This document shows, one piece after another, positions 1 through 64,000 of a stretch of DNA of 64,000 bases. The stretch lies in the sequence record PQ415074.1, one strand, 5' to 3'. Below the pieces are notes generated by a model. The model had not been told where the DNA came from, did not search any database, and was given only the letters and a program-made list of their open reading frames with translations. The stretch comes from Pseudomonas phage Baskent_P6. How positions within the stretch are numbered: position 1 is the stretch's first letter; each line of letters opens with the position of its first letter. The position numbers and the translations under genes were made by a program.

Positions 1-200
1 GGAGAAAAATCCGAGGTCGGAAATTCTTCCGAGGTCGGAGAAAAATCCGATGCAGGCAGTTCGGAAAAATCTCCGACCAAGATCGGAAAAAAATCCGGGG
101 TAGGTCGGAAAAAAATCCGTTCAGGGTCGGAAAAATCTCCGACAAATCAGGTAACCAGTAATCAGGTAACCAGTAATCAGGGTACCAATCAGGATATTGC
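1..200 (+). repeat. Origin-like iteron array: about 7 copies of a TCGGAAAAAATCC-type unit followed by 2.5 copies of TCAGGTAACCAGTAA
   Basis: Direct repeats read from the sequence (ggagaaaaatccga / ttcggaaaaatctccga / atcggaaaaaaatccg ... ; aatcaggtaaccagtaatcaggtaaccagtaatcagggtaccaatcagg). They lie in an open reading frame with no stop codon from nt 1, as lambda ori iterons do inside gene O. Confidence 0.7.
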
Positions 201-675
201 CGGGGAGGCTGCGCCGGCCCCGGGCGGGGAATTCGTCGGCGCCGAGCAAGAGCCCGGGCCGCGCTGCCAGATACCGGCCGACATGCCAGGCCCGAAAGAC
301 CCGAACTGCAAGGCGTACCGCACATGGGCCAACTACGCCATGGCCTATCGCACTCGATACACCGCTTGGCCGGTTTGGAACGCATCGGTTGCCGGCAAGC
401 TTTCGAAGCTGATCGATCGTGTGGGCCAGGCCGACGCGCCAAAGGTGGCCGCGTTCTACGTCAAGTGCATCCACGATGCTCGACTGATTGCTCAGCACCA
501 TCCCCTCGGCCTGTTGCTGGCGAACGCTGAGGGCTACCACACGATGTGGTTGACCAATCGCCCGACCACCGGAACGCAGGCACGCCAGCAGGAGAACACC
601 GCATCGAACTTGTCCGCCGCTGAGCAGGCCCTGGCCGAGCAGAGAGCGAGGAGGGCTGCCCATGCTGACGCCTGA
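1..675 (+). CDS. Replication initiator (lambda O-like), 3' portion; 5'-partial at the window edge; iterons encode a low-complexity linker
   Basis: Frame 1 is open from nt 1 through the track ORF 283..675 (checked codon by codon). The repeats are coding (GEKSEVGNSSEVGEKSD...). The N-terminal part of a replication protein sits at the other window edge (63733..64000). Confidence 0.5.
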   Translation, partial: GEKSEVGNSSEVGEKSDAGSSEKSPTKIGKKSGVGRKKIRSGSEKSPTNQVTSNQVTSNQGTNQDIAGEAAPAPGGEFVGAEQEPGPRCQIPADMPGPKDPNCKAYRTWANYAMAYRTRYTAWPVWNASVAGKLSKLIDRVGQADAPKVAAFYVKCIHDARLIAQHHPLGLLLANAEGYHTMWLTNRPTTGTQARQQENTASNLSAAEQALAEQRARRAAHADA

Positions 676-1519
676 GCAACAAGACGAACTGCTGCTTTCC
701 CTTTTCGGCACCGCCGAGGCAATGGGTCAGCAACTCACGCCGGCCGCTGCCCAACTCATGGTTCAAGACCTGGCTGCCTACGAAGAGCCAGTGCTGACCG
801 CCGCATTGCAGGCCGTTCGCCGGGAGGGCGGACGATTCACGGTTGCCGCTGTACTCCGGCATGTCGAGTCCGCCGACGGTCGGCCCGAGCCGAACGAGGC
901 CTGGGCGATCGCCCTACAGAGCTTCGACGAGGCTGAAACGGTGCTTATGACGCCGGAAATCCAGCAGGCGGCTGTGGTAGCCGCACCGCTCATGAAGGGG
1001 CGTGGTGACCGGGTGGGCGCGCGCATGGCGTTCATTGCCGCCTACGAGCGCCTGCTCACTCGTGCCAGGCAGCAGGCGCTGCCCGCCAGGTGGTCGCTGT
1101 CGTTGGGCAGCGATGCGGGCCGCCGAGCTGCTGCGATCGAGGAAGCGGAACGCCTGGGGCGTCTGCCGGCGCCGGCAGCGCAGTTGCTGCTCGAACAGCA
1201 CGTACTCGAGCCAGTTACGCCGGCCGGCAGCGCAATCGCCGGGCTTCTGACTGGACCCTCCGACCGGCTACTGGCACTGACGAATGACCCACTGACCCGC
1301 AAAGCCCTTGCGAGGGAGGCTGCTGGTGGGGGGGATGTGCCAGACGACTTTCGCCGGCGGCTTGAAGACATCAAGAAGCGCTTGGTCCGCAGGGAAAAGG
1401 CGAAGGTCCGACTGCGTGATCGCCACCTGCGCCACGAGCGCGAAGACATGGACCGTCGGCGCGCCGCGGTTCTTCAAACCATCGATCAGCTACAGAGCCA
1501 GGAGGTTCAACATGGCTGA
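662..1519 (+). CDS. Replication-module protein, possibly lambda P-like helicase loader; function not established
   Basis: 285-aa ORF overlapping the end of the O-like gene by 14 nt. Sits where lambda P sits. No diagnostic motif recognised. Confidence 0.4.
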   Translation: MLTPEQQDELLLSLFGTAEAMGQQLTPAAAQLMVQDLAAYEEPVLTAALQAVRREGGRFTVAAVLRHVESADGRPEPNEAWAIALQSFDEAETVLMTPEIQQAAVVAAPLMKGRGDRVGARMAFIAAYERLLTRARQQALPARWSLSLGSDAGRRAAAIEEAERLGRLPAPAAQLLLEQHVLEPVTPAGSAIAGLLTGPSDRLLALTNDPLTRKALAREAAGGGDVPDDFRRRLEDIKKRLVRREKAKVRLRDRHLRHEREDMDRRRAAVLQTIDQLQSQEVQHG

Positions 1520-2063
1520 AGCACTATCAACCCAGGCGCCGGCCAAGAGCGCGGCGGCGAAGAGGAAGCGCGCCGGGCGGCCGATCTACCTGGAGTTCAA
1601 GCGCATGGTCGACCCGGACACCGGCGAGGTTCGCCTGGCCCTGGTCGCCGACAGCGGCATCGACAAGTTCCTGCTGAAGGAGCGCGGGTATAAGGCTGGC
1701 GCAAAAGTGCGCGCGGAGCTGAAGCAGCCGCGGGACGTTCGCAAGCACCGCCTGGTCCACCGCCTGGGCCAACTGGTCGCGCGCAATGCGGATGGGTTCC
1801 AGGGGATGGATGCGCACTCGGTGATCAAGAAGCTACAGGGAGACGCAGGGGTCTGCTGTAGCTCGGAGTATTTCGACCTGGGCGGGCTGGGGCGCGTGTC
1901 GCGCCTGGTGCCGGAGTCGTTGGCGTTCGACGAAATGCCCGAGGAGCGGTTCCTGGAGTTCTGGAGGGGCATCTGCCAGCACCTGATCGAGCACTACTGG
2001 ACGGGCATGAGCGAAGAGCAGATCGGCGACATGATCAACATGATGCCCGAGGAGGTGGTGTGA
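1512..2063 (+). CDS. Hypothetical phage protein of the nin region (NinB/DUF1367-like position)
   Basis: ATG at 1512 follows the RBS caggaggttcaac. Basic N-terminus (AKRKRAGRP). Stop overlaps the NinG start (ATGA-type coupling). Confidence 0.5.
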   Translation: MAEALSTQAPAKSAAAKRKRAGRPIYLEFKRMVDPDTGEVRLALVADSGIDKFLLKERGYKAGAKVRAELKQPRDVRKHRLVHRLGQLVARNADGFQGMDAHSVIKKLQGDAGVCCSSEYFDLGGLGRVSRLVPESLAFDEMPEERFLEFWRGICQHLIEHYWTGMSEEQIGDMINMMPEEVV

Positions 2064-2677
2064 TGCTGGTCGCCGCGAAGAAGCCTCGCAAGAAGACGTG
2101 CAAGGCGTGCCGGGAGGTATTCACTCCAGAGCGATCGCTACAGTCAGTGTGCAGTCCGAAGTGCGGATTGGCGTTGGCGGCTGCCAAGCGAGAGAGAGAG
2201 CGGAAGTCTCTGGCGAAGATGGAGCGCCGCGAGATCCGTGCGGCCAAGGAACGTTTCAAGACCCGTTCGGACCATATGCGTGAGGCTCAGGCCGCTTTCA
2301 ACGAGTGGGTTCGCCTGCGAGACGCCGACAAGCCATGTATCAGTTGCGATTCCATGGCCTGTGACACAGGGCTGATCACCGGCAGTCGCTGGGATGCAGG
2401 GCATTACCGCTCCGTCGGTGCTTGTCAGGCTCTGCGCTTCGAGCCGCTGAACGTGCATCGGCAGTGCGTGCGTTGCAACAGGGACATGTCCGGCAACGCG
2501 GTGGAGTACCGCATTCGCTTGGTCCAGCGCATCGGCGCCGAGAAAGTCGAATGGCTAGAGGGGCCGCACGAGCCCCGGCGGTTTCCTATCGATGAACTGA
2601 AGGAGATCAAGGCCAAGTATCGAGCGCTGTCTCGGGAGCTGAAGCGCAAGATGGGGAGGGGAGTAGGGCATGGCTGA
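2060..2677 (+). CDS. ninG: NinG/Rap-family recombination protein
   Basis: 205 aa. Cys-rich layout typical of lambda NinG (CKACREVF..C..C..., CISCDS, HYRS..., CVRCNRDMSGN) and matching order and size. Confidence 0.8.
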   Translation: MMLVAAKKPRKKTCKACREVFTPERSLQSVCSPKCGLALAAAKRERERKSLAKMERREIRAAKERFKTRSDHMREAQAAFNEWVRLRDADKPCISCDSMACDTGLITGSRWDAGHYRSVGACQALRFEPLNVHRQCVRCNRDMSGNAVEYRIRLVQRIGAEKVEWLEGPHEPRRFPIDELKEIKAKYRALSRELKRKMGRGVGHG

Positions 2678-2755
2678 CCCTCGGTTCAAGGAGTGGCTGC
2701 AGGAGCAGTGGCGCATTCTGCGTCAACACGGGCTCATCGCTGAAGGGGAGAGCAG

Positions 2756-3250
2756 ATGAAGAAATCTTCGACCCAGGTTGTACTCGACGCAGTTCGGGAA
2801 CTGCACAGCCAGCAGCAGATCGTCACTCGCCAGACCCTGGTCGAACTCACGGGGTTGAAGCCCGGCGTTGTCGATGACCGCCTGTCCGTCCTGGTGGACG
2901 ACTTGCTGGTGCTGCGCGTCGAGCGCGGAGTGTTCGTACCGGCACCGCAGTTCGATCCGCCCAGGCCGATCACTATCACGCAGATACCAGGTGGCTGGGC
3001 GAAGGTCGAGATCAGCGATGATCACGTCATTACGCTTACGCCAGCGGAGAAGCGGATGCTCGGTGAACTTCTGGCGGGTGCGGCTCAGCAGTTCGCAGCG
3101 ATCGATATCGGGCATTCGAACCAGATACTGGCCGCAGAGCTGGCGATCAAGATACGGAAGCTGGAAAGAGAAGTGGCAGCATTGCGCGCAGACAGGACCG
3201 ATGGCGGGCAACTCGCCTTAGCCATGAGTGATGTCGCTGCTGTGCAATAG
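2756..3250 (+). CDS. Putative DNA-binding protein (winged-helix-like); candidate late-gene regulator by position
   Basis: 164-aa ORF between the nin region and the late operon. Regulator role is inferred from position only. Confidence 0.45.
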   Translation: MKKSSTQVVLDAVRELHSQQQIVTRQTLVELTGLKPGVVDDRLSVLVDDLLVLRVERGVFVPAPQFDPPRPITITQIPGGWAKVEISDDHVITLTPAEKRMLGELLAGAAQQFAAIDIGHSNQILAAELAIKIRKLEREVAALRADRTDGGQLALAMSDVAAVQ

Positions 3251-3252
3251 AC

Positions 3253-3489
3253 TCAGCATAGGGCGACGATATCACCAGCGGCCACTCGCTCAGACAGAGC
3301 CGTCAACCTGCCGATTCCTTCCTGCAGGAATCGGCTCAGTTGCTCAATGCACTCGTGCTGATCCTGAGTGAGGTGAAACTCCGACTCCATGGCTGCCATC
3401 AAGTCCAGGCAGCACTGATTGAGGAAACCTACCTCTAGCAGTTCTGCCCGTAATCGACGCCTCAGTATCTCGTCCATTCCAACGTCCAT
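3253..3489 (-). CDS. Hypothetical small protein (78 aa), convergent with the upstream gene
   Basis: ORF only; acidic, no motif. Confidence 0.3.
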   Translation of the reverse strand: MDVGMDEILRRRLRAELLEVGFLNQCCLDLMAAMESEFHLTQDQHECIEQLSRFLQEGIGRLTALSERVAAGDIVALC

Positions 3490-3578
3490 CTACTTCGCAT
3501 AAGCAGGTGGGGACCGTAGCAAAAACGAGATGCCTGTCACAATTATCAGAACGATTAGGGTTTTCGCCAACCTGCATG

Positions 3579-3629
3579 ATCCCCCTGTAAGGTTCGACCC
3601 ATCCCCTCTGGCCCGGACAATTCCGGGTC
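3579..3629 (+). promoter_or_regulatory. Late-operon control region: motif atCCCCCTGTAAGGtt (3579..3594) followed by GC hairpin CCCGGAcaatTCCGGG (3612..3627) abutting the TerS start
   Basis: Related copies of the motif in three other late-region intergenic spaces (7849, 25175, 38795). Hairpin read directly. Confidence 0.4.
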
Positions 3630-4196
3630 ATGACTCAGAAGCCCAGCACCAAACCGAAGAAGGCCCCGGTAGCGAAGAAGCGCGCTACTGGGGCTTCCGC
3701 ACGTCCCCCAGCCAAGACCGCAGCGAAACGGCCACCGGGTCGCCCGAGCAGGTATACGCCCACTGTCGGCCTGGCTGTCTGTACCGCGCTTGCCGAGGGC
3801 ATGAGCCTGCGGAAGGTATGCCAGTTACCGGGTATGCCGGCGATGTCCACGTTCCTCCGGTGGCTGGCCGACGAGCAGCATGCAGATTTGCGAGAGCAGT
3901 ACGCGCGTGCGCGCGAGGCACAGGCCGACACGCTCGCCGAGGAGATCCTGCAGATCGCTGACGACGGCTCGAACGACACATACACGGACGATGAAGGCCG
4001 CACGCATGTCGACTACGACCATATCTCCAGGTCGAAGCTGCGCGTAGATGCTCGAAAGTGGTTGGCGTCGAAGATGGCGCCCAAGAAGTATGGCGACCGC
4101 ATCACCAACGAGCACACTGGCGCGAATGGTGGCGCCATAGAGGTCAAGAGCACAGTCACCTTCGTGCAGCCCAAGCCACGAGGTGACGACGAGTGA
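3630..4196 (+). CDS. terS: Terminase small subunit
   Basis: Motifs GRPSRYTPTVGLAVCTALAEGMSLRKVCQLPGMPAMSTFLRWL and KLRVDARKWLASKMAPKKYGDR are typical of phage small terminases. Immediately precedes TerL with a 4-nt overlap. Confidence 0.75.
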   Translation: MTQKPSTKPKKAPVAKKRATGASARPPAKTAAKRPPGRPSRYTPTVGLAVCTALAEGMSLRKVCQLPGMPAMSTFLRWLADEQHADLREQYARAREAQADTLAEEILQIADDGSNDTYTDDEGRTHVDYDHISRSKLRVDARKWLASKMAPKKYGDRITNEHTGANGGAIEVKSTVTFVQPKPRGDDE

Positions 4197-5476
4197 CCAC
4201 CTTCGTCGCTGCGCCTCTCAACCTGAACATCACGCTCCCCTTCAAACTGGCGCCACTGTACGAGGCGCGCCGGTACAAGGTCATGCGTGGTGGGCGCGGC
4301 GGCGGTAAGTCCCATGGCGTGGCCCAGGTGCTGCTCGACATGGGCGCGCGCAACCCCCTGCGCATCCTCTGCGCGCGGGAAATCCAGAAGTCTATGCGCG
4401 ACTCGGTTCACCGGCTGCTGCGCGACTACATCGTCAAGCTCGGCCTGACCGAGTTCTACGAGGTGCTGGACACCGAGATTCGTGGACGCAACGGCACGCT
4501 GTTCCTGTTCTCCGGACTGCAAGGGCACACCGTCGATTCCATCAAGTCCTTTGAGGGCGTGGACATCGTATGGGTGGAAGAAGCCCAGGGCGTGTGCAAG
4601 AAGTCCTGGGATGTGCTGATCCCGACCATCCGCAAGGACGGATCGGAGATATGGCTGACGCTCAACCCGGGGATGGACACCGACGACACCTACGTGCGGT
4701 TCTGCGCCGCGCCGGATGACGACGTGTGGCTCTGCGAAATCAACTGGCGCGACAACCCGTGGTTCCCTGATGTCCTCAACCAGGAGCGCCTGCGCGCCAA
4801 GCGCTCCATGTCGCAGGAGGACTACGAGCACATATGGGAAGGCAAGCCGCGCACCGTGGCCGAGGGTGCCATCTACCGCCATGAAATCCTGGACCTGATG
4901 GAAAGCGGGCGCGTTCGCCCGGTGCCATACGACCCTCTGCTACCCGTCCACACCGTATGGGATTTGGGCTGGAACGACGCCATGACCATCGGCTTTGTCC
5001 AGCGCGGGCCGATGGACGTGCGAATCATCGACTACATCGAGGACAGCCATCGCACGCTGGATTGGTACGTGGCGCAGATCGAGAAACGCCCGTATCGCTG
5101 GGGCATCGACTACCTGCCGCACGACGGTCGTACCCGCAACTACCAGACCGGCAAGAGCACCGAGGAACAGCTACAGGCGATGGGCCGCAAGGTCCACGTC
5201 CTGGCCGCCACCAGCATAGAGGAAGGCATCAAGGCCGTGCGCATGCTGTTCCCGCGCTGCTACTTCGACAAGGACAAGACCGGGCGTCTGGTGGAGTGCC
5301 TGAAGCGCTACCGCCGCGCCCTGCACCAGCATACCGGAGAGGCCATGGCTCCCCTGCACGACGAATACAGCCACGGCTCCGACATGTTCCGCTACGTCGG
5401 CCAGGCCGTGGAAATCATGCCCAACGAAATGGAACGCACCTACGAGGAAGCGGAAGCGCCTGACTGGCGACTGTGA
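4193..5476 (+). CDS. terL: Terminase large subunit (PBSX/Terminase_6-like)
   Basis: Walker A RGGRGGGKS near the N-terminus; 427 aa; gene order. Confidence 0.9.
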   Translation: MTTFVAAPLNLNITLPFKLAPLYEARRYKVMRGGRGGGKSHGVAQVLLDMGARNPLRILCAREIQKSMRDSVHRLLRDYIVKLGLTEFYEVLDTEIRGRNGTLFLFSGLQGHTVDSIKSFEGVDIVWVEEAQGVCKKSWDVLIPTIRKDGSEIWLTLNPGMDTDDTYVRFCAAPDDDVWLCEINWRDNPWFPDVLNQERLRAKRSMSQEDYEHIWEGKPRTVAEGAIYRHEILDLMESGRVRPVPYDPLLPVHTVWDLGWNDAMTIGFVQRGPMDVRIIDYIEDSHRTLDWYVAQIEKRPYRWGIDYLPHDGRTRNYQTGKSTEEQLQAMGRKVHVLAATSIEEGIKAVRMLFPRCYFDKDKTGRLVECLKRYRRALHQHTGEAMAPLHDEYSHGSDMFRYVGQAVEIMPNEMERTYEEAEAPDWRL

Positions 5477-5485
5477 GGACACGAC

Positions 5486-7804
5486 ATGCAGATCACTGAG
5501 AATGACCGCCAGTACATGAATGGCCTGCCACCGGCCGGCGACACGCCGCTGACCGTGGACGAGTACGCCGACATCAACTACGAAATCGAGGACCAGCCCG
5601 CGTGGCGCGCCGTCGCCGACAAGGAAATGGATTACGCGGACGGGAACCAGCTCGACACCGACCTGCTGCGTCGCCAGCAGGCACTGGGCATCCCGCCCGC
5701 GGTAGAAGACCTGATTGGCCCGGCCCTGCTGTCCCTGCAAGGCTACGAGGCCGTCACTCGCACAGACTGGCGCGTGACGCCGAACGGTGACGTGGGTGGC
5801 CAGGACGTGGCCGACGCCCTGAACTACCGGCTGAACACGGCAGAGCGCCAGTCTGGTGCCGACCGCGCATGCTCCGAAGCGTTCCGGCCGCAGATCGCGT
5901 GCGGTATCGGCTGGGTAGAAGTCAGCCGCGAGTCGGACCCGTTCAAGTTCCCGTACCGCTGCCGGCCTATCCGCCGCGACGAAATTCACTGGGACATGAA
6001 GTGCGGCGACGACTGGGAGGCCTGCCGCTTCCTGCGCCGGCAGCGCTGGCTGTCACCTGATCGCATTGCCCTGGTGTTCCCGGAGCATGCCGAGCTGATC
6101 GGCATGGTAGGTAAGTACGGCAGCACCTGGTGGGGCCAGCCCGATCTCGGAATGATGGAAGGCGGCACATCCACCGGTCTGCACAACGCATGGAACGAGG
6201 CGCGGGCCTGGACCGTGCAGGAGGACCGCTGGTACAACCCTAGCAGCAAGGAAATCTGCCTGGTGGAACTCTGGTATCGCCGCTGGGTGCAGGTCCACGT
6301 CCTGAAATCGCCCGATGGCCGAGTCGTCGAGTACGACCCGAACAACCTGGCGCACAACATCGCGCTGGCGTCCGGCCGCATTTCACCGAAGAAGGTGACG
6401 GTATCCCGCGTGCGCCGCTCCTACTGGCTCGGGCCGCACTGCCTGCACGATGGGCCAAGCCCATACACACATCGCCACTTCCCCTACGTGCCGTTCTTCG
6501 GCTTCCGCGAGGATGCCACCGGAATTCCATACGGGTACGTGCGCGGCATGAAATACGCCCAGGACAGCCTGAATAGCGGTATGTCCAAGCTCCGCTGGGG
6601 CATGAGCGTCACTCGAGTGGAGCGTACCAAGGGCGCGGTGGACATGACCGACGCACAACTACGCCGGCAGATCGCACGTCCGGATGCCGACATCGTGCTG
6701 AACGCTGAGCACTTCGCTAGCAACAGGGGCGCTCGCTTCGAGGTAAAGCGCGACTACACCCTGACCGACCAGCATTTCCAGATGCTTCAGGACAACCGCG
6801 CCACCATCGAGCGCGTAAGCAACATCACGGCCGGTTTCCAGGGGCGCAAAGGCACGGCCACCAGCGGCATCCAGGAACAGCAGCAGATCGAGCAGAGCAA
6901 CCAGTCCATTGGCCGGATCATGGACAACTTCCGCGCCGGCCGGACTCTGGTGGGCGAACTGCTGCTGGCAATGATCGTCGAGGACATCGGCCAGGAGCGC
7001 ACTGAGGTGGTTATCGAAGGCGATGCCGTGACCGCCGATCGTGTCGTGGTGCTCAACGAGCCGCAGCGCGATCCTCAGACCGGCGCCGCCTACCTGTCCA
7101 ATGATCTGCTGCGCACTCGGATCAAGGTCGCCCTCGAGGACGTTCCCAGCACCAACAGCTACCGCGGCCAGCAGCTCAATGCGATGTCCGAGGCCGTCAA
7201 GAGCATGCCGCCGCAGTACCAGGCTGCTGTCCTGCCGTTCCTGGTCAGCCTCATGGACGTGCCGTTCAAGCGCGACGTGGTGGAGGCCATCCGAGCCGTT
7301 GATCAACAGCAGACCCCGGAGCAGATCCAGCAGCAGATCGACCAGGCCGTGCAGGACGCCCTGGCCAAGGCCGGAAACGACATCAAGCTGCGCGAACTGG
7401 AGATCAAGGAGCGTAAGGCGGATAGCGAAATCAGTGGGATGAACGCCAAGGCAGTGCAGATCGGGGTGCAGGCCGCATTCAGTGCCATGCAGGCCGGCGC
7501 CCAGATTGCGCAGATGCCGATGATCGCGCCGATCGCCGACGCCGTGATGCAGAGCGCCGGATACCAGCGCCCGAACCCTGCTGGTGACGACCCGAATTAC
7601 CCCGTAGCCGACCAGACGGCGGCAATGAACATCAAGTCGCCCTACATCCAAGGGCAGGGGCCGGCAGCGGCAGAAGCTGAGGCCGAGGAAGCTCCGGTAC
7701 GCAGGAACACCAGCCCGACATATCCGCCGGTGCCGGCCGAAGCCCCGACCGGCCAGCGCGGAATAGAGACGCCGAGTACGGCTGACAACCTGCCGCAGCC
7801 CTGA
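5486..7804 (+). CDS. Portal protein
   Basis: 772 aa directly after TerL; size and position as for the P22 gp1-type portal. Confidence 0.75.
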   Translation: MQITENDRQYMNGLPPAGDTPLTVDEYADINYEIEDQPAWRAVADKEMDYADGNQLDTDLLRRQQALGIPPAVEDLIGPALLSLQGYEAVTRTDWRVTPNGDVGGQDVADALNYRLNTAERQSGADRACSEAFRPQIACGIGWVEVSRESDPFKFPYRCRPIRRDEIHWDMKCGDDWEACRFLRRQRWLSPDRIALVFPEHAELIGMVGKYGSTWWGQPDLGMMEGGTSTGLHNAWNEARAWTVQEDRWYNPSSKEICLVELWYRRWVQVHVLKSPDGRVVEYDPNNLAHNIALASGRISPKKVTVSRVRRSYWLGPHCLHDGPSPYTHRHFPYVPFFGFREDATGIPYGYVRGMKYAQDSLNSGMSKLRWGMSVTRVERTKGAVDMTDAQLRRQIARPDADIVLNAEHFASNRGARFEVKRDYTLTDQHFQMLQDNRATIERVSNITAGFQGRKGTATSGIQEQQQIEQSNQSIGRIMDNFRAGRTLVGELLLAMIVEDIGQERTEVVIEGDAVTADRVVVLNEPQRDPQTGAAYLSNDLLRTRIKVALEDVPSTNSYRGQQLNAMSEAVKSMPPQYQAAVLPFLVSLMDVPFKRDVVEAIRAVDQQQTPEQIQQQIDQAVQDALAKAGNDIKLRELEIKERKADSEISGMNAKAVQIGVQAAFSAMQAGAQIAQMPMIAPIADAVMQSAGYQRPNPAGDDPNYPVADQTAAMNIKSPYIQGQGPAAAEAEAEEAPVRRNTSPTYPPVPAEAPTGQRGIETPSTADNLPQP

Positions 7805-7832
7805 CACACCTCCGCTACAACTCGCCAACCTG

Positions 7833-7863
7833 AAACCCTACCGGGCCACCCCCTGTAGGGTTT
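7833..7863 (+). terminator. Stem-loop AAACCCTAC-N13-GTAGGGTTT after the portal gene; a second inverted repeat GCGTCTC-N11-GAGACGC lies at 7898..7925
   Basis: Inverted repeats read directly, in the portal-scaffold intergenic region; the 3' arm contains the CCCCCTGTAGGG motif. Confidence 0.4.
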
Positions 7864-7989
7864 CGTTCTTCCTGCACCTGTCTCCGACACTGCCGCCCAA
7901 GCCAAGGCGTCTCCGAACGCCGGCGAGACGCGGAGTAATCCGCATTGCTGATGACCCTTGCGGCCACGGCGATATGTGGCGGGATAGGC

Positions 7990-9081
7990 ATGAAAAAAGA
8001 CGAGCTTTTCCAAGAGATAGACGGTGGACGGCCGACACCTGAACAGGCTGCCAGGATGATTGAACTGGCAATGGGCGATACCAGCAATTTCATGCTGGAC
8101 AGCGACGAGCCCAACGTCGCAGCCGACGCGGGTGCCGGCGATGCTGGCGAGGCCAGCGCCGATGCCGCCGATCAGGCAGACAACACCGAACAGAACACCG
8201 ACGCGCAGCAGGGTGCGGGTGACGCCGGCGCTTCGGCTGGTGGCGACCAACAGGGCAAGACGCCCGACGCCAAAGAGCTAAACGCCGAGAACGCCGTGAT
8301 CCTGGCCAAGGACGGCAAGCACACCATCGGCTACGAGAAGCTGGTGGAAGCGAGACAGGGAGAACAGCACTGGAAAGCCCAGGCCCAGGCCGCGCAGGCA
8401 GAGCTACAACGCCTGCGGGATGAGGCAGCAGCGCGCGCCACGGCAGGCGAGGCCCCGACGTCGCAGGACAACCAACTGGCGGCGGCTCAGGCTGCCATGG
8501 ATCAGGGGGTTGACCCGGCGATCTTCGGAGACTTCAGCGAGGAAGCGCTGGCCGCAGGCATCCAGAAGCTGATCGACGCGAAAGTGGAAGCGCGCGTGAG
8601 CGCACTCGTGGACCAGAAGCTGGCACCGATCCAGAAGAAGGAAGCCGAGAGCGCCGCGAGCGCCCACCTGAATGCGATCTACGAGGCCCACCCGGACGCC
8701 GACTCCATTGCGGAGAGCAAGGAGTTCGGGGACTGGGTGGCGTCCCGTCCGTCCTATGAGCGCGCGAGCATCGCCAAGGTGCTGGAAGACGGCACCGCGG
8801 CCGATGTCATCGAACTGTTCGGTTCGTTCAAGTCCGCCACCGGAAACGCTCAGCAGTCGCAGCAGCAGCCGAACGCGCAAGACGCGAAGGCTGCGGCCCA
8901 GGCTGCCATCAACAAAGCCAAGACCGAACCGCCGGCCAGTCTCTCGGATATCCCGGGCGGCAAGCCTCCGGCTGGCAACCGATTCGAGGCCATCGCCGCA
9001 ATGGATCCGGCATCCATGTCAGACGCCCTGCGCGGCATGAGCCCCGATCAGGTCGAGGCATTCCTGAACCGGAACATGTAA
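7990..9081 (+). CDS. Scaffolding protein
   Basis: Acidic, Ala/Gln-rich coiled-coil protein between portal and coat. ATG 7990 (MKKDELFQ) chosen inside track ORF 7945..9081. Confidence 0.6.
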   Translation: MKKDELFQEIDGGRPTPEQAARMIELAMGDTSNFMLDSDEPNVAADAGAGDAGEASADAADQADNTEQNTDAQQGAGDAGASAGGDQQGKTPDAKELNAENAVILAKDGKHTIGYEKLVEARQGEQHWKAQAQAAQAELQRLRDEAAARATAGEAPTSQDNQLAAAQAAMDQGVDPAIFGDFSEEALAAGIQKLIDAKVEARVSALVDQKLAPIQKKEAESAASAHLNAIYEAHPDADSIAESKEFGDWVASRPSYERASIAKVLEDGTAADVIELFGSFKSATGNAQQSQQQPNAQDAKAAAQAAINKAKTEPPASLSDIPGGKPPAGNRFEAIAAMDPASMSDALRGMSPDQVEAFLNRNM

Positions 9082-9093
9082 GGGAGCTACCCC

Positions 9094-10386
9094 ATGACCG
9101 CAAGCAAAACCACCATGCGTTACGGTGATCCGAACGCGATGATCCAACAGGCCGCCGGCTTGTTCGCGCTCTGCCAGGGCCGCAACTCGACCCTGAACCG
9201 TCTGACCGGCAAGATGCCGAGCGGCACCAGCGACGCCGAGAAGAAGACCAAGGGCCAGTCGAGCCTGGAGCTTCCCATCGTCCAGGCCCAGGACCTGGGC
9301 CGCAACAAGGGCGACGAGGTGCGTTTCCACTTCGTGCAGCCGGCGAACGCCTTCCCGATCATGGGTAGCGAGTACGCCGAGGGCAAGGGCACTGGCCTGA
9401 AGATCGGCAGCGACCAACTGCGCGTCAACCAAGCCCGCTTCCCGGTGGACCTGGGCGATGTGATGTCGCAGATTCGCAACCCCTACGACCTGCGCCGCCT
9501 CGGCCGTCCGAAGGCGAAGTGGTTCATGGACGCCTATCTGGACCAGTCCATGCTGGTTCACCTGGCCGGCGCCCGTGGTAACCACTACAACAAGGAGTGG
9601 TGCCTCCCGCTGGAGACGCACCCGAAGCTGGCTGACATGCTGGTCAACCGCGTCAAGGCGCCGACCAAGAACCGTCACTTCGTGGCCAGCGCCGATGCCA
9701 TCACTGGCGTTGCGCCGAATGCGGGGGAGTACAACATCACCACCGCCGACGTGCTGGACGTGGATGTGGTCGACTCCATCGCCACCTACATGGACCAGAT
9801 CGAGCTGCCGCCGCCGCCCGTGAAGTTCGAGGGCGACGAGGCCGCTGAGGATTCGCCGATCCGCGTCCTGCTGTGCTCGCCGGCCCAGTACAACAGCTTC
9901 GCCAAGCAGGAGAAGTTCCGTAGTTGGCAGGCTGCCGCACTGGCACGCGCGTCGAACGCCAAGCAGCACCCGATCTTCCGCGTCGATGCGGGCCTGTGGT
10001 CCAACACCCTCATCATCAAGATGCCGAAGCCGATCCGCTTCTACGCGGGCGACACCATCAAGTATTGCGCCGACTACAACTCGGAAGCCGAGTCGAGCGC
10101 CGTGGTGCCGGATAGCTTCGGCAATCAGTACGCGGTGGACCGCGCCCTGCTGCTGGGCGGTCAGGCCCTGGCGCAAGCCTGGGCGGCTTCCGAGCACTCC
10201 GGCATGCCGTTCTTCTGGTCCGAGAAGGACATGGACCACGGCGACAAGCTGGAACTGCTGATCGGCGCGATCCTCGGCTGCTCCAAGATTCGTTTCGCCG
10301 TCGAGGCGACCAACGGCCTGGAGTACACCGACCACGGCGTGATGGCGATCGACACCGCGGTCAAGATCATCGGCCCCCGCAAGTAA
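9094..10386 (+). CDS. Major capsid (coat) protein, P22 coat-like
   Basis: 430 aa right after the scaffold; order and size as for P22 gp5-type coat. Confidence 0.75.
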   Translation: MTASKTTMRYGDPNAMIQQAAGLFALCQGRNSTLNRLTGKMPSGTSDAEKKTKGQSSLELPIVQAQDLGRNKGDEVRFHFVQPANAFPIMGSEYAEGKGTGLKIGSDQLRVNQARFPVDLGDVMSQIRNPYDLRRLGRPKAKWFMDAYLDQSMLVHLAGARGNHYNKEWCLPLETHPKLADMLVNRVKAPTKNRHFVASADAITGVAPNAGEYNITTADVLDVDVVDSIATYMDQIELPPPPVKFEGDEAAEDSPIRVLLCSPAQYNSFAKQEKFRSWQAAALARASNAKQHPIFRVDAGLWSNTLIIKMPKPIRFYAGDTIKYCADYNSEAESSAVVPDSFGNQYAVDRALLLGGQALAQAWAASEHSGMPFFWSEKDMDHGDKLELLIGAILGCSKIRFAVEATNGLEYTDHGVMAIDTAVKIIGPRK

Positions 10387-10444
10387 GCGACAAGGGTCGG
10401 TGATCCCGGCCCTTTCCTTCGTCCAGATTGAAAGGAGGCCCGTT

Positions 10445-10924
10445 ATGGCCCAGTACAAGACCATCCCGCTCGGCGGCCAGTTCGGCGGTGTCACGCCGTA
10501 TGGCAACCTGACCACCCTGCGTTACCAGCTCGCGACCAACGCGGCCGGCGTTCTGCTCAACAGCAATGCCGCCGCCGCGCTGGCGGTTGGCGATGTCGTG
10601 GCGTTCGAGTTCCCGTTGCCCGCCGGCTTCGTCGCCGAAGACCTGCAACTGGTGATTTCCGACCACTTCGGTGCTGGCGTGACCGCTGACGTGGGCTTTG
10701 CCTACGCCGACGGCGTGGACGACGCGACCTATCCGCAGGACGCCGCATATTTCGGCGCTGGCCTGCTGCTGTCGGCCGCTGCGCGCCTGCGCACCAGTTC
10801 CAGCAAGGCGCTGTTCGCGCTGCCCAAGGACGCCAATCTGGTTATCACCATCAAAGGCGCTGCCGTCGCGGAGGCGGGCAAGCTCCAGGTGATCGTCCTC
10901 GGCGAGCGCCTCGGCGCAGTCTAA
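10445..10924 (+). CDS. Hypothetical head protein
   Basis: Strong RBS aaaggagg before ATG 10445; 159 aa. Confidence 0.5.
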   Translation: MAQYKTIPLGGQFGGVTPYGNLTTLRYQLATNAAGVLLNSNAAAALAVGDVVAFEFPLPAGFVAEDLQLVISDHFGAGVTADVGFAYADGVDDATYPQDAAYFGAGLLLSAAARLRTSSSKALFALPKDANLVITIKGAAVAEAGKLQVIVLGERLGAV

Positions 10925-10988
10925 GCGCCGCCGCCCCACGAAGGGCTGGCCCGTGCTGGCCCTTCTGTCACGCAGGAGTAGGACATTC

Positions 10989-11861
10989 ATGAAACCCATC
11001 CTCATCGCCACCATCGCCCACGCGATCAATTCCGCCTACTGCCTCGCCATCGGCGACAAGGTGGCACCACCGTTCGCCGAGTGCCCGGAAGACATGCAGC
11101 GCGGCATCCTGGCCGGCGTGCAACTCCACCTGGACAACCCAGACACCACCCCCGAGCAGTCCCATGAGTCCTGGCTGGCGGACAAGCTGGCCAACGGCTG
11201 GGTCCATGGCGAGGTCAAGGACTTCGAGGCGAAGACGCACCCGTGCTGCGTTCCCTACGCCGAGTTGCCCGAGTCGCAGAAGGTCAAGGACTATCTGTTC
11301 CGCGCCGTGGTTCATGCACTCAAGGACATCCCGGACGCTGGGAGCCTGGACGCCGACGCGCGCGTGGCTGAGTTGCAAGACCAACTCAACGAGGTGCTAG
11401 GCAAGAATGCGGCCCTGGTGGCGCAGATGGCGAGCGACGGCGTTCCCATGCTGGATAACGGCGTGCCCATCAAGTACATCGGCCCGCGGGAAAGCTTCAC
11501 CGACCGCCTGTATGGCTCCGGGCTGATGTTCACCCAAGGGCAGGTGCGTAGCGTGCCCGGCGACCTGGCGCGTCGATTCCTCAACCATCGCGACCTGTTC
11601 AAGCGCTCCACCGGCCCCGCGCCGGCCGGCGACGACACCAAGCAGGTGATCGCGCAGGCTCAGCAGGCCCAGCAGGAGCGCGCTCGCAAGGAGGAAGACC
11701 TATCGGCCCTGCACCGGGAGGTGGACAACTTCGCCGACTTCACCAGCCTGGCGGCATTCGCCAAGGACCGCTACGGCCTGAACCTGGTCAAGCAGCACGG
11801 CTTGGCGCGTTCCCGTGATGCCGTCCACGCGCGCATCGACCAGTTCGGTGGCGCGGTATGA
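10989..11861 (+). CDS. RyR (ryanodine-receptor) domain-containing phage protein
   Basis: N-terminal segment HAINSAYCLAIGDK...ESWLADKLANGWVHGEVKDFEAKTHPCCVPYAELPESQKVKDYLFRAVVHAL matches the RyR-domain pattern. Preceded by the CGCAGGAGT RBS motif. Confidence 0.65.
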   Translation: MKPILIATIAHAINSAYCLAIGDKVAPPFAECPEDMQRGILAGVQLHLDNPDTTPEQSHESWLADKLANGWVHGEVKDFEAKTHPCCVPYAELPESQKVKDYLFRAVVHALKDIPDAGSLDADARVAELQDQLNEVLGKNAALVAQMASDGVPMLDNGVPIKYIGPRESFTDRLYGSGLMFTQGQVRSVPGDLARRFLNHRDLFKRSTGPAPAGDDTKQVIAQAQQAQQERARKEEDLSALHREVDNFADFTSLAAFAKDRYGLNLVKQHGLARSRDAVHARIDQFGGAV

Positions 11862-12535
11862 CGCTGTCCGACCTGATCCGCCGAGTTCGCACGGACGCGA
11901 ACGACATGGTGGAGCCGTATTTCTGGTCGGACCAGGACGTGGCCGACTGGCTCAACGATGCAGTGCGCGAAGCCGCCGTGCGCGGCAGGCTGATCCACGA
12001 GAGCCAGGCCGACGCCGTGTGCCGCACCGAGGTGGTCGCCGGAACTGCCGTCTACCAGTTGCATGCGTCGCTATACGAACTGTCGCACCTGGGCTTCTAC
12101 CCGGCCGATATGTCGCGCCCGACCATGCCGGTGCTGAAGTCGGCCGAGGTGCTGGACGTGGAGCTGCCGGAATGGCGCGCATGCACCGGCAAGCCGCTGT
12201 ACGCAATCCAGGGCGACACTTCGCTGCGCCTGGTGCCAACCCCCGACCGGGCTGGCATTCTGCGCGTGGAGGGCTACCGCACGCCCCTGGCTGACATGGC
12301 GCTGGCCGACAAGGACACCGCGCAGCCGGAGATTCACGCCGAGCACCACCGGCATCTGGTCCAGTGGGCGCTGCATCGCGGCTTCAGCATCCCCGACATG
12401 GAGTCGTTCGATCCGAACCGCGCCGCGCTGGCCGAAGCCGCTTTCACGGCCTACTTCGGCGAGCGCCCCGACTCCGACCTGCGGCGCATCACCCGTGAGG
12501 ATGTTCCTCACCATGTAGAGGCATTCTGGCCATGA
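11858..12535 (+). CDS. Head-tail adaptor/connector-like protein
   Basis: 225 aa, start overlaps upstream stop; position after the head genes. Confidence 0.45.
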   Translation: MTLSDLIRRVRTDANDMVEPYFWSDQDVADWLNDAVREAAVRGRLIHESQADAVCRTEVVAGTAVYQLHASLYELSHLGFYPADMSRPTMPVLKSAEVLDVELPEWRACTGKPLYAIQGDTSLRLVPTPDRAGILRVEGYRTPLADMALADKDTAQPEIHAEHHRHLVQWALHRGFSIPDMESFDPNRAALAEAAFTAYFGERPDSDLRRITREDVPHHVEAFWP

Positions 12536-12738
12536 GCAAGAAGATGAGCGTGGACCTGAAGGTCGGAGAGGTACTGCTGATCGATGGTACTGCCATCCGC
12601 CTGGAAAAGAAGTCCGGGCAGGTGGCGCGCCTGCAGATTTCGGCCGACGAAGGCACCGTTATTCAAAACCCCGCAGCAGCGCGCAGGAGTGCGCTCCAAG
12701 ACCTGGAGCACACCCCTGATGGCAAATACCCTCTATGA
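12532..12738 (+). CDS. Small hypothetical protein (68 aa), translationally coupled
   Basis: ATGA overlap with upstream gene. Contains the GCGCAGGAGTGCG hairpin serving the next gene. Confidence 0.4.
   Translation: MSKKMSVDLKVGEVLLIDGTAIRLEKKSGQVARLQISADEGTVIQNPAAARRSALQDLEHTPDGKYPL
12680..12692 (+). promoter_or_regulatory. GCGCAGGAGTGCG hairpin-embedded Shine-Dalgarno, copy 1 of 3 exact copies (others at 13135..13147 and 18619..18631; weaker CGCAGGAGT at 10970..10978)
   Basis: Exact 13-mer occurs three times, each 3 to 30 nt upstream of a structural-gene start. Stem GCGC/GCGC with AGGAGT loop. Confidence 0.5.
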
Positions 12739-13126
12739 CTATGCCCGCCAGCGCTTCCTGGAGGGCCAGTTCAACTGGATGACCGACACGATCAAGGTGA
12801 TCCTGGTCGATACCGGCGCCTACACGCCGCAGACTGCGATCCACCAGTACCTGTCGGATATCCCGTCGTCGTCCCGGATCGCTGGCCCGGTCACTCTTAC
12901 CGCGAAGACCACCACTGGCGGCGCCGCCGACGGTGCGGATGTGACGTTCACCAGTGTGTCCGGCGCGAGCATCGAGGCAATCATCATCTACAAGGACACC
13001 GGTACCGAGTCCACCAGCCCGCTGATTGCATTCATCGACACGGCTACCGGCCTGCCGATCACCCCCAACGGCGGCGACATCATCGTCACCTGGGATAACG
13101 GCACCAACAAAATCTTCAAGGTCTGA
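12719..13126 (+). CDS. Hypothetical virion protein
   Basis: ATG 12719 (MANTLYDY) inside track ORF 12584..13126; preceded by the GCGCAGGAGTGCG motif. Confidence 0.5.
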   Translation: MANTLYDYARQRFLEGQFNWMTDTIKVILVDTGAYTPQTAIHQYLSDIPSSSRIAGPVTLTAKTTTGGAADGADVTFTSVSGASIEAIIIYKDTGTESTSPLIAFIDTATGLPITPNGGDIIVTWDNGTNKIFKV

Positions 13127-13149
13127 GCGCCTGCGCGCAGGAGTGCGAA

Positions 13150-13575
13150 ATGCAAGGGCATCAACACCCGCACGAGAAGAATGCCGGCTGTCACTGCGTG
13201 GCATGCCGGCCGCTTGAACGCCCCTGTGATTGTGAGGGCTGCATGAGGCTGATGAGTGGCTCGGGCAAGCCGCCAGCGCAGGGTATCGGTGTCAAGGGTA
13301 TCGAGCCCAGGCCCATTGAACTGACGCCGAGCCAGGAAATGTACGTCAACTGGAAGGCTGTAGGCGCCTTGCCTCCGTTCCAGATGTTCGTTCACGAGCA
13401 GGCTCCATGTCCGCCCGACCGCTGCCAGCAGCAGTGGGCTATCGACTACGGTGTGCGCTACGGCGCCCAGGTCGGAGACAGGGTGCTGCTGGAGCGCTAT
13501 GCCCAGTGGCACCAGGCGAAAGGCTACTGGCCAGACGAAACGATCCTCGGTCAACCGGTTGAAGGAGCGAATTAA
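13150..13575 (+). CDS. Cys-rich hypothetical protein (CHCVAC, CDCEGC)
   Basis: 141 aa; RBS embedded in the GCGCAGGAGTGCG motif 3 nt upstream. Confidence 0.5.
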   Translation: MQGHQHPHEKNAGCHCVACRPLERPCDCEGCMRLMSGSGKPPAQGIGVKGIEPRPIELTPSQEMYVNWKAVGALPPFQMFVHEQAPCPPDRCQQQWAIDYGVRYGAQVGDRVLLERYAQWHQAKGYWPDETILGQPVEGAN

Positions 13576-14432
13576 TGGCCGACACCATCGACCTGGACGG
13601 CGAAAAATTCGTCTCTCCATCATTCGTCACCAGTGCGACATCGCTCGACGACATCTATACCGCCTGGGTGGCCGACTTCCAAGGCTCAACGACTGCCTAT
13701 AACCCTAGCTGGCCGAGCACCGATGATAGTGCGACGCTGCTACCAATCCCGCCGTTGTGGACCGGCGGGGCCGATAGGTTGGTTGTTTCAACCGAGTGCG
13801 GTGTGGAGATTGTCCCCTACCAGTTCACCTCGGCCAGTACGCACTACTCACAGGCGATCGCAGGAGTTAGCCGGTACTACTCGATCAACTGCGGGCTGCG
13901 CCTGGCGATTATCTTCCACCCGACTGGTGTCGACTCAGGTATTACCAGCTTTTCGGGCAACTACAACGCCGACCTGGCGCTATTTCGCGGCACGCATAAC
14001 CGATCCAGTGAAAACGTCCAATTCGTGGCGCGTGTCGTTCCGGGCAGGCAAATTGATGTGGCCATCAAGAACACCGCCCAAACTGCTGGACTCCCCATCA
14101 AGCTGGTGGTCCTCAACGGCACCACTGTGGTGTCTTCCACCGACCTGACTACGATCGTTCAGGGTGGTGTCACACTGGTGACATGCTCCATCTACGGTGG
14201 AACCGTCTCGGGCACCGTCGTGGACCAGGCTGGCCAGCCTGCTACCCGCATCGTCCATGTTCACGAGCGCGAAACAGGGTCGGTGATCGGTAGAGGACGC
14301 AGCGACTCATCAGGTCTGTTCGAAATTCCGGTCATCGCGAAGGTGGGTACCACCATGTACGTAGTCGGCCTGGACGATGAGAACTCGCCGCTGATCAACG
14401 CTGTGATCGCCGATCGCATCGTGCTGGAGTAG
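13575..14432 (+). CDS. Virion structural protein (tail-associated)
   Basis: 285 aa, Ser/Thr/Gly-rich beta-type composition; in the tail module. Confidence 0.5.
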   Translation: MADTIDLDGEKFVSPSFVTSATSLDDIYTAWVADFQGSTTAYNPSWPSTDDSATLLPIPPLWTGGADRLVVSTECGVEIVPYQFTSASTHYSQAIAGVSRYYSINCGLRLAIIFHPTGVDSGITSFSGNYNADLALFRGTHNRSSENVQFVARVVPGRQIDVAIKNTAQTAGLPIKLVVLNGTTVVSSTDLTTIVQGGVTLVTCSIYGGTVSGTVVDQAGQPATRIVHVHERETGSVIGRGRSDSSGLFEIPVIAKVGTTMYVVGLDDENSPLINAVIADRIVLE

Positions 14433-14434
14433 CT

Positions 14435-17398
14435 ATGACCACGGGCGTAGAGCTGCGTTTTGACGCAGTACCCAGCGGCTACGTCCCCTCCAGCAGTCGC
14501 AACGTCACGCTGGGTGGCGGCCCGCCGGCGAACCTTCCCGAAGGAACCATCGGAGCTTGGGGCATTCAGCCACCGCTGCTCTCGCGCGATGCCCGGGTAG
14601 TGCGGACAATCCTTCCGGACCCGCACGCATCGGCGGATCTCGACTTCTCTACCGTTGACCCCGGCTACGTGCCGCCAGCGTCCAATGCTGTGCTGCTTCA
14701 GTGGGGTGAGTTGCCGCCGGTAGAGGGCCAAACGGTTTTCCCGGGCGGATTCAGCGATTCCATGGTACCGCCACCGGCGATCCGTACTCAGTATCGCTTT
14801 GTGTTGCCTGTAGGATCGTCGCACCAAGTGTTCGGCGCCGCCAAGGCTTGGAAGTACAGCACGTTCGTTTCGGCCTACGGCTTCAATTCGAACGTCATCG
14901 GATCCCACAACGCACAGAACAAGCACCGAACGGTTCAGCCGACCGGATTTGTCGCCTACCAAAGCGGGCAGGCGAACATCATCAACCGAAACCGCTATGT
15001 GGCGGCCGGCAACATTGCGCCGCCGCCGTGGGGCGCGAATCCCACGGTTTGGCTGTACACCCGCTACCTGAAGCCTGGCGGCCTACTGGCGACCGCGATC
15101 CCGGATGTCCACCGCATCAGCCACGAACGCCAGTTCGTGCAGCTCAATGCTGGTGTTCCAGCGCCAGGCATGGGGACGGCATGGGTCAGTCAGGGAACGC
15201 GCGTTCTGGAGCCCATTGGCACGTTTCTGGATGCCGTGGCCAGACCTATGGTCGGCGGCACGCGCTTCTTGGAGCCGCCAGGCTGGGATTCCTCGGCATT
15301 CGGCACGCGGATCATTCCCGAGTCGCAGACGGTCGCGCCTCAAGGCTTCGCCGAGTTGTGGGGGCAGCAGGCGATCAACAACTGGCTCACCTTTGCCGAG
15401 CCGGCCGGATTCCAGAGCACCGTCCAGGAAGAATACCGCTGGGGCCGCGCAGACGTGTGGAACCTGCGCCAGTACGTGGTCCAGGAGTACGACCCGGACA
15501 GCGAGTTGAACCCGCCACCCTGGTCGCAGTGGACGCTGGTGGAGAACCGAAACCGTCAAGTGGGCACCATCGGCATGCCTTCGCCGCCAGCCGGCTTCCC
15601 GCAGATCGACAACAATGCCAGGCCGATCCTGCCAGGCGGCGTGGCGCCGCCGCAGATCACCACCGCAGCCATGATTGCCTACGGCCGCCGTTACCTGCCG
15701 CTGGAAGGCATCGAACCGCCGCCGATCCTGAATTGGCATGCCGTCTACAACGGCGCGAGGGTGTTGGTGCCGACCGGGAATGCGCAAAGCGCTTTCGGTG
15801 TTGCGAGACTGGAGAACACGCGGCGTTACTTCGACCGCATCGGCGGCTTCGACTCGGCGGATATCGGCATCGCGTTCATCGATTTCGCCATTCGCGGTAT
15901 CAGCATCGAGCCGCGCTACAGCATCGAGCCGCCGGATATCAAGTTGCCCGAGGTCAAGCTGTACACGCGCTATGTCGATCCGGCAAGCAACGACATGCTG
16001 AACATGGGCCTGGCGGCTCTGTCGATCCACTTCAACGCGATCGGGCCGAGGTGGGCGCACAAAGACCTGTTCGGCGATCCGCGCATCCACAACGTGACGC
16101 CGGAGGTCGCGACCTTCGGGGCGAACGCCGAGGAATTCGGTTCGGCCTTCGTGCGCCTGCAATGGCGTCCGGTGGCGCCGGACGGCAGCAACATGCAGTT
16201 GTTCGGCCAGGCAAAGATCGCCGACCGCAAGCAGACCATCACGGTTCCAGGCACCAACCTGCTCAGGATGGGCGACAAGCTGGTGGTGACCAAGACCGGC
16301 GCGCCGCCGTACTCGCCGCAGAACATCATGGTTGATCAGGCGGTTAACACCGGAGCGGTGCTCGGAAAGCCCGGTCTGAATCAGTACGTCCTGTACGCGA
16401 CAGGCATCCGGGCGCCGGACATCGAGGAGCCAACGGTGCGCATCATGGGCGTGAACATCGACGCTGGCATCAAGGTGGACGGCTACGGCATGCCAGCCGT
16501 GAGCTTGAAGCTGCGCAAGCTGACGGTGGACGAGTGGCCCGATGCTGAAGTGTTCCAGCCATCCAAGCCGCGCATCACGCCGCACACCATCTGGGCGGTG
16601 AAGGAGGCACCCGAGCAGGCTAAGCAGAACCATCCAGCCGGTAACCTGCACTATGTAGGGGAAACGCTGGTTTATCCTCCGGGCGAGCGGTTCGGCTCGG
16701 CGCGCATCAGCACCTACTTGGGCATCCTCAAGCCATTCCCGCTGGGCGACGTGTCGAAGGTGGGTGAGCACGCGATCTACCTGAAACGTCGCTACCTAGA
16801 GCCGCGGGGTCTGCAGGCGTATCGCATGGGGTGGGCGATCGTGGGTGATGGCACCCAGTTCGTGGCGCAGTTCGCCGGTGCTGATTCGATGTCACTGGGG
16901 GCGCCTGCTGTAGCCCGTGGCCCCTACTACGGCCCGCAAACGGTTCGGCCTGCTGGTCTGCTGGCCCCTGGCCCAGGTGGGGCGACATGGGTATCGCTGC
17001 TGGATCGTCGACTCCAGATGACCGGACTCTCGTCGCTGGCTATGGGGTATTCGCGTGGAGAGGGTCCGTACCAGTGGCAGTCGCTGCATGTTGGGCCGCC
17101 GATGCCGACCATTCCAAGCGGTACCGACACATCAGCATTCGGCACAGCCTGGGTTTCGCTGCGGGTACGAGGGGTTGAGCCGGACGGCTGGGAGTCGTTC
17201 ATCTGCGAATACGACCCGTCGCACTTCGCGGATCGCATGCGAGTCCGCAACGTCTTCATCCCACCGGGTCCAAATGCCCAGTCCGTGGCACCTGTAGGGT
17301 TGGATTCAGTGGGTGTGGGCGTGCCCAATGTGCGGCCAGGTGTCCACTACATCCGCCCTGACGGCAACGCCGATCAGTACCGCAAAGGAGCCTTCTGA
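14435..17398 (+). CDS. Large virion structural protein (987 aa) with recurring R-x-LEP-x-G motifs
   Basis: Repeats TRVLEPIG, TRFLEPPG, RRYLPLEGIEPPP, KRRYLEPRG, RVRGVEPDGW read in the translation. Confidence 0.55.
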   Translation: MTTGVELRFDAVPSGYVPSSSRNVTLGGGPPANLPEGTIGAWGIQPPLLSRDARVVRTILPDPHASADLDFSTVDPGYVPPASNAVLLQWGELPPVEGQTVFPGGFSDSMVPPPAIRTQYRFVLPVGSSHQVFGAAKAWKYSTFVSAYGFNSNVIGSHNAQNKHRTVQPTGFVAYQSGQANIINRNRYVAAGNIAPPPWGANPTVWLYTRYLKPGGLLATAIPDVHRISHERQFVQLNAGVPAPGMGTAWVSQGTRVLEPIGTFLDAVARPMVGGTRFLEPPGWDSSAFGTRIIPESQTVAPQGFAELWGQQAINNWLTFAEPAGFQSTVQEEYRWGRADVWNLRQYVVQEYDPDSELNPPPWSQWTLVENRNRQVGTIGMPSPPAGFPQIDNNARPILPGGVAPPQITTAAMIAYGRRYLPLEGIEPPPILNWHAVYNGARVLVPTGNAQSAFGVARLENTRRYFDRIGGFDSADIGIAFIDFAIRGISIEPRYSIEPPDIKLPEVKLYTRYVDPASNDMLNMGLAALSIHFNAIGPRWAHKDLFGDPRIHNVTPEVATFGANAEEFGSAFVRLQWRPVAPDGSNMQLFGQAKIADRKQTITVPGTNLLRMGDKLVVTKTGAPPYSPQNIMVDQAVNTGAVLGKPGLNQYVLYATGIRAPDIEEPTVRIMGVNIDAGIKVDGYGMPAVSLKLRKLTVDEWPDAEVFQPSKPRITPHTIWAVKEAPEQAKQNHPAGNLHYVGETLVYPPGERFGSARISTYLGILKPFPLGDVSKVGEHAIYLKRRYLEPRGLQAYRMGWAIVGDGTQFVAQFAGADSMSLGAPAVARGPYYGPQTVRPAGLLAPGPGGATWVSLLDRRLQMTGLSSLAMGYSRGEGPYQWQSLHVGPPMPTIPSGTDTSAFGTAWVSLRVRGVEPDGWESFICEYDPSHFADRMRVRNVFIPPGPNAQSVAPVGLDSVGVGVPNVRPGVHYIRPDGNADQYRKGAF

Positions 17399-18588
17399 TG
17401 GCCACGACTTCCCTGGTGCCGCTGGCCGGCATCAACAACGTCGCCGAAGATGCCGCGCTGCAACGCGGCGGCGAGAGCCCGAGGCTCTATGTGCGTGACG
17501 CGGTGAACATAGACCTGTCGCCGGCCGGCAAGGCGCAACTGCGGGCCTCTTCGCGCCAGGTCACGGACCAGCCGTTCCGCCAACTCTGGCAAAGCCCACT
17601 GCACGGCGACGCCTTCGGCGCCCTGGGCGACCAGTGGGGAAAGGTCGATCCGCATTCATGGACGTTCGAGCCGCTCGCACAGATCGGCGAAGGGGACCTG
17701 TCCCACGAGGTGCTGAACAATCGGGTGTGCGTCGCCGGAACGGCGGGCATCTTCACCTACGATGGCGCGAAGGCCGAGCGCTTGACGCTGGACACCCCGG
17801 CGCCGCCGCTGCTGGTGGCAGGCGCCGGATCGTTGAGTCAAGGCACCTACGGCGCGGCTGTGGCGTGGCTGCGCGGCCCCCAAGAGTCGGCGCCGTCGCT
17901 GATCGCCTTCGCGGACGTGACCGATGCCGGCGCGCTGGAAGTCACCTTTCCGCTGTGCCTGGATGCCAGCGTTACCGGCGCGCGCCTCTACCTGACGCGA
18001 GCGAATGGCGGCGAGTTGCTGTTGGCCGGCGACTACCCGCTGGGCGCGGCCACGCTCATCCTGCCGACGCTACCGGAGCTGGGTCGACCGGCGCAGTTCC
18101 GCCACCTGTCGCCCATGCCCACCGGCAAGTACCTGGCGTACTGGCGCGGGCGCCTGCTGACCGCGCGCGCTAACGTGCTGCGATTCTCCGAAGCGCTGAC
18201 GTACCACCTGCATGATGAGCGTTACGGGTTCGTGCAGATGCCCCAGCGCATTACCTTCCTGCAGCCGGTGGACGGCGGGATCTGGGTGGGGCAGGTTGAT
18301 CACGTCGCCTTTCTCGATGGTATCGACCCGGCAAGCCTGAGCGTGTCGCGCCGTGCATCGCGGGCTCCGGTGCCTGGTAGTGCGATCCTGGTCCCCGCCG
18401 AGGCGGTAGGCACCAACGCATCACCGGATGGCTCGCCGGTCGCCGTGTGGCTGGCGGAGAACGGCTACGTCATGGGCACCAGCAGTGGCGCCATCGCCGA
18501 AGTTCATGCGGGCGTGCTCACCGGTATCACCGGCCGTGCCGGTACCTCTGTAGTGTTCGACCGCCGTCTGCTGACGGCTGTAAGCTGA
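17398..18588 (+). CDS. Virion structural protein
   Basis: 396 aa; ATGA overlap with upstream gene. Confidence 0.55.
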   Translation: MATTSLVPLAGINNVAEDAALQRGGESPRLYVRDAVNIDLSPAGKAQLRASSRQVTDQPFRQLWQSPLHGDAFGALGDQWGKVDPHSWTFEPLAQIGEGDLSHEVLNNRVCVAGTAGIFTYDGAKAERLTLDTPAPPLLVAGAGSLSQGTYGAAVAWLRGPQESAPSLIAFADVTDAGALEVTFPLCLDASVTGARLYLTRANGGELLLAGDYPLGAATLILPTLPELGRPAQFRHLSPMPTGKYLAYWRGRLLTARANVLRFSEALTYHLHDERYGFVQMPQRITFLQPVDGGIWVGQVDHVAFLDGIDPASLSVSRRASRAPVPGSAILVPAEAVGTNASPDGSPVAVWLAENGYVMGTSSGAIAEVHAGVLTGITGRAGTSVVFDRRLLTAVS

Positions 18589-18655
18589 ATCACCCCGAAT
18601 ATCGGGCCTTCAATCGCTGCGCAGGAGTGCGGCATGGGACTTCGGAGAGAACCCT

Positions 18656-19246
18656 ATGCAACGCATTAGCAGCGCTCTGCGCAAAGAACTGGCCGCCGAC
18701 CTGGCCACTGGTAGCTTCGACATCACCGAAAACGGCATTGCCTTCCCGCGGCTCAGCGTACTGGCCGGTGGCGAATACTTCGGCCGCATCAACAGCGGCG
18801 AGTGGGAGAAGGAAGGTGACAACCTGATCCCCACCGAGGGCCTGGCGCACATCCTCAACATTGCGCTGGGCAGCAAGCCCAAGGTGTCGTATTTCCTGGC
18901 CCTGTTCGCCGGGACGGCAGCACCTGCTGCCAACTGGACCGCCGCCAACTTCGCCGCGGTGGCCTCGGAGATCACCAGCATGACCGAGGGTTACACCAGC
19001 GCTACCCGCCCAGCCTGGACGCCGACCGATACCGCTACCGGTTCCATCGACAACATGAACGCGGTCGCGACCGTAACCATCGCCACGGCGTCGCAACTCA
19101 ACGTCAACGGCGCCGCGTTGCTGACCAACAGCACCAAGGGTGGCACCACGGGTGCGCTGGTATCGGCGTCGAAGTACGCGGCGACTCGTGTGTTCCAGAA
19201 CGGCGACACCTACGATATCGGCTACCGGCTGAACCTGACTGTCTAA
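18656..19246 (+). CDS. Virion structural protein
   Basis: 196 aa; GCGCAGGAGTGCG motif 25 nt upstream (18619..18631). Confidence 0.5.
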   Translation: MQRISSALRKELAADLATGSFDITENGIAFPRLSVLAGGEYFGRINSGEWEKEGDNLIPTEGLAHILNIALGSKPKVSYFLALFAGTAAPAANWTAANFAAVASEITSMTEGYTSATRPAWTPTDTATGSIDNMNAVATVTIATASQLNVNGAALLTNSTKGGTTGALVSASKYAATRVFQNGDTYDIGYRLNLTV

Positions 19247-19250
19247 GCCG

Positions 19251-21848
19251 ATGTATTCGCCGCGCCCCTACGGACGTTTCGCGGAAGACGCGGAGCTTTC
19301 CGCCGACGATGCCGCCGCTGTCGAGCGGCTGGCCAGGAACCTGACGAACTTCAAGCAGGCGTCTGACCTCGCCAACCTGAAGCGCGTTGCGGGCCTGCCC
19401 AGCGGCCGGCAGGCGGTGGCCATCGACATGGGCGGAGTGTTTCGCATCCTGGTGCTCGAGCAGCATGAGCTTCCGCAATTCCGTTTCGACGGGGTGGCAC
19501 AGACCAACATCCCCATGCTGTTCTCCGGCGTCATCACCCGCGCCCAGGTGCTGACCGATGGGCAGGGCGTTGGCATAAGGTTGACCGAGCAGGCCCGGCG
19601 CCGGCTGGTGGCCTACGACCCGAAAGCGGCGCTTCCGCCGAAGGACGTGGCGTTGCAACGCTTCGTCATCAAGTACGAACCTCGTTTCCAATACTTCGAG
19701 CCGCGCGAGCAGGGCATCTACACATTCACTCAGTACGTCAAGCAGCGCCCGACCTGGTACAGCGGCGCCATGGCCGAGGTCATGCAGGTGGCTGGCGGAT
19801 ATGGGCGGCAGGTCATGGCCGAACTGCCAGAGGACGACCTTGAGCGCGCAAGGATGCTGATTCCTGAGCGCTACATGCACCGCATCCGCCAGGAAGTCGG
19901 CAACGTTCGGCTGCCGGCCTACACAGGCTTTCCGGACGAGCAAGGCCAGTTCAAATGTGACTACCTCGCCAGCCGCTGCAACGCCGTCGCTTTCGATGCC
20001 GGCAACAGTCCGTGGTTGCTGCAGATCAATGCGCGGGGCGTCTACGCGATGCCGCTTCCTGTGGTGCCGGCCACCACCACCGAGGCTTTCCGTGACTACG
20101 TGCTGGATGTTGGTGACGACGAGCTGCTGAAGCTTCTGGACCGCTTCGGCGGCATGCCTACTGGTGAGGGGTTCCCACAGCCGGAACAGGAGTTCGAGGC
20201 GTGGCGCCGGGCCGGCGTCATCGTCAAGGTCTGCGACACCGCCGACTTCTACAATTTCGAGGCCATGTACGCGGCGTGTGGCTGGGCGGTGAACAGCCGA
20301 GGCACCGAGGGCTTCAACACCTGCTGGACCTATGACGACGCCGGCCTGATGCAGGTCCATGCGTACAAGATGAGTCTGTCGCTGGCCCCGGCGGAGAACC
20401 AGGGGCGACTGAAGAACACCTGGAATTTCGATGATCCAGACGATGCAGCGAAACTCAACGCCTACCTGGCCCAGGTCTATGGCGCGCTGACCGATGGCAC
20501 CGCCAGAGAACTGGCCATCAAGTATAAGATTCGGCGGGTGCCGGCTGGTGAGATTCTCTCGCGCGCCTCTTCGGCCAGCGGCCCGGATCTGGACTACTGG
20601 GACAGCCTGGAACTACCTCCCATCGCCACCCACCAGGGCCGAGTGTCGCGCGTCGCCAGTGGCCCTTTCTACTGGCCGTCCAAGGTCTTGAAGTCCTGCA
20701 CCCGCCTGAAGTTCCCCGAACTGACGGGGCAGGGGTGCGAGTCCTTCCCGCACATCTCGCCCGACTATTCCGGCGGCGCAGTGAAGTGCGACACCATAGT
20801 CTTCGGCTGCTATGTCGAGGACCAATTGCGTGTCATCAAGTATTTCTACGACGAACGCAAGTTCCAGCAGGAAACGACAAGTACGTTCGAGCAGTACATG
20901 ATCGTCGGCCAGTGGGAGAAGACCGAGACCTTCGGCCTCAGCGGGCTGATGGGGTTCTTCTACACGACCGACTTCGACGATCGGCAGGAGCAGCCGGCGG
21001 TAACGGTCCATACCAACATCGTCGGCACCGATATGGGCTACGGCAACCCGGCTTACTCCACTCCGCCGACGCTTTGGTGCGTCGGCGGCGTGAGCCGGTC
21101 CAGGTATTACATGCACCGCACCACGGTAGACACTACCGAGACGTTTACCCTGGACGTGGCGGCGCTGGTGCCGGTGTTCGAGCGCGATTGCATGCTCTAC
21201 GCCTACCAGGACCATACCGGGGGACGCAGTTCCCACGAGGAAACGACGCAGGGCTCTGTGCCTGATCCCACGTCCTACGAACTCTGGTGCTACGACGACA
21301 TCTGGCACTGGATGGGGCAGACGCGGAACGGGAACCGGGGCGACCCGCCATCCAAGGATGGGGTGCCTGTCTATGTCGACACGCTGGTCTACAGCCCCAC
21401 CGAAATCAGCGACTTCGCCGAGAGTGGCAACTGGCTGAACCTGCCACCTGGCGGGTTTCTGGATGTCACGGGCATCTGTGGGCCGTACACCTACCGCAAC
21501 TCCGTCCACAACGCCAACGGCGTCATCATCGGCGGCGAGGCGCCAGGCTTCGATCCGTACCGGAAGGACACCCAGTACCCCAACGAGAGTAGCGGGCGCC
21601 TGAGTGTGTGCCTGTCCGTGGCCGGCGCTGTTCAGGTCAACAAGGACATGCCGCACTCGTGGTACTGGGGCTTCTCGCCCGAGAACGACTTTTACTTCTA
21701 CCGCGACGCCGTGCATGTCGCCATCGGCGACGCCCGGTACGCCAGCATCTACGAGACGGGCCAGGATGGACTGCGCCGCCGCTGGGGGCATACCGCACTT
21801 GCCGATCACAAGGCGGCCCACCACTTCATAGGGGTTATCAATGAGTGA
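19251..21848 (+). CDS. Large tail protein (865 aa), possibly tail fibre/spike
   Basis: Size and position; no motif confirmed. Confidence 0.5.
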   Translation: MYSPRPYGRFAEDAELSADDAAAVERLARNLTNFKQASDLANLKRVAGLPSGRQAVAIDMGGVFRILVLEQHELPQFRFDGVAQTNIPMLFSGVITRAQVLTDGQGVGIRLTEQARRRLVAYDPKAALPPKDVALQRFVIKYEPRFQYFEPREQGIYTFTQYVKQRPTWYSGAMAEVMQVAGGYGRQVMAELPEDDLERARMLIPERYMHRIRQEVGNVRLPAYTGFPDEQGQFKCDYLASRCNAVAFDAGNSPWLLQINARGVYAMPLPVVPATTTEAFRDYVLDVGDDELLKLLDRFGGMPTGEGFPQPEQEFEAWRRAGVIVKVCDTADFYNFEAMYAACGWAVNSRGTEGFNTCWTYDDAGLMQVHAYKMSLSLAPAENQGRLKNTWNFDDPDDAAKLNAYLAQVYGALTDGTARELAIKYKIRRVPAGEILSRASSASGPDLDYWDSLELPPIATHQGRVSRVASGPFYWPSKVLKSCTRLKFPELTGQGCESFPHISPDYSGGAVKCDTIVFGCYVEDQLRVIKYFYDERKFQQETTSTFEQYMIVGQWEKTETFGLSGLMGFFYTTDFDDRQEQPAVTVHTNIVGTDMGYGNPAYSTPPTLWCVGGVSRSRYYMHRTTVDTTETFTLDVAALVPVFERDCMLYAYQDHTGGRSSHEETTQGSVPDPTSYELWCYDDIWHWMGQTRNGNRGDPPSKDGVPVYVDTLVYSPTEISDFAESGNWLNLPPGGFLDVTGICGPYTYRNSVHNANGVIIGGEAPGFDPYRKDTQYPNESSGRLSVCLSVAGAVQVNKDMPHSWYWGFSPENDFYFYRDAVHVAIGDARYASIYETGQDGLRRRWGHTALADHKAAHHFIGVINE

Positions 21849-23004
21849 CTACCGCGACGATTCCAACGACACGGCGGTAATCAGCGACTCGGCCTGGATC
21901 GGCCTGACCGCGATCAGCGAGGGAACCGCCAGGATCAGCGAGACGGTGCTGTTCGGCCTGCTGGTGCTGCATACCGACACCGCGGTGGCTTCCGACGAGG
22001 CAATTGACCGTCCGGGGCACCTCCTGGCGGACCAAGCACACGCCAGCGACGAGGTGACCGACCAGTTGCGCGCCAGGGTGCTGGTGGTTGAAACGGCTAC
22101 GGCGGGTGATCGCGTCACCGGCACGCTGCGCGTGCTGTATACCGATGGTGCAGTGGTCTCCGATGCCGTGATAGAGCGCGTTCGCAGCCTGGCCGTGGAC
22201 AACGCCCACCTGAGCGACGAGGCGCTGGGCACCCGCCACACCTTCACGCTGGTGGTCGATTCCGCGCGCATCAGCGACAGCACGGGCCAGGTCGCTGCCG
22301 CGCTGTTCGAAGACAGCGCCCTGGCGAGCGACGAGGCTTTCGGCAGGCTGCATGCTCGCGTGTTGCTGACGGACACCGCCGCGCTATCCGACGAGGTGCT
22401 GGACGCCCATCAGGCCGTCCAGGAACTGCTGGTTGATGGCGCCCGCGTCGCCGCCATGGTACTGGACCACCTGGCCGCACGTGACCTAGTGACGGACTTC
22501 GCTCTGGTCGATGGCGAACCCGTGGGCGGCGAGCAGGACGGCGGCCTGGCTTGGACGGCCAACGTCGATAGCTGGGCCATGAGCCGCTATGCCCCGTACA
22601 CCTTCAGCTCGCTGGCAGTGATCGACGGCAAGGTCTACGGTATCGCTGCGGATGGCGTCTATGCCCTGGAAGGCGGCAGCGACGCCGTGGCGGGCAGCAT
22701 CACCACCGGAAAGTTGGACCTGGGGCAGGGCGCACTAGTGCATCCGCATACCGCCTACTTGGAATACGACCTGGCCGCCGGCGGCCAGGTCACCATGGAC
22801 GTGACCACCACGCAAAGCGGCGCCGCCGCGACCTACAGCTACCCGCTAGAGAGCGAGCCCGCCGACGAACTGACTAACGGCCGGTTCAAGTTCGGCCGCG
22901 GCCTGCGCGGCAGGCACTTCGCCTTCACGCTGCGCTTGACGGGCCAGCGCGCCTACATCAACGACTTGAGCGTCGAATCGGCGCCGACCAACAGGAGAGT
23001 GTGA
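21841..23004 (+). CDS. Repeat protein: about 9 tandem units of roughly 20 aa with a conserved S-D-E-(A/V) core
   Basis: Units such as TAVASDEAIDRPGHLLADQAHASDEVTDQL..AVVSDAVIERV..AHLSDEALGT..ARISDSTGQV..ALASDEAFGR..AALSDEVLDA read in the translation; start overlaps upstream stop. Confidence 0.55.
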   Translation: MSDYRDDSNDTAVISDSAWIGLTAISEGTARISETVLFGLLVLHTDTAVASDEAIDRPGHLLADQAHASDEVTDQLRARVLVVETATAGDRVTGTLRVLYTDGAVVSDAVIERVRSLAVDNAHLSDEALGTRHTFTLVVDSARISDSTGQVAAALFEDSALASDEAFGRLHARVLLTDTAALSDEVLDAHQAVQELLVDGARVAAMVLDHLAARDLVTDFALVDGEPVGGEQDGGLAWTANVDSWAMSRYAPYTFSSLAVIDGKVYGIAADGVYALEGGSDAVAGSITTGKLDLGQGALVHPHTAYLEYDLAAGGQVTMDVTTTQSGAAATYSYPLESEPADELTNGRFKFGRGLRGRHFAFTLRLTGQRAYINDLSVESAPTNRRV

Positions 23005-24897
23005 ATGGGTATCGCACCGGATAGTATCCTTGGCGTAGCGGTGGACACCGTTACGGACAAGATGAACGATCTTGAGGCGCTGGGCAGCAAGTACAGCGCA
23101 GAACTGTCCGCCGCGCTGGCGAAGATCGGCGACATCACGGTGGCTGACGTGCCGGCACCGACGCGGCCGGATGCGCCTATCGCTTCGCCGCCGCCCGTCA
23201 ACCTGGGCGAGCAGCCGACCTACAACCCGTCTTCGCTGGTCAAGCCGGAAGCCCCTGGCGGCCTGAACATCGACGACCTGCTGGCCGACCTGGACGTGGG
23301 CGACATGGACGACCTGCCCGACGCGCCGACCATGATCCCGATCAACATCCCGGACGCGCCGAGCATGACGGCCATCCCGGTGCCGGAACGCCCGGACATC
23401 GACACCACGGTGGAGATTCCCGACGCGCCGCAGATCGCCATGCCGGACATGGAAGTGCTGGAACAGATCCGCCTGCCGGAATTCGTGTTCCCCGAGTTGC
23501 CCACGTTCGATGCCACGCCGCCGGACGCGAGCGGGATCACGGTGCCCAACGTCTTCATCAACTGGCTGGAACCGGAGTACCAGTCCGAGGTGCTGGACGA
23601 GTTGCAAGCGAAGATCAAGGAACTGATGGCGGGCGGCACCGGCCTGCCTGTACCCATCGAGCAGGCGCTGTTCGCCCGCTCCCGCGAGCGCGACAGCGGT
23701 GAAACCACCCGCGCCGTGCAGGAGGCGGTTGATACCTGGGCCGCCCGTAACTTCTCCATGCCGCCGGGGATGCTCGCCAGGCAGGTGGACGTGGTGCGCG
23801 AGCAGGGCCGGCTGAAAGCGGCCGAGCTGAACCGCGACATCCTAGTTCAGGCGGCCACCTGGGAAATCGAGAACCTGCGCTTCGCCGTGCAGCAGGGCCT
23901 GGCCCTCGAGCAGTTGACCGAGAACATGCACCAGAACATGGCGCAGCGCCTGTTCGAGGTCGCCCGCTTCCACGCGGAAAGCCAGATCAACGTGTTCAAC
24001 GCGCAGATCAGCCTGTTCAACGCGCAGAACGCGGCCTTCGAGACGCTGGCGCAGGTCTACCGCACCAAGCTGGATGCGGCTATCTCCAAGCTGACTGCCT
24101 ACAAGACCGCCGTGGAGGGCCAGGTGGCGCTGGGGCAGATCAACCAGCAGCGCGTCGAGGTGTTCAAGGCCAAGCTGGACGCCGTACAGTCGAGCGTCGA
24201 GGTCTACAAGGCGCTGATGCAGGGCGCTTCAGTGCGCGCCGAGACGATCAAGAACCAGTTCGATGCCTACCGCGCAGACGTGCAGGCGTATGCCGAGCAG
24301 ATCGGCGCCGAGAAGGTCAAGTTCGACGCCTACGAGGCCCGCGTCAAGGGCGAGTCGGCCAAGGCGGATGTGCTCGATGCGCAGGCCCGTGCCTACGCTT
24401 CAACCATCCAGGGGCTGGCGAACAAGGCCGATGTCAAGGTCAAGGGAGCGCAGATCAGGATGGAAGCGGCGCGCACCAAGGTGTCGAAGTTCTTGGCCGA
24501 CGTGGACGCCTACAAGGCCACCCTGCAGGCCAACCTGAGCGAGGTGCAGTACAACACGTCGGTGTTCCAGGCCCAAGTAGAAGCCTGGCGCGCAGCGGCC
24601 AGTGCCAACGTGGCCGACGCCGAAATGCAATCTCGCTTTGCCGACATGAACAGTCGGACCAACATCGCTTACGCGGAAATGCAGATCAGCGAGTACACGG
24701 CGAAGATGCAGAACGCTGTACAGCAGGCTCAGATCGCTCTGGAGGCGGCGAAGGCCCTGGGGCAATACACCGCTCAGCTCGCAGCCGGTGCCATGTCGGC
24801 GGCACATGTATCGGCCAGCATCAGCGGAACCGGAAGTGCCAGTACTCAGGAAAGCAAGAGCGAAAGCACGCAGACCAGTTACAACTACAGCTATTGA
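23005..24897 (+). CDS. Putative ejection/internal virion protein (coiled-coil rich, 630 aa)
   Basis: Long Ala/Gln/Glu-rich helical C-terminal half, Pro-rich N-terminal half; position before the other ejection-type proteins. Confidence 0.5.
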   Translation: MGIAPDSILGVAVDTVTDKMNDLEALGSKYSAELSAALAKIGDITVADVPAPTRPDAPIASPPPVNLGEQPTYNPSSLVKPEAPGGLNIDDLLADLDVGDMDDLPDAPTMIPINIPDAPSMTAIPVPERPDIDTTVEIPDAPQIAMPDMEVLEQIRLPEFVFPELPTFDATPPDASGITVPNVFINWLEPEYQSEVLDELQAKIKELMAGGTGLPVPIEQALFARSRERDSGETTRAVQEAVDTWAARNFSMPPGMLARQVDVVREQGRLKAAELNRDILVQAATWEIENLRFAVQQGLALEQLTENMHQNMAQRLFEVARFHAESQINVFNAQISLFNAQNAAFETLAQVYRTKLDAAISKLTAYKTAVEGQVALGQINQQRVEVFKAKLDAVQSSVEVYKALMQGASVRAETIKNQFDAYRADVQAYAEQIGAEKVKFDAYEARVKGESAKADVLDAQARAYASTIQGLANKADVKVKGAQIRMEAARTKVSKFLADVDAYKATLQANLSEVQYNTSVFQAQVEAWRAAASANVADAEMQSRFADMNSRTNIAYAEMQISEYTAKMQNAVQQAQIALEAAKALGQYTAQLAAGAMSAAHVSASISGTGSASTQESKSESTQTSYNYSY

Positions 24898-24962
24898 TGG
24901 CCAGGATCTGACTTGGGATATATTCAGCGCTTTCATTGTGTCCACGGCTATAAGGAAGAGTC

Positions 24963-25154
24963 ATGCACAGAGTCGTCGCTAGGCTTTTGGGGGCAGTAAT
25001 TGCGCTGTTTACCCCAATATTGGTTTTTGCAGACAAATACGGGGTTGATGAGTCAATTCGCGAAAGCTCGGGGAACCTAGAGTTAAGAGACGTAGTTGTC
25101 GGGGCTATTATAATTTTTGGTCTTATCTGGATTTGGAAGAAGATTACCGGGTAA
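24963..25154 (+). CDS. Small two-TM membrane protein (63 aa) on a low-GC moron
   Basis: Hydrophobic segments LLGAVIALFTPILVF and VVVGAIIIFGLIWIW. RBS aaggaagag. Local GC about 45% against about 63% around it. Own terminator downstream. Confidence 0.5.
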   Translation: MHRVVARLLGAVIALFTPILVFADKYGVDESIRESSGNLELRDVVVGAIIIFGLIWIWKKITG

Positions 25155-25199
25155 ACACATAGCCAAACGCTCCGCCCCCCGTAGGGTTAGCTCCGAAGC

Positions 25200-25242
25200 G
25201 GCCTGGACCGGAATATTGAACCGGTATCCAGGCCGTTTCTTT
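25200..25242 (+). terminator. Rho-independent terminator of the moron: GGCCTGGACCGG-aatattgaa-CCGGTATCCAGGCC then GTTTCTTT
   Basis: Inverted repeat plus T-rich tail read directly. Confidence 0.55.
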
Positions 25243-25253
25243 AGGGGCTTCAC

Positions 25254-27428
25254 ATGTACGGGTTCAAGAAGGGCGCCAAGCCCAAGCAACGATTTGCAGA
25301 TGGTGGGCGGGTGCGTGGTCCAGGCACTGGCACCTCCGACGACATCGACACCGAGGTACCTGCGGGCAGCTACATCATGCCGGCCGACTCGACCGAGCAG
25401 ATTGGGGAAGCGGCGTTGCAGGGTATGGGGGCGCCGGTCCCGGTCAGCCTGAGTAACGGCGAGTACCAGATGCCTCCCGAGCAGGTTCACGCCGTTGGCG
25501 TGCAGGCGCTGGACGCTGTGAAGAATGCCACTCATGTGCCGGTAGCCCAGCAGGCAAAAGGGTTCTCTCCGCGTAAAAGGGGAGGGAATGGCGCCGAGAA
25601 GCCAGAATTGTTCTTCGCCGACGGCGGGGTTGTTGATGGAGAGCGCAAAAAGCAGACCCGTTTCGACATCACCAACACGCCCGCCGCCCAGCGTGCTGCT
25701 GGCGTTGTGCCGGAGGCATCGGCTCCCGTAGCCACCAGCGGCTACAGTGCAGACCCCACCATGGCAAGGGCGCAGGCCAATATCGATGCTGAACGGCAAG
25801 CAATGGCTGTGCATCGGCAGCGCACTGCTGATGCCGCGAATCTTCAGCCAGGAGTGGCGCCTGGCTACAGCGACAACCTCTATACCGCCAACGCCCAGGC
25901 ACGTTCGGATGCAGCCCGACAGCAACAGGCTGTGGCGCAGTCCGGTGCGCTGCCAGATGCGCCGTCGGCGCAAGGCTTCGCGCCCTCGCGACAAGGTAAT
26001 GACCCGGCCAGAGCTGCAAGGATGCAGGCTCAGTTTGATCAACCGGTAACGGGCCCTGATCGATCTAAAGCTGCTGGTTTCACTCCGCAATACCGCACCG
26101 AGGGACCAGGCTGGCGAACCGATTCGGTTCTTCGCGGGACGGGTGACGACGTAGCGCAGCAGTGGGCATCGGGTGAGTATGCCCGTGGCTTTGGAACTGG
26201 CGTGCGTGGGGCTCTTGCGGCGGTTCCCGCAGCGTTCGCTGATGCTGGTGAGGATGTCGGTCGACTGGCGGAACCGGTGGTCAACTTCGGTAAAGGGCTA
26301 TTCGGATGGAATGACACTCCGCCGGCGCTTCGTGGTCAGCAGGCAGCCCAGGGTGCAGCGGCGCCAAGTTCCAGTGCTGCGCTGGGGCGAGGCCAGGTGT
26401 TGCCGGCTGCTGGTGCGCCAACCGGGGCGCTGGAGTCGGCGGCGAATACTGGAGCCGCTATGCCAAGCGCCGGAGGCTCGGACCTGCCCAACAACGTGAC
26501 GCGAGTGGGTAACAGCTTCTCCGGTACAACAATCCGCCCAGGCTACACCGTTAACGGGGAGGCTCAAGCTGCCGGGTTCACCCCAGGTGGTCAGCGGAGT
26601 GCTCAAAACCAACGCGCAGTGGAGAACCTGCTGGCCCGAACGCCTGATGTTGGTATGGGGTTCAGGCCGAGTTCTGTCTCCCAGGTACCGCCGATGGCCC
26701 CGGACGCGTTGGCTCAGTACAACGCCGGTAACTCCGGCGCGCCTCGGGTAACCGTGGTTCCCGATAGCTCTCGGGCCGATAGCGTTCGCCAAGCCGCCTT
26801 GAATGCAGCCTCAACACCTTATCGCGGTTCGCCGAACGGGCAGTTAACTGCCCGCCAGATCGACAACCTGTTCCGGCTGCAGCAGAGCGATGACCGCAAT
26901 GCTACGTCCCTGGCGAGCATTCGAGCGAATAACGACACGGCCTTGGCGCGGGAGCAGGTGCAGCAGCAGGGCGCCAATCAGCGCGCGGCCCTACAGGAAA
27001 TGGGGCAGGGCGCGCGCTTCCTCGCCTCCAACGAACTCGATCGCCAGCGCCTGGCTGGTGAGCAAGAGGCCAGGGGCTTCCAAACCCGCGCCGCCCAGCG
27101 CATCGAGAAGCTGTACGAGCAGTACGACAAGGCTGCTCCCGAAGACCGAGCCGCGATCGCCGAACAGATTCGTGTGCTAGCCGGTAAGGACGCTCCGAAT
27201 CGCTTCACCGTGGTACCCGGCGGCCAGGAGTACGACCCACAGGCCATGCAACTTCTGACGCGCCCTGCACGAGTACTCAACAATCAGACCGGCCAATTTA
27301 TCGACCAGCAGGGCCAGCCGGCAGCGGCCGCCGGCGGAATCCCGCAGCCGAAGACTGCGGCCGAATACGAGGCCCTTCCCAAGGGCACCCAGTACATGAA
27401 AGACGGCCAACTGCGCGTCAAGGGCTAA
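25254..27428 (+). CDS. Putative ejection/internal virion protein (724 aa, Gly/Ala/Gln-rich, FADGG repeats)
   Basis: MYGFKKGAKPKQRFADGG ... ELFFADGGVVDG. Low-complexity composition; position directly before the giant ORF. Confidence 0.55.
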   Translation: MYGFKKGAKPKQRFADGGRVRGPGTGTSDDIDTEVPAGSYIMPADSTEQIGEAALQGMGAPVPVSLSNGEYQMPPEQVHAVGVQALDAVKNATHVPVAQQAKGFSPRKRGGNGAEKPELFFADGGVVDGERKKQTRFDITNTPAAQRAAGVVPEASAPVATSGYSADPTMARAQANIDAERQAMAVHRQRTADAANLQPGVAPGYSDNLYTANAQARSDAARQQQAVAQSGALPDAPSAQGFAPSRQGNDPARAARMQAQFDQPVTGPDRSKAAGFTPQYRTEGPGWRTDSVLRGTGDDVAQQWASGEYARGFGTGVRGALAAVPAAFADAGEDVGRLAEPVVNFGKGLFGWNDTPPALRGQQAAQGAAAPSSSAALGRGQVLPAAGAPTGALESAANTGAAMPSAGGSDLPNNVTRVGNSFSGTTIRPGYTVNGEAQAAGFTPGGQRSAQNQRAVENLLARTPDVGMGFRPSSVSQVPPMAPDALAQYNAGNSGAPRVTVVPDSSRADSVRQAALNAASTPYRGSPNGQLTARQIDNLFRLQQSDDRNATSLASIRANNDTALAREQVQQQGANQRAALQEMGQGARFLASNELDRQRLAGEQEARGFQTRAAQRIEKLYEQYDKAAPEDRAAIAEQIRVLAGKDAPNRFTVVPGGQEYDPQAMQLLTRPARVLNNQTGQFIDQQGQPAAAAGGIPQPKTAAEYEALPKGTQYMKDGQLRVKG

Positions 27429-27443
27429 GAGAGTACAGAGGAC

Positions 27444-30400
27444 ATGGCAGATACCTGGGGCGAGAACGACAAGATCGTGGATACCGCGGACTTCGGTGCG
27501 AACGACGAGGTGGTTGGCAAGGGGGAAGAGGGTCGCGGTGTTATAGGGCATGCGCGCGACCTCGGCCTGTCTGTGGCCAAGGGGGTGATTGGGGTTCCGG
27601 AAGCGGCTGTTGGCCTCGCTGATATCCCAACAGAGGGCCGCGTAGGTAAGTTCCTCGAGAACCAGGACGGCATGCTCGGCTTCCGGCCCCGGGAGGCGAA
27701 GGATTTCCTGAGTGATCTGCACACCGATCAGTACAAACAGCAACAGCAGGACTTTCAGGATGCTGATGGCGTCGTAGACAAGACGCTGCATGCTGTACAG
27801 AACCCGTCGATGGTCGTGAACACCGTAGCGGAGTCTTTGCCTTCCATGTTGGCGGGGGGCGCGGTCGGTCGTGGCGTTCGGGCGCTGGCTCCAGCGTTGG
27901 CACCTGTGGCAGCCGGCGCGGCTGGCGAAGGGGCGGTTATGGCTGGTCAGCAAGCAGAGCAGATCCGCCAAGAAACTGATGACGGCTTGCTCACTCCGGC
28001 GCAGTCGGGAGCTGCGGTGGCCACTGGTGTGTTGGGAAGTCTGTTTTCCCTTGCCGGCGGTAGCTTGGCCAAGAAACTGGGTATCGGTGATGCGGATACC
28101 CTCCTCGCTGGTGGTGCCAACCCAGGACAACTGGTCAGCGAGCTGGCGTCCATGCCGGCGAAGAGCATTCCGCGGAAGGTGATAGAGGGCGCAATCTCCG
28201 AGGGCTTCCTTGAGGAACTGCCACAGTCCGCATCTGAGCAGGTTCTGCAAAACCTGGCGCTGGGACGGGACTGGGCCAGCGGCCTGGATGAAGCGATGGT
28301 AATGGGAACGCTGGCCGGGATGGCCATGGGTGGGCCGGCGGCGGTTCTACATGGCGGTCAGCCGGCAGCGTCCCGTGGCCTGGCGGATGCGGACGCTACC
28401 TTCGAGAGTACCCCGGGCCTTGAGGGGCAGACCGAGACGACTGCGCCACTGGCACTCCCAGCTCCAGTGTATGAGGCTGGTTCTGACGGCCAGGTCCGGA
28501 CCACGGTCGACCAGAACTCCGCTACCCAGGCACAGCGTCAGCAAGAGGCTGAACGTCTGGACCGAATCCGTCGAGGTGAAGTCACCGATGTGACTCCGGT
28601 CCCGGCGGCCCCAAAGCGCTCCGAGCAGATGGGTCTGGACCCGGCTGTTGGGCCACTGTCTGGTGCTGCTGCGCAGGCCGTGGACAGTGGCGCAACTGAC
28701 CAGATGGTGCAACAAGCCGCGCTCCAGCAGGCAGCCGAGGAGGCGCAGAAGAGCGGCAGGAAAGGTGATCAGGTCAACCCGGAAACCGGTGAGATTACAG
28801 CGGAGCAGGGTGATCTGCTGGCATCCGATCCTGTCACCGATCTGCAGGGCCGCTTGGAATTTGTACGCCGGCAAGCCCGTGCCACCGGATGGGACGCGAA
28901 GAAAATCGCCGAGCGCGATCGCTTGCAGGAGGAACTGGACAAGCTCGCGCCAGCGCCGGATGCCGGCTACATGCAGCGCGTCGGTGAGCGCGTGAAGCGT
29001 ATCGAGGCCGCGCAGAGCCCCGATGAAATTGCCGCGATCCTCGCCGAGGATCAGCAGGATGAGCAGCGCCACCAGAACGCCGCTGGCCGGGTGGAGCTAG
29101 CCGCCCGCGCTCGCGGCTTCGCCCTGGACCAGGCGGCGCAGCAGCAAGCCCCGACGCCAATCGGCGTGCAGGACGACATCCAGCAGGCCCAAGGCAAGGC
29201 TGACGCGCAGCAGGCGCAAGCCGCACAACCGGCTGTATCGCTGGCGCCGGCAGCGGAATCCGTACCGGCAGCACCTGCGACCGAGGCGAAAGCGACCAAC
29301 CTGAAGGACGCCATTTCGAAGGTACGCCAGGCCAAACAGAAGCCCGAGCAGCCTGCGGCGCTGCAGGCCGTGCGTCGCGGAGAGGTGGGCGGAAAGCTGG
29401 GCAGTGGCGAAGTAGTGACCACCAGCAGCGGGCGGCAGACGACGCCTTTCCCGAAGGTCAGCGTGGACTCCAGCCGCAAGGCGACCAGCACCATCAAGGC
29501 CGTGGACCAGTGGCTGATGCAGAATGCCCTGGATGAAGCGCGCTCGCGCGGCGACGAGTTCAACGCGCGCCAGTTCGAGGCGAACCTGGCGAAGCCGCAG
29601 CGGGCCGATAAGGACGCTGCCGAGGAATACCTGTTCGGCCAACAGCCTGCTGTGCAGCCCCGCGTGCTGAAGCCACTGGCGCCGAAGTCTACCGCCACCG
29701 ACAACAGCGCAAGCTGGGTCATCCGAAACAAGGAAACCGGTGAGGTGATCGCGGAAACGTTCGACCGTAAGAAGGTTGACGCGCTCAACACCGAGAAATA
29801 CGAAGCGGTGCCGATCCAGCAGCACCTGGCGAGCCTGAACAAGCCCAAGGTGCCCAGCATCGAAGGCAAGGACATCGGCGAAGGGTGGGCGGAGTTCAGC
29901 AAGGAATCGGGCACCGTGGGTATCCCTCGCGCCGACATGCCGCAGATCAAGGCCGAGCACCGCGGCGCGATGGTGAACTTCCTGAGCGCTCGTGGCGTGC
30001 AGCATCAGGAAGAGACAGTTCCCGCAGATACCCTCAAACCGACGCAGGCTGAATTCAGCCGCGACAAGGTGGCGAAGGCCAAGGACTTCGAGGGTGGCAA
30101 CCGCTCCATCTTGGTTTCGCGCGAAGGCAACGTGTTGGATGGGCATCACCAGTGGATGGCCGCCCGCGACAACGGCGAAGAGGTGAGGGTGATTCGCCTG
30201 GATGCCCCCATCCGCGACCTGGTGAAACTGGCCCACGAGTTTCCCAGTTCCACCACCGATGCCAGCAGCGGGCAGGGTGCCACGGTTGACGCGAGACAGG
30301 TGAGGCCCGTGCCTGAGCCAGCCGCTCCTGATGTGCCGAAGAAGAGGCCGCGCGGCGTGCTGGCAAAGAGGTTCCAGGCTGAGGCCCAGGCCCGCGCCGA

Positions 30401-33400
30401 ATACTTCACCCCCGGCAACGTGGTGCGAGGTTACGGCGCCAACTACGACAGGGTTATCAGCTACAACCCGACCGAATCGGGAAGCTGGACCGTCACGGTG
30501 CGCAGTGTACGCAAGGAAGGCGACACCTGGGTGGATGTCCCGGGCGAGAGCGAGCGCACTCACATGACGGCGCCGGATGCGCGCGACATGAAGCGCGGCC
30601 CGGCCGGCCGTATCGCAACACAGGGGGCGCCAACCACCGATGAGTTCCCCTTGAAGGAAGCCGCCGCCAGCTACTCCGGTATCTCGAACAGCAGCAGCCA
30701 GCGAGCGAAGTCCGATGCGGATGAGTTCCAGACCTACATCGACGTGGCCCGCGACGCGGGCGCTGTCGTGGCGCGCACCGATGCTCAGCAGGCGGCCGTG
30801 GAGCAAGCCACACGAGAGTTGCGCGCCGATTACCTGGCCCAGTACCGACGCCTGATGAACGTGCGCGCCGGCACCTACAGCGGTTATGTTGTCGGGCGTT
30901 CTGGACTGAACAGCAAGCAGGCGGACAGGCGCAACAGCGCCTACGACCGCGCCATCGACACATTCGTGGCCTGGCAGAAGGCCAATCAGGATCGCGTGCG
31001 CCAGGCGGCCCTGGACGCCCGTACCGACGAGGAAAAGGCGGCAGATCGCCAGGCCGCCGAGCAGGCCCGCGCCGACAAGGCGCAGCGCAAGGAAGACGGG
31101 GACCGCAGCCTGATGCGCAGGATTCTGTCCTGGAAGAAGGGCAGCGAGCCGGTGGCGATCACCAAGGCCGCGCACCTTGCCGGGGTGAACTTCGGCAAGG
31201 ATGGCTACCCGACCAGCATTAAGTTGACGCCGACCGATGGCAGCGTGCTGACCAGCGACAAGTTCGACCTGGCGGCGCTGTTCCGTGAGCGCGGCATGAG
31301 CGTGCCGGAGTCGAAACGCCGCGTGCGTGAACTGGTCGATTTCGTGCGCGCCGAGGATGCAGCCCGGCCCCAGTCCGAACCGGCAGAGGCACCCAAGCCC
31401 GAGCCCGCGCAGCCCAGCGATTCTAAAACCCCGACGCTCGATGCGCATGTAGCCCTGATGCAGCGCGCGCGCAGTGGGGAGGCGACCGCCGACGAGTTCC
31501 GCCAGGCATTCGAGCGTACGCAGAACGCCCGCGACGCCCTGGTGGCCGAGCTGGGCACTATGAAGAAGGATGACCTGCTGAAGTCAGGCGGCTACAGCTT
31601 CTTCCACCGCTACCGCAACGAGAAGAAGGCAGCGATTGTCGATGCCCTGGTCGGTCGCGTGCTGGAGGAATTTGCGCTGGGCCGCAGCTACGGCCCGAGC
31701 AGCTACGTGATGTCGGCTGCCGGCCTAGAAGCGCACCGCCAGGCCAAGGCCAGCGCGCTGGCCGAGCTGGTGGCGAACACCACCGACGACGACATCAAGG
31801 CGCACGCCGCCGAGGTCGCCGAGGCGCAGCAGGAAGTCCAGGCTCGCCGGGAAGCGCAGCAGAAGGCTGTCGCCAACCCGCAGACCCTCGCCGAGTTCCG
31901 CCAGGCAGTGAGCTACAACATGGAGACGCACGGGGAGTCCCTGCGGGAGGCGTTCATGCGCCTGACGCCGGAACAGCGTATTCGCTACGACGAACTGGAG
32001 GCCGAGAGCACTAAGGCCCTGCGTGAGCAGGCCAAGGCACAGGCCAAGACCCGCGTAGCCAGCGCCGGGCAGACTACGGCCGGCGACATCATCGAGACGA
32101 AGCACACCAAGCACGGGCATGACCTTTTCGTGGTGCAACTGGCCGAGCGCGTCAGCCGCGAGGACTACGACACCCTGAACAATTCGGCGAAGCGGCTGGG
32201 CGGCAGCTACAGCAGTTACCGTGGGAATGGTGCTGTCCCCGGCTTCCAGTTCCGCACCCGCGAGGCGGCCGAAGCATTCCGCAAGCTGGTGACCGGCGAC
32301 ACCGCCGACGCGCAGGCCGTTGCAGAAGCGCGCCGCGACGCCTTCGAGGATGACCGCAACCAGAGCGCCGCCCAGCGGCTGCGCACCATGGCCCAGGCTC
32401 TCAACGAGCGGGCCGATGATTCCCTGAGCCGCGTACGCAAGCAGAACACCGATCGCCGTGCGCGGATGGCCGCCAGTGCCGAAGCCTCGGCGCGCGCCGA
32501 CAAGGCACTGGCCGCCACCATGAACAACCTGGCTGCCGCCATCGAAGGCGGCAAGGCGAAGTTCCTGGACACCGTGCGGCAGAAAGTGCAAGTGGAGTTC
32601 CTGGCGCGGGAACTGCGCAATGCAAAGGACGCGCAAATTCGAGCGAAGTACCCGACTTATGGCGAGCAGGAGAAACACCGTGGCGAGCCGGTGGACGCCG
32701 AGACGGTGGACTACTCCACATTCCCCAGTTACACCGCCATGCGCTCCGACTTGGCGAGCCTGGCGCGCCAGATGGCGGAAGTGGACGGCCTGAAGAAACT
32801 GGCCGCGCGCCTGGAGAAGGTCGCCGACGATGTGACCGAGGCCTACACCGGCTGGGCCAAGCAGAACCTTCTGTCCGTCAGCCGCTTCACCCGCGGTGAC
32901 CAGTTCGCCGACTTTAAGAGTCGCGAGGATGCTGAGCGTGCCATTCGCCGCTCCGGCCTCACCGGCAAGGCCATCGTGCTTCCGGTGAAACGCGGGCAGA
33001 ACCGCATCGTCATGGCCCCCAGCGAAGCCATGAAGCTGGGCCTCTGGCAGGGCGACGGCGACAAGCGCATCACGCTGTCCGGCGAGTTCGGGGGCGAACT
33101 GGTGCAGGCCCTGGGCCGGCGCAGTGGCAGCAAGATCACCGTTCCGTGGGCGCTGGAGAGTGCGCACGAAAAGCGCAAGCGCCTGGAGAGCATGGGCATC
33201 CTCACCGGCAGCGAGTACCGCTCTGCACTGCGCGAGTTCGTAGCGCTGCGCGAGGCGCCCGCCGAGCCGGATAAGATCAAGCAGATGGAACGGGCGATGA
33301 TCGGTCGTCGCAATGACGGCCTGGACTTCTTCCCAACCTCGGCCGCCGTCACCGAGGAAGCCATCGACGCCGCCGACATCCAGGGAGGCATGGACGTGCT

Positions 33401-36400
33401 GGAGCCTTCCGCCGGCATGGGCCATATGGCCGACGCGATCCGCGAGCAGACCGGCGTGGAGCCCGAAGTGGTGGAGCTTTCCGGAGAACGCCGCGAGTTG
33501 CTGGAGGCCAAGGGCTACAACCTGGTCGGATCCGACTTCATGGAGGTGTCCGGCAAGCAGTACGACCGTATCGTGATGAACCCGCCGTTCTCCAAGGGGC
33601 GCGACATCCAGCACGTACAGCACGCCTACAGCCTGCTGAAGCCCGGCGGCCGCCTGGTTGCCATCATGAGCGAAGGCGCCTTCTTCCAGAGCAACAAGGC
33701 CGCCGAGAACTTCCGTGCCTGGCTGGACGGCCTGGGTGCCACCAGTGAACGGCTGCCGGAAGGTTCGTTTATGGACCCAGCGCTATCCGTCAATACCGGC
33801 GTGAACGCGCGCATGGTGGTGATCGACAAGCCGGCAGCCGAAGAGTCGGCAGCGCCGCAGCCCGGCGAACAACCGCCTGTGCAGTACTCGTTCACCGGAC
33901 GCAATGCCGTCGGCGCCAACCTGCATGCCCTGAGCACCGCGCAGCAGCGCATCGCCATGGGCGAAAACGCCGAGGCCGTTCGTCGAGATACCGGCTGGCA
34001 CCGCGGCACTGATGGCAAGTGGCGCTTCGAAATCAGCGATCATCAGGCCAGCATCGCCGTGGCCGGTGAGACTGCTGGCGCCATCATCGATATGGCCCAC
34101 CTCAATGCCATCAACGACGAGCGTAGTCGACCGACTGTAGGCGATGTGCTCAGCCATCCTCAACTGTTCGCTGCATATCCTGACCTGCAGCGTATCCCGG
34201 TGGCAGTGATGCCAGAGGGCGTCACTGCGCTGGCTCGCCTACGCCGGTTCGCCACTGGTAACCAAGTTGAGGTTCAGGCGAACATGCCGCGCACCGAGGT
34301 TGCCTCGGCGATCCTGCACGAACTCCAGCATGCGATACAGATCCGGGAAGGTTTCGCCATGGGTGGCTCGGCCAGGGCTTTCGTCAGCAACTTCGACAAG
34401 ACTGGTGCGGCGACCTATCGTCGTTTGGCTGGAGAGGTGGAGGCGCGCAACACGCAGGCTCGTCTGAAAATGACGCCGCGCCTGCGCCGGGACATTGCAC
34501 CCGATGAGTCGGCGGACATCCCTGCAAGTCAGGTGCTGGTGTCGTTCAATGGCCGCGACATCGAGAATGGCCCGTTGCCGCAGAACCTGACGGGGCGTCC
34601 GCCGATGACCTCGCACAGCCTGGTGCGTGCTTTCGACCTGCAGTTCCCAGCCCTGGGCCAGGCTGTGCGCAAGATGCTGAAGCGCGGCAAGGAAGGACAA
34701 CGGGGCGGCTTGGTGGTGATCGACAGCGCCGACCCGTTGCGCATCGCGCACACCTACGCGCGGAAATCCGGTACCGCACTGAGCGATGCCGTTCAACTGT
34801 TTGAGGATGGCGAGCGCATCAATGGCTTCTACGATGCCAGATCAGGTCTAACTTTTCTGGTCGGCCCGAACCTGAATCCGGTAACCGCCCCGGCCGTGGT
34901 GCTTCACGAAATGGTTCACGGCCAGCAGCGACAGAATCTCGACCAGGCTGCCCACGCCATGCTGATGAATCGCGGCAACGTGCGGAGCGCCGAACTGCGC
35001 ACCTTCCTGGACCGTGTGGCCAGCCGCATGATCGAGTCCGGCGAGAGCCGCAACATGAAGGAGGCCGCTCCGTATATCGTGGAGCAGGCTGTTATTGAAG
35101 GGCGAGAGCAGGGATTCGCCGAGGCTGATAGCCGGTTCCTGTCCTGGGTAGACAGTGCGCTGGGCAAGCAGGTGGGTGACTTCCTGCGTAGGTTCCTGGC
35201 CAACATCCGTCAGTGGATGCTGCGCCACGGTCTGCCGGTTGGCCGCATCAGCGTGGACGATCTGGTGCGATATGCGATGGCTGGTGTGGAAAGCGCCGCC
35301 GAAGGCCGGGTACGGGGCGACGGCCTAGCCATGAGCCAGGACGACATGCGAAAGGCGCGCGTGCTGCAAGGCCCGCCGGTGGCCATCCTGGAGGGGAATG
35401 AAGCACCACAGGGCTTCGCTGCGGTTCGCGAGTGGGCGGCGAAGCTATTCGAGTCTCAAGGTGGCAAGGCAGTGAACCCGGACCTGGGCGACGTGGTGCT
35501 GGATATGCGCGCTGTGCGCGACTCGATGGCGCATGGCAAGGCCAACCCATACAAGTTCTCGGCGTTCGCGGCCGTCAAGGACGTGCTGGAGCGAGGTGTG
35601 GTGGTTCACCGCGCGGACTATGAGAAGGGGGAGAGTTTCTACGTGTCGGCGCCGGTGGTGATCGACGATAAGGATGACATCGTGACTGTGTTGGTGCGCC
35701 GCGATCCGAACATGCAGCGCATGTATCTGCATTCGGTGGCCACAAAAGAATATCTCCTGAACCGTCGAGTATCCGGTGCTGATGCCATGATGGCAGCGCA
35801 GCCTTCCGGCTCGTCCAGTTCAGGAGACGTAGCCAGTGTACTCCAGCGGCTGCTGACCGCAAGCCTGAATGAACCCGAAGGTCCGCAGTTCAGTCGCTCC
35901 GGTCTGCGCGAACTCACCAGCAAGGCTACCGCCGAACTGAACAAGACCTTCAGCGCTCCGGGAGGCCTGTCCTGGTGGCACAAGACCATCGGCACCATGT
36001 ACAACCTCGCAGAGCGTTCCCCGGCATTCAAGCCGGTCTTCGAGTCGGCGCAAGGATTTATCGATGACGTGAGCTATTACGCCAGCGATGCGGCTGATCT
36101 GGCGCCGAAACTGCTGCCGAAGCTGGAAACCTGGCGCGACATTGCAAAGTCCCCGGTGGGCGCTGAGGACAACAAGGCGGTGGCCAAGCCGGTATTCGAG
36201 GGCACGCTGATGTGGGCGCGCGACGTGGACGGCAAGCCGGTGCGCGTCGATTCGCTGGCTGAGCGCGCCATGCGTCTGACGGCCGACGAGAAGGCGGACA
36301 TCCTGCTGAAGCAGGGCAAGATTCCCGAGGGACTGCTGCGCGCCTGGCGCGGCCTGAGCCCCGAGCAGTTCGCGAAGATGATCGACAGCCGCTACGAGTC

Positions 36401-38792
36401 GCAGATGCTCAAGGCAGGCATCGTCTGGACCGACGCTGAGCTGCGCGACATGTGGAAGCTCAACGATGCGCAGGTCGCGCTGTACCGCGAGTTCCGCGCC
36501 GCCACCGACCGTAGCCTGGACACCATGGCCCGCGCCGACATGCTGCGCTTCGGCGGCGAGGATGTGAAGGAACTGCGCGACCAGGTGATGGACGCGGCCG
36601 ATGCGCAGGAGGGGGCCGCGATACTGCGCGACCACCTGGCGCAGATGGCTGATGCATGGCCGGAACGCGCCACGAACCTGCTGAACCTGGCACACGGCAT
36701 GACGGATCGCGCCGAGAAGGTCGCCCAGTTGCAGGGCGAGGGCTATGCACCGCTGTCGCGCTTCGGCAAGTACACCGTGGATGTGGTGGACGCGAACGGC
36801 GAGCGCCAGTATTTCAGCCTGTTCGAGACCAAGCGCGAGGCGAACCTGATGGCCGAGCAGATGCGCGGCGCCTTCCCTGGCGCCACCGTCAGTCAGGGCA
36901 CGCTGTCCGAGGAAAGCTACAAGCTATTCGCCGGCATCACCCCGGAAACCCTGGAACTGTTCGGCAACGCCCTGGGCTTCGACTCGGAGGGCGACAGCGC
37001 CCGCGACCAGGCGTTCCAGGAATACCTGCGCCTGACCAAGACCAACCGTTCCGCGATGCGCCGGTTGATCCACCGCAAGGGCATCGCCGGCTACAGCGAG
37101 GACGTGGGCCGCGTGTTGGCATCGTTCATCTACTCCAACTCCCGGCAGACCGCCGCCGGCCTGCACATGGGCAACCTTTCCGAGGCTGTGAACGGCATCC
37201 CACAGGCGCAGGGCGAACTGAAGGACGCCGCGGTACGGCTGGCCGACTACATCAAGAACCCGCAAGAGGAGGGGCAGGCGGTGCGCGGACTGCTGTTTGC
37301 GCAGTACCTCGGCGGGTCCGTCGCGTCAGCCTTCGTCAACATGACCCAGCCGGTCCAAGTGACTTTTCCCTGGTTGAGTCAGTATTGCGGGGTGAAGCGC
37401 GCTGCGGCGGAACTGGGGCGGGCAGCACGACAGATGGCGCAGCGCTCCTATCAGTTCGAACCGGACCTGGCCCGGGCATTAAAGCGCGCAGAGGATGATG
37501 GGGTGGTGTCCCCGCAGGAGGTCCACCAGTTGATGGCGCAGGCCCGCGGCAGCGGCTCGCTGCGCGCCGGGGACGGGACGCGCTTGGGTGATGCTCGAGC
37601 ACTTGCGTCCAACAGCGTGGCGCGCCTGTCGATGGCCTGGGGCAAGTTGTTCGGCGCCGCAGAGCAGATCAACCGCCGCATGACTTACATCGCGTCGTAT
37701 CGCATCGCCAAAGCGCAGAACATGGCCAATCCTGACGAGTTCGCACGCCGGGCCGTGCGCGAGACGCAGTTCGTATACTCCAAGGCCAGCAAGATGCGCT
37801 GGGGGCGTGGTGCCGTCGGCGGCACCTTGATGACCTTCAAGACGTACAGCGTGGCCTATCTTGAGCTGATGCATCGCTTGTGGAATCAGGGTGAGCCTGG
37901 TTCGCAGGAGCGCAAGGACGGTCGGAAGGCTGCTGCCCTGATGATCGGCATGCTGCTGCTCGTCGGCGGCGCCGGTGGCTTGCCGTTCGCCGAAGACGCC
38001 GAAGACCTGATCGACGGTGCGGCGCAACTCATGGGCTACAACTTCTCTACCGCGAAGGCCAAACAGGAGTTTCTGGAAGGTCTGTTTGGTCGGGTGCTTG
38101 CCGACTTCATTGATCGCGGGGTGTCCGGACTGCCTGGTGCTCCGCTCGATGCCTCAGGCCGGCTGGGCATGGGGAACCTGATTCCTGGAACCCGGCTACT
38201 CCAGCCCGCCCCCGCGAATATTCGCGATGTGCTTGAAATAGCTGGCCCCATGGGGGACTTCGCGAATCGCATCCTTGAGGGCGGGAAAAAGATCGCCAGT
38301 GGCGACATCGGTAGCGGGTTGCTGGAAATATCCCCGGGGGCGGTACGAAACGCTGCCAAGGGTGTGGATATGCTCGCCACTGGGATGTACCGAGACACGA
38401 AGGGCTACAAGGTCTTGGATACCAACACGCTTGAGGCCGCGATGAAGATGATCGGTTTCCAGCCTGCCAGTGTGGCGACCATTCAGGAAGCCAACATGCT
38501 CAGTCAGAAGGCGAAGGCCTTCTACAACCTGAAGGCGCAAGAAATCCGCAGTATGTGGGCGGCCGGCATCTTCGAGAAAGACCAGGGCAAGGTTGAGCGC
38601 GCGCGGCAAGCAATAGCCGACTGGAATCGGCGCAACCCTGACCAGCCAATGGCCATCCGAGTGCCAGACATCATGCGACGAGTCCGCGAAATGTCGCTAT
38701 CGAAGGACGAACGGATAGCGAAGACCGCACCGAAAGCGATGCGGCAGCAGATGCGAGAGGATCTGGAGCGCACCCGCGCAGCGCTGGACTGA
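27444..38792 (+). CDS. Giant polyvalent virion protein (3782 aa) with ParB-like nuclease, N6-adenine methyltransferase, two HExxH zincin-like motifs and a PLxRFG-type motif
   Basis: Single uninterrupted ORF. ParB-like domain at about nt 29900..30240 (IPRADMPQIKAEHRG...ILVSREGNVLDGHHQWMAARDNGEEVRVIRLD). Gamma-class N6-adenine MTase at about 33320..33840 (FFPTSAAV; motif I VLEPSAGMGHM; motif IV NPPF at 33587..33598). HELQH at 34316..34330 and HEMVH at 34904..34918. YAPLSRFGKY at 36750..36767. Confidence 0.85.
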   Translation: MADTWGENDKIVDTADFGANDEVVGKGEEGRGVIGHARDLGLSVAKGVIGVPEAAVGLADIPTEGRVGKFLENQDGMLGFRPREAKDFLSDLHTDQYKQQQQDFQDADGVVDKTLHAVQNPSMVVNTVAESLPSMLAGGAVGRGVRALAPALAPVAAGAAGEGAVMAGQQAEQIRQETDDGLLTPAQSGAAVATGVLGSLFSLAGGSLAKKLGIGDADTLLAGGANPGQLVSELASMPAKSIPRKVIEGAISEGFLEELPQSASEQVLQNLALGRDWASGLDEAMVMGTLAGMAMGGPAAVLHGGQPAASRGLADADATFESTPGLEGQTETTAPLALPAPVYEAGSDGQVRTTVDQNSATQAQRQQEAERLDRIRRGEVTDVTPVPAAPKRSEQMGLDPAVGPLSGAAAQAVDSGATDQMVQQAALQQAAEEAQKSGRKGDQVNPETGEITAEQGDLLASDPVTDLQGRLEFVRRQARATGWDAKKIAERDRLQEELDKLAPAPDAGYMQRVGERVKRIEAAQSPDEIAAILAEDQQDEQRHQNAAGRVELAARARGFALDQAAQQQAPTPIGVQDDIQQAQGKADAQQAQAAQPAVSLAPAAESVPAAPATEAKATNLKDAISKVRQAKQKPEQPAALQAVRRGEVGGKLGSGEVVTTSSGRQTTPFPKVSVDSSRKATSTIKAVDQWLMQNALDEARSRGDEFNARQFEANLAKPQRADKDAAEEYLFGQQPAVQPRVLKPLAPKSTATDNSASWVIRNKETGEVIAETFDRKKVDALNTEKYEAVPIQQHLASLNKPKVPSIEGKDIGEGWAEFSKESGTVGIPRADMPQIKAEHRGAMVNFLSARGVQHQEETVPADTLKPTQAEFSRDKVAKAKDFEGGNRSILVSREGNVLDGHHQWMAARDNGEEVRVIRLDAPIRDLVKLAHEFPSSTTDASSGQGATVDARQVRPVPEPAAPDVPKKRPRGVLAKRFQAEAQARAEYFTPGNVVRGYGANYDRVISYNPTESGSWTVTVRSVRKEGDTWVDVPGESERTHMTAPDARDMKRGPAGRIATQGAPTTDEFPLKEAAASYSGISNSSSQRAKSDADEFQTYIDVARDAGAVVARTDAQQAAVEQATRELRADYLAQYRRLMNVRAGTYSGYVVGRSGLNSKQADRRNSAYDRAIDTFVAWQKANQDRVRQAALDARTDEEKAADRQAAEQARADKAQRKEDGDRSLMRRILSWKKGSEPVAITKAAHLAGVNFGKDGYPTSIKLTPTDGSVLTSDKFDLAALFRERGMSVPESKRRVRELVDFVRAEDAARPQSEPAEAPKPEPAQPSDSKTPTLDAHVALMQRARSGEATADEFRQAFERTQNARDALVAELGTMKKDDLLKSGGYSFFHRYRNEKKAAIVDALVGRVLEEFALGRSYGPSSYVMSAAGLEAHRQAKASALAELVANTTDDDIKAHAAEVAEAQQEVQARREAQQKAVANPQTLAEFRQAVSYNMETHGESLREAFMRLTPEQRIRYDELEAESTKALREQAKAQAKTRVASAGQTTAGDIIETKHTKHGHDLFVVQLAERVSREDYDTLNNSAKRLGGSYSSYRGNGAVPGFQFRTREAAEAFRKLVTGDTADAQAVAEARRDAFEDDRNQSAAQRLRTMAQALNERADDSLSRVRKQNTDRRARMAASAEASARADKALAATMNNLAAAIEGGKAKFLDTVRQKVQVEFLARELRNAKDAQIRAKYPTYGEQEKHRGEPVDAETVDYSTFPSYTAMRSDLASLARQMAEVDGLKKLAARLEKVADDVTEAYTGWAKQNLLSVSRFTRGDQFADFKSREDAERAIRRSGLTGKAIVLPVKRGQNRIVMAPSEAMKLGLWQGDGDKRITLSGEFGGELVQALGRRSGSKITVPWALESAHEKRKRLESMGILTGSEYRSALREFVALREAPAEPDKIKQMERAMIGRRNDGLDFFPTSAAVTEEAIDAADIQGGMDVLEPSAGMGHMADAIREQTGVEPEVVELSGERRELLEAKGYNLVGSDFMEVSGKQYDRIVMNPPFSKGRDIQHVQHAYSLLKPGGRLVAIMSEGAFFQSNKAAENFRAWLDGLGATSERLPEGSFMDPALSVNTGVNARMVVIDKPAAEESAAPQPGEQPPVQYSFTGRNAVGANLHALSTAQQRIAMGENAEAVRRDTGWHRGTDGKWRFEISDHQASIAVAGETAGAIIDMAHLNAINDERSRPTVGDVLSHPQLFAAYPDLQRIPVAVMPEGVTALARLRRFATGNQVEVQANMPRTEVASAILHELQHAIQIREGFAMGGSARAFVSNFDKTGAATYRRLAGEVEARNTQARLKMTPRLRRDIAPDESADIPASQVLVSFNGRDIENGPLPQNLTGRPPMTSHSLVRAFDLQFPALGQAVRKMLKRGKEGQRGGLVVIDSADPLRIAHTYARKSGTALSDAVQLFEDGERINGFYDARSGLTFLVGPNLNPVTAPAVVLHEMVHGQQRQNLDQAAHAMLMNRGNVRSAELRTFLDRVASRMIESGESRNMKEAAPYIVEQAVIEGREQGFAEADSRFLSWVDSALGKQVGDFLRRFLANIRQWMLRHGLPVGRISVDDLVRYAMAGVESAAEGRVRGDGLAMSQDDMRKARVLQGPPVAILEGNEAPQGFAAVREWAAKLFESQGGKAVNPDLGDVVLDMRAVRDSMAHGKANPYKFSAFAAVKDVLERGVVVHRADYEKGESFYVSAPVVIDDKDDIVTVLVRRDPNMQRMYLHSVATKEYLLNRRVSGADAMMAAQPSGSSSSGDVASVLQRLLTASLNEPEGPQFSRSGLRELTSKATAELNKTFSAPGGLSWWHKTIGTMYNLAERSPAFKPVFESAQGFIDDVSYYASDAADLAPKLLPKLETWRDIAKSPVGAEDNKAVAKPVFEGTLMWARDVDGKPVRVDSLAERAMRLTADEKADILLKQGKIPEGLLRAWRGLSPEQFAKMIDSRYESQMLKAGIVWTDAELRDMWKLNDAQVALYREFRAATDRSLDTMARADMLRFGGEDVKELRDQVMDAADAQEGAAILRDHLAQMADAWPERATNLLNLAHGMTDRAEKVAQLQGEGYAPLSRFGKYTVDVVDANGERQYFSLFETKREANLMAEQMRGAFPGATVSQGTLSEESYKLFAGITPETLELFGNALGFDSEGDSARDQAFQEYLRLTKTNRSAMRRLIHRKGIAGYSEDVGRVLASFIYSNSRQTAAGLHMGNLSEAVNGIPQAQGELKDAAVRLADYIKNPQEEGQAVRGLLFAQYLGGSVASAFVNMTQPVQVTFPWLSQYCGVKRAAAELGRAARQMAQRSYQFEPDLARALKRAEDDGVVSPQEVHQLMAQARGSGSLRAGDGTRLGDARALASNSVARLSMAWGKLFGAAEQINRRMTYIASYRIAKAQNMANPDEFARRAVRETQFVYSKASKMRWGRGAVGGTLMTFKTYSVAYLELMHRLWNQGEPGSQERKDGRKAAALMIGMLLLVGGAGGLPFAEDAEDLIDGAAQLMGYNFSTAKAKQEFLEGLFGRVLADFIDRGVSGLPGAPLDASGRLGMGNLIPGTRLLQPAPANIRDVLEIAGPMGDFANRILEGGKKIASGDIGSGLLEISPGAVRNAAKGVDMLATGMYRDTKGYKVLDTNTLEAAMKMIGFQPASVATIQEANMLSQKAKAFYNLKAQEIRSMWAAGIFEKDQGKVERARQAIADWNRRNPDQPMAIRVPDIMRRVREMSLSKDERIAKTAPKAMRQQMREDLERTRAALD

Positions 38793-38848
38793 ACCCCCTG
38801 TAAGGATTTGCCGTTCTCTGGCTGTACCGAAAACTACCTGCCCAAGAA

Positions 38849-38873
38849 GCCGGGGCGTGATGCCCCGGCCTTT
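38849..38873 (+). terminator. GC hairpin GCCGGGGC-gtgat-GCCCCGGC followed by CTTT, between the giant ORF and the holin; possible terminator/attenuator
   Basis: Perfect 8-bp inverted repeat read directly; preceded by the motif aaCCCCCTGTAAGGatt (38793..38809). Confidence 0.45.
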
Positions 38874-38886
38874 GGAGGATGGAGTT

Positions 38887-39144
38887 ATGTCGGAGAGGGC
38901 CGGAATGGCGGTAGAGGTGGTGGGCGTTTCGGTGGCCAACAAGACCACGCTGGCTGGCGCCCTTGCGGGCGCGTTGGGCTGGCTGGCGCAGATCAACTGG
39001 GTGGGGCTGATCGGCGTGCTGGTCGCCGTCATCGGCCTGCTGGCCAATATCTATTTCCAGGTTCGCCGCGACCGCCGCGAATCAGCCGAGAGCGCTGCCC
39101 GCATCGAGGCCATCCGGGGGCGTGGCGATGTCGAACAGCCGTAA
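38887..39144 (+). CDS. Holin, possible dual-start (M-S-E-R-A-G-M) holin/antiholin
   Basis: RBS ggaggatggag; hydrophobic spans LAGALAGALGWLAQINWVGLIGVLVAVIGLLANIYF; charged C-terminus; directly upstream of the endolysin. Confidence 0.7.
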   Translation: MSERAGMAVEVVGVSVANKTTLAGALAGALGWLAQINWVGLIGVLVAVIGLLANIYFQVRRDRRESAESAARIEAIRGRGDVEQP

Positions 39145-39661
39145 CCGCGTGCTGGTTGCTGCGCTGACCGTCAGCCTGGCCGGCTTCGGCGCCTGGATGA
39201 AGTCGGAGGATTTCAGCGCGAAACCATACGTGCCAACCAAGGGCGACGTTCCGACCATCGGTTACGGCTCCACCCGCTACGAGAATGGCCAATCGGTGAA
39301 GCTGACCGATCCGCCGATCACCCGCCAGCGCGGCGAACAACTCGCGCGCAACCTGATGGCGAAGGACGAACAGCAGTTCCGCGACTCGTTGCCCGGCGTG
39401 AAGCTGTTCCAGGAGGAGTATGACCTGTACCTGGATTTCACGGGCCAGTTCGGCATCACCAACTGGCGCGGTAGCTCGATGCGCCGCGACTTGCTCGCCG
39501 GCAACTACCAGCAGGCGTGCGACGACCTGCTGAAGTGGCGCAACCAGGCAGGCCGCGACTGCTCGCTGCCGAAGAACTGGGGGCCGAGGGGCTGCAAAGG
39601 CGTGTGGACCAGACAGCAGGAGCGGCATGCGCAATGCATCGCCGTGCAGGTGCCGCAATGA
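39128..39661 (+). CDS. SAR endolysin, GH24 lysozyme family
   Basis: N-terminal weakly hydrophobic Gly/Ala-rich signal-anchor VLVAALTVSLAGFGAW. Catalytic region E..D..T with PTIGYG resembling T4/P21 lysozymes. Overlaps holin 3' end. Confidence 0.8.
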   Translation: MSNSRNRVLVAALTVSLAGFGAWMKSEDFSAKPYVPTKGDVPTIGYGSTRYENGQSVKLTDPPITRQRGEQLARNLMAKDEQQFRDSLPGVKLFQEEYDLYLDFTGQFGITNWRGSSMRRDLLAGNYQQACDDLLKWRNQAGRDCSLPKNWGPRGCKGVWTRQQERHAQCIAVQVPQ

Positions 39662-40176
39662 CCGCCCGCGAACTGGGCGTAGTCCTGGCTGCGATAGCGC
39701 TGGCTGGCCTGGTGGCCAGCACGCTGACCTATCGGCACCTGTACCAGGACGCCACCGCCAACCTGAAGTCGCTGAGCGACCAGGTGGAGCGGCAGAACGC
39801 CGAGGCTGACGCCAAGCTGGCCGAGCTGACCGCGCAGCGCGACATGAAACAGGCAGCGCTCAATAAGGCCGCTGCCGACCAAGAGAGGAAGGACAACGAT
39901 GCTCAGGCTGAAATCGCTCGCCTTGCTGGTGAGCTGCGCGACCGCCCTGTGCGCGTGCGCATCGTCCCCGCCGCAGGTGGGGGCTGTAGTGGTGGCGCCG
40001 CAGGTGACGCAGCCGGCACCGCCGAAGCTGGTGCAGGAGACTCCGCCTCGGCCTACGGGCTACTACCGGAAGAAAATTCTCGACGCTTTAACGACTCCCT
40101 GAGCGAAGTCGAAACCCTGAGCGCGGCCTACAACTCGTGTCGCGCCCGGTTGATTCCCCAAGAGCCGACCCCGTAG
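39658..40176 (+). CDS. i-spanin (Rz-like)
   Basis: N-terminal TM (LGVVLAAIALAGLVASTL) then coiled-coil periplasmic region; ATG 39658 inside track ORF 39517..40176; overlaps endolysin end. Confidence 0.65.
   Translation: MTARELGVVLAAIALAGLVASTLTYRHLYQDATANLKSLSDQVERQNAEADAKLAELTAQRDMKQAALNKAAADQERKDNDAQAEIARLAGELRDRPVRVRIVPAAGGGCSGGAAGDAAGTAEAGAGDSASAYGLLPEENSRRFNDSLSEVETLSAAYNSCRARLIPQEPTP
39899..40102 (+). CDS. o-spanin (Rz1-like lipoprotein) embedded in the +1 frame of the i-spanin gene
   Basis: Signal peptide with lipobox LVSC, Pro-rich mature part; RBS gaggaagga; fully embedded in the Rz gene. Confidence 0.65.
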   Translation: MLRLKSLALLVSCATALCACASSPPQVGAVVVAPQVTQPAPPKLVQETPPRPTGYYRKKILDALTTP

Positions 40177-40186
40177 GGAGGAAACC

Positions 40187-40780
40187 ATGGCCTACACCGC
40201 ATATCGGGTGCTCAAGGCACCTATCGACCAGATCGAGCGCTTCATGACCGAGGCCATCGCCGATGGCTGGCAGCCGCTCGGTGCACCTATCCTGCTTTAC
40301 CCCGACGACAAGGCCGTCTACCAGGCTTTGGTCAAGGGCACGCCGGATGGTAGTGGCACCGGACCTGTCACCATCGTGGTGGAGGACATCACCGATGCTT
40401 CTGTCATCGGCAAATCTCTGCTGACGGCCGTCAACGAGGAAGACGGGCGTGCAGCAATCGGGGCCGGCACTTCTAATCTGCAGTTGGGCATTACCGCAAC
40501 CACCGCCAAAGCGGGAAACTATGCGCCTGCCTGGGGGGATGTGACAGGGAAACCGGCTGTTATTGCGGCTGGTGCTGATGCCGCAACAGCAAGGGAGGCT
40601 ATTGGCGCGGGAACATCCAGCCTTGCGATCGGTACAACCGCTACTACCGCAGCGGCTGGCAACCACAACCATGCAATCGCCGAAGACGCTGGTAGCGGTC
40701 TGGCGGCAGCACCGGATCTGCAAACTGCATTTATAGCGCTTTCCACCCGAATCAAGGCGCTGGAATCCGCAGCGCCATAA
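40187..40780 (+). CDS. DUF1737-type N-terminal domain fused to tail-fibre-like AIGAGTS..G.TATTA.AGNH.H repeats
   Basis: MAYTAYRVLKAPIDQIERFMTEAIADGWQPLG (DUF1737-like), then repeats RAAIGAGTSNLQLGITATTAKAGN / REAIGAGTSSLAIGTTATTAAAGNHNH. RBS gggagg. Confidence 0.5.
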   Translation: MAYTAYRVLKAPIDQIERFMTEAIADGWQPLGAPILLYPDDKAVYQALVKGTPDGSGTGPVTIVVEDITDASVIGKSLLTAVNEEDGRAAIGAGTSNLQLGITATTAKAGNYAPAWGDVTGKPAVIAAGADAATAREAIGAGTSSLAIGTTATTAAAGNHNHAIAEDAGSGLAAAPDLQTAFIALSTRIKALESAAP

Positions 40781-40856
40781 GGCTGTCGTCACAGCGCTGC
40801 ATGGCTGATGCTGGTACGCTTGATACGTACGGAGCTTCAACCAAAGGAAGTTGGTC

Positions 40857-41486
40857 ATGCAGCACCTCAAGGGTTTCTATCGAGCAACGGCCTCACTTGC
40901 CGTGCTCGCTTTGCTGTCTTTCCCTTCAGCCTCGGCAGCTCAGGTATACCGATGCGTCGATGCCGCTGGAAAGGTCACATTTTCGGATCAAGGTTGCGCG
41001 GGCGGTCACTCGTCCTCGGCCATTGATGTCGCCCCCGCGAACACCCTCGACAGCTCGCAGTACCGAAGTCCGTTGCCTCAACCTGAGGTGCCATATCGCG
41101 TTGCGCCTTCGGTGCGGTCTGGCGTTCAAGTCAACGTCGTCGGGGGCGACAACGATGCAGAACGTGAGCGGAAAAGGCTTTGCAAAGAGGCCTCGACGCC
41201 CTATCCCGGATCTCGTGGAGGGCTGACCTCTGCTCAGCTTGCCGCCGCCGCGCAGTTGTGCGCGGGTGTTTCAGTTCCTATGCCTGCTACACCCGCGCCG
41301 GCCGGTGGCAGTGCAAGGCGAGCACCGACGGCACCTGGAGCACCAGGAGTCCTTACCAGTTGTGATGACAGTGGGTGCTGGGACAGCAACGGGGCTAGGT
41401 ACAACCGAGGCGCTGGAAATACTCACTTCCCGGCGAATGGTGGGCCAGCGTGTGAGCTTGTTGGCGGGAACATGGTGTGCCCCTGA
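40857..41486 (+). CDS. Secreted DUF4124-like protein (moron)
   Basis: Signal peptide LAVLALLSFPSASAAQ then VYRCVDAAGKVTFSDQGC, the characteristic DUF4124 N-terminus. Confidence 0.6.
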   Translation: MQHLKGFYRATASLAVLALLSFPSASAAQVYRCVDAAGKVTFSDQGCAGGHSSSAIDVAPANTLDSSQYRSPLPQPEVPYRVAPSVRSGVQVNVVGGDNDAERERKRLCKEASTPYPGSRGGLTSAQLAAAAQLCAGVSVPMPATPAPAGGSARRAPTAPGAPGVLTSCDDSGCWDSNGARYNRGAGNTHFPANGGPACELVGGNMVCP

Positions 41487-41523
41487 AGTTGTAGACTACG
41501 GCCTTTTCCTACGGAGCAGGGCG

Positions 41524-41790
41524 ATGCTGGTGATTCGATTGGCGGGGAAGTGGACGTTAAAGCTGGACCGCCAGATAGGCAGTTCCGGCAAGCACGGGAT
41601 ATGGGCATTCCACTGCTCTGAAAGCACTTTCGCGCCGTCTTCGAACGACCTCCGGCGCACTGCGGCGATACTTCCAGCCGAGCCCAAAGAGGGCCAGGCA
41701 GTGGAAGTGTCGATCTGCGAAAGCCCGCACTCGCCGGATGGATGGATCGCCGTCGGCTCAGGCGTAGCAGCCTACGAAGCGGAGCGCTGA
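41524..41790 (+). CDS. Hypothetical small protein (88 aa)
   Basis: Internal ATG of track ORF 41239..41790; weak support. Confidence 0.25.
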   Translation: MLVIRLAGKWTLKLDRQIGSSGKHGIWAFHCSESTFAPSSNDLRRTAAILPAEPKEGQAVEVSICESPHSPDGWIAVGSGVAAYEAER

Positions 41791-41793
41791 AAG

Positions 41794-42306
41794 TCAGGCC
41801 CACCGCCATGGCCGGAAGTCGCTGGGGATCTGCTCGTCAAGCAGCAGCGTGCCGCCGGCGTCGAGTTCGATCACCAGGCCACGCACGACGCCGGCGCGCT
41901 CAAGCGCCTGGCCCAGGCGCAGATAGGTCATTCCATCCAGCGGATCCCGGCTGATGCAGCCCAGGCGCTGTCGCCCAGGAGCAGGCGCATGGTAGATCCC
42001 CTCGCTATCCACCGCCCCAACGACATTGCCGGCGTCGATCACGTCGTAGCAGCAGTCGGCGCAGTAGTGCGTCTCGCGCGTTATGCCGTGCTCGATCGCC
42101 CATGAGTACATGCCAAGTGCATCCGTGACCATATCGTGGCGGTCCTGCAGGCTCACTATTCCGCACTGGTAGAGCTCGTTTGCCTCGCCCACCAGGTACA
42201 GGTACTGCTCATTCGCGGCGTACAGCCATGCTGCGTGCTGACGTATCGCAGCGAGCCATCGTGTGACACGCTCGTGCTGGCGGCGGCGGGGGTCGGAGTA
42301 GGACAT
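41794..42306 (-). CDS. Hypothetical 170-aa protein with a LexA box in its upstream region (motif HYCADCCYD)
   Basis: ATG at 42306; perfect LexA box 37 nt upstream; last gene before attP. Confidence 0.55.
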   Translation of the reverse strand: MSYSDPRRRQHERVTRWLAAIRQHAAWLYAANEQYLYLVGEANELYQCGIVSLQDRHDMVTDALGMYSWAIEHGITRETHYCADCCYDVIDAGNVVGAVDSEGIYHAPAPGRQRLGCISRDPLDGMTYLRLGQALERAGVVRGLVIELDAGGTLLLDEQIPSDFRPWRWA

Positions 42307-42309
42307 GGG

Positions 42310-42726
42310 AATCTCCGGCAGTCGGGTGGGCCGGAAATTATGCTGTATGAATATACAGTGTATGTGACTGACCGACGAATGGATCGGTTCGGGGTCACCA
42401 TGAAAACAGTCCCATGCAATAGCAGTTTCTGCGTGTTAAAGGTAGAATTTCGCAGCCAAAATGAAATAGTACATTGACTAGTACATTTTCCTTTTGATAA
42501 ATTCATTTTAGCTTTACAAATCAAGGTGTTAGGCGCTCGGTTGGGTTCTCTCCGTCCGCACCATACTTCTCTTTCGCTATCCTTCGCGATCCTTCGCAAG
42601 CGCAGTAACTCCGGGGCTTTCAGCCGATTAGTCTCTTCCGTTGGCTTCCGCCACAATTCGCCACCAGCCGCGTTTTTTTAGTACATTCCTTAGTACATCT
42701 GAATTTGGTTTTTCCGGGAATGTACT
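42310..42726. other. attP region: AT-rich, non-coding, 4 direct and 1 inverted AGTACAT(T) arm-type repeats and an ATCCTTCGC direct duplication
   Basis: atagtacattgactagtacatttt (42459..42486), tttttagtacattccttagtacatctg (42676..42703), gaatgtactatg (42718..42729, inverted); ctatccttcgcgatccttcgcaag (42574..42597). Immediately 5' of the integrase. Confidence 0.6.
42343..42358. promoter_or_regulatory. LexA/SOS box CTGTATGAATATACAG (perfect CTGT-N8-ACAG palindrome)
   Basis: Read directly at 42343..42358, upstream of the - strand gene 41794..42306. Confidence 0.65.
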
Positions 42727-43962
42727 ATGCCGCTCACGGATACTGCTGTCCGCCAGGCAAAAGCAGAAGCTAAAGACTACACCCTCGCCGACATTGACGG
42801 CCTCTCTCTCTTCGTTTCTCACAAGGGCACCAAAAGCTGGCACTTCCGCTTTTCGTTGAATGGCCAGCAGAAGCGAGTGTCGCTTGGGACGTATCCCGAG
42901 TTGAGCCTGCGTGATGCCCGGCAGCGCCGTGACGAGGCACGTTCGTTGGTGGCCCAAGGTATCGATCCGCGGGGGCAGCATCGAGCGGACCGGAAGACGG
43001 TCAGCGTCGAGGAGACGTTTCGACACGTGGCTGAACAGTGGCTGGAGTTGAAACAGGGGCGCTGGGCGGACGATAGCCGGAAAGGCAGCGCAAACCAGGC
43101 GCGCAGAGTACTGGACAATGACCTATACCCGGCCCTGGCGAACATGAAGTTTCGCGAAATTCACCGTCGTGACCTGGCTGCGGTTGTCGGAGCCATCGAG
43201 CGCCGGGGAGCGCTGCACGTCGCGGAGAAGGCGCGGAGTTGGTTACGCCAGATCTTCCGCGTTGGGATCGCGGCCGGATTACGAGAGGACAACCCTGCCT
43301 CGGACCTGGACATTCTGGCGAAAGAACAGCCGCCGACTGAGCACAATCCGATTCTTGCGCATGATGGCGAAGAGCTTCCAGCCCTTCTTGTGAGACTGCG
43401 GTCTTACCAAGGGTCCGAGATCACAAGGATCGCCGTTCGTCTGATGCTTCTGACCGCGGTACGTACGATTGAGCTTCGAAAGGCTGCGCCGGCAGACTTC
43501 GATCTAGAAAAGGGGATATGGACTGTCCCGCCCGGAAGGGTGAAGCAATTGCGCGGCAAGGTGCGCAAGGACGGGGAAGAGGTGCCTCCGTACATCGTGC
43601 CGCTGTCGCGGCAAGCGATTGAGGAGGTCAGGCGGTTGCTGCAGAAGACGGGAAAATACCCGTTCGCGTTCGCAGGTCGAAATGATCCGACGAAGATGAT
43701 GAGCGAGAACACCATCAACCAGGCGATCAAGCGCCTTGGGTTCGATGGGCTGCTGACTGGTCATGGGTTGCGAGGGACTTTCTCCACTGCGCTGCATGAA
43801 ATGGGCTACGACACGACGTTGATCGAGGGCCAGCTTTCCCATGCCGATCCCAACAAGACGCGGGCGGCATACAACCATGCCGCGCACGTTGAGCGTCGAA
43901 GGGCGATGATGCAAGACTGGGCTGATTATCTTGATCGGTTGGAGCAGGCTGCCCCGGAGTGA
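42727..43962 (+). CDS. int: Tyrosine integrase (P4-type, DUF4102-like N-terminal arm-binding domain)
   Basis: N-terminal LTDTAVRQAK...DGLSLFVSHKGTKSWHFRF (DUF4102 type); catalytic box R...HGLRGT...ER..HA...Y near the C-terminus. Confidence 0.9.
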   Translation: MPLTDTAVRQAKAEAKDYTLADIDGLSLFVSHKGTKSWHFRFSLNGQQKRVSLGTYPELSLRDARQRRDEARSLVAQGIDPRGQHRADRKTVSVEETFRHVAEQWLELKQGRWADDSRKGSANQARRVLDNDLYPALANMKFREIHRRDLAAVVGAIERRGALHVAEKARSWLRQIFRVGIAAGLREDNPASDLDILAKEQPPTEHNPILAHDGEELPALLVRLRSYQGSEITRIAVRLMLLTAVRTIELRKAAPADFDLEKGIWTVPPGRVKQLRGKVRKDGEEVPPYIVPLSRQAIEEVRRLLQKTGKYPFAFAGRNDPTKMMSENTINQAIKRLGFDGLLTGHGLRGTFSTALHEMGYDTTLIEGQLSHADPNKTRAAYNHAAHVERRRAMMQDWADYLDRLEQAAPE

Positions 43963-44196
43963 TCACTCCGGGGCTCCCGCTTCGTTTGCCGGCGCCGGCG
44001 GCGTCCAGGTTCCGTTGCAGTACTGGTCGATTTCAACCTCTGCCCAGCGAGTGGCGCGGCCAAACTTGCGCCCTTTGGGGAAGTCCCCTTTCTTCATATG
44101 GTCGTAGATGAACGTGGTACCCATCCCCGTTCTCAACTTGACCATATTCAAGTCGATGAAGCGGGGGACGTCTTGGTGCTGCTGGGTGTTGCGCAT
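43963..44196 (-). CDS. alpA: AlpA-family phage transcriptional regulator/excisionase
   Basis: RFIDLNMVKLRTGMGTTFIYDHMKKGDFPKGRKFGRATRWAEVEIDQY matches the AlpA HTH pattern; convergent with int. Confidence 0.75.
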   Translation of the reverse strand: MRNTQQHQDVPRFIDLNMVKLRTGMGTTFIYDHMKKGDFPKGRKFGRATRWAEVEIDQYCNGTWTPPAPANEAGAPE

Positions 44197-44570
44197 AGAG
44201 ATACCTCCCGGGTCCATTGATACGGACCGGGTGAAAGTTGGGTTTCGAGGTAACGGTTAGTCAGTACCGGCCCGGCCGGAAACGGCGTTCCCGGCAGGAT
44301 GCCCAGGGCGTCGGTGGCGCGTTGGACGATGTTGAGCGCCACTTGCAGCGCCGCCGCGTCGTCTTGCATTCGCATGAGCGCGGTCATCTTGGGCCGGTGC
44401 TCGGCACACACTCTGTCGCGAAGCTGACCGGCGGCGCGGCGAACAGCGTCGGCCGTGCCGTGGTGCTGGAGCACCAGGGCCATGACCAGTACCACGTCGA
44501 CGCTGTGCATTTGCATCGTTGTGGTCCGCAGGAGCCAGCGGGGAAGGGCGATGCCTGGTTTCTGCTTCAT
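44148..44570 (-). CDS. Hypothetical protein; overlaps the alpA start by about 49 nt, so boundaries uncertain
   Basis: ORF only. Confidence 0.25.
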   Translation of the reverse strand: MKQKPGIALPRWLLRTTTMQMHSVDVVLVMALVLQHHGTADAVRRAAGQLRDRVCAEHRPKMTALMRMQDDAAALQVALNIVQRATDALGILPGTPFPAGPVLTNRYLETQLSPGPYQWTREVSLCATPSSTKTSPASST

Positions 44571-44681
44571 CCGAAGCACCCCGTCTGCCAGGCCGCCAGC
44601 GTGCGGAGGATCGGGAATATCTCCACCAGCCCTACCACGGCCAGGGCGAGGGCAGCGATGATGCCGAGGGCGGTCAGCGCT

Positions 44682-46676
44682 CTACGCATCGCTTGGCCCT
44701 CCCTGACTCGCCGCTGCCCGGTCAAGGCGCTCGATCTCAGCCAGCGCCAGGGCACAGGCCTTGACCATATCGCGTCGAGCAGTGCTCGGCTTCCACCACT
44801 GTTCATCCCACGGCCATGCCAGCGACACCAGCAGGGCGGCGGTTCCATCGTTCGGAGCGCTGGAGCCGGCCAGGGCGTAGCAGGCGGCGGCGCGGGCCAT
44901 CTGGCCGTGGCTGTGCGCATCGTCATGCTCCGGCGTCCAGCCCTCGACCTCGACCTGCCGCTTCCGCTCTGCCTGCACGTCGAGCCATGCTTGCGGCACT
45001 TCCTTGCCGGGCGCGGCGGCGAGAGATCGCAGGCCATCATGGATGGCTCGCAGGTCGTCGTCGGTCGGCTCTGTGCGCAGGTACAGAACTACGGAGCGCG
45101 GATAGGCGAAGTCTCGTCCGATCCCTGACACCTCCGGCACGCAGTGCTGAGCCTGGGCGGGCGGGGCGGTGATGTTCGCCTCCGCGACCAACTCGTAACG
45201 GCCCCCACACTCCGGGCACGCCGCGACCATGCAGTTCTCGCGTCCGCATCTTGGGCACTTGTCCTCGTCCGGTTCCGGTCCAGTCCAGCGGCAATCGTGG
45301 CAAGCGGCGTATTCGGCGGAATCGTTGATGCCGATGTGCCGGCAGTTCACGCACTGGCGAGCCTCGGCATAGCCCGCGCTGTGCTGAGCCTGGGCTACAG
45401 GGGTTGTGTAGAGCGGAGCGAAGCAATCATCGTCTGGCATGGCATACGCATAGCTGCTTGCGGCGGCATCAGCGTTCCCGGCACGATGCTCGGCGAACCG
45501 GTCAAGTGCTTTGCGCGTCATCCATGCCGCAGGCTCCTGCTTCTCCAGTTCGGCCAGCTTCGCCTCCAGCTCCGCGACCCTGGCCTGGGCGGCGGCGCGC
45601 TCTTGCTCTGCCGTTGCGCAGGCCGTTGCTACTTCGTGCAGGCGGGAGTTGGCGGCGTCGCGTTCGGAGCGCAGCCGCTCGTAGGAGTAGCCGCCCTCGA
45701 AAGCTCGGATGATTGCGCGTAGACGCCCGACCTCGGCCATAGCTGCGTCGTAGCGGTCTCGCACTTCTTCGTAGTCGCGGGCCTCCGCAGAGGAGGGTTG
45801 CGCCAGGGCGGCGCGGGCTTGCCACGCGGCCCAGCAGCGTTGCGTCAAGGGGTCATCGTAGACGAACTGACCGAAGCAGGCGGCTTCGAGATAGCGCTCG
45901 TCGGCGAAGGTTTCGCCATCCAACTGAGGCGGGAGGTCAAAGGTGTGCATCCACGCCTCGAACTCCTCGCGCTCATCCCCGCCTGCCTGCTCTACCAATG
46001 CAGGCGAGTCACGAAGCGGTGTGCCGGCCAGGCCCTTGGCGGCCAGGTAGTTGGTGGCGCGCGCCACCAGGTTGCTTTCCGGGGCATGCCGCTTCAGGGA
46101 ACTGGCCAGCATGCGAACCAGCATTGCTAGTTCCTGGGTGCGTTGTCCCTCGGCGCGGCCGATGTCGTAGAACGGACGAAGCCAGTGATCCGCCGCCGGC
46201 GGCTGGCTGGCCTGGGCGCCGAAGGCCAGCGCGCCGGTGATGGCGTCTGCGATGACCTGGCGCTGGTCGATTGCCGACTGGGCAGGCATGTCATTGCCGT
46301 GCGCATTGCAAATCGCCGCCATGTTGCGTAGAGACTCCAGCAACTCTTCCTTGTCAGGGTTTATTCCGGTGTCATGGCCGATGGCTTCCCATGCTTCCAG
46401 TACCGTGATCACCTCCGACCGGAAACCGGAGTACCAGAGTTTCACGGCATCTTCCTTGGCGAGCGGGTAGCTGAGGCCTGCGGCGATCAACTGGTCTTCG
46501 GACGGCGGCGCCTGGTCATTGATGAGGGCCAGCAGGCTCTCGGCTGAGGAGTGAACGTCGTCGAGGTCCGTTGACCAGCGCTGCGGGCTGGTCTCGTGGA
46601 TGTTGTCCAGGGCTTCGACGATGCCGCGCAGGCGGATGGTGCACTGCTCGATCAGTTGGTGTTGGGTAGAGGACAT
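44682..46676 (-). CDS. Hypothetical 664-aa early protein with clustered Zn-ribbon motifs
   Basis: CVNCRH..CHDCRW....CPRCGRENCMVAACPECGG read in the translation; Met MSSTQHQ chosen as start. Confidence 0.5.
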   Translation of the reverse strand: MSSTQHQLIEQCTIRLRGIVEALDNIHETSPQRWSTDLDDVHSSAESLLALINDQAPPSEDQLIAAGLSYPLAKEDAVKLWYSGFRSEVITVLEAWEAIGHDTGINPDKEELLESLRNMAAICNAHGNDMPAQSAIDQRQVIADAITGALAFGAQASQPPAADHWLRPFYDIGRAEGQRTQELAMLVRMLASSLKRHAPESNLVARATNYLAAKGLAGTPLRDSPALVEQAGGDEREEFEAWMHTFDLPPQLDGETFADERYLEAACFGQFVYDDPLTQRCWAAWQARAALAQPSSAEARDYEEVRDRYDAAMAEVGRLRAIIRAFEGGYSYERLRSERDAANSRLHEVATACATAEQERAAAQARVAELEAKLAELEKQEPAAWMTRKALDRFAEHRAGNADAAASSYAYAMPDDDCFAPLYTTPVAQAQHSAGYAEARQCVNCRHIGINDSAEYAACHDCRWTGPEPDEDKCPRCGRENCMVAACPECGGRYELVAEANITAPPAQAQHCVPEVSGIGRDFAYPRSVVLYLRTEPTDDDLRAIHDGLRSLAAAPGKEVPQAWLDVQAERKRQVEVEGWTPEHDDAHSHGQMARAAACYALAGSSAPNDGTAALLVSLAWPWDEQWWKPSTARRDMVKACALALAEIERLDRAAASQGGPSDA

Positions 46677-46773
46677 GGTGGTGTCTCCGGTTGCTCCGGC
46701 GCCGGCGGCCGGCAGCGGAAGCATTTGCACAGGCCTATCCGTTGGCCCGTGGTGCGGCAGATGGTGGGGCGGT

Positions 46774-47280
46774 TCATTTCGTGGCGTCTTGCTTCATGGC
46801 TTTGGCGTGGCCGACGCAGGTGCGGACCGGGCTGCCCTGGTCGTCTAGGTCGGCGTGGCAGTAGAACCGGCTGAGTTCCTGCCGGCAGTAGATGGCATCG
46901 GAGGTGGTGACCGGCGAGGTGTTCGCCGGGGTGCCGAGACGATAGGCACAGCCGGCGCACGTGCCGCGTGGGTCCACAGTGGCGGCCAGGACAACACCTT
47001 GCAGCGCTCCGAACATCGTCGGCAGGTTCGCCTGCTCCGCGGTGTGCGGGTGTTCGCCACGCTCGATGAGGATCAACTCGACCATCGCTCGGCAGTTCTC
47101 GGCGATGGCGTTGGCCATGCCCAGCACCTGGGCGAACAGGTCGAGCATGGCGGCCAGGTTGCGCTGGGCGGCCATTTTCTCCAGCACCTGGCGGCGCAGG
47201 TCCGCCGGCAGAAGAACGGCACCGGCCAGTTCGTGCGCGTCGGCGGCACTGATCTGGTAGTCGACAGGGGGCTCAGCCAT
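46774..47280 (-). CDS. Hypothetical protein (168 aa)
   Basis: ORF; overlaps downstream start. Confidence 0.45.
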   Translation of the reverse strand: MAEPPVDYQISAADAHELAGAVLLPADLRRQVLEKMAAQRNLAAMLDLFAQVLGMANAIAENCRAMVELILIERGEHPHTAEQANLPTMFGALQGVVLAATVDPRGTCAGCAYRLGTPANTSPVTTSDAIYCRQELSRFYCHADLDDQGSPVRTCVGHAKAMKQDATK

Positions 47281-47467
47281 AGTTCCTCCTGGGGGTTATT
47301 CGTAGGGACCGGCCATGGTTGAGCTGTCGGAACTCGGTGCAGATGACGATCACGTCGGGACCGTCACGGCGGTGGACCGGCATCGTGCTGAAGTCGAAGC
47401 TCGAACAGTCGTCCAGGCGTCGCTCGCAGGCGCGGCAGCGCCCGCCCTTGGGGTAGAAGTTGGGCAT
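47273..47467 (-). CDS. Small Cys-containing hypothetical protein (64 aa)
   Basis: Internal ATG (MPNFYPKGGRCRACERRLDDC); weak. Confidence 0.3.
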   Translation of the reverse strand: MPNFYPKGGRCRACERRLDDCSSFDFSTMPVHRRDGPDVIVICTEFRQLNHGRSLRITPRRNYG

Positions 47468-47474
47468 GGTTGGC

Positions 47475-48233
47475 TCAGGTGAAGAGGGTGGGCTGGGCGC
47501 TCTTGTCCAGCGACTGCTGGATCTTGGTGAAGGCCTCGGGGTGCTGCTGGTCGAACGCTGGCATGCGGGGCGACTCAACCCAGGTGCCGCGCTCGGCGCC
47601 CTTGTCGAGCCAGGATCGTGTCCAGTTCGTCGCGCTGACGCCGCATTCGGCGATCTGCTTCGTGGTGATGAAGCCCTGGCGGCGTAGCGTGGCGATCACC
47701 TTCAGCGCGCCTTCCTTCCATTGGGTGAGCCGCAGCGGAGCCGGAACGCCGGCGGGCACGTCGGGGACCACGATCGGGACATGGCAGCGTTCCGCGGGGT
47801 TCCAGTCGAAGATGTTGGGCTCGTTGAAGTGCTTGACCCAATGGGATAGGCCGAAGTCGGGCCCTTCGACGTAACCCCCGTTGCGTCGCACGTAGCCACG
47901 GTGCGGCGCAAGAACCGCTACGCCGCACATTTCAAGCAGGCGCGCGATTCTGTGGCTGGCCTCGGTGATCCGCCCGACAATGACCAGGCGGTGATCTGGC
48001 CCGGGCGCCCCGTACCGGTCCTGCCAGTACTGCGGCAGGATCTGGTCGGCCACCTTGGCGTTCAACTGCAGCTTGGCCTCGACGCCGATCTGCCGGCCAT
48101 CCTCATGGACCACCAGGATGTCGAACCCTGCAGTCTCCGGGTAGCAGGTCCAGCCAGGGACTCGGTTGAACTCGTCGATGAACGCCGCGCAGAGTTCGGC
48201 CTCGCTCTGCACCAGCGGGGCCTGGCTCTTCAT
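47475..48233 (-). CDS. PD-(D/E)xK-type nuclease-like protein
   Basis: DFDILVVHEDGRQIGVEAKLQ contains a D-x(n)-E-x-K signature; ATGA coupling to the upstream gene. Confidence 0.45.
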   Translation of the reverse strand: MKSQAPLVQSEAELCAAFIDEFNRVPGWTCYPETAGFDILVVHEDGRQIGVEAKLQLNAKVADQILPQYWQDRYGAPGPDHRLVIVGRITEASHRIARLLEMCGVAVLAPHRGYVRRNGGYVEGPDFGLSHWVKHFNEPNIFDWNPAERCHVPIVVPDVPAGVPAPLRLTQWKEGALKVIATLRRQGFITTKQIAECGVSATNWTRSWLDKGAERGTWVESPRMPAFDQQHPEAFTKIQQSLDKSAQPTLFT

Positions 48234-48529
48234 GTCGGTATCTCCGCAGGACCGGTGATGTGCTCCGCGTGCAGAGCGCGCATTCCCAGCCTGGCGCCCT
48301 TCGAATCCATCCAGCCGGGCAGCAGGGCGATTGCCTGGCAGGTGAGCAGCTTCTGCAGGTCGAGCCGCAGGTAGTCGGCCCACTCGAAGCCCGGAATCTC
48401 GCCGTGCTCGGCGGGGTTCTCGACCTGGTACCCGAGGCTGCGCAGGCGCGCGGCTTCGGCGTGGAACGCGGGGAAGTTGTGTTCCGGCAGGCCGGTCATG
48501 GGGCCGGCGAGGTAGATGCGCTGGGTCAT
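48230..48529 (-). CDS. DUF4406-like (nucleoside 2-deoxyribosyltransferase-like) protein
   Basis: MTQRIYLAGPMTGLPEHNFPAF...QAIALLPGWMDSKGARLGMRA matches the DUF4406 pattern; internal ATG of track ORF 48230..49096. Confidence 0.55.
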   Translation of the reverse strand: MTQRIYLAGPMTGLPEHNFPAFHAEAARLRSLGYQVENPAEHGEIPGFEWADYLRLDLQKLLTCQAIALLPGWMDSKGARLGMRALHAEHITGPAEIPT

Positions 48530-49392
48530 TCTCCGCGCGCCTCCTGAATATCGGCCTCGGTCAGGGTGTAACTGGTAACCCCGTCGACGAGATAGAAGTC
48601 CGGCGGGCAGTTCGCCCTGGCCCAGCCGCGCAGGAAGCTTCCCAGGTCGGCCATTGCTTCCTTGCTGGCCTGCGGCCAGTCGTCCACCCATTCCCCGGCA
48701 TCGCTGCAACTGGCGTTGTCGTTCATGCTGCTGATCAGGCTGTCCGGATCGACGAAGCCAGCGGGATCGAGGTAGCGCTTCGTTCCGAAGTACACGGTGG
48801 AGCCTGCCTGCAACTCGTCGTAGCTGGTGATGAGTTCTGAGAGATCCTCGTTGTGCCAGTCCTCTCCGTTGGCGCTCCAGGTGATTTCCCCTGACCGTGG
48901 ATCGCTGTAAGCGACGGCCGGAGCATCCCCAGTGCGGTCGTGCTCGATCGCCTTGTCGACTGGCACCGTGCGCCAGTCCGGCCAGGTGCGCGCCTCGTTC
49001 TTCGTCTGCTTGGCGACCAGGGCTTCGATGATCTGCGCGGGAGTGGCGCCGGTGCGCCAAGCCCCGTCCAGGGCCAGGATCACAACGTCGATCCACTCGG
49101 CCAGGTCGCCAGGGTTCTCCTCGATCTCGCGCAACTCCTTCCGGATGTGGTCGACGACGCCAGCGGCGCGCGACCCAGGCCCGAACGTGCGTTCGCTGAA
49201 ACGGCGCTGGCGCTCCAGGTGCAGGTCGAGACGGAACACGTCCAGCCGCCCGCGGGCGCGGCCAAGCGCGTAAGCCTCGTCCTGGAACATCAGGAGGTGA
49301 TCGCTGGTGCGTCCGGTCAGGACATTGAGATAGCGGCTGTGGAGCGCCTCAATTGCAAGATGATCGTCGGGGTGGTTCTGGTTCGTCGTCAT
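48526..49392 (-). CDS. MazG/DUF550-like nucleotide pyrophosphohydrolase with C-terminal extension
   Basis: DLAEWIDVVILALDGAWRTGATPAQIIEALVAKQTKNEARTWPD resembles phage MazG-like/DUF550 proteins; ATG 49392 (MTTNQNH). Confidence 0.5.
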   Translation of the reverse strand: MTTNQNHPDDHLAIEALHSRYLNVLTGRTSDHLLMFQDEAYALGRARGRLDVFRLDLHLERQRRFSERTFGPGSRAAGVVDHIRKELREIEENPGDLAEWIDVVILALDGAWRTGATPAQIIEALVAKQTKNEARTWPDWRTVPVDKAIEHDRTGDAPAVAYSDPRSGEITWSANGEDWHNEDLSELITSYDELQAGSTVYFGTKRYLDPAGFVDPDSLISSMNDNASCSDAGEWVDDWPQASKEAMADLGSFLRGWARANCPPDFYLVDGVTSYTLTEADIQEARGE

Positions 49393-49840
49393 GGCTGCAC
49401 CTGCTGCTGTGAGCGGTTCCAGGGATGCCGGCGCCCGGGCTTGGGCTGCTGGCGCGGGGTGATGAGGGCGTCGCGCAGGCTCATGCCGGCGGCGACGCGG
49501 CGGCGGACGGTCGTTGCGTGGACCGGGCTCTGGAAGTGCTCCACCAGCTCGGCGATGGTCCCGGTCACGCCGTCGACGGTGAAGCGTCGGCTCTCGCTCC
49601 AGCGTTCGTGCGCGCGCTCCAGCGCTGCGGCCTGCGCCGGCGTGCAGCGTCCGCGCTTCTGCTCGTTCGCACGCTGGTGGTCGGTTGAGCATCCGCGTGC
49701 TGGCCAGGTGATCTCCGGCATCAGGGTCAGCAGCTCTCGGAACTTCCAGGGGCCCATGCCGAGCGCGTGCATGGTGGCGCGCCGGGAAAGCCCGCGCGCG
49801 GCCGCGTTGCGAATGAACTGTTCGGTGTTCACGGGTTCAC
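49389..49840 (-). CDS. Hypothetical protein with C-terminal HTH-like segment; GTG start assumed
   Basis: TTVRRRVAAGMSLRDAL; start ambiguous. Confidence 0.35.
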
Positions 49841-51637
49841 CTCCTGTTGCGCGACGCTCAACCCCACCGCTACCTGCCGCACCCAGATCGGCGTATTGCT
49901 GAGCATGAAGGTTTCGCCGGCCTCGGCCAGCAGCAGCGTTGTACCCATCACGCCGGCGATGGCCTCGGCCGCGGCCGGCGGTACGGCGTTGCCGATGCGC
50001 TCGCGCCAGTCGCTGTCGCTCAGGCCGTCGAGGATCAACTGTTCTTCCGGGTCCACCAGGCTCTGCAGCGCGGCCAACTCCAGGGTGGTGAAGGGCCGGT
50101 GCCAAGTGCCGTCCAGCGACTGGATGATGCAGGTGAGCCGGTCGTTCGCCGTCGGCATGCGCGGGTCGGCGACGCTCCACCGGCCATTGTCGTGCCGCGC
50201 GCTGGCGGATACTGCGCCGGCGGACTGGTCGAACCCGACGACACCGTAGTGCCCGCCGGTCAGGTAGGCGTCGCCCTTGGTGCGATCGAGCACGCGCGGA
50301 TCAGCGATCGACAGCGCGCCGCTGGCCACCTGCTGGGAGCCGGTGACCGTGCCGGTAGCGCTTCCCCACTCGCCGACGTGCAATTTGCGGCTGCTCGCCC
50401 CTGGGTGCCAGTTGTGGTACCTGGGATCGGCAACAGCCTGGCCTCCGGAACTGGGTGAGTGCCCGCCGGTGACGGTTCCGGCGTGGCTCCCCATGCTGAC
50501 GACGCGAAACACGTTGTTGTGCCGGACGCCGCCTGGGCGCGGGTCGGCGACGCTGAATGTGCCTTGGCCTGGCATCGTTTGCCCTGGGATAGTCGGCGCT
50601 GATTCGGCCCAGCGGATCACCCCGAACTGCTGGCCGTGGTTCCAGTTTGCGGCTTGGCGGTAGCGAGGATCGGCTACCGAAAATGCGCCGTTGGTAGGGC
50701 CGGAGCGGCCGGCGATAGTGCTGGCAGTGTCGTCCCACCCATGCACCCCCATGTAGCCGGAGCGGTACTCCGGCACGATTACCAGGTCGCGCAGGTGGCC
50801 GTCCTCGATCGCCAGCTTGTTCAGGCTCCGCCAGTCGCTGCCGGCCTCTACCAAGGCCAGGCGCACCCAGGTCTTCCAGTGCAGCGATGGGATGCGGTGC
50901 ATTGGCCCCGCGGCATCGATGTCGCCCGGCAGCGGCATGCGGCCGAGGATGTCGCCGACGGCGCGCAGGCTCTTCTTCTCTGGCTCGTACAGGAAGGGGG
51001 GCACTTTTTCGACGTGCCGCGCGACAAGCAGGAAGCGCTTCCGGGACTGCGCCAGGCCGCCGAGTTCGCCGCAGTCGTGAGTGGTTTCCGCCACTGCGTA
51101 GCCGAAGCCGCCGAGCAGGCTATTGATCTGGTCCAGCAGGTGCCGGCCGCGGCTGGCAAGGCGTGGGACGTTCTCGAAGACGATCAGCGGTACCGGGTCA
51201 TCAGCCCATGCCTCGCCCATCAGCCAGATGCAGCGCAGCGTCAACTCGTTCAGCGCCTGGTACTTTGGAGTCAGGCTCATCTTCTCCGACAGCAGGCCGC
51301 TGGCGCCTTTGCAGGGCGAGCTGATGAACACGGCATCCGGCCGGCGCCCGCCGGCGGCGCGACGAATATCCTCCGGAGTCGCCTCCCGCCAACCGGCGGG
51401 CGGCTCCTTTCCATGGAAGCGGATGTATTGGTCGCGGGTGAACAGGTCCAGCAGGGTACCCGGGACACCGGCCAGGCGCTCGAAGTCGCGCAGGCCGGCC
51501 GGGTCCACGTCGATCCCGCCGAGGCAGACCCATTCAGCCTCGACGTTGCCGACCCGCGGGCGCGCCCGGTTGAAACCGGCGGCGCCGCCGCCCAGGCCGC
51601 AGCAGAAGTGGAAGTGGTACAGAGTGCGCTTGATCAT
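49829..51637 (-). CDS. DNA (cytosine-5)-methyltransferase with about 340-aa variable region holding five ADPR-containing repeats
   Basis: Motif I FCCGLGGG, IV SSPCKGAS, VI FENV, VIII QSRKR, X GNAVPP. Repeats FSVADPRY.., FSVADPRPG.., AVADPRYH.., LSIADPRVL.., WSVADPRMP.. between motifs VIII and IX (about nt 50080..50690). Confidence 0.8.
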   Translation of the reverse strand: MIKRTLYHFHFCCGLGGGAAGFNRARPRVGNVEAEWVCLGGIDVDPAGLRDFERLAGVPGTLLDLFTRDQYIRFHGKEPPAGWREATPEDIRRAAGGRRPDAVFISSPCKGASGLLSEKMSLTPKYQALNELTLRCIWLMGEAWADDPVPLIVFENVPRLASRGRHLLDQINSLLGGFGYAVAETTHDCGELGGLAQSRKRFLLVARHVEKVPPFLYEPEKKSLRAVGDILGRMPLPGDIDAAGPMHRIPSLHWKTWVRLALVEAGSDWRSLNKLAIEDGHLRDLVIVPEYRSGYMGVHGWDDTASTIAGRSGPTNGAFSVADPRYRQAANWNHGQQFGVIRWAESAPTIPGQTMPGQGTFSVADPRPGGVRHNNVFRVVSMGSHAGTVTGGHSPSSGGQAVADPRYHNWHPGASSRKLHVGEWGSATGTVTGSQQVASGALSIADPRVLDRTKGDAYLTGGHYGVVGFDQSAGAVSASARHDNGRWSVADPRMPTANDRLTCIIQSLDGTWHRPFTTLELAALQSLVDPEEQLILDGLSDSDWRERIGNAVPPAAAEAIAGVMGTTLLLAEAGETFMLSNTPIWVRQVAVGLSVAQQEVNP

Positions 51638-54264
51638 GCGGCGGGTTCCTTATGGATAATGTCGGCCTCGGCCTCGAGCAGGGCGAACAGGTCGGGCATG
51701 GCCATCTCTTCCTCGGCAGACTTGCAATAGCCGGCACCGTCCAGGAAGTAGCGGGAGTTCAGTTCGTGGGCGCGGGCTCTGCGCTTGAGCTTCAGCGCGC
51801 AGTACGGGACGGTCATGATCCCGCCGAAGGGATCGAAGACCAGGTCTCCTTCCATGGAGTACTGCACGATGGCCCGGTCGACGATGTCGAACTGCAGCGG
51901 GCACAGGTGCATTTCCTGGCCCTTGCTGTACTGCTGGGCGTTGAGCGTCCGCATGCGGGCGACGTCGGTCCATACGTCCGGGTGCCAGGACTGCGGTGGC
52001 AGCAGCATGAAGCCGGTGGGCAGCTTCCCGGTGACCTCCAGCGATTCGCCGATGCGGACGTGGTGCTCGAAGTCGTAGACGGTGGACAGGCTGTAGTCGC
52101 GGTACAGCTTGAACATCACGTCGTGCGGAATGCCTTCGAAGTCCGCTTCAGTCAGCGGACGGTTGCCGTTGCTGCGGGTGAAGCCGTGGGCGTCCAACTG
52201 CCAGCGTGCCCGGCTGTAGCCGTTGCCGCGGGTGACGGTGAGCTTCTTGTCCATGGCGAAGGGGACGATCTGGCCGTCTTCGTCGATGCACAGGGGCTTG
52301 GCCTTGACCACCGGAATGTCGCCGTAGGCGTTGGAGTTGTCGGTGGGGGGCTTGCGGAAGATCAGCAGGTACTCGGGCATGCCGACACCCATCTTGGTGC
52401 CGTCCTTGCACTGTTCCGTCCACGAGAGGCGGTAGGTCTGGGCGTTCTCGCGAACCACGTCGGTGACGATGGTCTTCATGCCCATATAGGCCCAGCCATG
52501 CTTGACGAAGGCTCGAGTCACTTCCATGTGGAAGGGGTAGACGGTCTGGAAGCCAAGGCCGGTCATTCCGCCGGGAATGATGCGATCCTTCACGTGGATG
52601 CAGGCCAGACGCCCGGGGATGGTCACGCGCAGCAGTTCCGGGATCAGATAGTCCATCTGCTCGAAGAAGTGCGCGTTGTCGTCGGTGTGGCCGAAGTCGG
52701 CGTAGTTCGGCGAGTACTCGTACTGGGTGCTGAAGGGGATGCTGGTGATGGTCAAGCCGACGCTGTTGCTTTCCATGCGGCAGGTTTCGAGCACGGTGTC
52801 GTTGTTGACGATGGTGTAGTCCTTGCCCTTGATCTCGACGCGCTCCACGCCCATGGAGCGGGTGAGGGTCTGTGCCATGGCGGCCACGGACAGGCCGTAC
52901 TGCTTGATGATCTCGGTCATGCGCTGAACCATGGTGTTGTGCTGCTGCCACTTCCGTTCGAGTTGGCGGCGGATGTCGCGCTCGGCCTCGGTATAGATCA
53001 GGTCGATGCGCACACGGCCTGTCTGCAGGAATCGGTGCAGGCGGTGAATGGACTGGATGAAGTCGTTGAACTTGAAGCCGATGCCCAGGTAGATGGCCCA
53101 CGAGCAGTGGCGCTGGAAGTTGCAGCCGCTGCCTGCGATCACTGGTTTGGCAGCCAGTTCCTGGAACTCGCCGTCGCTGAACTGGACAATCGCGCGCTCG
53201 CGCTCCTCCAGATCCTGGGCGCCGTAGACGCTGATGGCGGTGGGGATAGCGGCCTCGATCGCGTGGCGTTCCGCCTCGAGGTCATGCCAGATGATCCGGT
53301 GAGCATCTGGAGCCTCGGCCCGGATCTCCATCAGTTTGGCGATCCGGGCAGGAAGGCTCTCGCGCTTCTCTGCGGCGGCGTCCTGCACGCCAATGGCGGT
53401 GTTGCGAAGCAGGCGGCCCTGGCCGTTACGCTCATGGCCAGCGTGCGAGTGGTCGGACGGTACTTCGTGCCAGCGGATGTCCAGTTCCGGTAGCGCGTAG
53501 CCTTCGTCGCTGAACCCGAGGTCGCTGGGGCGCTGAACGAAGATCGCCCAGGATGCCACCCACATCCAGAACTCGCCCTCTTTGTGGGCATGGATGGTGA
53601 GTTGGTCGGCCTTCTCAGAGTTGCGTTTGAAGAACCTGGTCTTGGCCTGGCCGACATCCATCACGCCGAGGAAGGCCGAGTAAGCCAGTAGCTCGATGTA
53701 TTCGTTCGGGCTTGGCGTGGCAGTGGCCACGTACCGGTACCGGACGCCATCGCCGCGGACGCCGGCGGCGCGATCGTCACCAGCGAACAGAGCCATGAAC
53801 TCGCGGAACGTCTTGCTGCCGCCGAAGCCGCGAAGGCAACTGGCTTCGTCCAGGCTTGCCACGCTGAACCGGCGAGGGTCGAGCTTGCCGTCGCGGACGG
53901 TCTCGTAATTGGTCAGGTAGATGGTGGCGGGGTCGTCTACCTCGTCGAAACTGCGGATGAACCGGACGGTGATGCCGAGCATCGCGGCGTCGCGGTAGAA
54001 CTCCTGGCGCACACCCAGCGGAATGGTGATGAGAGCGTAGCCGCCGGCTAGGTCGCGGGTGACGCGCACCACCTCAAGCTGCATTACCGACTTGCCCAGG
54101 CCGAAGGCCGCGAAACAGGCCGCGCGGCCTTGGCGCACCAGCCAGGTGGCGATGGCGCGCTGGTGCGGCTTGAGCAGGGGGTTGAAGGCCGAGGGCTCCA
54201 CTTCGAAGCCTTTCGGCTCGGCGAGGCGGACCTTCGCTCGCAAGAAGTCTTCATAGGCGGTCAT
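51634..54264 (-). CDS. SF2 helicase fused to a beta-class N6/N4 DNA methyltransferase domain
   Basis: Helicase motif I AAFGLGKS, II LDEAS, III TATPSPN, VI QSIHRLHRF (nt about 54120..52980). C-terminal MTase motif IFRKPPTD then FDPFGGIMTVPYCA (nt about 52350..51800). ATGA-coupled to the C5-MTase gene. Confidence 0.75.
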   Translation of the reverse strand: MTAYEDFLRAKVRLAEPKGFEVEPSAFNPLLKPHQRAIATWLVRQGRAACFAAFGLGKSVMQLEVVRVTRDLAGGYALITIPLGVRQEFYRDAAMLGITVRFIRSFDEVDDPATIYLTNYETVRDGKLDPRRFSVASLDEASCLRGFGGSKTFREFMALFAGDDRAAGVRGDGVRYRYVATATPSPNEYIELLAYSAFLGVMDVGQAKTRFFKRNSEKADQLTIHAHKEGEFWMWVASWAIFVQRPSDLGFSDEGYALPELDIRWHEVPSDHSHAGHERNGQGRLLRNTAIGVQDAAAEKRESLPARIAKLMEIRAEAPDAHRIIWHDLEAERHAIEAAIPTAISVYGAQDLEERERAIVQFSDGEFQELAAKPVIAGSGCNFQRHCSWAIYLGIGFKFNDFIQSIHRLHRFLQTGRVRIDLIYTEAERDIRRQLERKWQQHNTMVQRMTEIIKQYGLSVAAMAQTLTRSMGVERVEIKGKDYTIVNNDTVLETCRMESNSVGLTITSIPFSTQYEYSPNYADFGHTDDNAHFFEQMDYLIPELLRVTIPGRLACIHVKDRIIPGGMTGLGFQTVYPFHMEVTRAFVKHGWAYMGMKTIVTDVVRENAQTYRLSWTEQCKDGTKMGVGMPEYLLIFRKPPTDNSNAYGDIPVVKAKPLCIDEDGQIVPFAMDKKLTVTRGNGYSRARWQLDAHGFTRSNGNRPLTEADFEGIPHDVMFKLYRDYSLSTVYDFEHHVRIGESLEVTGKLPTGFMLLPPQSWHPDVWTDVARMRTLNAQQYSKGQEMHLCPLQFDIVDRAIVQYSMEGDLVFDPFGGIMTVPYCALKLKRRARAHELNSRYFLDGAGYCKSAEEEMAMPDLFALLEAEADIIHKEPAA

Positions 54265-54532
54265 GCTGTTTCCTTGAGGAACGGCACGCACCGGACGCCG
54301 CCCTGCCTGACAGGGCGGCCCACGAGGCATGGTTGAATCGCCCACAGGGCGGCGTCCGGTGCGTGCTGGAAGAGAAAGCGCCCCGGGTGGGGCGCTGTAT
54401 CGAGGGTCAGGTCGCAGCCTGGAGCTGGTGACCACGACCTAGAGGAATAAACTGAGCTTGAAATGCAGATCGATTGCCCTAAAACTCGATGGTGAAGTCA
54501 CGGTGCTATTACTTGACCAACTAGGGGGATCT

Positions 54533-54847
54533 ATGCCTATCAAGATGAATCTGTCTGGCCTGAAGCGTCTGCAGCAAAACCTCAAACAACTCGATGGCAC
54601 GCATCAAGTGCCGTTTAGCGAGATCATGAGTCCCAGCTTTATTTCGTCTAACAGCAAGTTTGCGAATTTCGACGAGTTTGCTCGTGGTGCCGGTTATAAG
54701 GTTGAAACTGCGGAAGATCTACGGGCGATTCCAGACGAGCCATGGGACGCTTATGTCCGTAGTGAGACTCCTTTCGAGAGTTGGGCAGAAATGCTCAAGG
54801 CCGGCATAGTCGCGCATGCCAAGCGCTCACTTCAAAAGGGGTTGTAA
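54533..54847 (+). CDS. Hypothetical 104-aa protein on a low-GC moron, opposite in orientation to the early operon
   Basis: RBS aactagggggatct before ATG 54533. Local GC about 48%. Followed by hairpin at 54900..54926. Confidence 0.5.
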   Translation: MPIKMNLSGLKRLQQNLKQLDGTHQVPFSEIMSPSFISSNSKFANFDEFARGAGYKVETAEDLRAIPDEPWDAYVRSETPFESWAEMLKAGIVAHAKRSLQKGL

Positions 54848-54899
54848 CTCGCCGTCTCTACTGAAACCGAATGCTGCACGTGTGGCCTTTCTCCGCCCA

Positions 54900-54926
54900 G
54901 AACGCTCGGATGTGCCCGAGCGTTTC
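54900..54926. terminator. Hairpin GAACGCTCGG-atgtg-CCGAGCGTTtC between the convergent moron and rdgC genes
   Basis: Inverted repeat read directly; no strong T-run, so only a putative bidirectional terminator. Confidence 0.35.
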
Positions 54927-54952
54927 GTTCTGCATCGTCGAGGGGGCTGACT

Positions 54953-56173
54953 TCACGACAGAACCTCGCGAGATCCGTCTCCCTTCATCGGCCCGACGAT
55001 ATCCAGCAATTCCATTTCCTCGACCAGGCGGGCCGCGCGGTTGTAGCCGATCTTGAGTTTGCGTTGGATGGCGGAGATCGAAGCGCGGCGCGTCTCGTGG
55101 ACGAAGCGGATAGCCTCCTTCAGCAGCGGGTCGTCACCGGGCCCGTTGGCCTGGGGGATATGGAGGGTCGCGGTGATACCGTCGCGCATCCCTAGCGCCT
55201 TGGTTACGTCGATGCCGGCGCCAGGCGCTGGCTCGGGCTCATCGTACGCACCGTCGATTCCCTGCGGGAACTCTTCGCCGCCCAAGGCCTCCAGCAGTTG
55301 CGGTATGAACTCGCGGAAGGTGAGCATCATCAGGACGAAGCTGGCGTCGAGCTGGCCGGCGGCATCGTCGCCGCCGTCCTTCTCAGCCTGCTCCTGCAGC
55401 AGGTCGTCGAAGCGCAGGCGCTTGATCGCCAGCTTGGTGTCGAGCACGAAGCTGAGCTTGTCCGACCAGGCCAGGGCCACCTGGGTGACCAGCTTCCCGG
55501 AGGACAGGTGTAACTGCATTTCCTCGCTGGTCATGTCCTGGCGGGTGGCCACGACCTTGCCGCCGTCCTCGTGGGTGTCGGCGAGTACCGCGCTGTCCAG
55601 CACGTGGAAGTCGCCGCCGGCGGCCTGGTCCTTCATCCAGTCGGTGAGGGTTGCACTGGGCGCGACCTTCACGCTGAGCGGGCGTACCGGCAGCGAGCCC
55701 AGGGCTTCGCGCAGGGTGGACAGTAGGTCCTCGGCCTTCTTTGCGCTGTTGGTGTCGATCAGCACCAGGCCTTGCTCAAGGTCCAGCGCGGCGAACGTGC
55801 TGGACTTGCGAATGAAAGCCCGTGGCAGCAGCGTCTGGACGATCTCGTCCTTGAGCTGGTCGCGCTCCTTCTTGAACACCTTGCGCATCTGGTCGGTTTC
55901 GATTTGCTCGACCTTCTCGGCCAGTTCGTCGCGCACTACGCTGCCGGGCAGCAGGCGCTCCTGCTTTCGGGTGGAGATGAGCAGGAAGCCGCGGCTGGCG
56001 TGCACCAGCGGTGCGTTCGGGCCCTTGCCGAACGGAGCGGCGAAGCCGTAGGTGGTCAGTTCCTGGCTTTCGCAGGGGCGTGCCGGCTTGCTGGCCAGGG
56101 CCTGCTCCAGCGCCGCGGCGTCGATTTGCAGGTCTTGGGTGAGGCGGTAGATTTGCAGGTTGCGGAACCACAT
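54953..56173 (-). CDS. rdgC: RdgC recombination-associated protein fused to a C-terminal FtsK-gamma (KOPS-binding winged-helix) domain
   Basis: N-terminus [11 protein letters not shown]... and length track E. coli RdgC over about 300 aa. Extra C-terminal about 60 aa [58 protein letters not shown] closely matches the FtsK gamma domain (nt about 54953..55135). Confidence 0.8.
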
Positions 56174-56199
56174 GGGGTGTCTCCTGGGTGGCCTGGCGC

Positions 56200-56697
56200 T
56201 TACACGAGACGCCAGAGCAGGCGATAGGGGTCATCGAACGGAATGTCGTCGTCGTAGCTGTCGTAGTCGGTTGCCGGTTGCGGCTGGTGGTGAGTGGTCG
56301 GCCGCGGTGGCGGCTCGCGGCCAGGGCCACGCGACTGGCCTGCCTGCTCAGGCTTGCCGCCGAGCAGTTGCATGTTGCCGTTGATGTCCACCACTACCTC
56401 GGTGCTGTAGTGGTCCTGGCCGTCCTGGCCCTGCCACTTGCGGGTGCGTAGGCTGCCTTCGATGTAGACCTGGGAGCCCTTTCGCAGGTATTGCGCTGCG
56501 ATTTCGGCCAGCCGGCCAAAGAGCACGACCCGGTGCCACTCGGTGCGCTCCTGCTGCTGGCCGGTCTGCTTGTCTTTCCAGCTTTCGCTAGTGGCCAGGC
56601 TGAGGGACGTAACTGCCTTCCCGCTGGGGGTAGATCTTGCGTCTGGATCCTGGCCCAGATGGCCGACCAGGATTACCTTGTTCACTCCGCGTGCCAT
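56200..56697 (-). CDS. ssb: Single-stranded DNA-binding protein
   Basis: OB-fold N-terminus [29 protein letters not shown]...; acidic C-terminal tail ending DDDIPF. Confidence 0.9.
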
Positions 56698-56700
56698 GGC

Positions 56701-57306
56701 TCAGGCCTCCGCCTCAGCCGGCGGCACCGAACTGGCCGGCGCCACATCGGCTCCCTGCAAAGCGAAGTAGATGCGGGCGCAAGCTTGGGCGTCCGGCATC
56801 GCGCGGTGAGCCTCCACCAGGTCCTCCCCGGTGAAGTGCTTGTATGCCTCGGCCAAGGTCGGCAGCTTGTTGCGGGGAAGCGCGACCTGTGCGCGGGAGC
56901 GATAGCAGGTGCAGAACTTCTCACCCGATTCCTTGAAGGCGTTGGCCGCATCCTCGTCCTGGTAGCGCATCAGCGCGATGCGAGTGATACGGTCGTCGAA
57001 GCTGATGTTGTGCGCCGCGCGGCGGGCTGCGCGGCCGTTGATCGCAAGAAAGCCCTCCAGAGCCTCGGCCTCGCTGATGCCAACATCCATCGCCTGTTCG
57101 TGGCTGATGCCGTGGATCGCGGTCATTTCGGGGGTGATTTCCCAGCCGTTGGGTCGCACGATCGCCTCAAAGCGATCGATGGTGTTGCCGGCGGCATCGC
57201 AGAGCAGAGCGGCAACTTCCACGATGTGGGGCTGGCACGGGTCTTCACTGGGCAACTTCCACTCGGGAATACCCGTCGTTTCGAAGTCGAAAATGTTGGT
57301 GAGCAT
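56701..57306 (-). CDS. DnaQ-like 3'-5' exonuclease (DEDDh)
   Basis: Exo I FDFETTG, Exo III HRAMPDAQA. Confidence 0.8.
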   Translation of the reverse strand: MLTNIFDFETTGIPEWKLPSEDPCQPHIVEVAALLCDAAGNTIDRFEAIVRPNGWEITPEMTAIHGISHEQAMDVGISEAEALEGFLAINGRAARRAAHNISFDDRITRIALMRYQDEDAANAFKESGEKFCTCYRSRAQVALPRNKLPTLAEAYKHFTGEDLVEAHRAMPDAQACARIYFALQGADVAPASSVPPAEAEA

Positions 57307-57435
57307 GGTCTGTCCTCAGTGGTTGGGCATCCGGGTGCGCGCTCGATGAACGCGCACCCGGATGCCGCACCGGCGGCGGGCGCCGGCGCAGGCGGTTCGG
57401 AGGGATAGGGAGTCGGGGTCAGGCGGAGGGAATGG

Positions 57436-58452
57436 TCAGGCTGCTTTCGCGGGTGACTTCTCGACGATCACGCCCGGCAGATTCAGCGTTTGGCCCTTGC
57501 TGTTGGCCAGGCTGTCCAGTGCCGGCTGGTCGACAACGAGCAAGTCCTCGGTGGCCAGGCCTTCGGCGATGGCGGCGATGAACGCGGTTTTATCGACGAC
57601 GCGGGCGCGCCACTGGGTAGCGCTGGGCTCTGCTGCCTTGCCGGCGGGCTTGATCTGGGCGGGCGCTGGTGCAACCTCGGCCTTCGGCGCCTCCGGCTCG
57701 ACAGCGACGGGCGTGTCCTGCTCGGCGAGCTGCTGGCGCGCGGCGGCAAGCTCCTGCTGCTGGCGCGCCAGTTCTTCGCGTTGGCGTTGCATTTCCTCTT
57801 GCTGCCGGCGCATTTCCGCCTGTTGCTCCTCCATGCGGCGGCGCATTTCGGCTTGCTGGGCTTCCAACTCCTGCCGCTGGCGCTCCGCTTGCTCGAAGGC
57901 CAGGCGGTCGGTCAGCATTTGGGTCAGTTCGTCCATGGCCGTCTGCTGTGCGGCTTGGGCTTCCTTCGTCAAGTCGTAGAAGTCGTGTGCTGTGTCGATT
58001 TCGCCACAGCGGTCGATCATCGCGGCAATCTCGTCGCTGGTCTTGCCGCGTACCTGGGCCGGCATCCCTTTGATGGCGTCGACCTTCGACAGCAGGCGTG
58101 CGATCCGTTCCTGGCGCTCGCGTTCGACGCGATCGTCGACCTCCTTCTTGGCGGCCTTCATCGGATCTTCCAACGTCACCAGTGCGGCGGTGATCCGCTT
58201 CGCCTCGGCGTCGATGATCTGGCCTGCCTCGATGTAAGGCGCCTTTTCACGCTTGCGAGCGGCTTCCAGGCTGGTGCGCAGTGTGGTCAATTCCTTGATA
58301 CCGGCCTTGATGAACTCGTAGCCATCGGCGGTATTGGCGTCCGGCAGCGTCGCGTACTTCTCGCGAAGTTTTGCCAGGGCGGCGTTGGTTGCGTTGTACT
58401 CGGCGACCTCGACGGTACCGTTTTCCAGGTCAACATTTTTCAGGATGGTCAT
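57436..58452 (-). CDS. Coiled-coil protein of the recombination module (DUF1351-like position)
   Basis: Start MTILKNVDLENG chosen inside track ORF 57436..58518; long QAEMRRRMEEQQAEMRRQQEEMQRQREEL coiled coil. Confidence 0.5.
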   Translation of the reverse strand: MTILKNVDLENGTVEVAEYNATNAALAKLREKYATLPDANTADGYEFIKAGIKELTTLRTSLEAARKREKAPYIEAGQIIDAEAKRITAALVTLEDPMKAAKKEVDDRVERERQERIARLLSKVDAIKGMPAQVRGKTSDEIAAMIDRCGEIDTAHDFYDLTKEAQAAQQTAMDELTQMLTDRLAFEQAERQRQELEAQQAEMRRRMEEQQAEMRRQQEEMQRQREELARQQQELAAARQQLAEQDTPVAVEPEAPKAEVAPAPAQIKPAGKAAEPSATQWRARVVDKTAFIAAIAEGLATEDLLVVDQPALDSLANSKGQTLNLPGVIVEKSPAKAA

Positions 58453-58456
58453 GGTG

Positions 58457-59212
58457 TCATTCCTCGGGGCTGGTAGGAGCGGGGGAAAGCTGGCGCAGGC
58501 GCTCATCGGCGGCTTCATTCACGCGCAGCTCAATCTCTGAGGGGTTGAAGTTGACGACTGGCGCTTTGGCGCGGGCCTTCTCGGCGACTTGCTTACGCAT
58601 TAACTCCAGGGCGCGGGAGTTCGGTGCCGCGGCGATCGCGTCGAGTTGTGCGCGAAGCCAGGTCTTGAATTCGTCCTTGGCTTCGTCCAGGGCTGTCTCG
58701 GGATCGCCGGCATCGGCCAGGCGCTCTTTCAGCTTCAGGCCTTCGACATAGGTCGTGTCGTCGAACATGCCCATGTGAATGTCGGCGCTGAACCCGAGGA
58801 GTGACAGACACTTCTTGATGGCGTCGGTGAGTGACTTCTTGCCGTAGTCGTGGTCGGTCTTGAAGCCCCACTCGGTCTTGTAGACGTAGGGGGTGTGCCC
58901 GTATTGACGGGCGTGATTGATCGTCCCGTCGTGGCGGTACCAGAGTTCGATGTACAGGGTGTGGGTCTTGTCGTGGCAGATGACCGCACCGTTCTTATCG
59001 AGGTGCGGTGCGCCTTCATCGAAGCGCTCTACCAAGACCTTCCAGCCCCAGCCCTTGCCGACGGGGCCGAATAGCTCAGTCGCACGACGGACGATGTACA
59101 AGCCGTTGATGGACGTCATGTCCTGACCGTTGAGCTTCGCCTGCCTTGTGTACCTGGTGTCCGTTTCTTTCACTTGGTCCCAGATAGCCATGTTGCTATT
59201 CAAGTTCGTCAT
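58457..59212 (-). CDS. Rad52-family single-strand annealing protein (Sak-like)
   Basis: KKSLTDAIKKCLSLLGFSADIHMG resembles the K.A.SDA.KRA...FG.G Rad52-family signature; sits beside exonuclease and SSB. Confidence 0.5.
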   Translation of the reverse strand: MTNLNSNMAIWDQVKETDTRYTRQAKLNGQDMTSINGLYIVRRATELFGPVGKGWGWKVLVERFDEGAPHLDKNGAVICHDKTHTLYIELWYRHDGTINHARQYGHTPYVYKTEWGFKTDHDYGKKSLTDAIKKCLSLLGFSADIHMGMFDDTTYVEGLKLKERLADAGDPETALDEAKDEFKTWLRAQLDAIAAAPNSRALELMRKQVAEKARAKAPVVNFNPSEIELRVNEAADERLRQLSPAPTSPEE

Positions 59213-59477
59213 GGTGTTGCTCGCTTGACGGCTGCCGGCGCCGTGGCTGGTTGTTCCGCGGTAATCAGTCCGCCCCAGATCGGGCCTAGGGCGAGAATGA
59301 GCAGGAAGAGGAGGCCGCCGATCAGGCCGCCCACCCAGATGGCTTTGCGCTTCGCGTTCATGTCGGGAGCATCCTGTAGATCAGCCAGCCGTAGAACGGA
59401 GCCACCAGGGCCAGCACGCCGATGGCCGACGCAACTTCGGTGAGCGCCCGCCGGGCGCCAGTCGCATTTGGCTTCAT
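59209..59477 (-). CDS. Two tiny overlapping ORFs (about 50 and 40 aa) each with one hydrophobic helix (59358..59477 and 59209..59361)
   Basis: MKPNATGARRALTEVASAIGVLALVAPFYGWLIYRMLPT and MNAKRKAIWVGGLIGGLLFLLILALGPIWGGLIT...; ATGA overlap between them; below the 60-aa track threshold. Confidence 0.3.
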
Positions 59478-59845
59478 GCGGAGGCCCCTCCCTTGGCTTT
59501 GTCGATTGCGCTTCGGGCCGCCTCGATCGCCGCAGTTGTGATCGCGTTGCGATGCTGCGGCAGATAGCCGACCAGCGCGCAGTACGCCTGCTCCAGGGCG
59601 ATGAGTAATTCGGGGCCGTAGCTTTCAACGCGCCGCCGTGCTGCGCATTCCGCCCGCTTGCGGTTGTCGCGCTCGATTGCAGACTGCGCTTCCTGTTCGG
59701 TGGCGTAGAACCTGTACCAGTCAGCGCGCTTCGCGATGCGCGTGCCGTCGGCTCGAACGTAGTAGGCCTTCGTTTCCCGAACGAACTCACAGCGGCTAGC
59801 TGCGTCTCGGCCGGCCCGGACTTGAAAGCGGGTGATTGGATTCAT
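59474..59845 (-). CDS. Hypothetical protein (123 aa)
   Basis: ORF. Confidence 0.45.
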   Translation of the reverse strand: MNPITRFQVRAGRDAASRCEFVRETKAYYVRADGTRIAKRADWYRFYATEQEAQSAIERDNRKRAECAARRRVESYGPELLIALEQAYCALVGYLPQHRNAITTAAIEAARSAIDKAKGGASA

Positions 59846-60063
59846 ACCCGAGTGCTCCTGAGTTCTGCCCAGCGGGCGTCCGACGCGGCGTCGAGCCGGT
59901 GGCGCATGTCGTCGTAAATACGGGTGTCGATGAAGCCGACCGCATAGGCCAGTTCAATTTGGCCGTGGATGAACTTCTGGTCCGGGCGCGGGAACGGTGA
60001 TCGGCGCATCGCCGTAATGCCTTCCTCGATCATCAGCACCGCGCGTTCATTCGCCCAGGCCAT
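59842..60063 (-). CDS. Hypothetical protein (73 aa); a 48-aa acidic ORF (60046..60192) is coupled upstream
   Basis: Internal ATG MAWANERAV; GATGGCCTGGGCGAATGA stop/start overlap. Confidence 0.4.
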   Translation of the reverse strand: MAWANERAVLMIEEGITAMRRSPFPRPDQKFIHGQIELAYAVGFIDTRIYDDMRHRLDAASDARWAELRSTRV

Positions 60064-60317
60064 CGTCGTCCTCCTGCTCGTCCTCGGGCTCCGGTTCCGG
60101 CTGGTCCCAGAGCGGGTCGACGGCACGGTCGTAAGCCAGTTGCGCGTTGCTGAAAGCCGCGCGGTTGCGGCACTCGCGGTATGTCCACATCGGGATGCTC
60201 TCCGTGGTTCACCTGCATTCGGCAGCACCCGGGCACGACTGCCGTGTGCCTGGGTGCTCTCGAATGGAGGTTGAAAAAAGCCCGGCCGGAGCCGGGCAAG
60301 GGGGGGATGAAACGGGC

Positions 60318-60689
60318 TCAGGAAACAGCAGTGCAGTTGCGCAGCAGCACCGGCGTGGCCTGACCTTCTAGCCAGATCACCGCCATGCCGGAGGCGGAAA
60401 CTTTGGCTTGAGTGAGCGTTCTGGTGCGGATGGGGATGGAGTCGCGGAGCGGACGGTACTCAACGGCCACCTGGGCCGGGTGCGTGCGATTCCACTCTTC
60501 AACCAGGTCTTTGGGTGAGGCGGACCGGACGGCGCCAACCCGGGCGTAGATCTCGGCGCGATGAATGGCCATCGCTTCCGGAGCAACGATTCCGAGGCGG
60601 ATCTGGCCGCCTCTGTTCTCGACGACGGTCACGGTGATGTCGTCGCCAATGTGCAGGGTTTCGCCGACTCGGCGAGTGAGGATCAGCAT
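60318..60689 (-). CDS. CsrA/RsmA-family RNA-binding protein homolog with about 70-aa C-terminal extension
   Basis: [48 protein letters not shown] matches the CsrA fold sequence (MLILTRR.GE...IG..I.V.V......VR.GI.AP....I.R.EIY). RBS ggagg. Confidence 0.7.
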
Positions 60690-60723
60690 GTGTGCCTCCG
60701 TTCAGGATGCTGGGCGCGCGGGC

Positions 60724-60936
60724 TCAAGCCGGCTCGCAGTGGGAAAGGGCAACGCAACCAGACACGCCCGCGAGCCAGACGACAGCGGTGTGGCCGCCGA
60801 GGACCTGGGCTTCGGTTGTCGTCCGGGTGCGCTTCGGCGTGGCGTGGCGATGAAACCGATAGTTGACCTCGGTGCCGGCGGGGTATGCGGAATTCCAGGC
60901 AGCAACGGTCGCCGCCGGGTTGGCGTTTCGCTTCAT
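60724..60936 (-). CDS. Hypothetical small protein (70 aa)
   Basis: Internal ATG of track ORF 60724..61203. Confidence 0.3.
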   Translation of the reverse strand: MKRNANPAATVAAWNSAYPAGTEVNYRFHRHATPKRTRTTTEAQVLGGHTAVVWLAGVSGCVALSHCEPA

Positions 60937-61153
60937 CGTGTGTCTCCGGATAGAGTTCGGTGGGGCTGGTGATGCCCTGCTACGGGCAGGGCTGCGGGTT
61001 AAAGCGGGAAGGCCGCACGCACGCTGCCAGCTCGAATAAAGAGAATCGCCAGCTTGCGAACCTTCAGATACTTGGCTCTTGTCTGGCGGCCGCTGCGGCT
61101 CAGCTTGTCCATTTCGCCAACCCAAGCGTTGTAGATGTTCAGCGCGTAGTTGC

Positions 61154-61378
61154 TCATGTCCTTTCCTCGGTGATGCCCCGGCGAACCGGGGCAGTGTTCT
61201 CACAGGCGTAACAAATTCCGGTAGCCGTCACCCCCAGGCGCCCACACTCGGGGCAGCTCGCATCGCTGCGCACCTGCTCCTGCGCCTCCTCGTAGCAACC
61301 ATCGCAGCGGAATCCGTCGGACGTCTCGATCACGCGACCGGGCGCGTTGCACCGGTCGCATTCGTGAATGATTGTCAT
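61154..61378 (-). CDS. Small double Zn-ribbon protein (74 aa)
   Basis: CDRC...CDGC and CPEC...CYAC. Confidence 0.5.
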   Translation of the reverse strand: MTIIHECDRCNAPGRVIETSDGFRCDGCYEEAQEQVRSDASCPECGRLGVTATGICYACENTAPVRRGITEERT

Positions 61379-61395
61379 CGGGTCGACTCCTTACA

Positions 61396-61602
61396 TCACG
61401 CATGCATCCGCACGGTGATGTAGCCGTTGCTGGCAACTACGTGCTCCCAACAATTGAAGAAGACGGACTGTCCGAACTTCTTCATGGCCGCCTGGCGAAC
61501 CTTCACCTCAACGTCCAGAGGCTGTTCACCAGCGTCCGGCAGAGCAAGCCATTGCAGGCTCTTTCCGTCACTCAGGTGGGAATCGATGTTGAATTGAGCC
61601 AT
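61396..61602 (-). CDS. Hypothetical small protein (68 aa)
   Basis: ORF. Confidence 0.45.
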   Translation of the reverse strand: MAQFNIDSHLSDGKSLQWLALPDAGEQPLDVEVKVRQAAMKKFGQSVFFNCWEHVVASNGYITVRMHA

Positions 61603-61612
61603 TTCAGTCTCC

Positions 61613-61819
61613 TTACCAGGGTTTACCGGCGTTGATGTATGCGCTTCCTGCTAGCTCGGTTAGAGCTAATAGCTGCCAGGAATCGATCGCTCCGCCGTAG
61701 TGCAATCCGCGCAACATCCCGACCGTTTCGTAGTACTCGATGCGCGCTCGGTGTACATCGCTCTCCCTGCGAATGATTCGAAGAGACTGACGTAAAGCCA
61801 GTAAGGCCTTTTCATTCAT
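61613..61819 (-). CDS. Hypothetical small protein (68 aa), first gene of the leftward early operon
   Basis: Internal Met (MNEKALL) of track ORF 61613..62125; the longer form would start upstream of the inferred pL -10. Confidence 0.4.
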   Translation of the reverse strand: MNEKALLALRQSLRIIRRESDVHRARIEYYETVGMLRGLHYGGAIDSWQLLALTELAGSAYINAGKPW

Positions 61820-62104
61820 CGTCTTGCCCTCCAGGGCGTGTTGACTTCTTCGATGCCCCTCTTGCGAAGGGCATCTGAGAAATCGGTGTTGCTGGCCGGC
61901 GTTACGCGCCACCTCCGGCTGGGCGAATGCTTTCTCGGGGGACCTGAGATCCCGACAGCCGGCCACGCTTTGCTGCCGACTCTCGCTTGCGGTGCTCGAA
62001 GCTGCACACCCGGGGCGAGGCGTCCCCTGAATCCCGTTCTGCCTGTCGGCAAGGCCTTGGCTCGCTGTGGCCTGTTCTGTCGTCACGATGTTCTGTGTCG
62101 ATGA

Positions 62105-62160
62105 GATAAAAATTACCAGTGGCATTTAAGTAATGTCAATGCTGATGGTAATAAAATTTT
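62105..62160 (-). promoter_or_regulatory. pL/OL-like region: leftward TTGACA-N17/18-TAATTT promoter overlapping operator-like half-sites (ccactggtaatt; tggtaataaaatt)
   Basis: Read on the - strand: cattgacattacttaaatgccactggtaatttttatc; similarity to the CACAGGTAATATT operators at the cI/cro side. Confidence 0.45.
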
Positions 62161-62181
62161 CCAACGCTCATCAGGCACAGG

Positions 62182-62222
62182 TTGAATGGGTGAGGTGGTG
62201 GGTATACTGTATTTATATACAG
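62182..62222 (+). promoter_or_regulatory. Rightward sigma70-like promoter (TTGAAT-N15-TATACT) overlapped by a perfect LexA/SOS box CTGTATTTATATACAG (62207..62222)
   Basis: Read directly; box fits CTGT-N8-ACAG; the -10 hexamer overlaps the box. Confidence 0.6.
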
Positions 62223-62238
62223 CTAACGGGAGGTGCTT

Positions 62239-62508
62239 ATGGCTAAGCAACAGAAGAAGCAGCAGGTGGTGAAACCGCTGACGGCAGCCGAACGGCTGGG
62301 CCTGCGCGTTTCAGAGATGATCAATTCACCGAAGGCTCAGGATCTGAGGATGGTGACAATTCACCGGCTGGACACGGATTCCGATGAAGCCTGGGAGGGA
62401 GTGATGGGAGTACTTGCCGAGACGGACGGTCTTGAGCTGATCTTTAACGATGACGGTACCGTCACTCTTAAGTGGGAGAAGCAGGAGAGGGAGGAGGAGG
62501 CCTGGTAG
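62239..62508 (+). CDS. Small acidic hypothetical protein (90 aa), LexA-box controlled, in the immunity region
   Basis: RBS gggaggtg before ATG 62239; ends at the shared terminator. Confidence 0.5.
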   Translation: MAKQQKKQQVVKPLTAAERLGLRVSEMINSPKAQDLRMVTIHRLDTDSDEAWEGVMGVLAETDGLELIFNDDGTVTLKWEKQEREEEAW

Positions 62509-62520
62509 GCTGGATACGAA

Positions 62521-62543
62521 AAGCCCCGCGTGGGGCGGGGCTT
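62521..62543. terminator. Rho-independent terminator AAGCCCCGC-gtggg-GCGGGGCTT shared by cI (- strand, T-run present) and gene 62239..62508
   Basis: 9-bp stem; on the - strand it is followed by TTTTCGT. Confidence 0.65.
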
Positions 62544-62560
62544 GTTAAGCAAGGCGCGTA

Positions 62561-63346
62561 TCAGTGCTTCCTACGTCTGAGTACCGACCACCAGAATACC
62601 CAGCCCATGATGCTGAGGTTGTTCTCGCGCATCTGGTCCTTGGTGTACTCCTCGTCTGGGTATTCGTCACGGTTAAAACTGCGTAGGCGGATGCCACCAC
62701 CAGGCAATCGGTAGACGAACTTCACCCGTAGCATGTCATCGTGTTTCAACGCATAAATCTCGCCATCGATTATCGTATGGGCGGATAGGTCAACCCCGAT
62801 GATGGCGCCATCGGCAATCAGAGGCTCCATGCTGTTGCCACTGACATTCACGCAGACCGAATGTTTTGGATCCACCCCCGACTCGCGCAGACCAGCCTTC
62901 GCGAACCTGATTTTTTGCTTGGCCTGCTCACGGTCGGGATAGCGACCGTCCCCCGCGGCGATTTGGATCTCGTCGAAGTACGGTATTTCAACCTCATCCG
63001 GGTCGAGCGGGTCCCCCACCTCGAAACTGGACATGGGCGTAAGTTCGCCCTCTGTCTCCGCTTTAGGCGCCGGCCGGAGAGTCTTCGCCATATCCGTTAT
63101 TTCGTCCGCTAGGCGCGGACTGAACTCCCGAACATGAACCTGGAGAATTTCTGCGAATGCCGCCGCTGCCTGGGCGTTCAAAGGGTTCACGCCATTCAGG
63201 TAGTGGCTAACGGAGCTTTGGTTGATCCCAAGGAGGTGGGCGAGCTTCTCCTGCGTTAGACCGAGGTCACGCTTTCTGCTGTTGAAGATGGCCTTCAGTT
63301 GAAGGCACTCGTCTTTTCTGTCTGGTGGAAGAGGTTTTTTGCTCAT
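62561..63346 (-). CDS. cI: CI-like repressor (N-terminal HTH, C-terminal S24 LexA-like autopeptidase domain)
   Basis: HTH LGLTQEKLAHLLGINQSSVSHYLNG; C-terminal GNSMEPLIADGAIIGVD...K (Ser/Lys dyad context). Start MSKKPLPP inside track ORF 62561..63382. Confidence 0.85.
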   Translation of the reverse strand: MSKKPLPPDRKDECLQLKAIFNSRKRDLGLTQEKLAHLLGINQSSVSHYLNGVNPLNAQAAAAFAEILQVHVREFSPRLADEITDMAKTLRPAPKAETEGELTPMSSFEVGDPLDPDEVEIPYFDEIQIAAGDGRYPDREQAKQKIRFAKAGLRESGVDPKHSVCVNVSGNSMEPLIADGAIIGVDLSAHTIIDGEIYALKHDDMLRVKFVYRLPGGGIRLRSFNRDEYPDEEYTKDQMRENNLSIMGWVFWWSVLRRRKH

Positions 63347-63362
63347 CTTCGAATCGTATTCC

Positions 63363-63424
63363 CACAGGTAATATTTCAGCAAATGCCTATAGCATTGAAA
63401 TGTTTAAATGCCACAGGTAATATT
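63363..63424. promoter_or_regulatory. OR-like operators: two exact copies of CACAGGTAATATT (63363..63375, 63412..63424) in the cI/cro intergenic region
   Basis: tcccacaggtaatatttc and tgccacaggtaatattct read directly. Confidence 0.6.
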
Positions 63425-63454
63425 CTGGTGTGAGGAACACTTTGGAGAGCGGTC

Positions 63455-63655
63455 ATGAACCGAGTACACATCAAGACATTTGCCTCCGAGCACGGGCAGT
63501 CCAGGGCTGCGGCGCTACTCGGCATCACTCAAGGGGCACTCAGCAAGGCTTTGCGTGTTGGTCGTGACATCTACGTCACCGCGCATGCTGATGGGACTTT
63601 CACTGCCGAGGAGGTGCGCACCTTTCCGGCCCAGAAGGTGCGCTTCGTTTCTTGA
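63455..63655 (+). CDS. cro: Cro-like repressor (66 aa)
   Basis: Small HTH protein (GQSRAAALLGITQGALSKAL) divergent from cI. Confidence 0.6.
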   Translation: MNRVHIKTFASEHGQSRAAALLGITQGALSKALRVGRDIYVTAHADGTFTAEEVRTFPAQKVRFVS

Positions 63656-63732
63656 CATGGACTGGTTCGTAGCAGGCGTGACTGCTGCAAGTAGATGCGT
63701 CAGCCAGCGCTTGGCGCAGGAGAACCAGGGCC

Positions 63733-64000
63733 TATGGGAACCGAGAACAGGGCTGACATGCAGTTCACCGTGACGATCAATCAAGCGAAAGCGCTCGAGT
63801 GGGGGCTGAACTCGCAGCAGGCGCTGCTGTTCGCCTTCGTCTACGAGTGCCCGAGTTGGGCGCGCCTGGTTCAGACGCCCGCAGGTGATTTCTACGCCCT
63901 GAGCAAAGCGAAGATCCTCGAGGAGTTGCCGCTGCTGACGGACAAGCCGGACACGGCGTACCGCTTGCTGAAGCAGATCGCTGCGGCCGGTGTGATCGAT
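63733..64000 (+). CDS. Replication initiator, N-terminal DNA-binding part; 3'-partial at the window edge
   Basis: Open to the window end; winged-helix-like N-terminus, as in O-type initiators; position after cro. Confidence 0.45.

Follow-up and report, generated by a model that had tools for sequence, protein, structure and literature searches.

A conserved RNA hairpin at late-gene initiation regions of an F116-like Pseudomonas phage, a likely translational operator of a small CsrA-like protein from the same operon

The window analysed here, a stretch of 64,000 nucleotides from Pseudomonas phage Baskent_P6 (PQ415074.1), comes from an F116-like phage of Pseudomonas aeruginosa and contains three exact plus-strand copies of the 13-mer GCGCAGGAGTGCG, at 12681–12693 (copy 1), 13135–13147 (copy 2) and 18619–18631 (copy 3). 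Copy 1, whose core is GCGCAGGAGUGC, is contained in the 3′ part of a plus-strand ORF of 68 amino acids (12532–12738) assigned to phrog_8397, and is followed by the gene for a phrog_644 protein of 135 amino acids (12719–13126, plus strand), which is called 'minor tail subunit' in some records and whose N-terminus, MANTLYD, is kept in 80 loci. Copy 2 precedes the gene for a phrog_11163 protein of 141 amino acids (13150–13575, plus strand), and copy 3 lies in the intergenic gap 3′ of the head-closure gene, ahead of the gene for a phrog_8123 protein of 196 amino acids (18656–19246, plus strand). A CsrA homolog of the RsmM type, with a C-terminal extension, is encoded on the minus strand at 60318–60689 (Pfam PF02599, E 5e-22) and appears in the published listing of the RsmM subfamily (PMC7366521). 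The three exact copies had been noticed in a first-pass annotation of the DNA, which placed copy 1 one base away, at 12680–12692, and counted a related 9-mer, CGCAGGAGT, with them. The 9-mer is present at 10971–10979, again with an offset of one base, but does not belong to the motif family: it matches only nine of the 12 core positions and forms no local hairpin, and the plus-strand CGCAGGAGU at this place, 5′ of an RyR-domain gene, is an ordinary Shine–Dalgarno (SD) region.

The motif sites are the translation-initiation regions of late-operon genes, and they fall into two classes. In class I, to which copy 2 belongs, the hairpin loop is itself the SD sequence, its AGGAG serving the ATG at 13150, which follows the 13-mer by 2 nt. 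In class II, which comprises copies 1 and 3, the element lies 20–37 nt 5′ of the start and is either complementary to the spacer between SD and AUG or stacks on a hairpin in which the AUG is hidden. Copy 1 is separated by 25 nt from ATG 12719 and copy 3 by 24 nt from the annotated ATG 18656, and each of these starts is provided with a GGAG of its own, at 12705–12708 and 18644–18647 respectively; at both copies, the distance from the GGAG of the motif to the AUG is about 30 nt, and copy 2 is the only one to place an anti-SD complement 4–10 nt before the used start. The second GGA, at the proximal SD, is found 19–20 nt 3′ of copies 1 and 3, and over all class II cassettes the distance from the motif to this GGA has a median of 23 nt and is 16–33 nt in most. 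Another ATG, at 18634 directly after copy 3, opens an ORF of only 11 codons, which was rejected as a conserved feature since the ATG is ATA in relatives. The element had been described as an SD-containing hairpin immediately 5′ of the start codons of virion genes; this position is true only of copy 2, and the products of the three downstream genes are absent from the mass-spectrometry-verified virion proteins of phage H66. Nor is it a strong ribosome-binding site (RBS) repeated ahead of structural genes, as two of the three copies are not the SD.

In the window, the core GCGCANGAGTGC occurs three times against 0.20 expected, a count reached in none of 100 shuffles. The argument that a 13-mer present in triplicate is expected well below 0.01 times was nevertheless overstated, since six different 13-mers occur at least three times in the window and Markov models predict 0.2–1.1 of them. 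The reality of the element is established by comparative data rather than by k-mer statistics. Its conservation in related phages was borne out: the 12-nt core GCGCANGAGUGC is found at the same places down to about 35% protein identity, and GCGCANGAGUG[C/U] is kept at sites 1, 2 and 3 in 8P, USP_25, Dartukuta and dozens of IMG/VR contigs, where the flanks diverge. Retention extends to hosts at 40–46% GC, and 11 of the 12 core bases are invariant across hosts from 40% to 66% GC and three different genes. In dozens of diverged loci the equivalent of site 1 reads GCGCA[G/U/A/C]GAGUGC, and orthologous site 3 reads GCGCA[G/U/A]GAGUGCGGCAU. The one variable base, N, turns the GGA-containing loop into UGAG, AGAG or CGAG at both places in 8P, USP_25, Dartukuta and many IMG/VR contigs. 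Canonical CsrA sites have an invariant GGA, of which all orthologous sites here share only the G-A. In the class I cassettes (about 20 distinct ones), N is always G and the start follows the 12-mer by 1–6 nt, with different genes downstream. The core is strongly biased in strand (118 plus against two minus, and 53 against two in a second set of loci), and at site 1 the same bases are read in two frames, as ARRSA or AQECA in different lineages; because of this bias and these two reading frames, the element is taken to act at the RNA level, on the sense strand. A scan of genome contigs found four prophage loci, two of them with the motif. In Bcep22- and Skulduggery-type phages a canonical version, GCGCNGGAUGUGC, lies between the CsrA-like gene and the capsid gene (GCGCAGGAUGUGC in Bcep22, GCGCUGGAUGUGC in Skulduggery), and a complementary GCACAUCC or GCAUAUCUGG sequence precedes the AUG; this variant has 13 nt, GCGC-NGGAW-GUGC, and the F116-type core has 12, GCGC-ANGA-GUGC. 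The literature was searched for the motif string and for phage CsrA operators, and nothing relevant was found.

As had been predicted, each of the three copies can fold into a hairpin presenting GGA in the loop, with −4.9 to −6.8 kcal/mol for the 13/14-mer (z about −3.3 to −3.5) and in either of two registers: GCGCA-GGAG-UGCGC and, with a G.U pair, GCGC-AGGA-GUGC. Since the motif stem never varies, covariation lends this local hairpin no support. At site 1 the element also enters a longer hairpin (12684–12718, plus strand), in which CAGG, GUG and GCUCCA pair with UGGAGC, CAC and CCUG, burying the SD GGAG and abutting the start codon at 12719; its minimum free energy is −24.7 kcal/mol (z −3.77), and none of 200 shuffles is as stable. 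This architecture recurs in relatives, where N co-varies with its partner (U-A in 19, G-C in 11 and A-U in three). RNAalifold on a MAFFT alignment of the site 1 cassettes recovered only the invariant local hairpin and not the long helix, because the loop lengths differ, and the long helix was assessed per sequence instead. At copy 3, an abutting hairpin (18632–18659, plus strand) pairs GCAUGGG with CCCUAUGC, so that the start codon at 18656–18658 is buried and the SD GGAG is left in the loop. In the RNAalifold consensus, four pairs of this helix show compensatory changes. Of its cells 92.1% are paired, compared with 84.7% in shuffles, and covariation scores 0.20, compared with 0.095; none of 500 shuffles reached either value. 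Helices sequestering the SD or the AUG are accompanied by covariation at both class II sites of the window. In class II as a whole, the AUG is paired in most minimum-free-energy folds, and the duplex of the motif with its own initiation region has −8.7 kcal/mol, compared with −5.7 kcal/mol for 501 control regions (p 1e-11). The window folds of sites 2 and 3 are no more stable than those of shuffles. An Rfam 15 scan of 9000–20000 with E up to 10 returned noise and no relevant family, and pairing of the motif with rRNA was rejected, as there is no complementarity to E. coli 16S, 23S or 5S rRNA.

The ORF that contains copy 1 matches phrog_8397, 'CsrA-like regulator', with E 3e-34, and a profile of 18 family members finds RsmE (2jpp) at E 4.6e-5 and CsrA (1y00) at 2.5e-3; the bona fide CsrA at 60318 in turn matches phrog_8397 at 7e-5. 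A homologous-protein search with the 68-amino-acid protein gave seven close relatives only, and a Pfam search gave no PF02599 match at E<0.01. By these profile comparisons the product is probably a member of the CsrA family, and a divergent one. An AlphaFold2 model of the monomer from a shallow alignment (pLDDT 68.8) has four strands, the last formed by residues 31–39, and one helix, a layout which, in a mediocre and purely monomeric model, is broadly like the five strands and helix of CsrA. A Foldseek comparison of this model with the PDB gave no significant CsrA match; both the poor model and the missing match would be expected of an intertwined dimer, but they lend the family assignment no support. 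In the window protein the equivalent of Arg44 is Asn (in IQNP), so that it departs from the family in this residue; Arg is kept there in Bcep22, Skulduggery and some other lineages.

The gene and the motif occur together. Among 80 loci chosen by a different gene, phrog_644, 53 have both, 25 have neither, one has the gene without the motif and one, on an incomplete contig, has the motif without the gene (Fisher p 1.8e-18, with the loci treated as independent and phylogeny ignored). This co-occurrence is inflated because site 1 is usually in or beside the gene; the link also holds at separations of 1.4–3.4 kb, in the four loci L057, L125, L137 and L139. In distant loci chosen by the CsrA-like protein itself, the motif lies 19–240 nt 3′ of the gene, before a capsid-like gene. 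Residue and base vary together as well. Arg44 of CsrA, a conserved residue where strand β5 meets the helix, reads the first G of GGA and is essential for RNA binding (PMC7366521), and this G is exactly the position that becomes N. The adjacent motif has GGA in 13 of 14 proteins with Arg at the equivalent position and in seven of 38 without it (Fisher 1.4e-6), where N is mostly U, A or C. The proteins are not phylogenetically independent: with clusters at 70% identity the proportions are 8/9 and 7/22, and the signal fades on lumping at 60%. The window protein is itself one of the seven exceptions, as it has Asn and yet its three motifs carry GGA.

In many related phages, the hairpin accompanies the small CsrA-like gene in the same operon with hardly an exception, and for this reason we read the 13-mer as a conserved cis RNA element that is likely the translational operator of the small CsrA-like protein, with a probability of roughly 0.55; it is probably such an operator rather than a plain RBS. 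The F116-lineage core would form a 4-bp stem, including a G.U pair, with a tetraloop, and would mark the 5′ edge of the initiation regions of a few morphogenesis-operon genes, the trans-acting factor most likely being the CsrA-family protein of 12532–12738. A dimer of this protein may dock on the hairpin loop with one face, while the other could contact the proximal SD at its GGA, which in the majority of class II cassettes is 16–33 nt further 3′. Spacings of 16–33 nt are reportedly, from work of Mercante et al. in 2009, within the range bridged by a CsrA dimer. Binding would repress initiation in the canonical manner of CsrA, at copy 2 by direct occlusion of the SD, and the outcome would be dosage or feedback control of specific late proteins. 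Alternatively, binding may keep the motif out of the sequestering helix and so activate translation, as Com does. Both the binding and its repressive effect are inferred from sequence and predicted structure.

A regulator other than the small protein had been proposed at first: the hairpins would be sites of CsrA-site architecture for host RsmA, or for the CsrA homolog at 60318–60689, occluding ribosomes on late mRNAs. The short GC stem presenting A-G-G-A is indeed there, and all three window loops read AGGA/GGAG; the RsmM homolog retains the N-terminal LILTRR and the HRAEIY motif with Arg44, and any AGGAG SD is a potential low-affinity CsrA site. However, 8P, USP_25, Dartukuta and many contigs no longer have the GGA at their orthologues of sites 1 and 3, and this speaks against selection by canonical CsrA, RsmA or RsmM; Dartukuta even has a canonical CsrA, yet its loops at these two sites read UGAG and AGAG. 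What the motif tracks is the small ORF, which the first-pass annotation had overlooked. RsmM-type CsrA occurs in unrelated siphophages that lack the motif, phi297 has RsmM but neither the small CsrA-like gene nor the motif, and 8P, USP_25 and USP_18 are absent among the 60 RsmM matches listed of 87. The RsmM homolog and host RsmA (or RsmN) are unlikely as primary partners on this comparative evidence, though RsmM or RsmA may still bind in the phage of the window, whose three loops all contain GGA. A somewhat better case, though still a doubtful one, can be made for an RNA device acting only in cis, in which the motif serves as an unchanging 5′ arm of helices sequestering initiation regions and needs no dedicated protein; these helices would either keep basal translation low or impose coupling, being melted by ribosomes that complete the upstream ORF, and the local tetraloop hairpin would be a kinetic or alternative fold. 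The stability of the long site 1 hairpin, the complementarity between motif and initiation region with covariation of N, and the covariation in the AUG-burying helix of site 3 all suit such a device, and ordinary translational coupling could explain site 1 without any protein, because ribosomes on the upstream ORF, whose end lies 19 nt beyond the next start, read through the whole hairpin. Sites 2 and 3, on the other hand, are both intergenic, so that no upstream ribosome passes them; a structural arm should drift with its partner, yet 11 of 12 bases do not; and the class I copies pair with nothing and are equally conserved. The co-occurrence with the CsrA-like gene at distant sites and the coupling of Arg to G would also be left unexplained.

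A site acting in DNA, for instance as operator or late-promoter element recognised by a DNA-binding protein of the phage, is very improbable. It would account for the nearly palindromic half-sites GCGCA-N4-TGCGC and for the location of two copies in rare intergenic gaps of the late operon, one of them after a terminator-like hairpin, but not for the extreme strand bias and fixed orientation to starts, the conserved asymmetric centre (GAG), the use of the element as SD in class I or the covarying RNA complementarity to the downstream spacer. Nor did a scan of 9–20 kb detect sigma-70-like promoters; the six terminator-like matches in this region, where shuffles predict 6.3, all lie on the minus strand. 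The least credible explanation is that nothing special is present, only a strong RBS in GC-rich surroundings that chance or local duplication has repeated. The authors of the H66 genome annotated the AGGAG of copies 1 and 2 as RBS, and the abundance of triplicate 13-mers in the window would fit with this; the excess of the core over expectation, the SD distance found at copy 2 alone, the deep conservation, the two reading frames and the co-occurrence contradict it.

The proposed operator may be compared with the leader sites of cellular CsrA and RsmE, such as RsmE–hcnA and CsrA–glgC, for which the SELEX consensus is RUACARGGAUGU. Phage and cellular sites alike display A-(N)-G-G-A on a short GC stem, overlap the SD or lie just 5′ of it and have a second GGA at the SD; the Bcep22 sequence matches the SELEX core CA-GGAUGU. 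In contrast, the F116-type loop is one base shorter and leaves the first G of GGA free (ANGA), 11 of 12 bases of the phage motif, including the stem, are invariant whereas cellular flanks are degenerate, and the presumed phage protein lacks Arg44 in many lineages and is encoded in cis, within a morphogenesis operon. We know of no sponge sRNA for a phage CsrA-like circuit. In Bacillus subtilis, CsrA and hag take part in flagellin homeostasis together with FliW. There, too, a CsrA-family gene lies within an operon of structural genes, and by analogy the phage protein may control the translation of a self-assembling subunit through an upstream hairpin and a site at the SD, the candidate target in Bcep22- and Skulduggery-type phages being the major capsid gene immediately 3′. 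The F116-type candidate targets, however, are three small genes of unassigned function and not the capsid gene, and B. subtilis has FliW as an antagonist.

Phage precedents exist as well. In the Com–mom system of phage Mu, the small protein Com recognises a hairpin that is directly followed by a stem hiding the SD and AUG. Copies 1 and 3 have this geometry, although Com is a zinc-finger activator and not a CsrA-family protein, and class I copies could only be repressed by binding. Similarly, at copy 2 a phage protein would bind, in a sequence-specific manner, a small hairpin with the RBS of a different phage gene, as coat protein does at the replicase operators of MS2 and PP7, which differ in protein fold and have a single operator per RNA-phage genome, compared with a multi-copy motif in dsDNA phages. 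CsrA-family genes on mobile elements are also known from RsmM, the plasmid-borne RsmQ and Legionella CsrT/Lpp0168 (PMC7366521, PMC8450108, PMC9928087, bioRxiv 10.64898/2026.02.27.708469). Those proteins are close to canonical CsrA and have retained Arg44, and they are presumed to take over host GGA regulons, whereas the morphogenesis-operon protein is far more divergent and appears to have a dedicated motif internal to the element.

More broadly, and tentatively, at a little under even odds, many podophage lineages (F116-, 8P-, Bcep22- and Skulduggery-like as well as uncultured ones) may carry a self-contained circuit, consisting of a miniature CsrA-family protein and a near-invariant operator hairpin located where translation of the capsid gene or of further late genes begins. 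The specificities of protein and RNA would have co-evolved, with the loss of Arg44 freeing the first G, and the circuit would be insulated from host Csr/Rsm and provide assembly-linked dosage control, analogous to the CsrA–flagellin homeostasis. A moron is an accessory gene not needed for phage growth, and to our knowledge no RNA target has so far been proposed for phage-encoded CsrA homologs. These homologs have been read until now as morons or as hijackers of host regulons (PMC7366521, PMC8450108, PMC9144972). The 12–13-nt operator-like hairpin that travels with the small CsrA-like gene on the start regions of late genes offers a concrete target; if confirmed, it would constitute the first phage-internal CsrA circuit, a natural case in which the specificity of CsrA has changed from GGA to ANGA, coupled to the loss of Arg44, and a compact orthogonal protein–RNA pair for synthetic translational control. 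The 'CsrA moron' of Bcep22/JC1 would then be reinterpreted as a regulator of the capsid gene, and the RBS features and start codons around copies 1–3 would need correction in annotation. At the third of these sites, a further small hairpin, CCCGA-N3-UCGGG (18594–18606, plus strand), lies between the stop of the head-closure gene and copy 3, close behind the stop; relatives have conserved it, with a variable loop.

The 13-mer GCGCAGGAGTGCG occurs three times in the window, always on the + strand (12681–12693, 13135–13147 and 18619–18631), and a related 9-mer lies at 10971–10979; the first-pass annotation was right about the count and about the presence of the 9-mer, with the coordinates of copy 1 and of the 9-mer displaced by one. 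It had also placed every copy directly 5′ of a start codon, which holds for copy 2 only, a genuine Shine–Dalgarno (SD) sequence with the ATG at 13150 two bases past the 13-mer. Copy 1 lies within a 68-residue ORF (12532–12738), 25 nt upstream of the ATG at 12719, and copy 3 lies 24 nt upstream of the annotated ATG at 18656; both starts have a GGAG of their own, at 12705–12708 and 18644–18647 respectively. The ribosome-binding site annotated in phage H66 at the AGGAG of copy 1 (window 12685–12689) is 29 nt from the start codon and was rejected, the real SD being the GGAG at 12705–12708. The ATG at 18634 right after copy 3 was also rejected as a start: it opens only an 11-codon ORF (MGLRREPYATH and stop, 18634–18669) overlapping the real start at 18656, and it is ATA in 8P, USP_25 and Dartukuta, so that it is probably a by-product of a G·U-compatible change in the AUG-burying helix. 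The hairpin proposed for the 13-mer does form (−4.9 to −6.8 kcal/mol), with two registers possible. The argument from chance is weaker than had been claimed, since six different 13-mers occur at least three times in the window (0.2–1.1 in Markov-model sequences); the core GCGCANGAGTGC has three occurrences against 0.20 expected. The other recurrent 13-mers, CGAGGTGCTGGAC (four times) and CAGCAGCAGATCG, CCGCGCCGGCCGG and GGTGGTGATCGAC (three times each), found at 4459, 12145, 22392 and 23586 among other positions, presumably reflect codon bias.

Between 10 and 20 kb the window is 97–99% identical to the Pseudomonas aeruginosa phages PA8, LKA5, H66 and F116 (genus Hollowayvirus), and gene coordinates were carried over from the H66 and LKA5 annotations: major capsid protein (9094–10386), structural protein (10400–10924), RyR-domain protein (10989–11861), adaptor (11858–12535), the 68-residue ORF, genes at 12719–13126, 13150–13575, 13575–14432 and 14435–17398, head closure protein (17398–18588), and genes at 18656–19246 and 19251–21848. 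The 68-residue ORF, unnoticed in the first pass, matches phrog_8397 (`CsrA-like regulator', E = 3e-34) and is not detected by Pfam, and a profile of 18 family members matches RsmE 2jpp (E = 4.6e-5) and CsrA 1y00 (2.5e-3). The phage thus has two CsrA-family genes, as the ORF at 60318–60689 (−), named earlier as a CsrA homolog, is a genuine CsrA (PF02599, E = 5e-22) and a member of the RsmM subfamily, which PMC7366521 already lists in F116 and H66. The mass-spectrometry-verified virion proteins of H66 include the neighbouring capsid, adaptor, 13575–14432 and head closure products, and the CsrA-like ORF and the three motif-preceded genes (12532–13575 and 18656–19246) are absent from this set, which fits low-dosage products.

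Conservation in related phages was examined, as the first-pass annotation had suggested, in 80 viral loci selected via the neighbouring phrog_644 gene and 80 selected via a profile of the small CsrA-like protein. The core GCGCANGAGUG[C/U] is kept, also in contigs of 40–46% GC, but GGA is not kept at sites 1 and 3: 8P (about 72–77% DNA identity) has the exact GCGCAGGAGTGCG at site 2 and GCGCATGAGTGCG at both other sites, a pattern also seen in USP_25, Dartukuta and IMG/VR contigs. The motif lies on the coding versus the opposite strand 118 versus 2 and 53 versus 2 times in two counts. Lineages differ in how they read these nucleotides at site 1, as ARRSA/ARMSA or as AQECA/AHECA, so what is constrained is the nucleic acid and not the protein.

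The motif is closely associated with the small CsrA-like gene. Among the phrog_644-selected loci, 53 have both, 25 neither, one the gene only (L060) and one the motif only (L072), giving a Fisher p of 1.8e-18 with loci counted without regard to phylogeny; L072 is a truncated contig, with the gene 3.5 kb upstream in its relative L057, and no gene-less locus in this set has the motif where site 2 or site 3 would be. In the distant protein-selected loci, the motif is 19–240 nt 3′ of the gene, before a capsid-like ORF, and is followed by an SD-sequestering hairpin; in cultured phages the order is portal, then CsrA-like gene, motif and major capsid gene. Bcep22 has GCGCAGGAUGUGC, with GGCACAUCC immediately 5′ of the AUG, Skulduggery has GCGCUGGAUGUGC, and loci L144, L150 and L151 have GCGCAGGA(A/U)GUGC. 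This type of motif is comparable to RUACARGGAUGU, the SELEX consensus of CsrA, and by sequence is a canonical CsrA site, which makes the F116-type 12-mer a derivative, one base shorter, of the canonical operator.

The 88 distinct cassettes were sorted into two classes. Class I, with copy 2 among its roughly 20 cassettes, has the start codon 1–6 nt past the 12-mer, whose variable base N is G without exception; the loop is the SD and the downstream genes vary between phages. Class II, to which copies 1 and 3 belong, has its start 20–50 nt downstream, and most minimum-free-energy folds pair the AUG. Here the motif pairs with the SD–AUG spacer, typically GGAGCACUC...AUG (GGAGUGCC with GGCACUCC in L134 and AAGAGUGC with GCACUCUU in L121), or adjoins a hairpin burying the AUG. 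Where paired, N co-varies with its partner (U–A 19, G–C 11, A–U 3), and the duplex between the motif and its own initiation region averages −8.7 kcal/mol, compared with −5.7 kcal/mol for 501 other SD-bearing initiation regions of the same loci (p = 1e-11). At site 1 in the window the helix has −24.7 kcal/mol (z = −3.77) and buries the GGAG at 12705–12708; at site 3 the local hairpin is stacked on GCAUGGG/CCCUAUGC, a helix that buries the AUG at 18656 and shows compensatory changes in four pairs, with both its pairing and its covariation score above those of 500/500 shuffles. The motif stem is invariant, and covariation is thus uninformative on the stem itself.

The motif is a sense-strand RNA element that sits within translation-initiation regions, is linked to a CsrA-family gene and varies in step with the encoded protein. 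CsrA requires Arg44 for binding, and this residue recognizes the initial G of GGA (PMC7366521), the very position that N occupies in the 12-mer. When all small proteins were aligned and the Arg44 equivalent was scored against the nearest motif, Arg occurred with GGA in 13 cases and without it in one, whereas proteins lacking Arg had GGA in seven and lacked it in 31 (Fisher p = 1.4e-6); in 70%-identity clusters GGA accompanied 8/9 with Arg versus 7/22 without, a signal lost at coarser single-linkage clustering. The small protein of the window is an exception, with Asn at this position yet G in all three motifs, which leaves room in this lineage for binding by RsmM or host RsmA too, the two candidates raised in the first pass. 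As the cognate factor either is disfavoured, because relatives do not keep GGA at sites 1 and 3; moreover, RsmM is found in unrelated siphophages, with no motif in phi297, and at these two sites Dartukuta has UGAG and AGAG despite encoding a canonical CsrA.

The small protein would dock as a dimer on the hairpin loop, and at class I sites the bound protein would have to occlude the SD. In class II the distance from the loop to the GGA of the proximal SD has a median of 23 nt (IQR 21–30), which, from the work of Mercante and colleagues, is reportedly within reach of CsrA dimer bridging, so that canonical dual-site repression is the most economical prediction. At copies 1 and 3 the protein may instead activate as Mu Com does, by keeping the motif folded as its local hairpin so that the start region is freed, and ordinary translational coupling to the ORF upstream would certainly operate as well at copy 1. 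We predict CsrA-type translational control that acts within the phage itself, uses a near-invariant operator dedicated to it and has relaxed specificity for GGA. Rfam has no family matching the motif, a literature search with the motif string gave no relevant paper, and the literature on phage csrA genes describes no target, treating them as morons or host-hijacking factors.

Several further features were observed. The uncultured phage contig L093 has two CsrA-like genes (features at 2202–2402, 6738–6953 and 13718–13760); the protein without Arg at the Arg44 equivalent adjoins an AAGAG motif and the Arg-bearing protein an AGGAG motif, and a tandem motif pair with 30 nt spacing precedes one gene. 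The C-terminal extension of RsmM (about 65 residues) shares homology with the C-terminal end of the upstream neighbour ORF 60724–61203 (−); both match phrog_9165, with 43% identity (tblastn), and the extension is, judged from these matches, a domain common to both ORFs fused to CsrA. The gene behind copy 2 (13150–13575) has an N-terminal Cys-rich extension of about 35 residues (CHCVAC...CDCEGC, window 13150–13255) that the 8P homolog lacks; its start is placed at 13252 in LKA5, and the PHROG profile match begins at residue 14. After the structural gene 10400–10924, a strong GC-rich hairpin at 10940–10965 (GAAGGGCUGGC...GCUGGCCCUUC), which the H66 record labels a terminator and which keeps its position in 8P, is probably a partial terminator setting the ratio of capsid to downstream transcript.

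Follow-up and report, generated by a model that had tools for sequence, protein, structure and literature searches.

A single open reading frame (ORF) in the 64,000-nucleotide stretch of Pseudomonas phage Baskent_P6 DNA that we analysed (sequence record PQ415074.1; hereafter the window) most probably encodes the giant internal virion (‘ejection’) protein found in F116-group phages, which are temperate podophages of P. aeruginosa. We read it as a polyvalent protein, arranged like beads on a string, whose injected cargo would act in the host cytoplasm, and we give this reading a probability of roughly three in four. The interpretation as such is already known, with precedents in the literature (PMC4819975, PMC5217972 and PMC5512222). 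New in this analysis are a delivery ‘chassis’, in which an N-terminal cap (N-cap) and a C-terminal module of ~960 amino acids (aa) flank shuffled cargo, and a near-total avoidance of cysteine, which the protein has in common with T7 gp15 and gp16 and with N4 gp50. The features are as follows (window coordinates; basis of each assignment in brackets).

27444..38792, + strand: whole ORF, most probably a giant internal-virion/polyvalent protein, orthologue of H66 gp60 (3782 aa, 410.7 kDa)
27531..28343, + strand: N-cap, aa 30-300 (Gly/Ala-rich; relation to phrog_2206)
28344..29855, + strand: Ala/Gln/Pro-rich low-complexity region, aa 301-804 (composition, family comparison)
29856..30263, + strand: ParB/Srx-fold module, aa 805-940 (structure-based fold test)
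30306..31583, + strand: two unnamed modules, aa 955-1082 (small, beta-rich) and aa 1083-1380 (independent recurrence in relatives)
31584..33140, + strand: methyltransferase-associated region with no named domain, aa 1381-1899 (travels with the methyltransferase core in relatives)
33141..33833, + strand: class I SAM methyltransferase core, aa 1900-2130 (gamma-class N6-adenine motif order, Pfam, phrog_6263)
33864..34595, + strand: module M1, aa 2141-2384, LPD23 followed by HELQH and GEVEARN (Pfam LPD23, zincin-type fold matches)
34596..35318, + strand: module M2, aa 2385-2625, with HEMVH (weak alignment with the HExxH ‘C1’/MPTase domain of N4 gp50)
35391..35864, + strand: LPD3 domain, aa 2650-2807 (Pfam match at aa 2660-2761)
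35889..38759, + strand: C-terminal chassis, aa 2816-3772 (NCBIfam NF032893, family survey)
38849..38869, + strand: GC-rich hairpin 3' of the stop codon, 8-bp stem and 5-nt loop (read directly from the sequence)

The ORF runs without interruption from an ATG at 27444 to a stop codon ending at 38792. At 64% GC, about 2.7% of random codons would be stops, so 3782 stop-free codons lie beyond chance. The initial annotation had described a single 11.3-kb ORF of 3782 aa making up about 18% of the genome, and both statements hold: at least 30 phage records contain this ORF intact, Pseudomonas phages vB_Pae_CF24a/BR313a (MK5110xx) have genes 100% identical to it and, at 11,349 nt, it accounts for 18.4% of those 61,772-bp genomes in which the identical gene is found. 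The protein matches phrog_11358 over its full length. It is 97.5% identical to H66 gp60 in amino-acid sequence over aa 28-3782, and the genes are 96.8% identical at the nucleotide level; the first ~27-35 residues differ. The GenBank record of H66 gp60 carries the note ‘verified by mass spectrometry as part of the virion’, so the packaging that had been suggested from the domain content is on record for a near-identical protein. We took the long antisense ORFs within the gene (for example 29097..31448, 783 aa) to be artefacts of high GC content.

Genomic position points the same way. The large terminase (start 4193), portal (5486) and major head protein (9094) are followed by several tail genes and genes of unassigned function, then by the giant ORF as the final gene of the structural operon, the GC-rich hairpin and, according to the H66 annotation, the lysis genes. 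The hairpin lies at the same place as the annotated terminator of H66, also with lysis genes downstream; a consensus terminator scan did not list it, and across the gene such a scan for promoters and terminators gave no more sites than in shuffled sequence. The same protein precedes the lysis genes in H66 (gp60), in F116 (p59 and p60) and in phiC725A (phiC725A_54), and is the giant structural protein of the genus Hollowayvirus; in Parlo, SopranoGao, Skulduggery, PEp14 and USP_18, too, lysis genes lie directly 3' of the giant gene. [quoted passage not shown] 2016). The placement at the P22-type ejection-protein position stands as synteny, although the phage is F116-like (Hollowayvirus) and not P22-like. 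Neither a circular genome repeat nor a tRNA was found in the window. The neighbourhoods of three metagenomic relatives, on short contigs, carried little information; at least one relative adjoins integrase and replication genes, on a 16.5-kb contig free of structural genes.

Across thousands of giant proteins whose other parts are shuffled, the two ends are conserved, as a Gly/Ala-rich, hydrophobic N-cap and a PLxRFG C-terminal module. The N-cap holds two hydrophobic segments (aa 190-208 and 284-302); of the 66 family representatives in which it occurs, 64 have it at the N terminus. Positions 187-602 of phrog_2206, a profile of N4-like virion RNA polymerases onto which N4 gp50 maps one to one, match aa 98-490 (E 1.7e-12). 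BLAST and hhalign comparisons with the N terminus of N4 gp50 were weak and fell in the same register, and a purpose-built N-cap HMM had no match in N4 gp50. The PHROG profile match leads us to regard the N-cap, on sequence grounds, as a relative of the N-terminal part of N4-like virion RNA polymerases. Behind it, the low-complexity region at aa 301-804 is shared by a near-identical representative only and is replaced in LKA5/Epa33; it is probably a flexible linker.

At the other end, 4081 clusters at 50% identity contain the ~960-aa module, which stops no more than 2 residues from the protein end in all 160 relatives compared, whose lengths range from 1095 to 5677 aa. Its last ~670 aa form the PLxRFG ‘tail-700’ domain (aa 3100-3767, nt 36741-38744), for which NF032893 scores 784.2 bits against a cut-off of 100 (E 1e-235, profile positions 2-681 of 681), bearing out the PLxRFG assignment. 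The PLSRFG motif is at aa 3103 (nt 36750), and a hydrophobic segment spans aa 3497-3515 (nt 37932-37988), with AAALMIG at aa 3496 (37929). About 1,230 of the ~2,500 residues that the initial annotation had left unnamed, as room for further effectors, thus belong to the conserved delivery chassis and are not effectors.

H66 gp60 has been assigned to an extended T7 IVP-D (gp16) family with the N4 gp50 C-terminal domain, fused to a methyltransferase (Hardies 2016, PMC4819975). The published family-level homology to T7 gp16 has an E value of 8e-19, reached through joined intermediate families (Hardies et al. 2016, PMC4819975). We compared the C-terminal module with T7 gp16 by HMM-sequence, profile-sequence and profile-profile methods, the last with 41 T7-like proteins, and repeated the comparison with eight divergent phage homologues. 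The hmmsearch result (E 0.19) was not significant. With hhalign, P values of 0.0065 and 0.18, then 0.0019-0.0045 once divergent members had been added, were marginal and mostly in one register; the alignments repeatedly paired aa ~3435-3600, the region of the hydrophobic segment, with T7 gp16 residues 1075-1243. The published link was therefore not reproduced at a significant level here, and the same comparisons detected no similarity to the N4 C-terminal domain. Under the more tentative proposal given below, the N-cap and C-terminal module would be a chassis common to N4 virion RNA polymerase, T7 gp16 and thousands of PLxRFG giants.

Between these ends the cargo is exchanged. In USP_18 the N-cap and the ParB/Srx, M1, M2 and C-terminal modules are retained, and an SF2 helicase and an ADP-ribosyltransferase (ART-PolyVal) replace the methyltransferase and LPD3. 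Linkers mark several module borders, most clearly at aa 1052-1097 and 2127-2155, a layout that matches the beads-on-a-string model for N4 gp50 (PMC13434306). The whole chain contains a single cysteine, compared with about 33 expected (P about 2e-13); the median among 150 relatives is zero, and N4 gp50, T7 gp16 and T7 gp15 have none. The recorded virion packaging of H66 gp60 agrees with this near-absence of cysteine.

All of the motifs named in the initial annotation are present within 1 nt of the sites given for them. The ParB/Srx-fold module, with the signature LKPTQAEFS...RSILVS.DG.VLDGHHQW, is the most conserved of all, typically at 51-79% identity in more than 110 proteins, with a few down to 42%. 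Its alpha+beta ParB/Srx fold was recovered in a structure-based test, the sole positive test for this module, in which kinases (SbnI, SerK) as well as nucleases were among the best matches. The earlier assignment to ParB-like nucleases thus stands at the level of fold, but the usual Arg of the DGxHR/GxxR signature is absent: the motif, at aa 899 (nt 30138), reads DGHHQW, and all of 25 sequences have the Q. The role of the missing Arg might be taken by other Arg residues that are invariant (R40 and R98 in alignment numbering). ParB-type Pfam models (ParBc, ddrB-ParB) matched neither the whole protein nor any of ten tiles at E values up to 10 (the relevant tile being aa 760-1210), an alignment profile of the module had no match in the PDB, and hhalign found no similarity to P1 DdrB (P 0.32). 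We treat the module as a predicted nucleotide-dependent enzyme, with the reaction left unassigned and a nuclease role putative. The ATP-dependent kinases SbnI and SerK and sulfiredoxin are as close to it in fold as the ParB nucleases are. Rather than acting as a DNase, the injected module might be a nucleotide-dependent phosphotransferase or NTPase. That this ~135-aa DGHHQW module founds a new enzyme family and that, in addition, the cysteine-free N-cap and ~960-aa C-terminal module form a general, cargo-independent injection chassis, both so far undescribed, is a tentative proposal that we hold to be somewhat doubtful as a whole.

The motifs of the methyltransferase core follow the order X-I-IV of gamma-class N6-adenine enzymes (FFPT at aa 1962, nt 33327; EPSAG(MG) at aa 1987, nt 33402; NPPF at aa 2046, nt 33579), and the earlier methyltransferase reading is supported by this order and by the Pfam MTS model, at 26.1 bits against a cut-off of 23. 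N6_Mtase (14.8 bits, cut-off 20.4) and Eco57I (17.8 bits, cut-off 25.3) fall below theirs. The core also matches the ‘DNA methyltransferase’ family phrog_6263 (E 2.5e-33), PDB entry 1dus and, at 23% identity (E 0.001), the core of P1 DarB. A DNA substrate is only putative, because the core is small, no target-recognition domain was recognised in the methyltransferase region and the best scores are against rRNA/protein-type MTS models. In the F116 record, one extra T inside methyltransferase motif I causes a frameshift and hence ‘two genes’, p59 and p60; the position of this 1-nt insertion led us to discard a natural division at a module border as the explanation.

The tiled Pfam scan proposed earlier returned LPD23, LPD3 and MTS above their cut-offs but no ParB or peptidase model. 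LPD23 (aa 2148-2204) scores 69.7-74.9 bits (E 4e-21) and LPD3 47.8-50.1 bits, each against a cut-off of 27, and this pair places the protein among the polyvalent proteins, as had been suggested. Both M1 (HELQH at aa 2292, nt 34317, with H, E and H invariant in homologues) and M2 (HEMVH at aa 2488, nt 34905) conserve the HExxH motif and a downstream Glu in homologues and have zincin-type fold matches, which supports the earlier zincin-like reading with weak scores. The DUF6782 metallopeptidase model reaches 18.2 bits against a cut-off of 27, and no Pfam peptidase model exceeds its cut-off. A Foldseek search of the PDB with a model of M1, M2 and LPD3 gave no match at E values up to 0.001; the best was anthrax lethal factor, at E 0.21. 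Both modules are accordingly putative peptidases, M1 of the gluzincin type. LPD3 has an alpha+beta fold with invariant S, H, K, R, H, K and E residues and could be either RelE/BECR-like or NTF2-like. PDB profile searches with M1 and LPD3 yielded nothing meaningful.

We hypothesize that a few copies of the protein are packed in the capsid through the ends of the chassis and are probably injected with the DNA. At infection the chain would thread, one module after another and for the most part unfolded, through the portal-tail channel and on across the periplasm, where the avoidance of cysteine would prevent disulfide trapping. The hydrophobic segments of the N-cap and C-terminal module might then anchor at the inner membrane or help to span it, as has been proposed for the N-terminal domain of N4 gp50 and for T7 gp16. 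The central cargo could act in the cytoplasm ahead of all phage gene expression: the predicted gamma-class N6-adenine methyltransferase would most likely modify the entering DNA against restriction-type defences, the ParB/Srx-fold enzyme and the LPD3 domain would be delivered with it, and cleavage by one or both zincin-like modules may release working pieces from the chain.

A structural role in an ejectosome, as a conduit and membrane anchor of the T7 gp16 or N4 gp50 type whose enzymes serve assembly, self-processing or envelope penetration, is a serious alternative that we consider rather unlikely. The best-conserved and universal parts of the protein are the two ends and not the cargo, both ends contain hydrophobic segments, and the gene is syntenic with internal-virion-protein genes; the authors of the phi24B gp47 study also propose a conduit role, with a peptidoglycan-directed peptidase. 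However, a SAM-dependent methyltransferase and a ParB/Srx module have no obvious role in a periplasmic conduit, and close relatives swap in helicase and ADP-ribosyltransferase cargo. Modules of the latter types have cytoplasmic targets. Whole-protein and tiled Pfam scans also detected no SLT, lysozyme or transglycosylase domain, which likewise speaks against this alternative. A muralytic N-terminal domain is not universal in the IVP-D family.

It is improbable that the protein is a late-expressed DNA methyltransferase that modifies progeny DNA before packaging and is found in virions incidentally. Several relatives are annotated as ‘DNA methyltransferase’ or ‘putative DNA methylase’ and the methyltransferase motifs are intact, but the core amounts to only some 230 of the 3782 residues and is missing altogether from relatives that have the same ends, and the avoidance of cysteine and the conserved chassis point to translocation. 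F116, moreover, is viable despite the frameshift in its methyltransferase domain, unless this is a sequencing error. The phiC725A annotation, ‘putative internal virion polymerase’, implies a virion RNA polymerase like N4 gp50, and the N-terminal likeness to the N4-like profile, the similar size and the C-terminal domain homology reported in the literature would fit. Yet the phrog_2206 match is confined to the positions given above and includes no polymerase part, PDB searches gave no match to N4 polymerase structures, and BLAST against N4 gp50 aligned only the N-terminal and HExxH stretches; this reading is effectively refuted.

Our preferred reading, an injected polyvalent protein, is closest to several known systems in different respects. 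N4 gp50, the 3500-aa virion RNA polymerase, is likewise giant and cysteine-free, with a related N terminus and an HExxH domain after the cargo; it is encapsidated and ejected, has a large helical C-terminal domain and forms beads on a string with low-complexity linkers. Its cargo is an RNA polymerase, whereas here it comprises the methyltransferase, ParB/Srx, zincin-like and LPD3 modules. T7 gp16 (IVP-D) is also the product of the last large gene of the structural operon and an ejected core protein, cysteine-free and helical; it has 1318 aa and an N-terminal lytic transglycosylase, whereas the giant protein is three times larger and carries predicted cytoplasm-directed enzymes.

P1 DarB, which with DdrB provides head-packaged antirestriction, resembles the giant protein, which would likewise be packed in the head, in its gamma-type N6-adenine methyltransferase core; records of the giant protein's relatives routinely bear the label ‘DarB-like antirestriction’. 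P1 DarB, however, pairs its methyltransferase with an SF2 helicase, and Pfam scans of the giant protein gave no helicase or LPD36 match. The C-terminal module matches a ‘DarB-like’ PHROG of 4647 positions at 3957-4644, positions beyond the length of P1 DarB. Stx phage phi24B gp47, a polyvalent protein of 2811 aa that proteomics has found in virions and that has been put forward as an ejection protein, offers a precedent. The giant protein is likewise large and multi-domain, combines LPD domains with a putative metallopeptidase module and is encoded with virion genes; the domain set of gp47 (LPD5, LPD1, LPD38 and MuF-C) is different. The polyvalent class was defined by Iyer et al. 2017, and several of its traits are found here, namely several unrelated domains in one ORF, LPD23 with LPD3 and a location among late or virion genes. 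The ParB/Srx module is not the DdrB-type ParB of that study.

Published descriptions of H66 gp60 give only a methyltransferase site and an IVP-D-like C terminus; the ParB/Srx and HExxH modules, LPD23 and LPD3, the N-cap and the avoidance of cysteine are absent from them. The labels ‘DNA methyltransferase’, ‘DarB-like antirestriction’ and ‘internal virion polymerase’ are each only partly right. Giant virion-borne polyvalent proteins are common, and hardly any have been studied by experiment. This one offers a practical model for how a 411-kDa protein is packed and threaded through a tail and for what injected enzymes do in the first seconds of infection, and its conserved ends might serve as a vehicle for foreign cargo. 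P. aeruginosa PAO1, a genetically tractable strain, is a host for F116-like phages.

The giant gene is an uninterrupted reading frame, as the initial annotation observed, and all of the motifs listed there were found, each displaced by at most 1 nt. Its DNA is 100% identical in a dozen Pseudomonas aeruginosa phage records (vB_Pae_CF24a, BR313a and others; 61,772 bp) and has 96.8% and 93.8% nucleotide identity to phages H66 and F116, respectively; the encoded protein is 97.5% identical in amino acids to its H66 orthologue, gp60. Because the DNA is identical or nearly identical to genes of F116-group phages, we assign the window to an F116-like temperate podophage (genus Hollowayvirus) and not to a P22-like one. 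The giant gene is the final gene of the structural operon: tail genes and genes of unknown function follow the head protein, and beyond the giant ORF lie a hairpin and the lysis genes (the latter annotated in H66).

4193 (start), large terminase
5486 (start), portal
9094 (start), major head protein
27444–38792, plus strand, giant ORF from ATG to stop, 3782 aa, 410.7 kDa
29097–31448, minus strand, antisense ORF inside the giant gene, 783 aa
31725–33623, minus strand, antisense ORF inside the giant gene, 632 aa
38849–38869, GC-rich hairpin, 3' of the giant ORF and before the lysis genes

The antisense ORFs are typical of 64–66% GC DNA and were treated as artefacts of composition rather than as genes. 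Endolysin and holin genes also directly follow the giant gene (3695–4914 aa) in Parlo, SopranoGao, Skulduggery and PEp14, podophages of about 60 kb from Serratia, Klebsiella, Pseudomonas fluorescens and Erwinia, so the synteny of giant gene and lysis cassette holds far outside the F116 group.

The initial reading of the protein is essentially the published view. RefSeq names H66 gp60 'PLxRFG domain-containing protein' and marks it as 'verified by mass spectrometry as part of the virion'. An explicit comparison with N4 gp50 comes from Hardies et al. (2016; PMC4819975), who also noted the central SAM-methyltransferase site and assigned both H66 gp60 and the N4 gp50 C-terminal domain to an extended family of T7 IVP-D (gp16), a placement repeated in the phiC725A paper (PMC5217972). 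'Polyvalent proteins' and their LPD domains, the HExxH MPTase domain (including that of N4 gp50) and the DarB-type methyltransferase–helicase pair were defined by Iyer et al. (2017; PMC5512222). A 2026 preprint reports the polyvalent gp47 of Stx phage phi24B (2811 aa) in virions and proposes its ejection, and a paper of the same year portrays N4 gp50 as an ejection protein built like beads on a string, with an N-terminal inner-membrane anchor, a 'C1' domain with HExxH and a helical 110-kDa 'C2' domain without structural relatives (PMC13434306). We count the giant protein as already known: its exact sequence is in public records, papers have discussed its orthologue, and its class has a published definition. 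This analysis adds confirmation, at the level of fold, of a ParB/Srx family that had gone unannotated, chassis-plus-cargo statistics, an N-terminal link to the N4 virion RNA polymerase (vRNAP), a cysteine-avoidance signature and an explanation of the F116 'split gene'.

The polyvalent interpretation is supported by Pfam LPD23 (aa 2148–2204) and LPD3 (aa 2660–2761), both well over their cut-offs, and the PLxRFG assignment holds, with a score of 784 bits where the cut-off is 100 (NCBIfam NF032893, aa 3100–3767). The gamma-class methyltransferase motif order, FFPT, EPSAGMG, NPPF, is likewise borne out. In a tiled scan of the giant protein, Pfam MTS exceeds its cut-off in this unit and N6_Mtase and Eco57I fall under theirs; the unit also matches a 'DNA methyltransferase' PHROG (E 2.5e-33) and, weakly, PDB 1dus. 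Its core is 23% identical to that of P1 DarB (E 0.001), but no helicase follows the methyltransferase as it does in the DarB-type pair, so 'DarB-like' is a loose label. In F116 (NC_006552) the 'two genes' p59 and p60 result from one extra T at about 7380–7400 of the F116 locus (about 33411 in the window), within methyltransferase motif I (CATAT-GG versus CATATTGG). This 1-nt frameshift lies inside the motif and is no natural division between modules; the extra T reflects a sequencing error or else a methyltransferase-inactivating mutation.

Homologues gathered by two database searches plus an exhaustive HMMER search were mapped onto the protein, and module borders were read from natural recombination. 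The C-terminal module (about 960 aa, aa 2816–3772) occurs in 4081 clusters (50% identity), of which 1132 have E <1e-30. In 160/160 cases examined it ends within 2 residues of the protein end, the carrier proteins being 1095 to 5677 aa long. The N-cap (aa ~30–300) was found in 66 of 150 representatives and is N-terminal in 64 of these. It matches the N4-like vRNAP PHROG phrog_2206 (positions 187–602, E 1.7e-12), on which N4 gp50 itself maps 1:1, and BLAST and hhalign against N4 give the same register weakly. Modules between the two ends are shuffled: ParB/Srx occurs in 31 of the 150 representatives, the methyltransferase unit in 17, the putative zincin-like modules M1 (LPD23 and HELQH) and M2 (HEMVH) in 7 and 10, and LPD3 in 11. 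Low-complexity linkers lie at several borders, most clearly at aa 1052–1097 and 2127–2155. The picture that emerges is a constant delivery chassis carrying cargo that can be exchanged, a parallel to N4 gp50. Two relatives illustrate the range.

2441–17284 in phage vB_PaeM_USP_18 (L005), giant gene, 4947 aa, cysteine-free
6930–13217 in a Logan SRR12113422 contig (L007), 2095-aa relative with LPD39, ParB/Srx, M2 and a C-terminal module 26% identical

USP_18, a related P. aeruginosa phage, retains the N-cap, ParB/Srx, M1, M2 and C-terminal modules and has an SF2 helicase and an ART-PolyVal ADP-ribosyltransferase in place of the methyltransferase and LPD3, an apparent exchange of cargo between close relatives. 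The shorter relative directly follows an integrase, an O-like replication initiator and a primase/helicase, with HicAB shortly downstream; the 16.5-kb contig carries no structural genes and may represent a satellite-like element or a prophage with an unusual layout.

The giant protein has 1 cysteine in 3782 residues against about 33 expected from the window's other late genes (mean 0.87%; Poisson P ~2e-13). The median is 0 across the 150 representatives, the last ~1200 residues of 8 divergent phage homologues have 0–1, and N4 gp50 (3500 aa), T7 gp16 and T7 gp15 have none. We read this composition as independent support for an unfolded passage through the periplasm. Three ORFs directly upstream of the giant gene, in PHROGs of unknown function, also have no cysteine, compared with 5–7 each in terminase, portal and capsid, and may be further ejected or internal virion proteins.

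21841–23004, plus strand, 387 aa
23005–24897, plus strand, 630 aa
25254–27428, plus strand, 724 aa, near in size to cysteine-free T7 gp15 (747 aa)

The H66 record does not list these three among its mass-spectrometry-confirmed proteins.

Documented are the virion location in H66, the gene's place as the last of the structural operon and the modular chassis-plus-cargo build. The giant protein is probably (about three chances in four) a packaged, ejected polyvalent protein; we are much less confident of any specific enzymatic role. We hypothesize that the capsid holds a few copies, which would, at infection, thread through the tail channel module by module, with hydrophobic segments of the N-cap (aa 190–208 and 284–302) and C-terminal module (aa 3497–3515) engaging the inner membrane. 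The methyltransferase, ParB/Srx enzyme and LPD3 would act in the cytoplasm ahead of phage transcription, entering DNA being the most plausible methyltransferase substrate, and the zincin-like modules may free the pieces.

The main rival, a chiefly structural ejectosome role, is compatible with an ejected polyvalent protein. A late cytoplasmic methylase and a virion RNA polymerase are both unlikely identities for the giant protein. Compared directly by profile, the C-terminal module scores marginally against T7 gp16 (hmmsearch E 0.19; hhalign P 0.0019–0.0065, and 0.18 in one profile–profile run), the best-scoring alignments pairing its hydrophobic-segment region with gp16 residues ~1075–1243, and shows no match to the N4 C-terminal domain. 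For the IVP-D link we therefore depend on Hardies et al., whose comparison required intermediate families.

The early region of the window is mosaic relative to deposited genomes. Any one deposited F116-like genome covers only 58–72% of 44000–64000; relatives annotate an SNF2-family helicase under part of these matches, and D14I and LKA5 a C-5 cytosine methylase, a gene separate from the virion methyltransferase.

Follow-up and report, generated by a model that had tools for sequence, protein, structure and literature searches.

A C5-cytosine methyltransferase of Pseudomonas phage Baskent_P6 with five tandem ADPR-ending units: a candidate multispecific anti-restriction enzyme

Background

Multispecific C5-cytosine DNA methyltransferases (MTases) are encoded by temperate Bacillus phages (M.SPRI, M.Phi3TI, M.Rho11sI, M.SPbetaI/MtbP and M.H2I; also M.phiBssHII). 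Their target-recognising domains (TRDs) are ~40–50 aa long and non-overlapping, and an enzyme has at most a handful of such units. Tandem TRDs are the route by which these enzymes reach several specificities, and an anti-restriction role has been ascribed to them (PMC12707154; PMC8936443). Multi-TRD cytosine methylases were credited only to temperate phages of Bacillus in a 2025 review (PMC12707154).

Another group of large enzymes is represented by JCM7686_0772 and JCM7686_2655 from Paracoccus aminophilus prophages. With these enzymes AGCT, GGCC, CCWGG, GCGC, CCGG, ACGT and other sites were partially protected from restriction, and CGCG, GATC, CATG, CTAG and GGNNCC were fully cut, hence unprotected (PMC3925955). 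Phi2LM21_p23, Pyei1_p05 and enzymes of the Aeromonas ARM81 phages have been named as relatives, and Phi2LM21_p23 was inactive in E. coli. Genes of the Paracoccus type sit near replication modules. The publications on these enzymes that were searched made no mention of a repeat or TRD array.

Results

The C5-MTase gene and its neighbours

The window analysed here (the whole stretch of 64 kb) represents a P. aeruginosa phage or prophage of the F116-like type (Hollowayvirus). Motif location and a PF00145 match identified an intact ORF of 602 aa encoding a C5-cytosine DNA methyltransferase (C5-MTase) at 49829..51637, carrying every motif quoted in the earlier note, whose coordinates were right and whose strand was corrected to minus. 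The gene was 98.5% identical to its counterpart in Hollowayvirus vB_Pae_CF24a. Its start overlapped the stop of the upstream gene (ATGA), and its stop overlapped a downstream GTG start. The upstream, translationally coupled gene (51634..54435, minus strand) encoded a fusion of an SNF2-type helicase with an N6/N4 DNA methylase domain, and the two genes probably belong to one anti-restriction early operon of Baskent_P6. The helicase/methylase gene was also considered as an obligate partner of the C5-MTase and was rejected, adjoining it in only 3 of 80 loci. At five other loci the C5-MTase gene lay in the prophage early region, amid integrase, CI repressor, primase, RecE-like and primosomal genes, and no restriction enzyme was found in the flanking ORFs examined there. 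The C5-MTase is an orphan enzyme of a temperate phage.

Catalytic core

Motifs I (FCCGLGGG, AdoMet binding; 51584..51607, aa 11–18), IV (SPCK with catalytic Cys109; 51308..51319, aa 107–110), VI (ENV; 51167..51175, aa 155–157), VIII (QSRKR; 51035..51049, aa 197–201), IX (RPFTTLELAALQS; 50060..50098, aa 514–526) and X (GNAVPP; 49976..49993, aa 549–554), all on the minus strand, were in canonical order, and a profile search aligned them with DNMT1 and HaeIII. The protein scored 41.5 bits against Pfam PF00145 (cut-off 22) and only 28 bits against the NCBIfam model TIGR00675 dcm (cut-off 100.65), indicating that it was no close member of the Dcm type. In a Foldseek search the predicted fold, a two-domain MTase fold, matched the catalytic domains of DNMT1 (E~5e-14), MET1, M.HaeIII and M.HhaI. 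By motif order, score and fold the protein belonged to the C5-cytosine DNA methyltransferases (PF00145 superfamily). The C5-carboxymethyltransferase 8yf3 was also among its Foldseek structural neighbours.

The catalytic domains of DNMT1, MET1 and ZMET2 were the closest solved structures (best Foldseek and profile matches), at only 12–16% identity. A DNMT1-type TRD starts with a G.DWRDL motif, shared by the phage enzyme as GSDWRSL within the constant N-terminal part of its small domain (50789..51025, minus strand, aa 205–283). The eukaryotic TRD, however, is a single large domain without a tandem array, and the phage protein, unlike these enzymes, had no RFTS, CXXC, BAH or chromo domains. M.HaeIII and M.HhaI had identical motif order and fold but only one TRD-like unit in whole proteins of 324–331 aa, compared with five units in the 602-aa C5-MTase.

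The inactivity of Phi2LM21_p23 (from the other large prophage m5C family) and the presence of 8yf3 among the structural neighbours would fit a protein that does not work as a DNA methylase in vivo, being either a silent or toxic relic or a C5 fold used for another reaction (e.g. a different C5 adduct). We consider this highly improbable, as every catalytic motif was intact, the gene occurred at full length in thousands of prophages, and the nearest structure and sequence matches were bona fide m5C enzymes.

A tandem array of five units between motifs VIII and IX

The spacer between motifs VIII and IX was 312 aa long; the ~340 aa given for it in the earlier note fits instead the distance from VIII to X (347 aa). 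As that note had claimed, the spacer contained five ADPR repeats, on which a unit HMM and a self-similarity test agreed; each was 39–45 aa long and ended in ADPR (at aa 322, 364, 403, 445 and 490). These occupied nt 50159–50788 and not nt 50080–50690: R1 (...YMGVHGWDDTASTIAGRSGPTNGAFSVADPR; 50663..50788, aa 284–325), R2 (50537..50662, aa 326–367), R3 (NNVFRVV...SPSSGG type; 50420..50536, aa 368–406), R4 (50294..50419, aa 407–448) and R5 (GGHYGVV...HDNGRWSVADPR type; 50159..50293, aa 449–493), all on the minus strand. A constant connector, MPTANDRLTCIIQSLDGTWH, preceded motif IX. All units had the scaffold V..W..T[VI].G..G..[SA][VI]ADPR, with the T[IV] element present in four of them and replaced by AV in R5. 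If at least two contiguous, non-overlapping T[LVI]-type units are taken as the mark of a multi-unit VIII–IX region, the enzyme has five.

Pairwise identity among the units was 26–43%. An HMM rebuilt from distant homologues recognised 5/5 of them, at 38–52 bits per unit (i-Evalues 1e-13 to 4e-18), and off-diagonal self-similarity at aa 284–493 reached z=14.3 against shuffles, compared with z=0.9 for the catalytic core. No tandem repeats were detected at the DNA level in the gene, indicating that the units were old and diverged and had undergone no recent amplification.

Resemblance of the unit to a TRD

C5-MTase TRDs are marked by a W..P..T[VI] signature, which the repeat unit also had. In a profile built from the last unit and the C-terminus, gV..W.e.a.TVtgs aligned with residues 227–243 of M.HaeIII (RVRQWNEPAFTVQAS, E=7e-6), and the alignment ran on through motifs IX and X. 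A unit-only profile matched the M.HaeIII TRD fragment with P=1.6e-4 (hhalign). The multispecific M.SPbetaI (MtbP) likewise had two tandem units ~48 aa apart (...SPTLTTMGGG and ...EPAFTVNTIDRHG). A PDB search with the unit-only profile gave no MTase TRD above noise (chance NF-kB matches had E~0.1), and PDB sequence searches with the whole protein or a one-unit construct gave zero matches. An artificial core scored 43.2 bits with Pfam without a unit and 43.3–44.4 bits with one, the Pfam model being weak in the TRD. Given the PDB result and a Pfam gain of at most ~1 bit, the evidence that unit and TRD are homologous comes from the contextual alignment and from a pairwise match of modest P-value; on this basis the unit resembles a TRD core and is probably homologous to it.

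The C5-MTase shared with the Bacillus group a temperate-phage orphan status, one C5 core and an enlarged VIII–IX region of several P..T[LVI] units. MtbP, however, matched it by blastp at E=0.012 in motifs IX–X only, and no Bacillus phage was among the matches in a tblastn search of 50,697 phage records. At best, then, the enzyme may work like the SPR/phi3T/SPbeta group: the SPR/phi3T type suggested in the earlier note held for the arrangement of tandem units and failed for sequence kinship. The arrays differed as well, since the two TRDs of MtbP had no mutual similarity (z=-0.3) and the ADPR units were mutually homologous (z=14.3).

Structure prediction

AlphaFold2 was run with two alignments. 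With 126 sequences of mixed architecture, pLDDT was >90 for the core, ~47–67 for units 1–4 and ~90 for the last unit. With 33 five-unit sequences, a cleaner but shallower alignment, pLDDT was <50 across the whole unit array, indicating that the value for R5 in the first run was an effect of alignment depth. Structure prediction of the units, proposed earlier as a check, thus yielded a confident core and no reliable packing of the array.

As no discrete docked unit was predicted besides the last, the array could be a collective DNA-binding domain of low specificity, by which a relaxed-specificity methylase would read a very short or degenerate cytosine context with no discrete target per unit. 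The strong scaffold common to all units is what would be expected of a repeat domain; ending in ADPR and unlike the TRDs of Bacillus enzymes, it could equally mark a structural repeat. Nevertheless, we regard relaxed specificity as unlikely in view of how the units differ and are distributed (below).

Units behave as cassettes

The family of ADPR-unit MTases comprised 1242 clusters at 50% identity, from temperate phages of Gamma-, Beta- and Alphaproteobacteria, with 2–12 units per protein spaced 36–47 aa apart. Units were typed on 19 variable columns by average linkage. Single-linkage clustering at 70% identity had been dropped because everything fell into one cluster, the unit scaffold being conserved. 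At the 19 columns, units within a protein were never alike (mean best identity 0.33), and a nearer counterpart (mean 0.62) was found in a protein of another 50%-identity cluster for 764 of the 777 units. The same types recurred at different places along the array, and the order was inverted in 282 of the 1180 pairs shared.

Four P. aeruginosa enzymes with near-identical cores covered all four combinations of unit-2 allele and extra unit (present or absent). Close relatives had an alternative allele at the R2 position, and the extra unit of six-unit relatives, GKYPVTDW...TVIAASTTGQG, was located between R2 and R3. The R3 type was present in 48 distant representatives, occupying many different places in the array, and some unit types were common to Pseudomonas phages and gp34 of Sinorhizobium phage PBC5. 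Positions defining the type (columns 4–7 and 19–29) corresponded to two loops flanking the conserved scaffold. The units therefore behave as non-redundant, shufflable cassettes, whole units being gained or exchanged. A generic binding repeat would need neither types that are kept across distant hosts nor their never being duplicated within a protein, and the concentration of type-defining residues in two loop segments also argues against a relaxed-specificity enzyme.

The last unit was positionally constant: the R5 type stood last in 28 of the 30 representatives carrying it, and it matched the last unit in 79 of 130. The last unit, by motif IX, may therefore be the sole true TRD, leaving the internal units as spacer, oligomerisation or regulatory module, or decayed relics of a single-specificity methylase. 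R5 was the only high-confidence unit in the deeper-alignment AlphaFold2 run, and pseudo-TRDs are said, in papers from the Trautner laboratory, to occur in Bacillus enzymes. But the confidence of the R5 model vanished with a different alignment and is no sign of a special role. Moreover, the internal units were conserved equally well (38–52 bits), which argues against relics, since relics would decay; their types were kept from Pseudomonas to Sinorhizobium, and their in-register insertion, loss and allele exchange suggest that selection acts on them. A single-specificity enzyme seems to us improbable, more so than one of relaxed specificity.

Comparison with the Paracoccus type

Enzymes of the Paracoccus type are also orphan C5 MTases of proteobacterial temperate phages, ~700 aa long, with a long variable region of tandem units. 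JCM7686_2655, recovered through its PCR primer, had ~8 tandem T[IV] units (internal repetition z=12.1) of 35–40 aa with the consensus P..T[IV]..GG..ha.iap, which is unlike that of the ADPR units. Searching it with the ADPR-unit HMM gave nothing significant, and hhalign between the ADPR-unit MTase and the Paracoccus type aligned only 108 columns, in motifs IV–VIII (P=6.5e-8). Identity of the C5-MTase with JCM7686_0772 and JCM7686_2655 was accordingly rejected: homology did not extend over the whole protein, and they belong to a different C5 family. The selective protection pattern of the Paracoccus enzymes fits a discrete set of targets at least as well as relaxed specificity.

No methylation study of any member of the ADPR-unit family was found in a literature search; a paper on a Burkholderia P2-like phage and another on ANT_H14 concerned other methylases. 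Multispecificity has been proven in the Bacillus enzymes, and restriction-protection data exist for the Paracoccus enzymes; for the ADPR-unit family multispecificity is predicted.

Discussion

The TRD signature, the alignment with M.HaeIII, the parallel with MtbP, the cassette behaviour and the location of type positions in loops all speak for the tandem-TRD reading of the earlier note, and these several independent computational lines favour it over that note's alternative, a novel repeated insertion domain. We think it likely, judging from these sequence features, that the C5-MTase is an orphan multispecific anti-restriction MTase with five different target-recognising cassettes on one core. 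Each ~40-aa unit would fold as strand-loop-strand, would contain two variable loops and a W..P..T[VI] element of its own, and would dock beside the flipped cytosine and set a different DNA target. Several sequence motifs would then be methylated by one enzyme, and phage DNA would be shielded from several host restriction systems on moving between strains. Gain, loss or exchange of whole units would shift the protective spectrum.

Extended to the whole group, this reading would describe a large new family of proteobacterial phage C5 MTases with 2–12 one-target cassettes per core and hundreds of cassette types, containing the most multispecific MTases known and written in a readable, re-programmable code, to which the unrelated Paracoccus type would be convergent. 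We put this broader proposal at somewhat below an even chance. The family reaches 11–12 units and is hosted by Proteobacteria, differing from the Bacillus enzymes in both respects, and an enzyme with as many as 12 specificities would, to our knowledge, be without precedent.

PacBio methylomics sees 5mC poorly, which may be why the ADPR-unit family has gone unnoticed. Arrays of this kind may help to explain why other large prophage m5C methylases have been described as having "relaxed specificity". If each unit has one target, one small gene would pre-empt many restriction systems in temperate phages of Pseudomonas, Burkholderia, Cupriavidus, rhizobia and others, and protection would be retuned by cassette exchange; this would matter for host range when phages are used in therapy against P. 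aeruginosa, and for how prophages spread. With hundreds of conserved cassette types, the proteobacterial family would greatly widen a multi-TRD phenomenon so far credited to Bacillus phages, and would be a natural library pairing TRD sequence with DNA motif, offering modular parts for engineered m5C writers.

The methyltransferase gene and its five tandem units

An ORF of 602 aa (49829..51637, minus strand) encoded a C5-cytosine methyltransferase (MTase). As the earlier note had proposed, the full set of motifs was present, in canonical order: I (FCCGLGGG, aa 11), IV (SPCK, aa 107), VI (ENV, aa 155), VIII (QSRKR, aa 197), IX (RPFTTLELAALQS, aa 514) and X (GNAVPP, aa 549), and the protein scored 41.5 bits against Pfam PF00145 (threshold 22). 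That it is inactive or acts otherwise is very improbable. Its start codon overlapped the upstream gene's stop (ATGA) and its stop codon a downstream GTG start, indicating a translationally coupled operon. The spacer between motifs VIII and IX, where the target-recognising domain (TRD) of C5 MTases lies, was enlarged, as the earlier note stated, but to 312 aa rather than about 340; the entire M.HaeIII and M.HhaI proteins are only 324–331 aa.

Five units of 39–45 aa, each closed by ADPR, occupied aa 284–493 (nt 50159–50788, minus strand); they were designated R1 to R5, R5 lying beside motif IX. The five ADPR repeats of the earlier note were thus confirmed, close to the size it gave (40–45 aa) but not at its position (about nt 50080..50690). 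R1–R5 were 26–43% identical pairwise. A unit HMM (35 columns, rebuilt from distant homologues) scored 38–52 bits for each, and off-diagonal self-similarity of the array lay 14 standard deviations above shuffles, against z=0.9 for the catalytic core in the same test. No DNA-level tandem repeat was found, so the unit duplication is ancient. The unit consensus across the family (homologues with ADPR units) was xxxG.yGV..W.eP.gT[VI]tG......G..[SA][VI]ADPR.

Likeness of the unit to a TRD

A profile built from the last unit together with the C-terminus matched M.HaeIII (E=7e-6). The alignment began within the unit (gV.eW.e.a.TVtgs versus HaeIII 227–243, RVRQWNEPAFTVQAS) and went on to span motifs IX and X. 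When a profile of the unit alone was compared with that HaeIII fragment by hhalign, P was 1.6e-4 over 17 columns. The variable region of SPbeta mtbP, whose product M.SPbetaI is a GGCC and GCNGC enzyme, contained two consecutive elements ~48 aa apart, KRVYSPEGLSPTLTTMGGG then RRFKENGEPAFTVNTIDRHG, the second almost equal to the HaeIII motif. A hydrophobic strand, (W)..P..T[LVI] and a loop, in that order, formed a core common to the window unit and the M.HaeIII and M.SPbetaI TRDs. These matches indicated that the unit has the TRD core logic of mono- and multispecific C5 enzymes. A Pfam test of artificial one-unit constructs did not discriminate the nature of the unit.

Structure prediction, earlier proposed as a check on the units, gave nothing reliable on their packing. 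AlphaFold2 with 126 sequences modelled the core and last unit confidently and units 1–4 poorly, and with 33 strictly five-unit sequences pLDDT was <50 over the whole array. The array is perhaps ordered only on binding DNA, or else the alignments were inadequate. The closest solved structures were the catalytic domains of DNMT1, MET1 and ZMET2, then M.HaeIII and M.HhaI, and the G.DWRDL motif at the TRD start of DNMT1 also occurred in the family.

Exchange of units between proteins

Full-length family members carried 2–12 units, spaced mostly by 36–47 aa. The 19 variable columns served to type 777 units; these came from representatives that share less than about 60% identity with the window protein and fall in different 50%-identity clusters. 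Units of the same protein invariably differed: their best identity averaged 0.33, and 0.9% of pairs reached 0.5. For 764 of the 777, a nearer counterpart lay in a different protein (mean 0.62). Unit types recurred at differing ordinal positions among these representatives (the R3 type, in 48 of them, at e.g. 1/5, 3/5, 4/5 and 2/8), their order was inverted in 282 of 1180 shared pairs, and only 10 of 143 proteins repeated a type. Four P. aeruginosa enzymes with near-identical cores comprised all combinations of two unit-2 alleles with and without an extra unit (architectures 70-238-39-8-90; 70-237-39-8-90; 70-237-169-39-8-90; 70-238-169-39-8-90). Six units were present in 86 of the 120 closest relatives and five, as in the window protein, in 34.

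Scaffold columns of the unit were invariant, and columns 10–16 varied even inside types. Types were defined by columns 4–7 (before the first strand) and 19–29 (the loop after T[VI].G); these two segments are presumably the counterparts of recognition loops 1 and 2 in the M.HhaI-DNA structure. The family member gp34 of Sinorhizobium phage PBC5 (L085:2920-5175; 751 aa) contained eight ADPR units, several of Pseudomonas types, indicating that the same cassette types persist in both Alpha- and Gammaproteobacteria.

On these sequence patterns, the units behave like cassettes rather than a fixed structural repeat. R5 was one exception, its type being terminal in 28 of 30 representatives. A monospecific enzyme with this constant last unit as its only TRD is nonetheless improbable, and an enzyme of relaxed specificity, its array acting collectively, is somewhat less so but still unlikely: what tells against both is that non-redundant unit types are conserved and that units are exchanged in register. 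Of the two readings in the earlier note, the proposed tandem TRDs of a multispecific enzyme are better supported than a novel insertion domain, by the TRD-core match and the cassette behaviour, although the unit profile alone retrieved no MTases from the PDB.

Distribution and genomic setting

By tblastn the protein was 98.5% identical to its counterpart in Pseudomonas phage vB_Pae_CF24a and siblings (Hollowayvirus, F116-like), 79–87% to those of LKA5, H66, Dobby, PP9W and P2-like phiCTX, and 51–59% to those of Achromobacter, Marinobacter and Sinorhizobium phages. The family, named simply 'DNA cytosine methyltransferase' in databases, comprised 7230 proteins (E<1e-5, among 90%-identity clusters) or 1242 clusters at 50% identity. 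A single conserved peptide pattern was present in 549 species-representative genomes, chiefly Pseudomonas, Cupriavidus, Burkholderia, Ralstonia and Rhodocyclales, and a further search added rhizobia and relatives. Four members (P0124, P0186, P0215 and P0360; 1039–1203 aa) carried an intein (Hint plus LAGLIDADG) directly before motif IV (SPCK), window-protein aa 106 aligning with about aa 500–514. The phiCTX homologue (AB008550/NC_003278) was annotated as two ORFs, orf40 and orf41, and that of PA8 (MZ285879) matched in two pieces, which covered 66% of the query and fell under four calls labelled 'hypothetical protein'. Both copies are possibly disrupted or mis-annotated.

Five diverse loci placed the gene near an integrase, a CI-type repressor, a primase, a RecE-like exonuclease and primosomal proteins, and the flanking ORFs examined there included no restriction enzyme. 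Upstream in this phage, coupled by ATGA, was a gene for a SNF2-type helicase fused to an N6/N4 DNA methylase (51634-54435, minus; 933 aa; PF01555 at aa 561–897); of 80 other loci, only 3 had such a gene next to that of the C5 MTase. Given these neighbours, the lack of a restriction enzyme among the ORFs examined and the inconstant SNF2 partner, the MTase gene is an orphan, mobile, early-region phage methylase.

Downstream, a 143-aa ORF (49401-49832, minus) started at the GTG overlapping the MTase stop (GTGA); it is hypothetical in the CF24a and LKA5 annotations. Three ORFs in different frames then overlapped one another at 47475-49692 (minus): a MazG-like dATP/dGTP pyrophosphohydrolase (48526-49692, minus), a DUF4406 ORF (48230-49096, minus) and a 302-aa ORF (47475-48383, minus). 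Near-identical CF24a has one annotated 542-aa CDS there, and the three may reflect frameshifts or mis-annotation. GC content at 62001-64000 was 0.558, lower than the 0.60–0.675 elsewhere in the window, a drop for which a phage-host junction or a moron may account.

Relation to known multispecific enzymes

Multiple-TRD arrays in one polypeptide have been credited to Bacillus temperate phages only (2025 review, PMC12707154), and likewise in PMC8936443; no paper on the window-protein family was found in the literature searched. Two m5C MTases of Paracoccus aminophilus prophages, JCM7686_0772 and JCM7686_2655 (2.1-kb genes expressed in E. coli; PMC3925955), gave partial protection at AGCT, GGCC, CCNGG, CCWGG, CCSGG, GCGC, CCGG, GCN7GC, ACGT, CAGCTG, CTCGAG and others, and none at CGCG, GATC, CATG, CTAG, GGNNCC, CCWWGG and CCATGG (Additional file 8 of PMC3925955). 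The authors termed this relaxed specificity (PMC3925955; echoed in PMC5537653 and PMC6536676). The JCM7686_2655 gene was recovered with the published forward primer (L086:7809-9920, an IMG/VR contig; 703 aa). It belonged to a different C5 family, aligning with the window-protein family only over motifs IV–VIII, and contained no ADPR units. Like the window protein, it had a tandem array in its variable region, of about eight P..T[IV]..GG units of 35–40 aa (internal repetition z=12.1); no mention of this array was found in the papers searched on these Paracoccus-type enzymes. Together with the protection data, the array indicated that an enzyme of this kind of architecture methylates many different sites, either by discrete specificities or by a relaxed rule.

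The earlier comparison with the SPR/phi3T type was right as to analogy but not kinship: the window protein is an analogue of the SPR/phi3T/SPbeta enzymes in its probable working and, since it showed no sequence relatedness to them in the test for it, not a member of their family. Unlike theirs, its family's units are homologous to each other on a conserved ADPR-terminated scaffold and reach far higher numbers, and the hosts are Proteobacteria. Judged from sequence, the window protein is probably, though by no means certainly, a multispecific anti-restriction C5 methylase whose units are TRD cassettes, each of which could pair with the single catalytic core.
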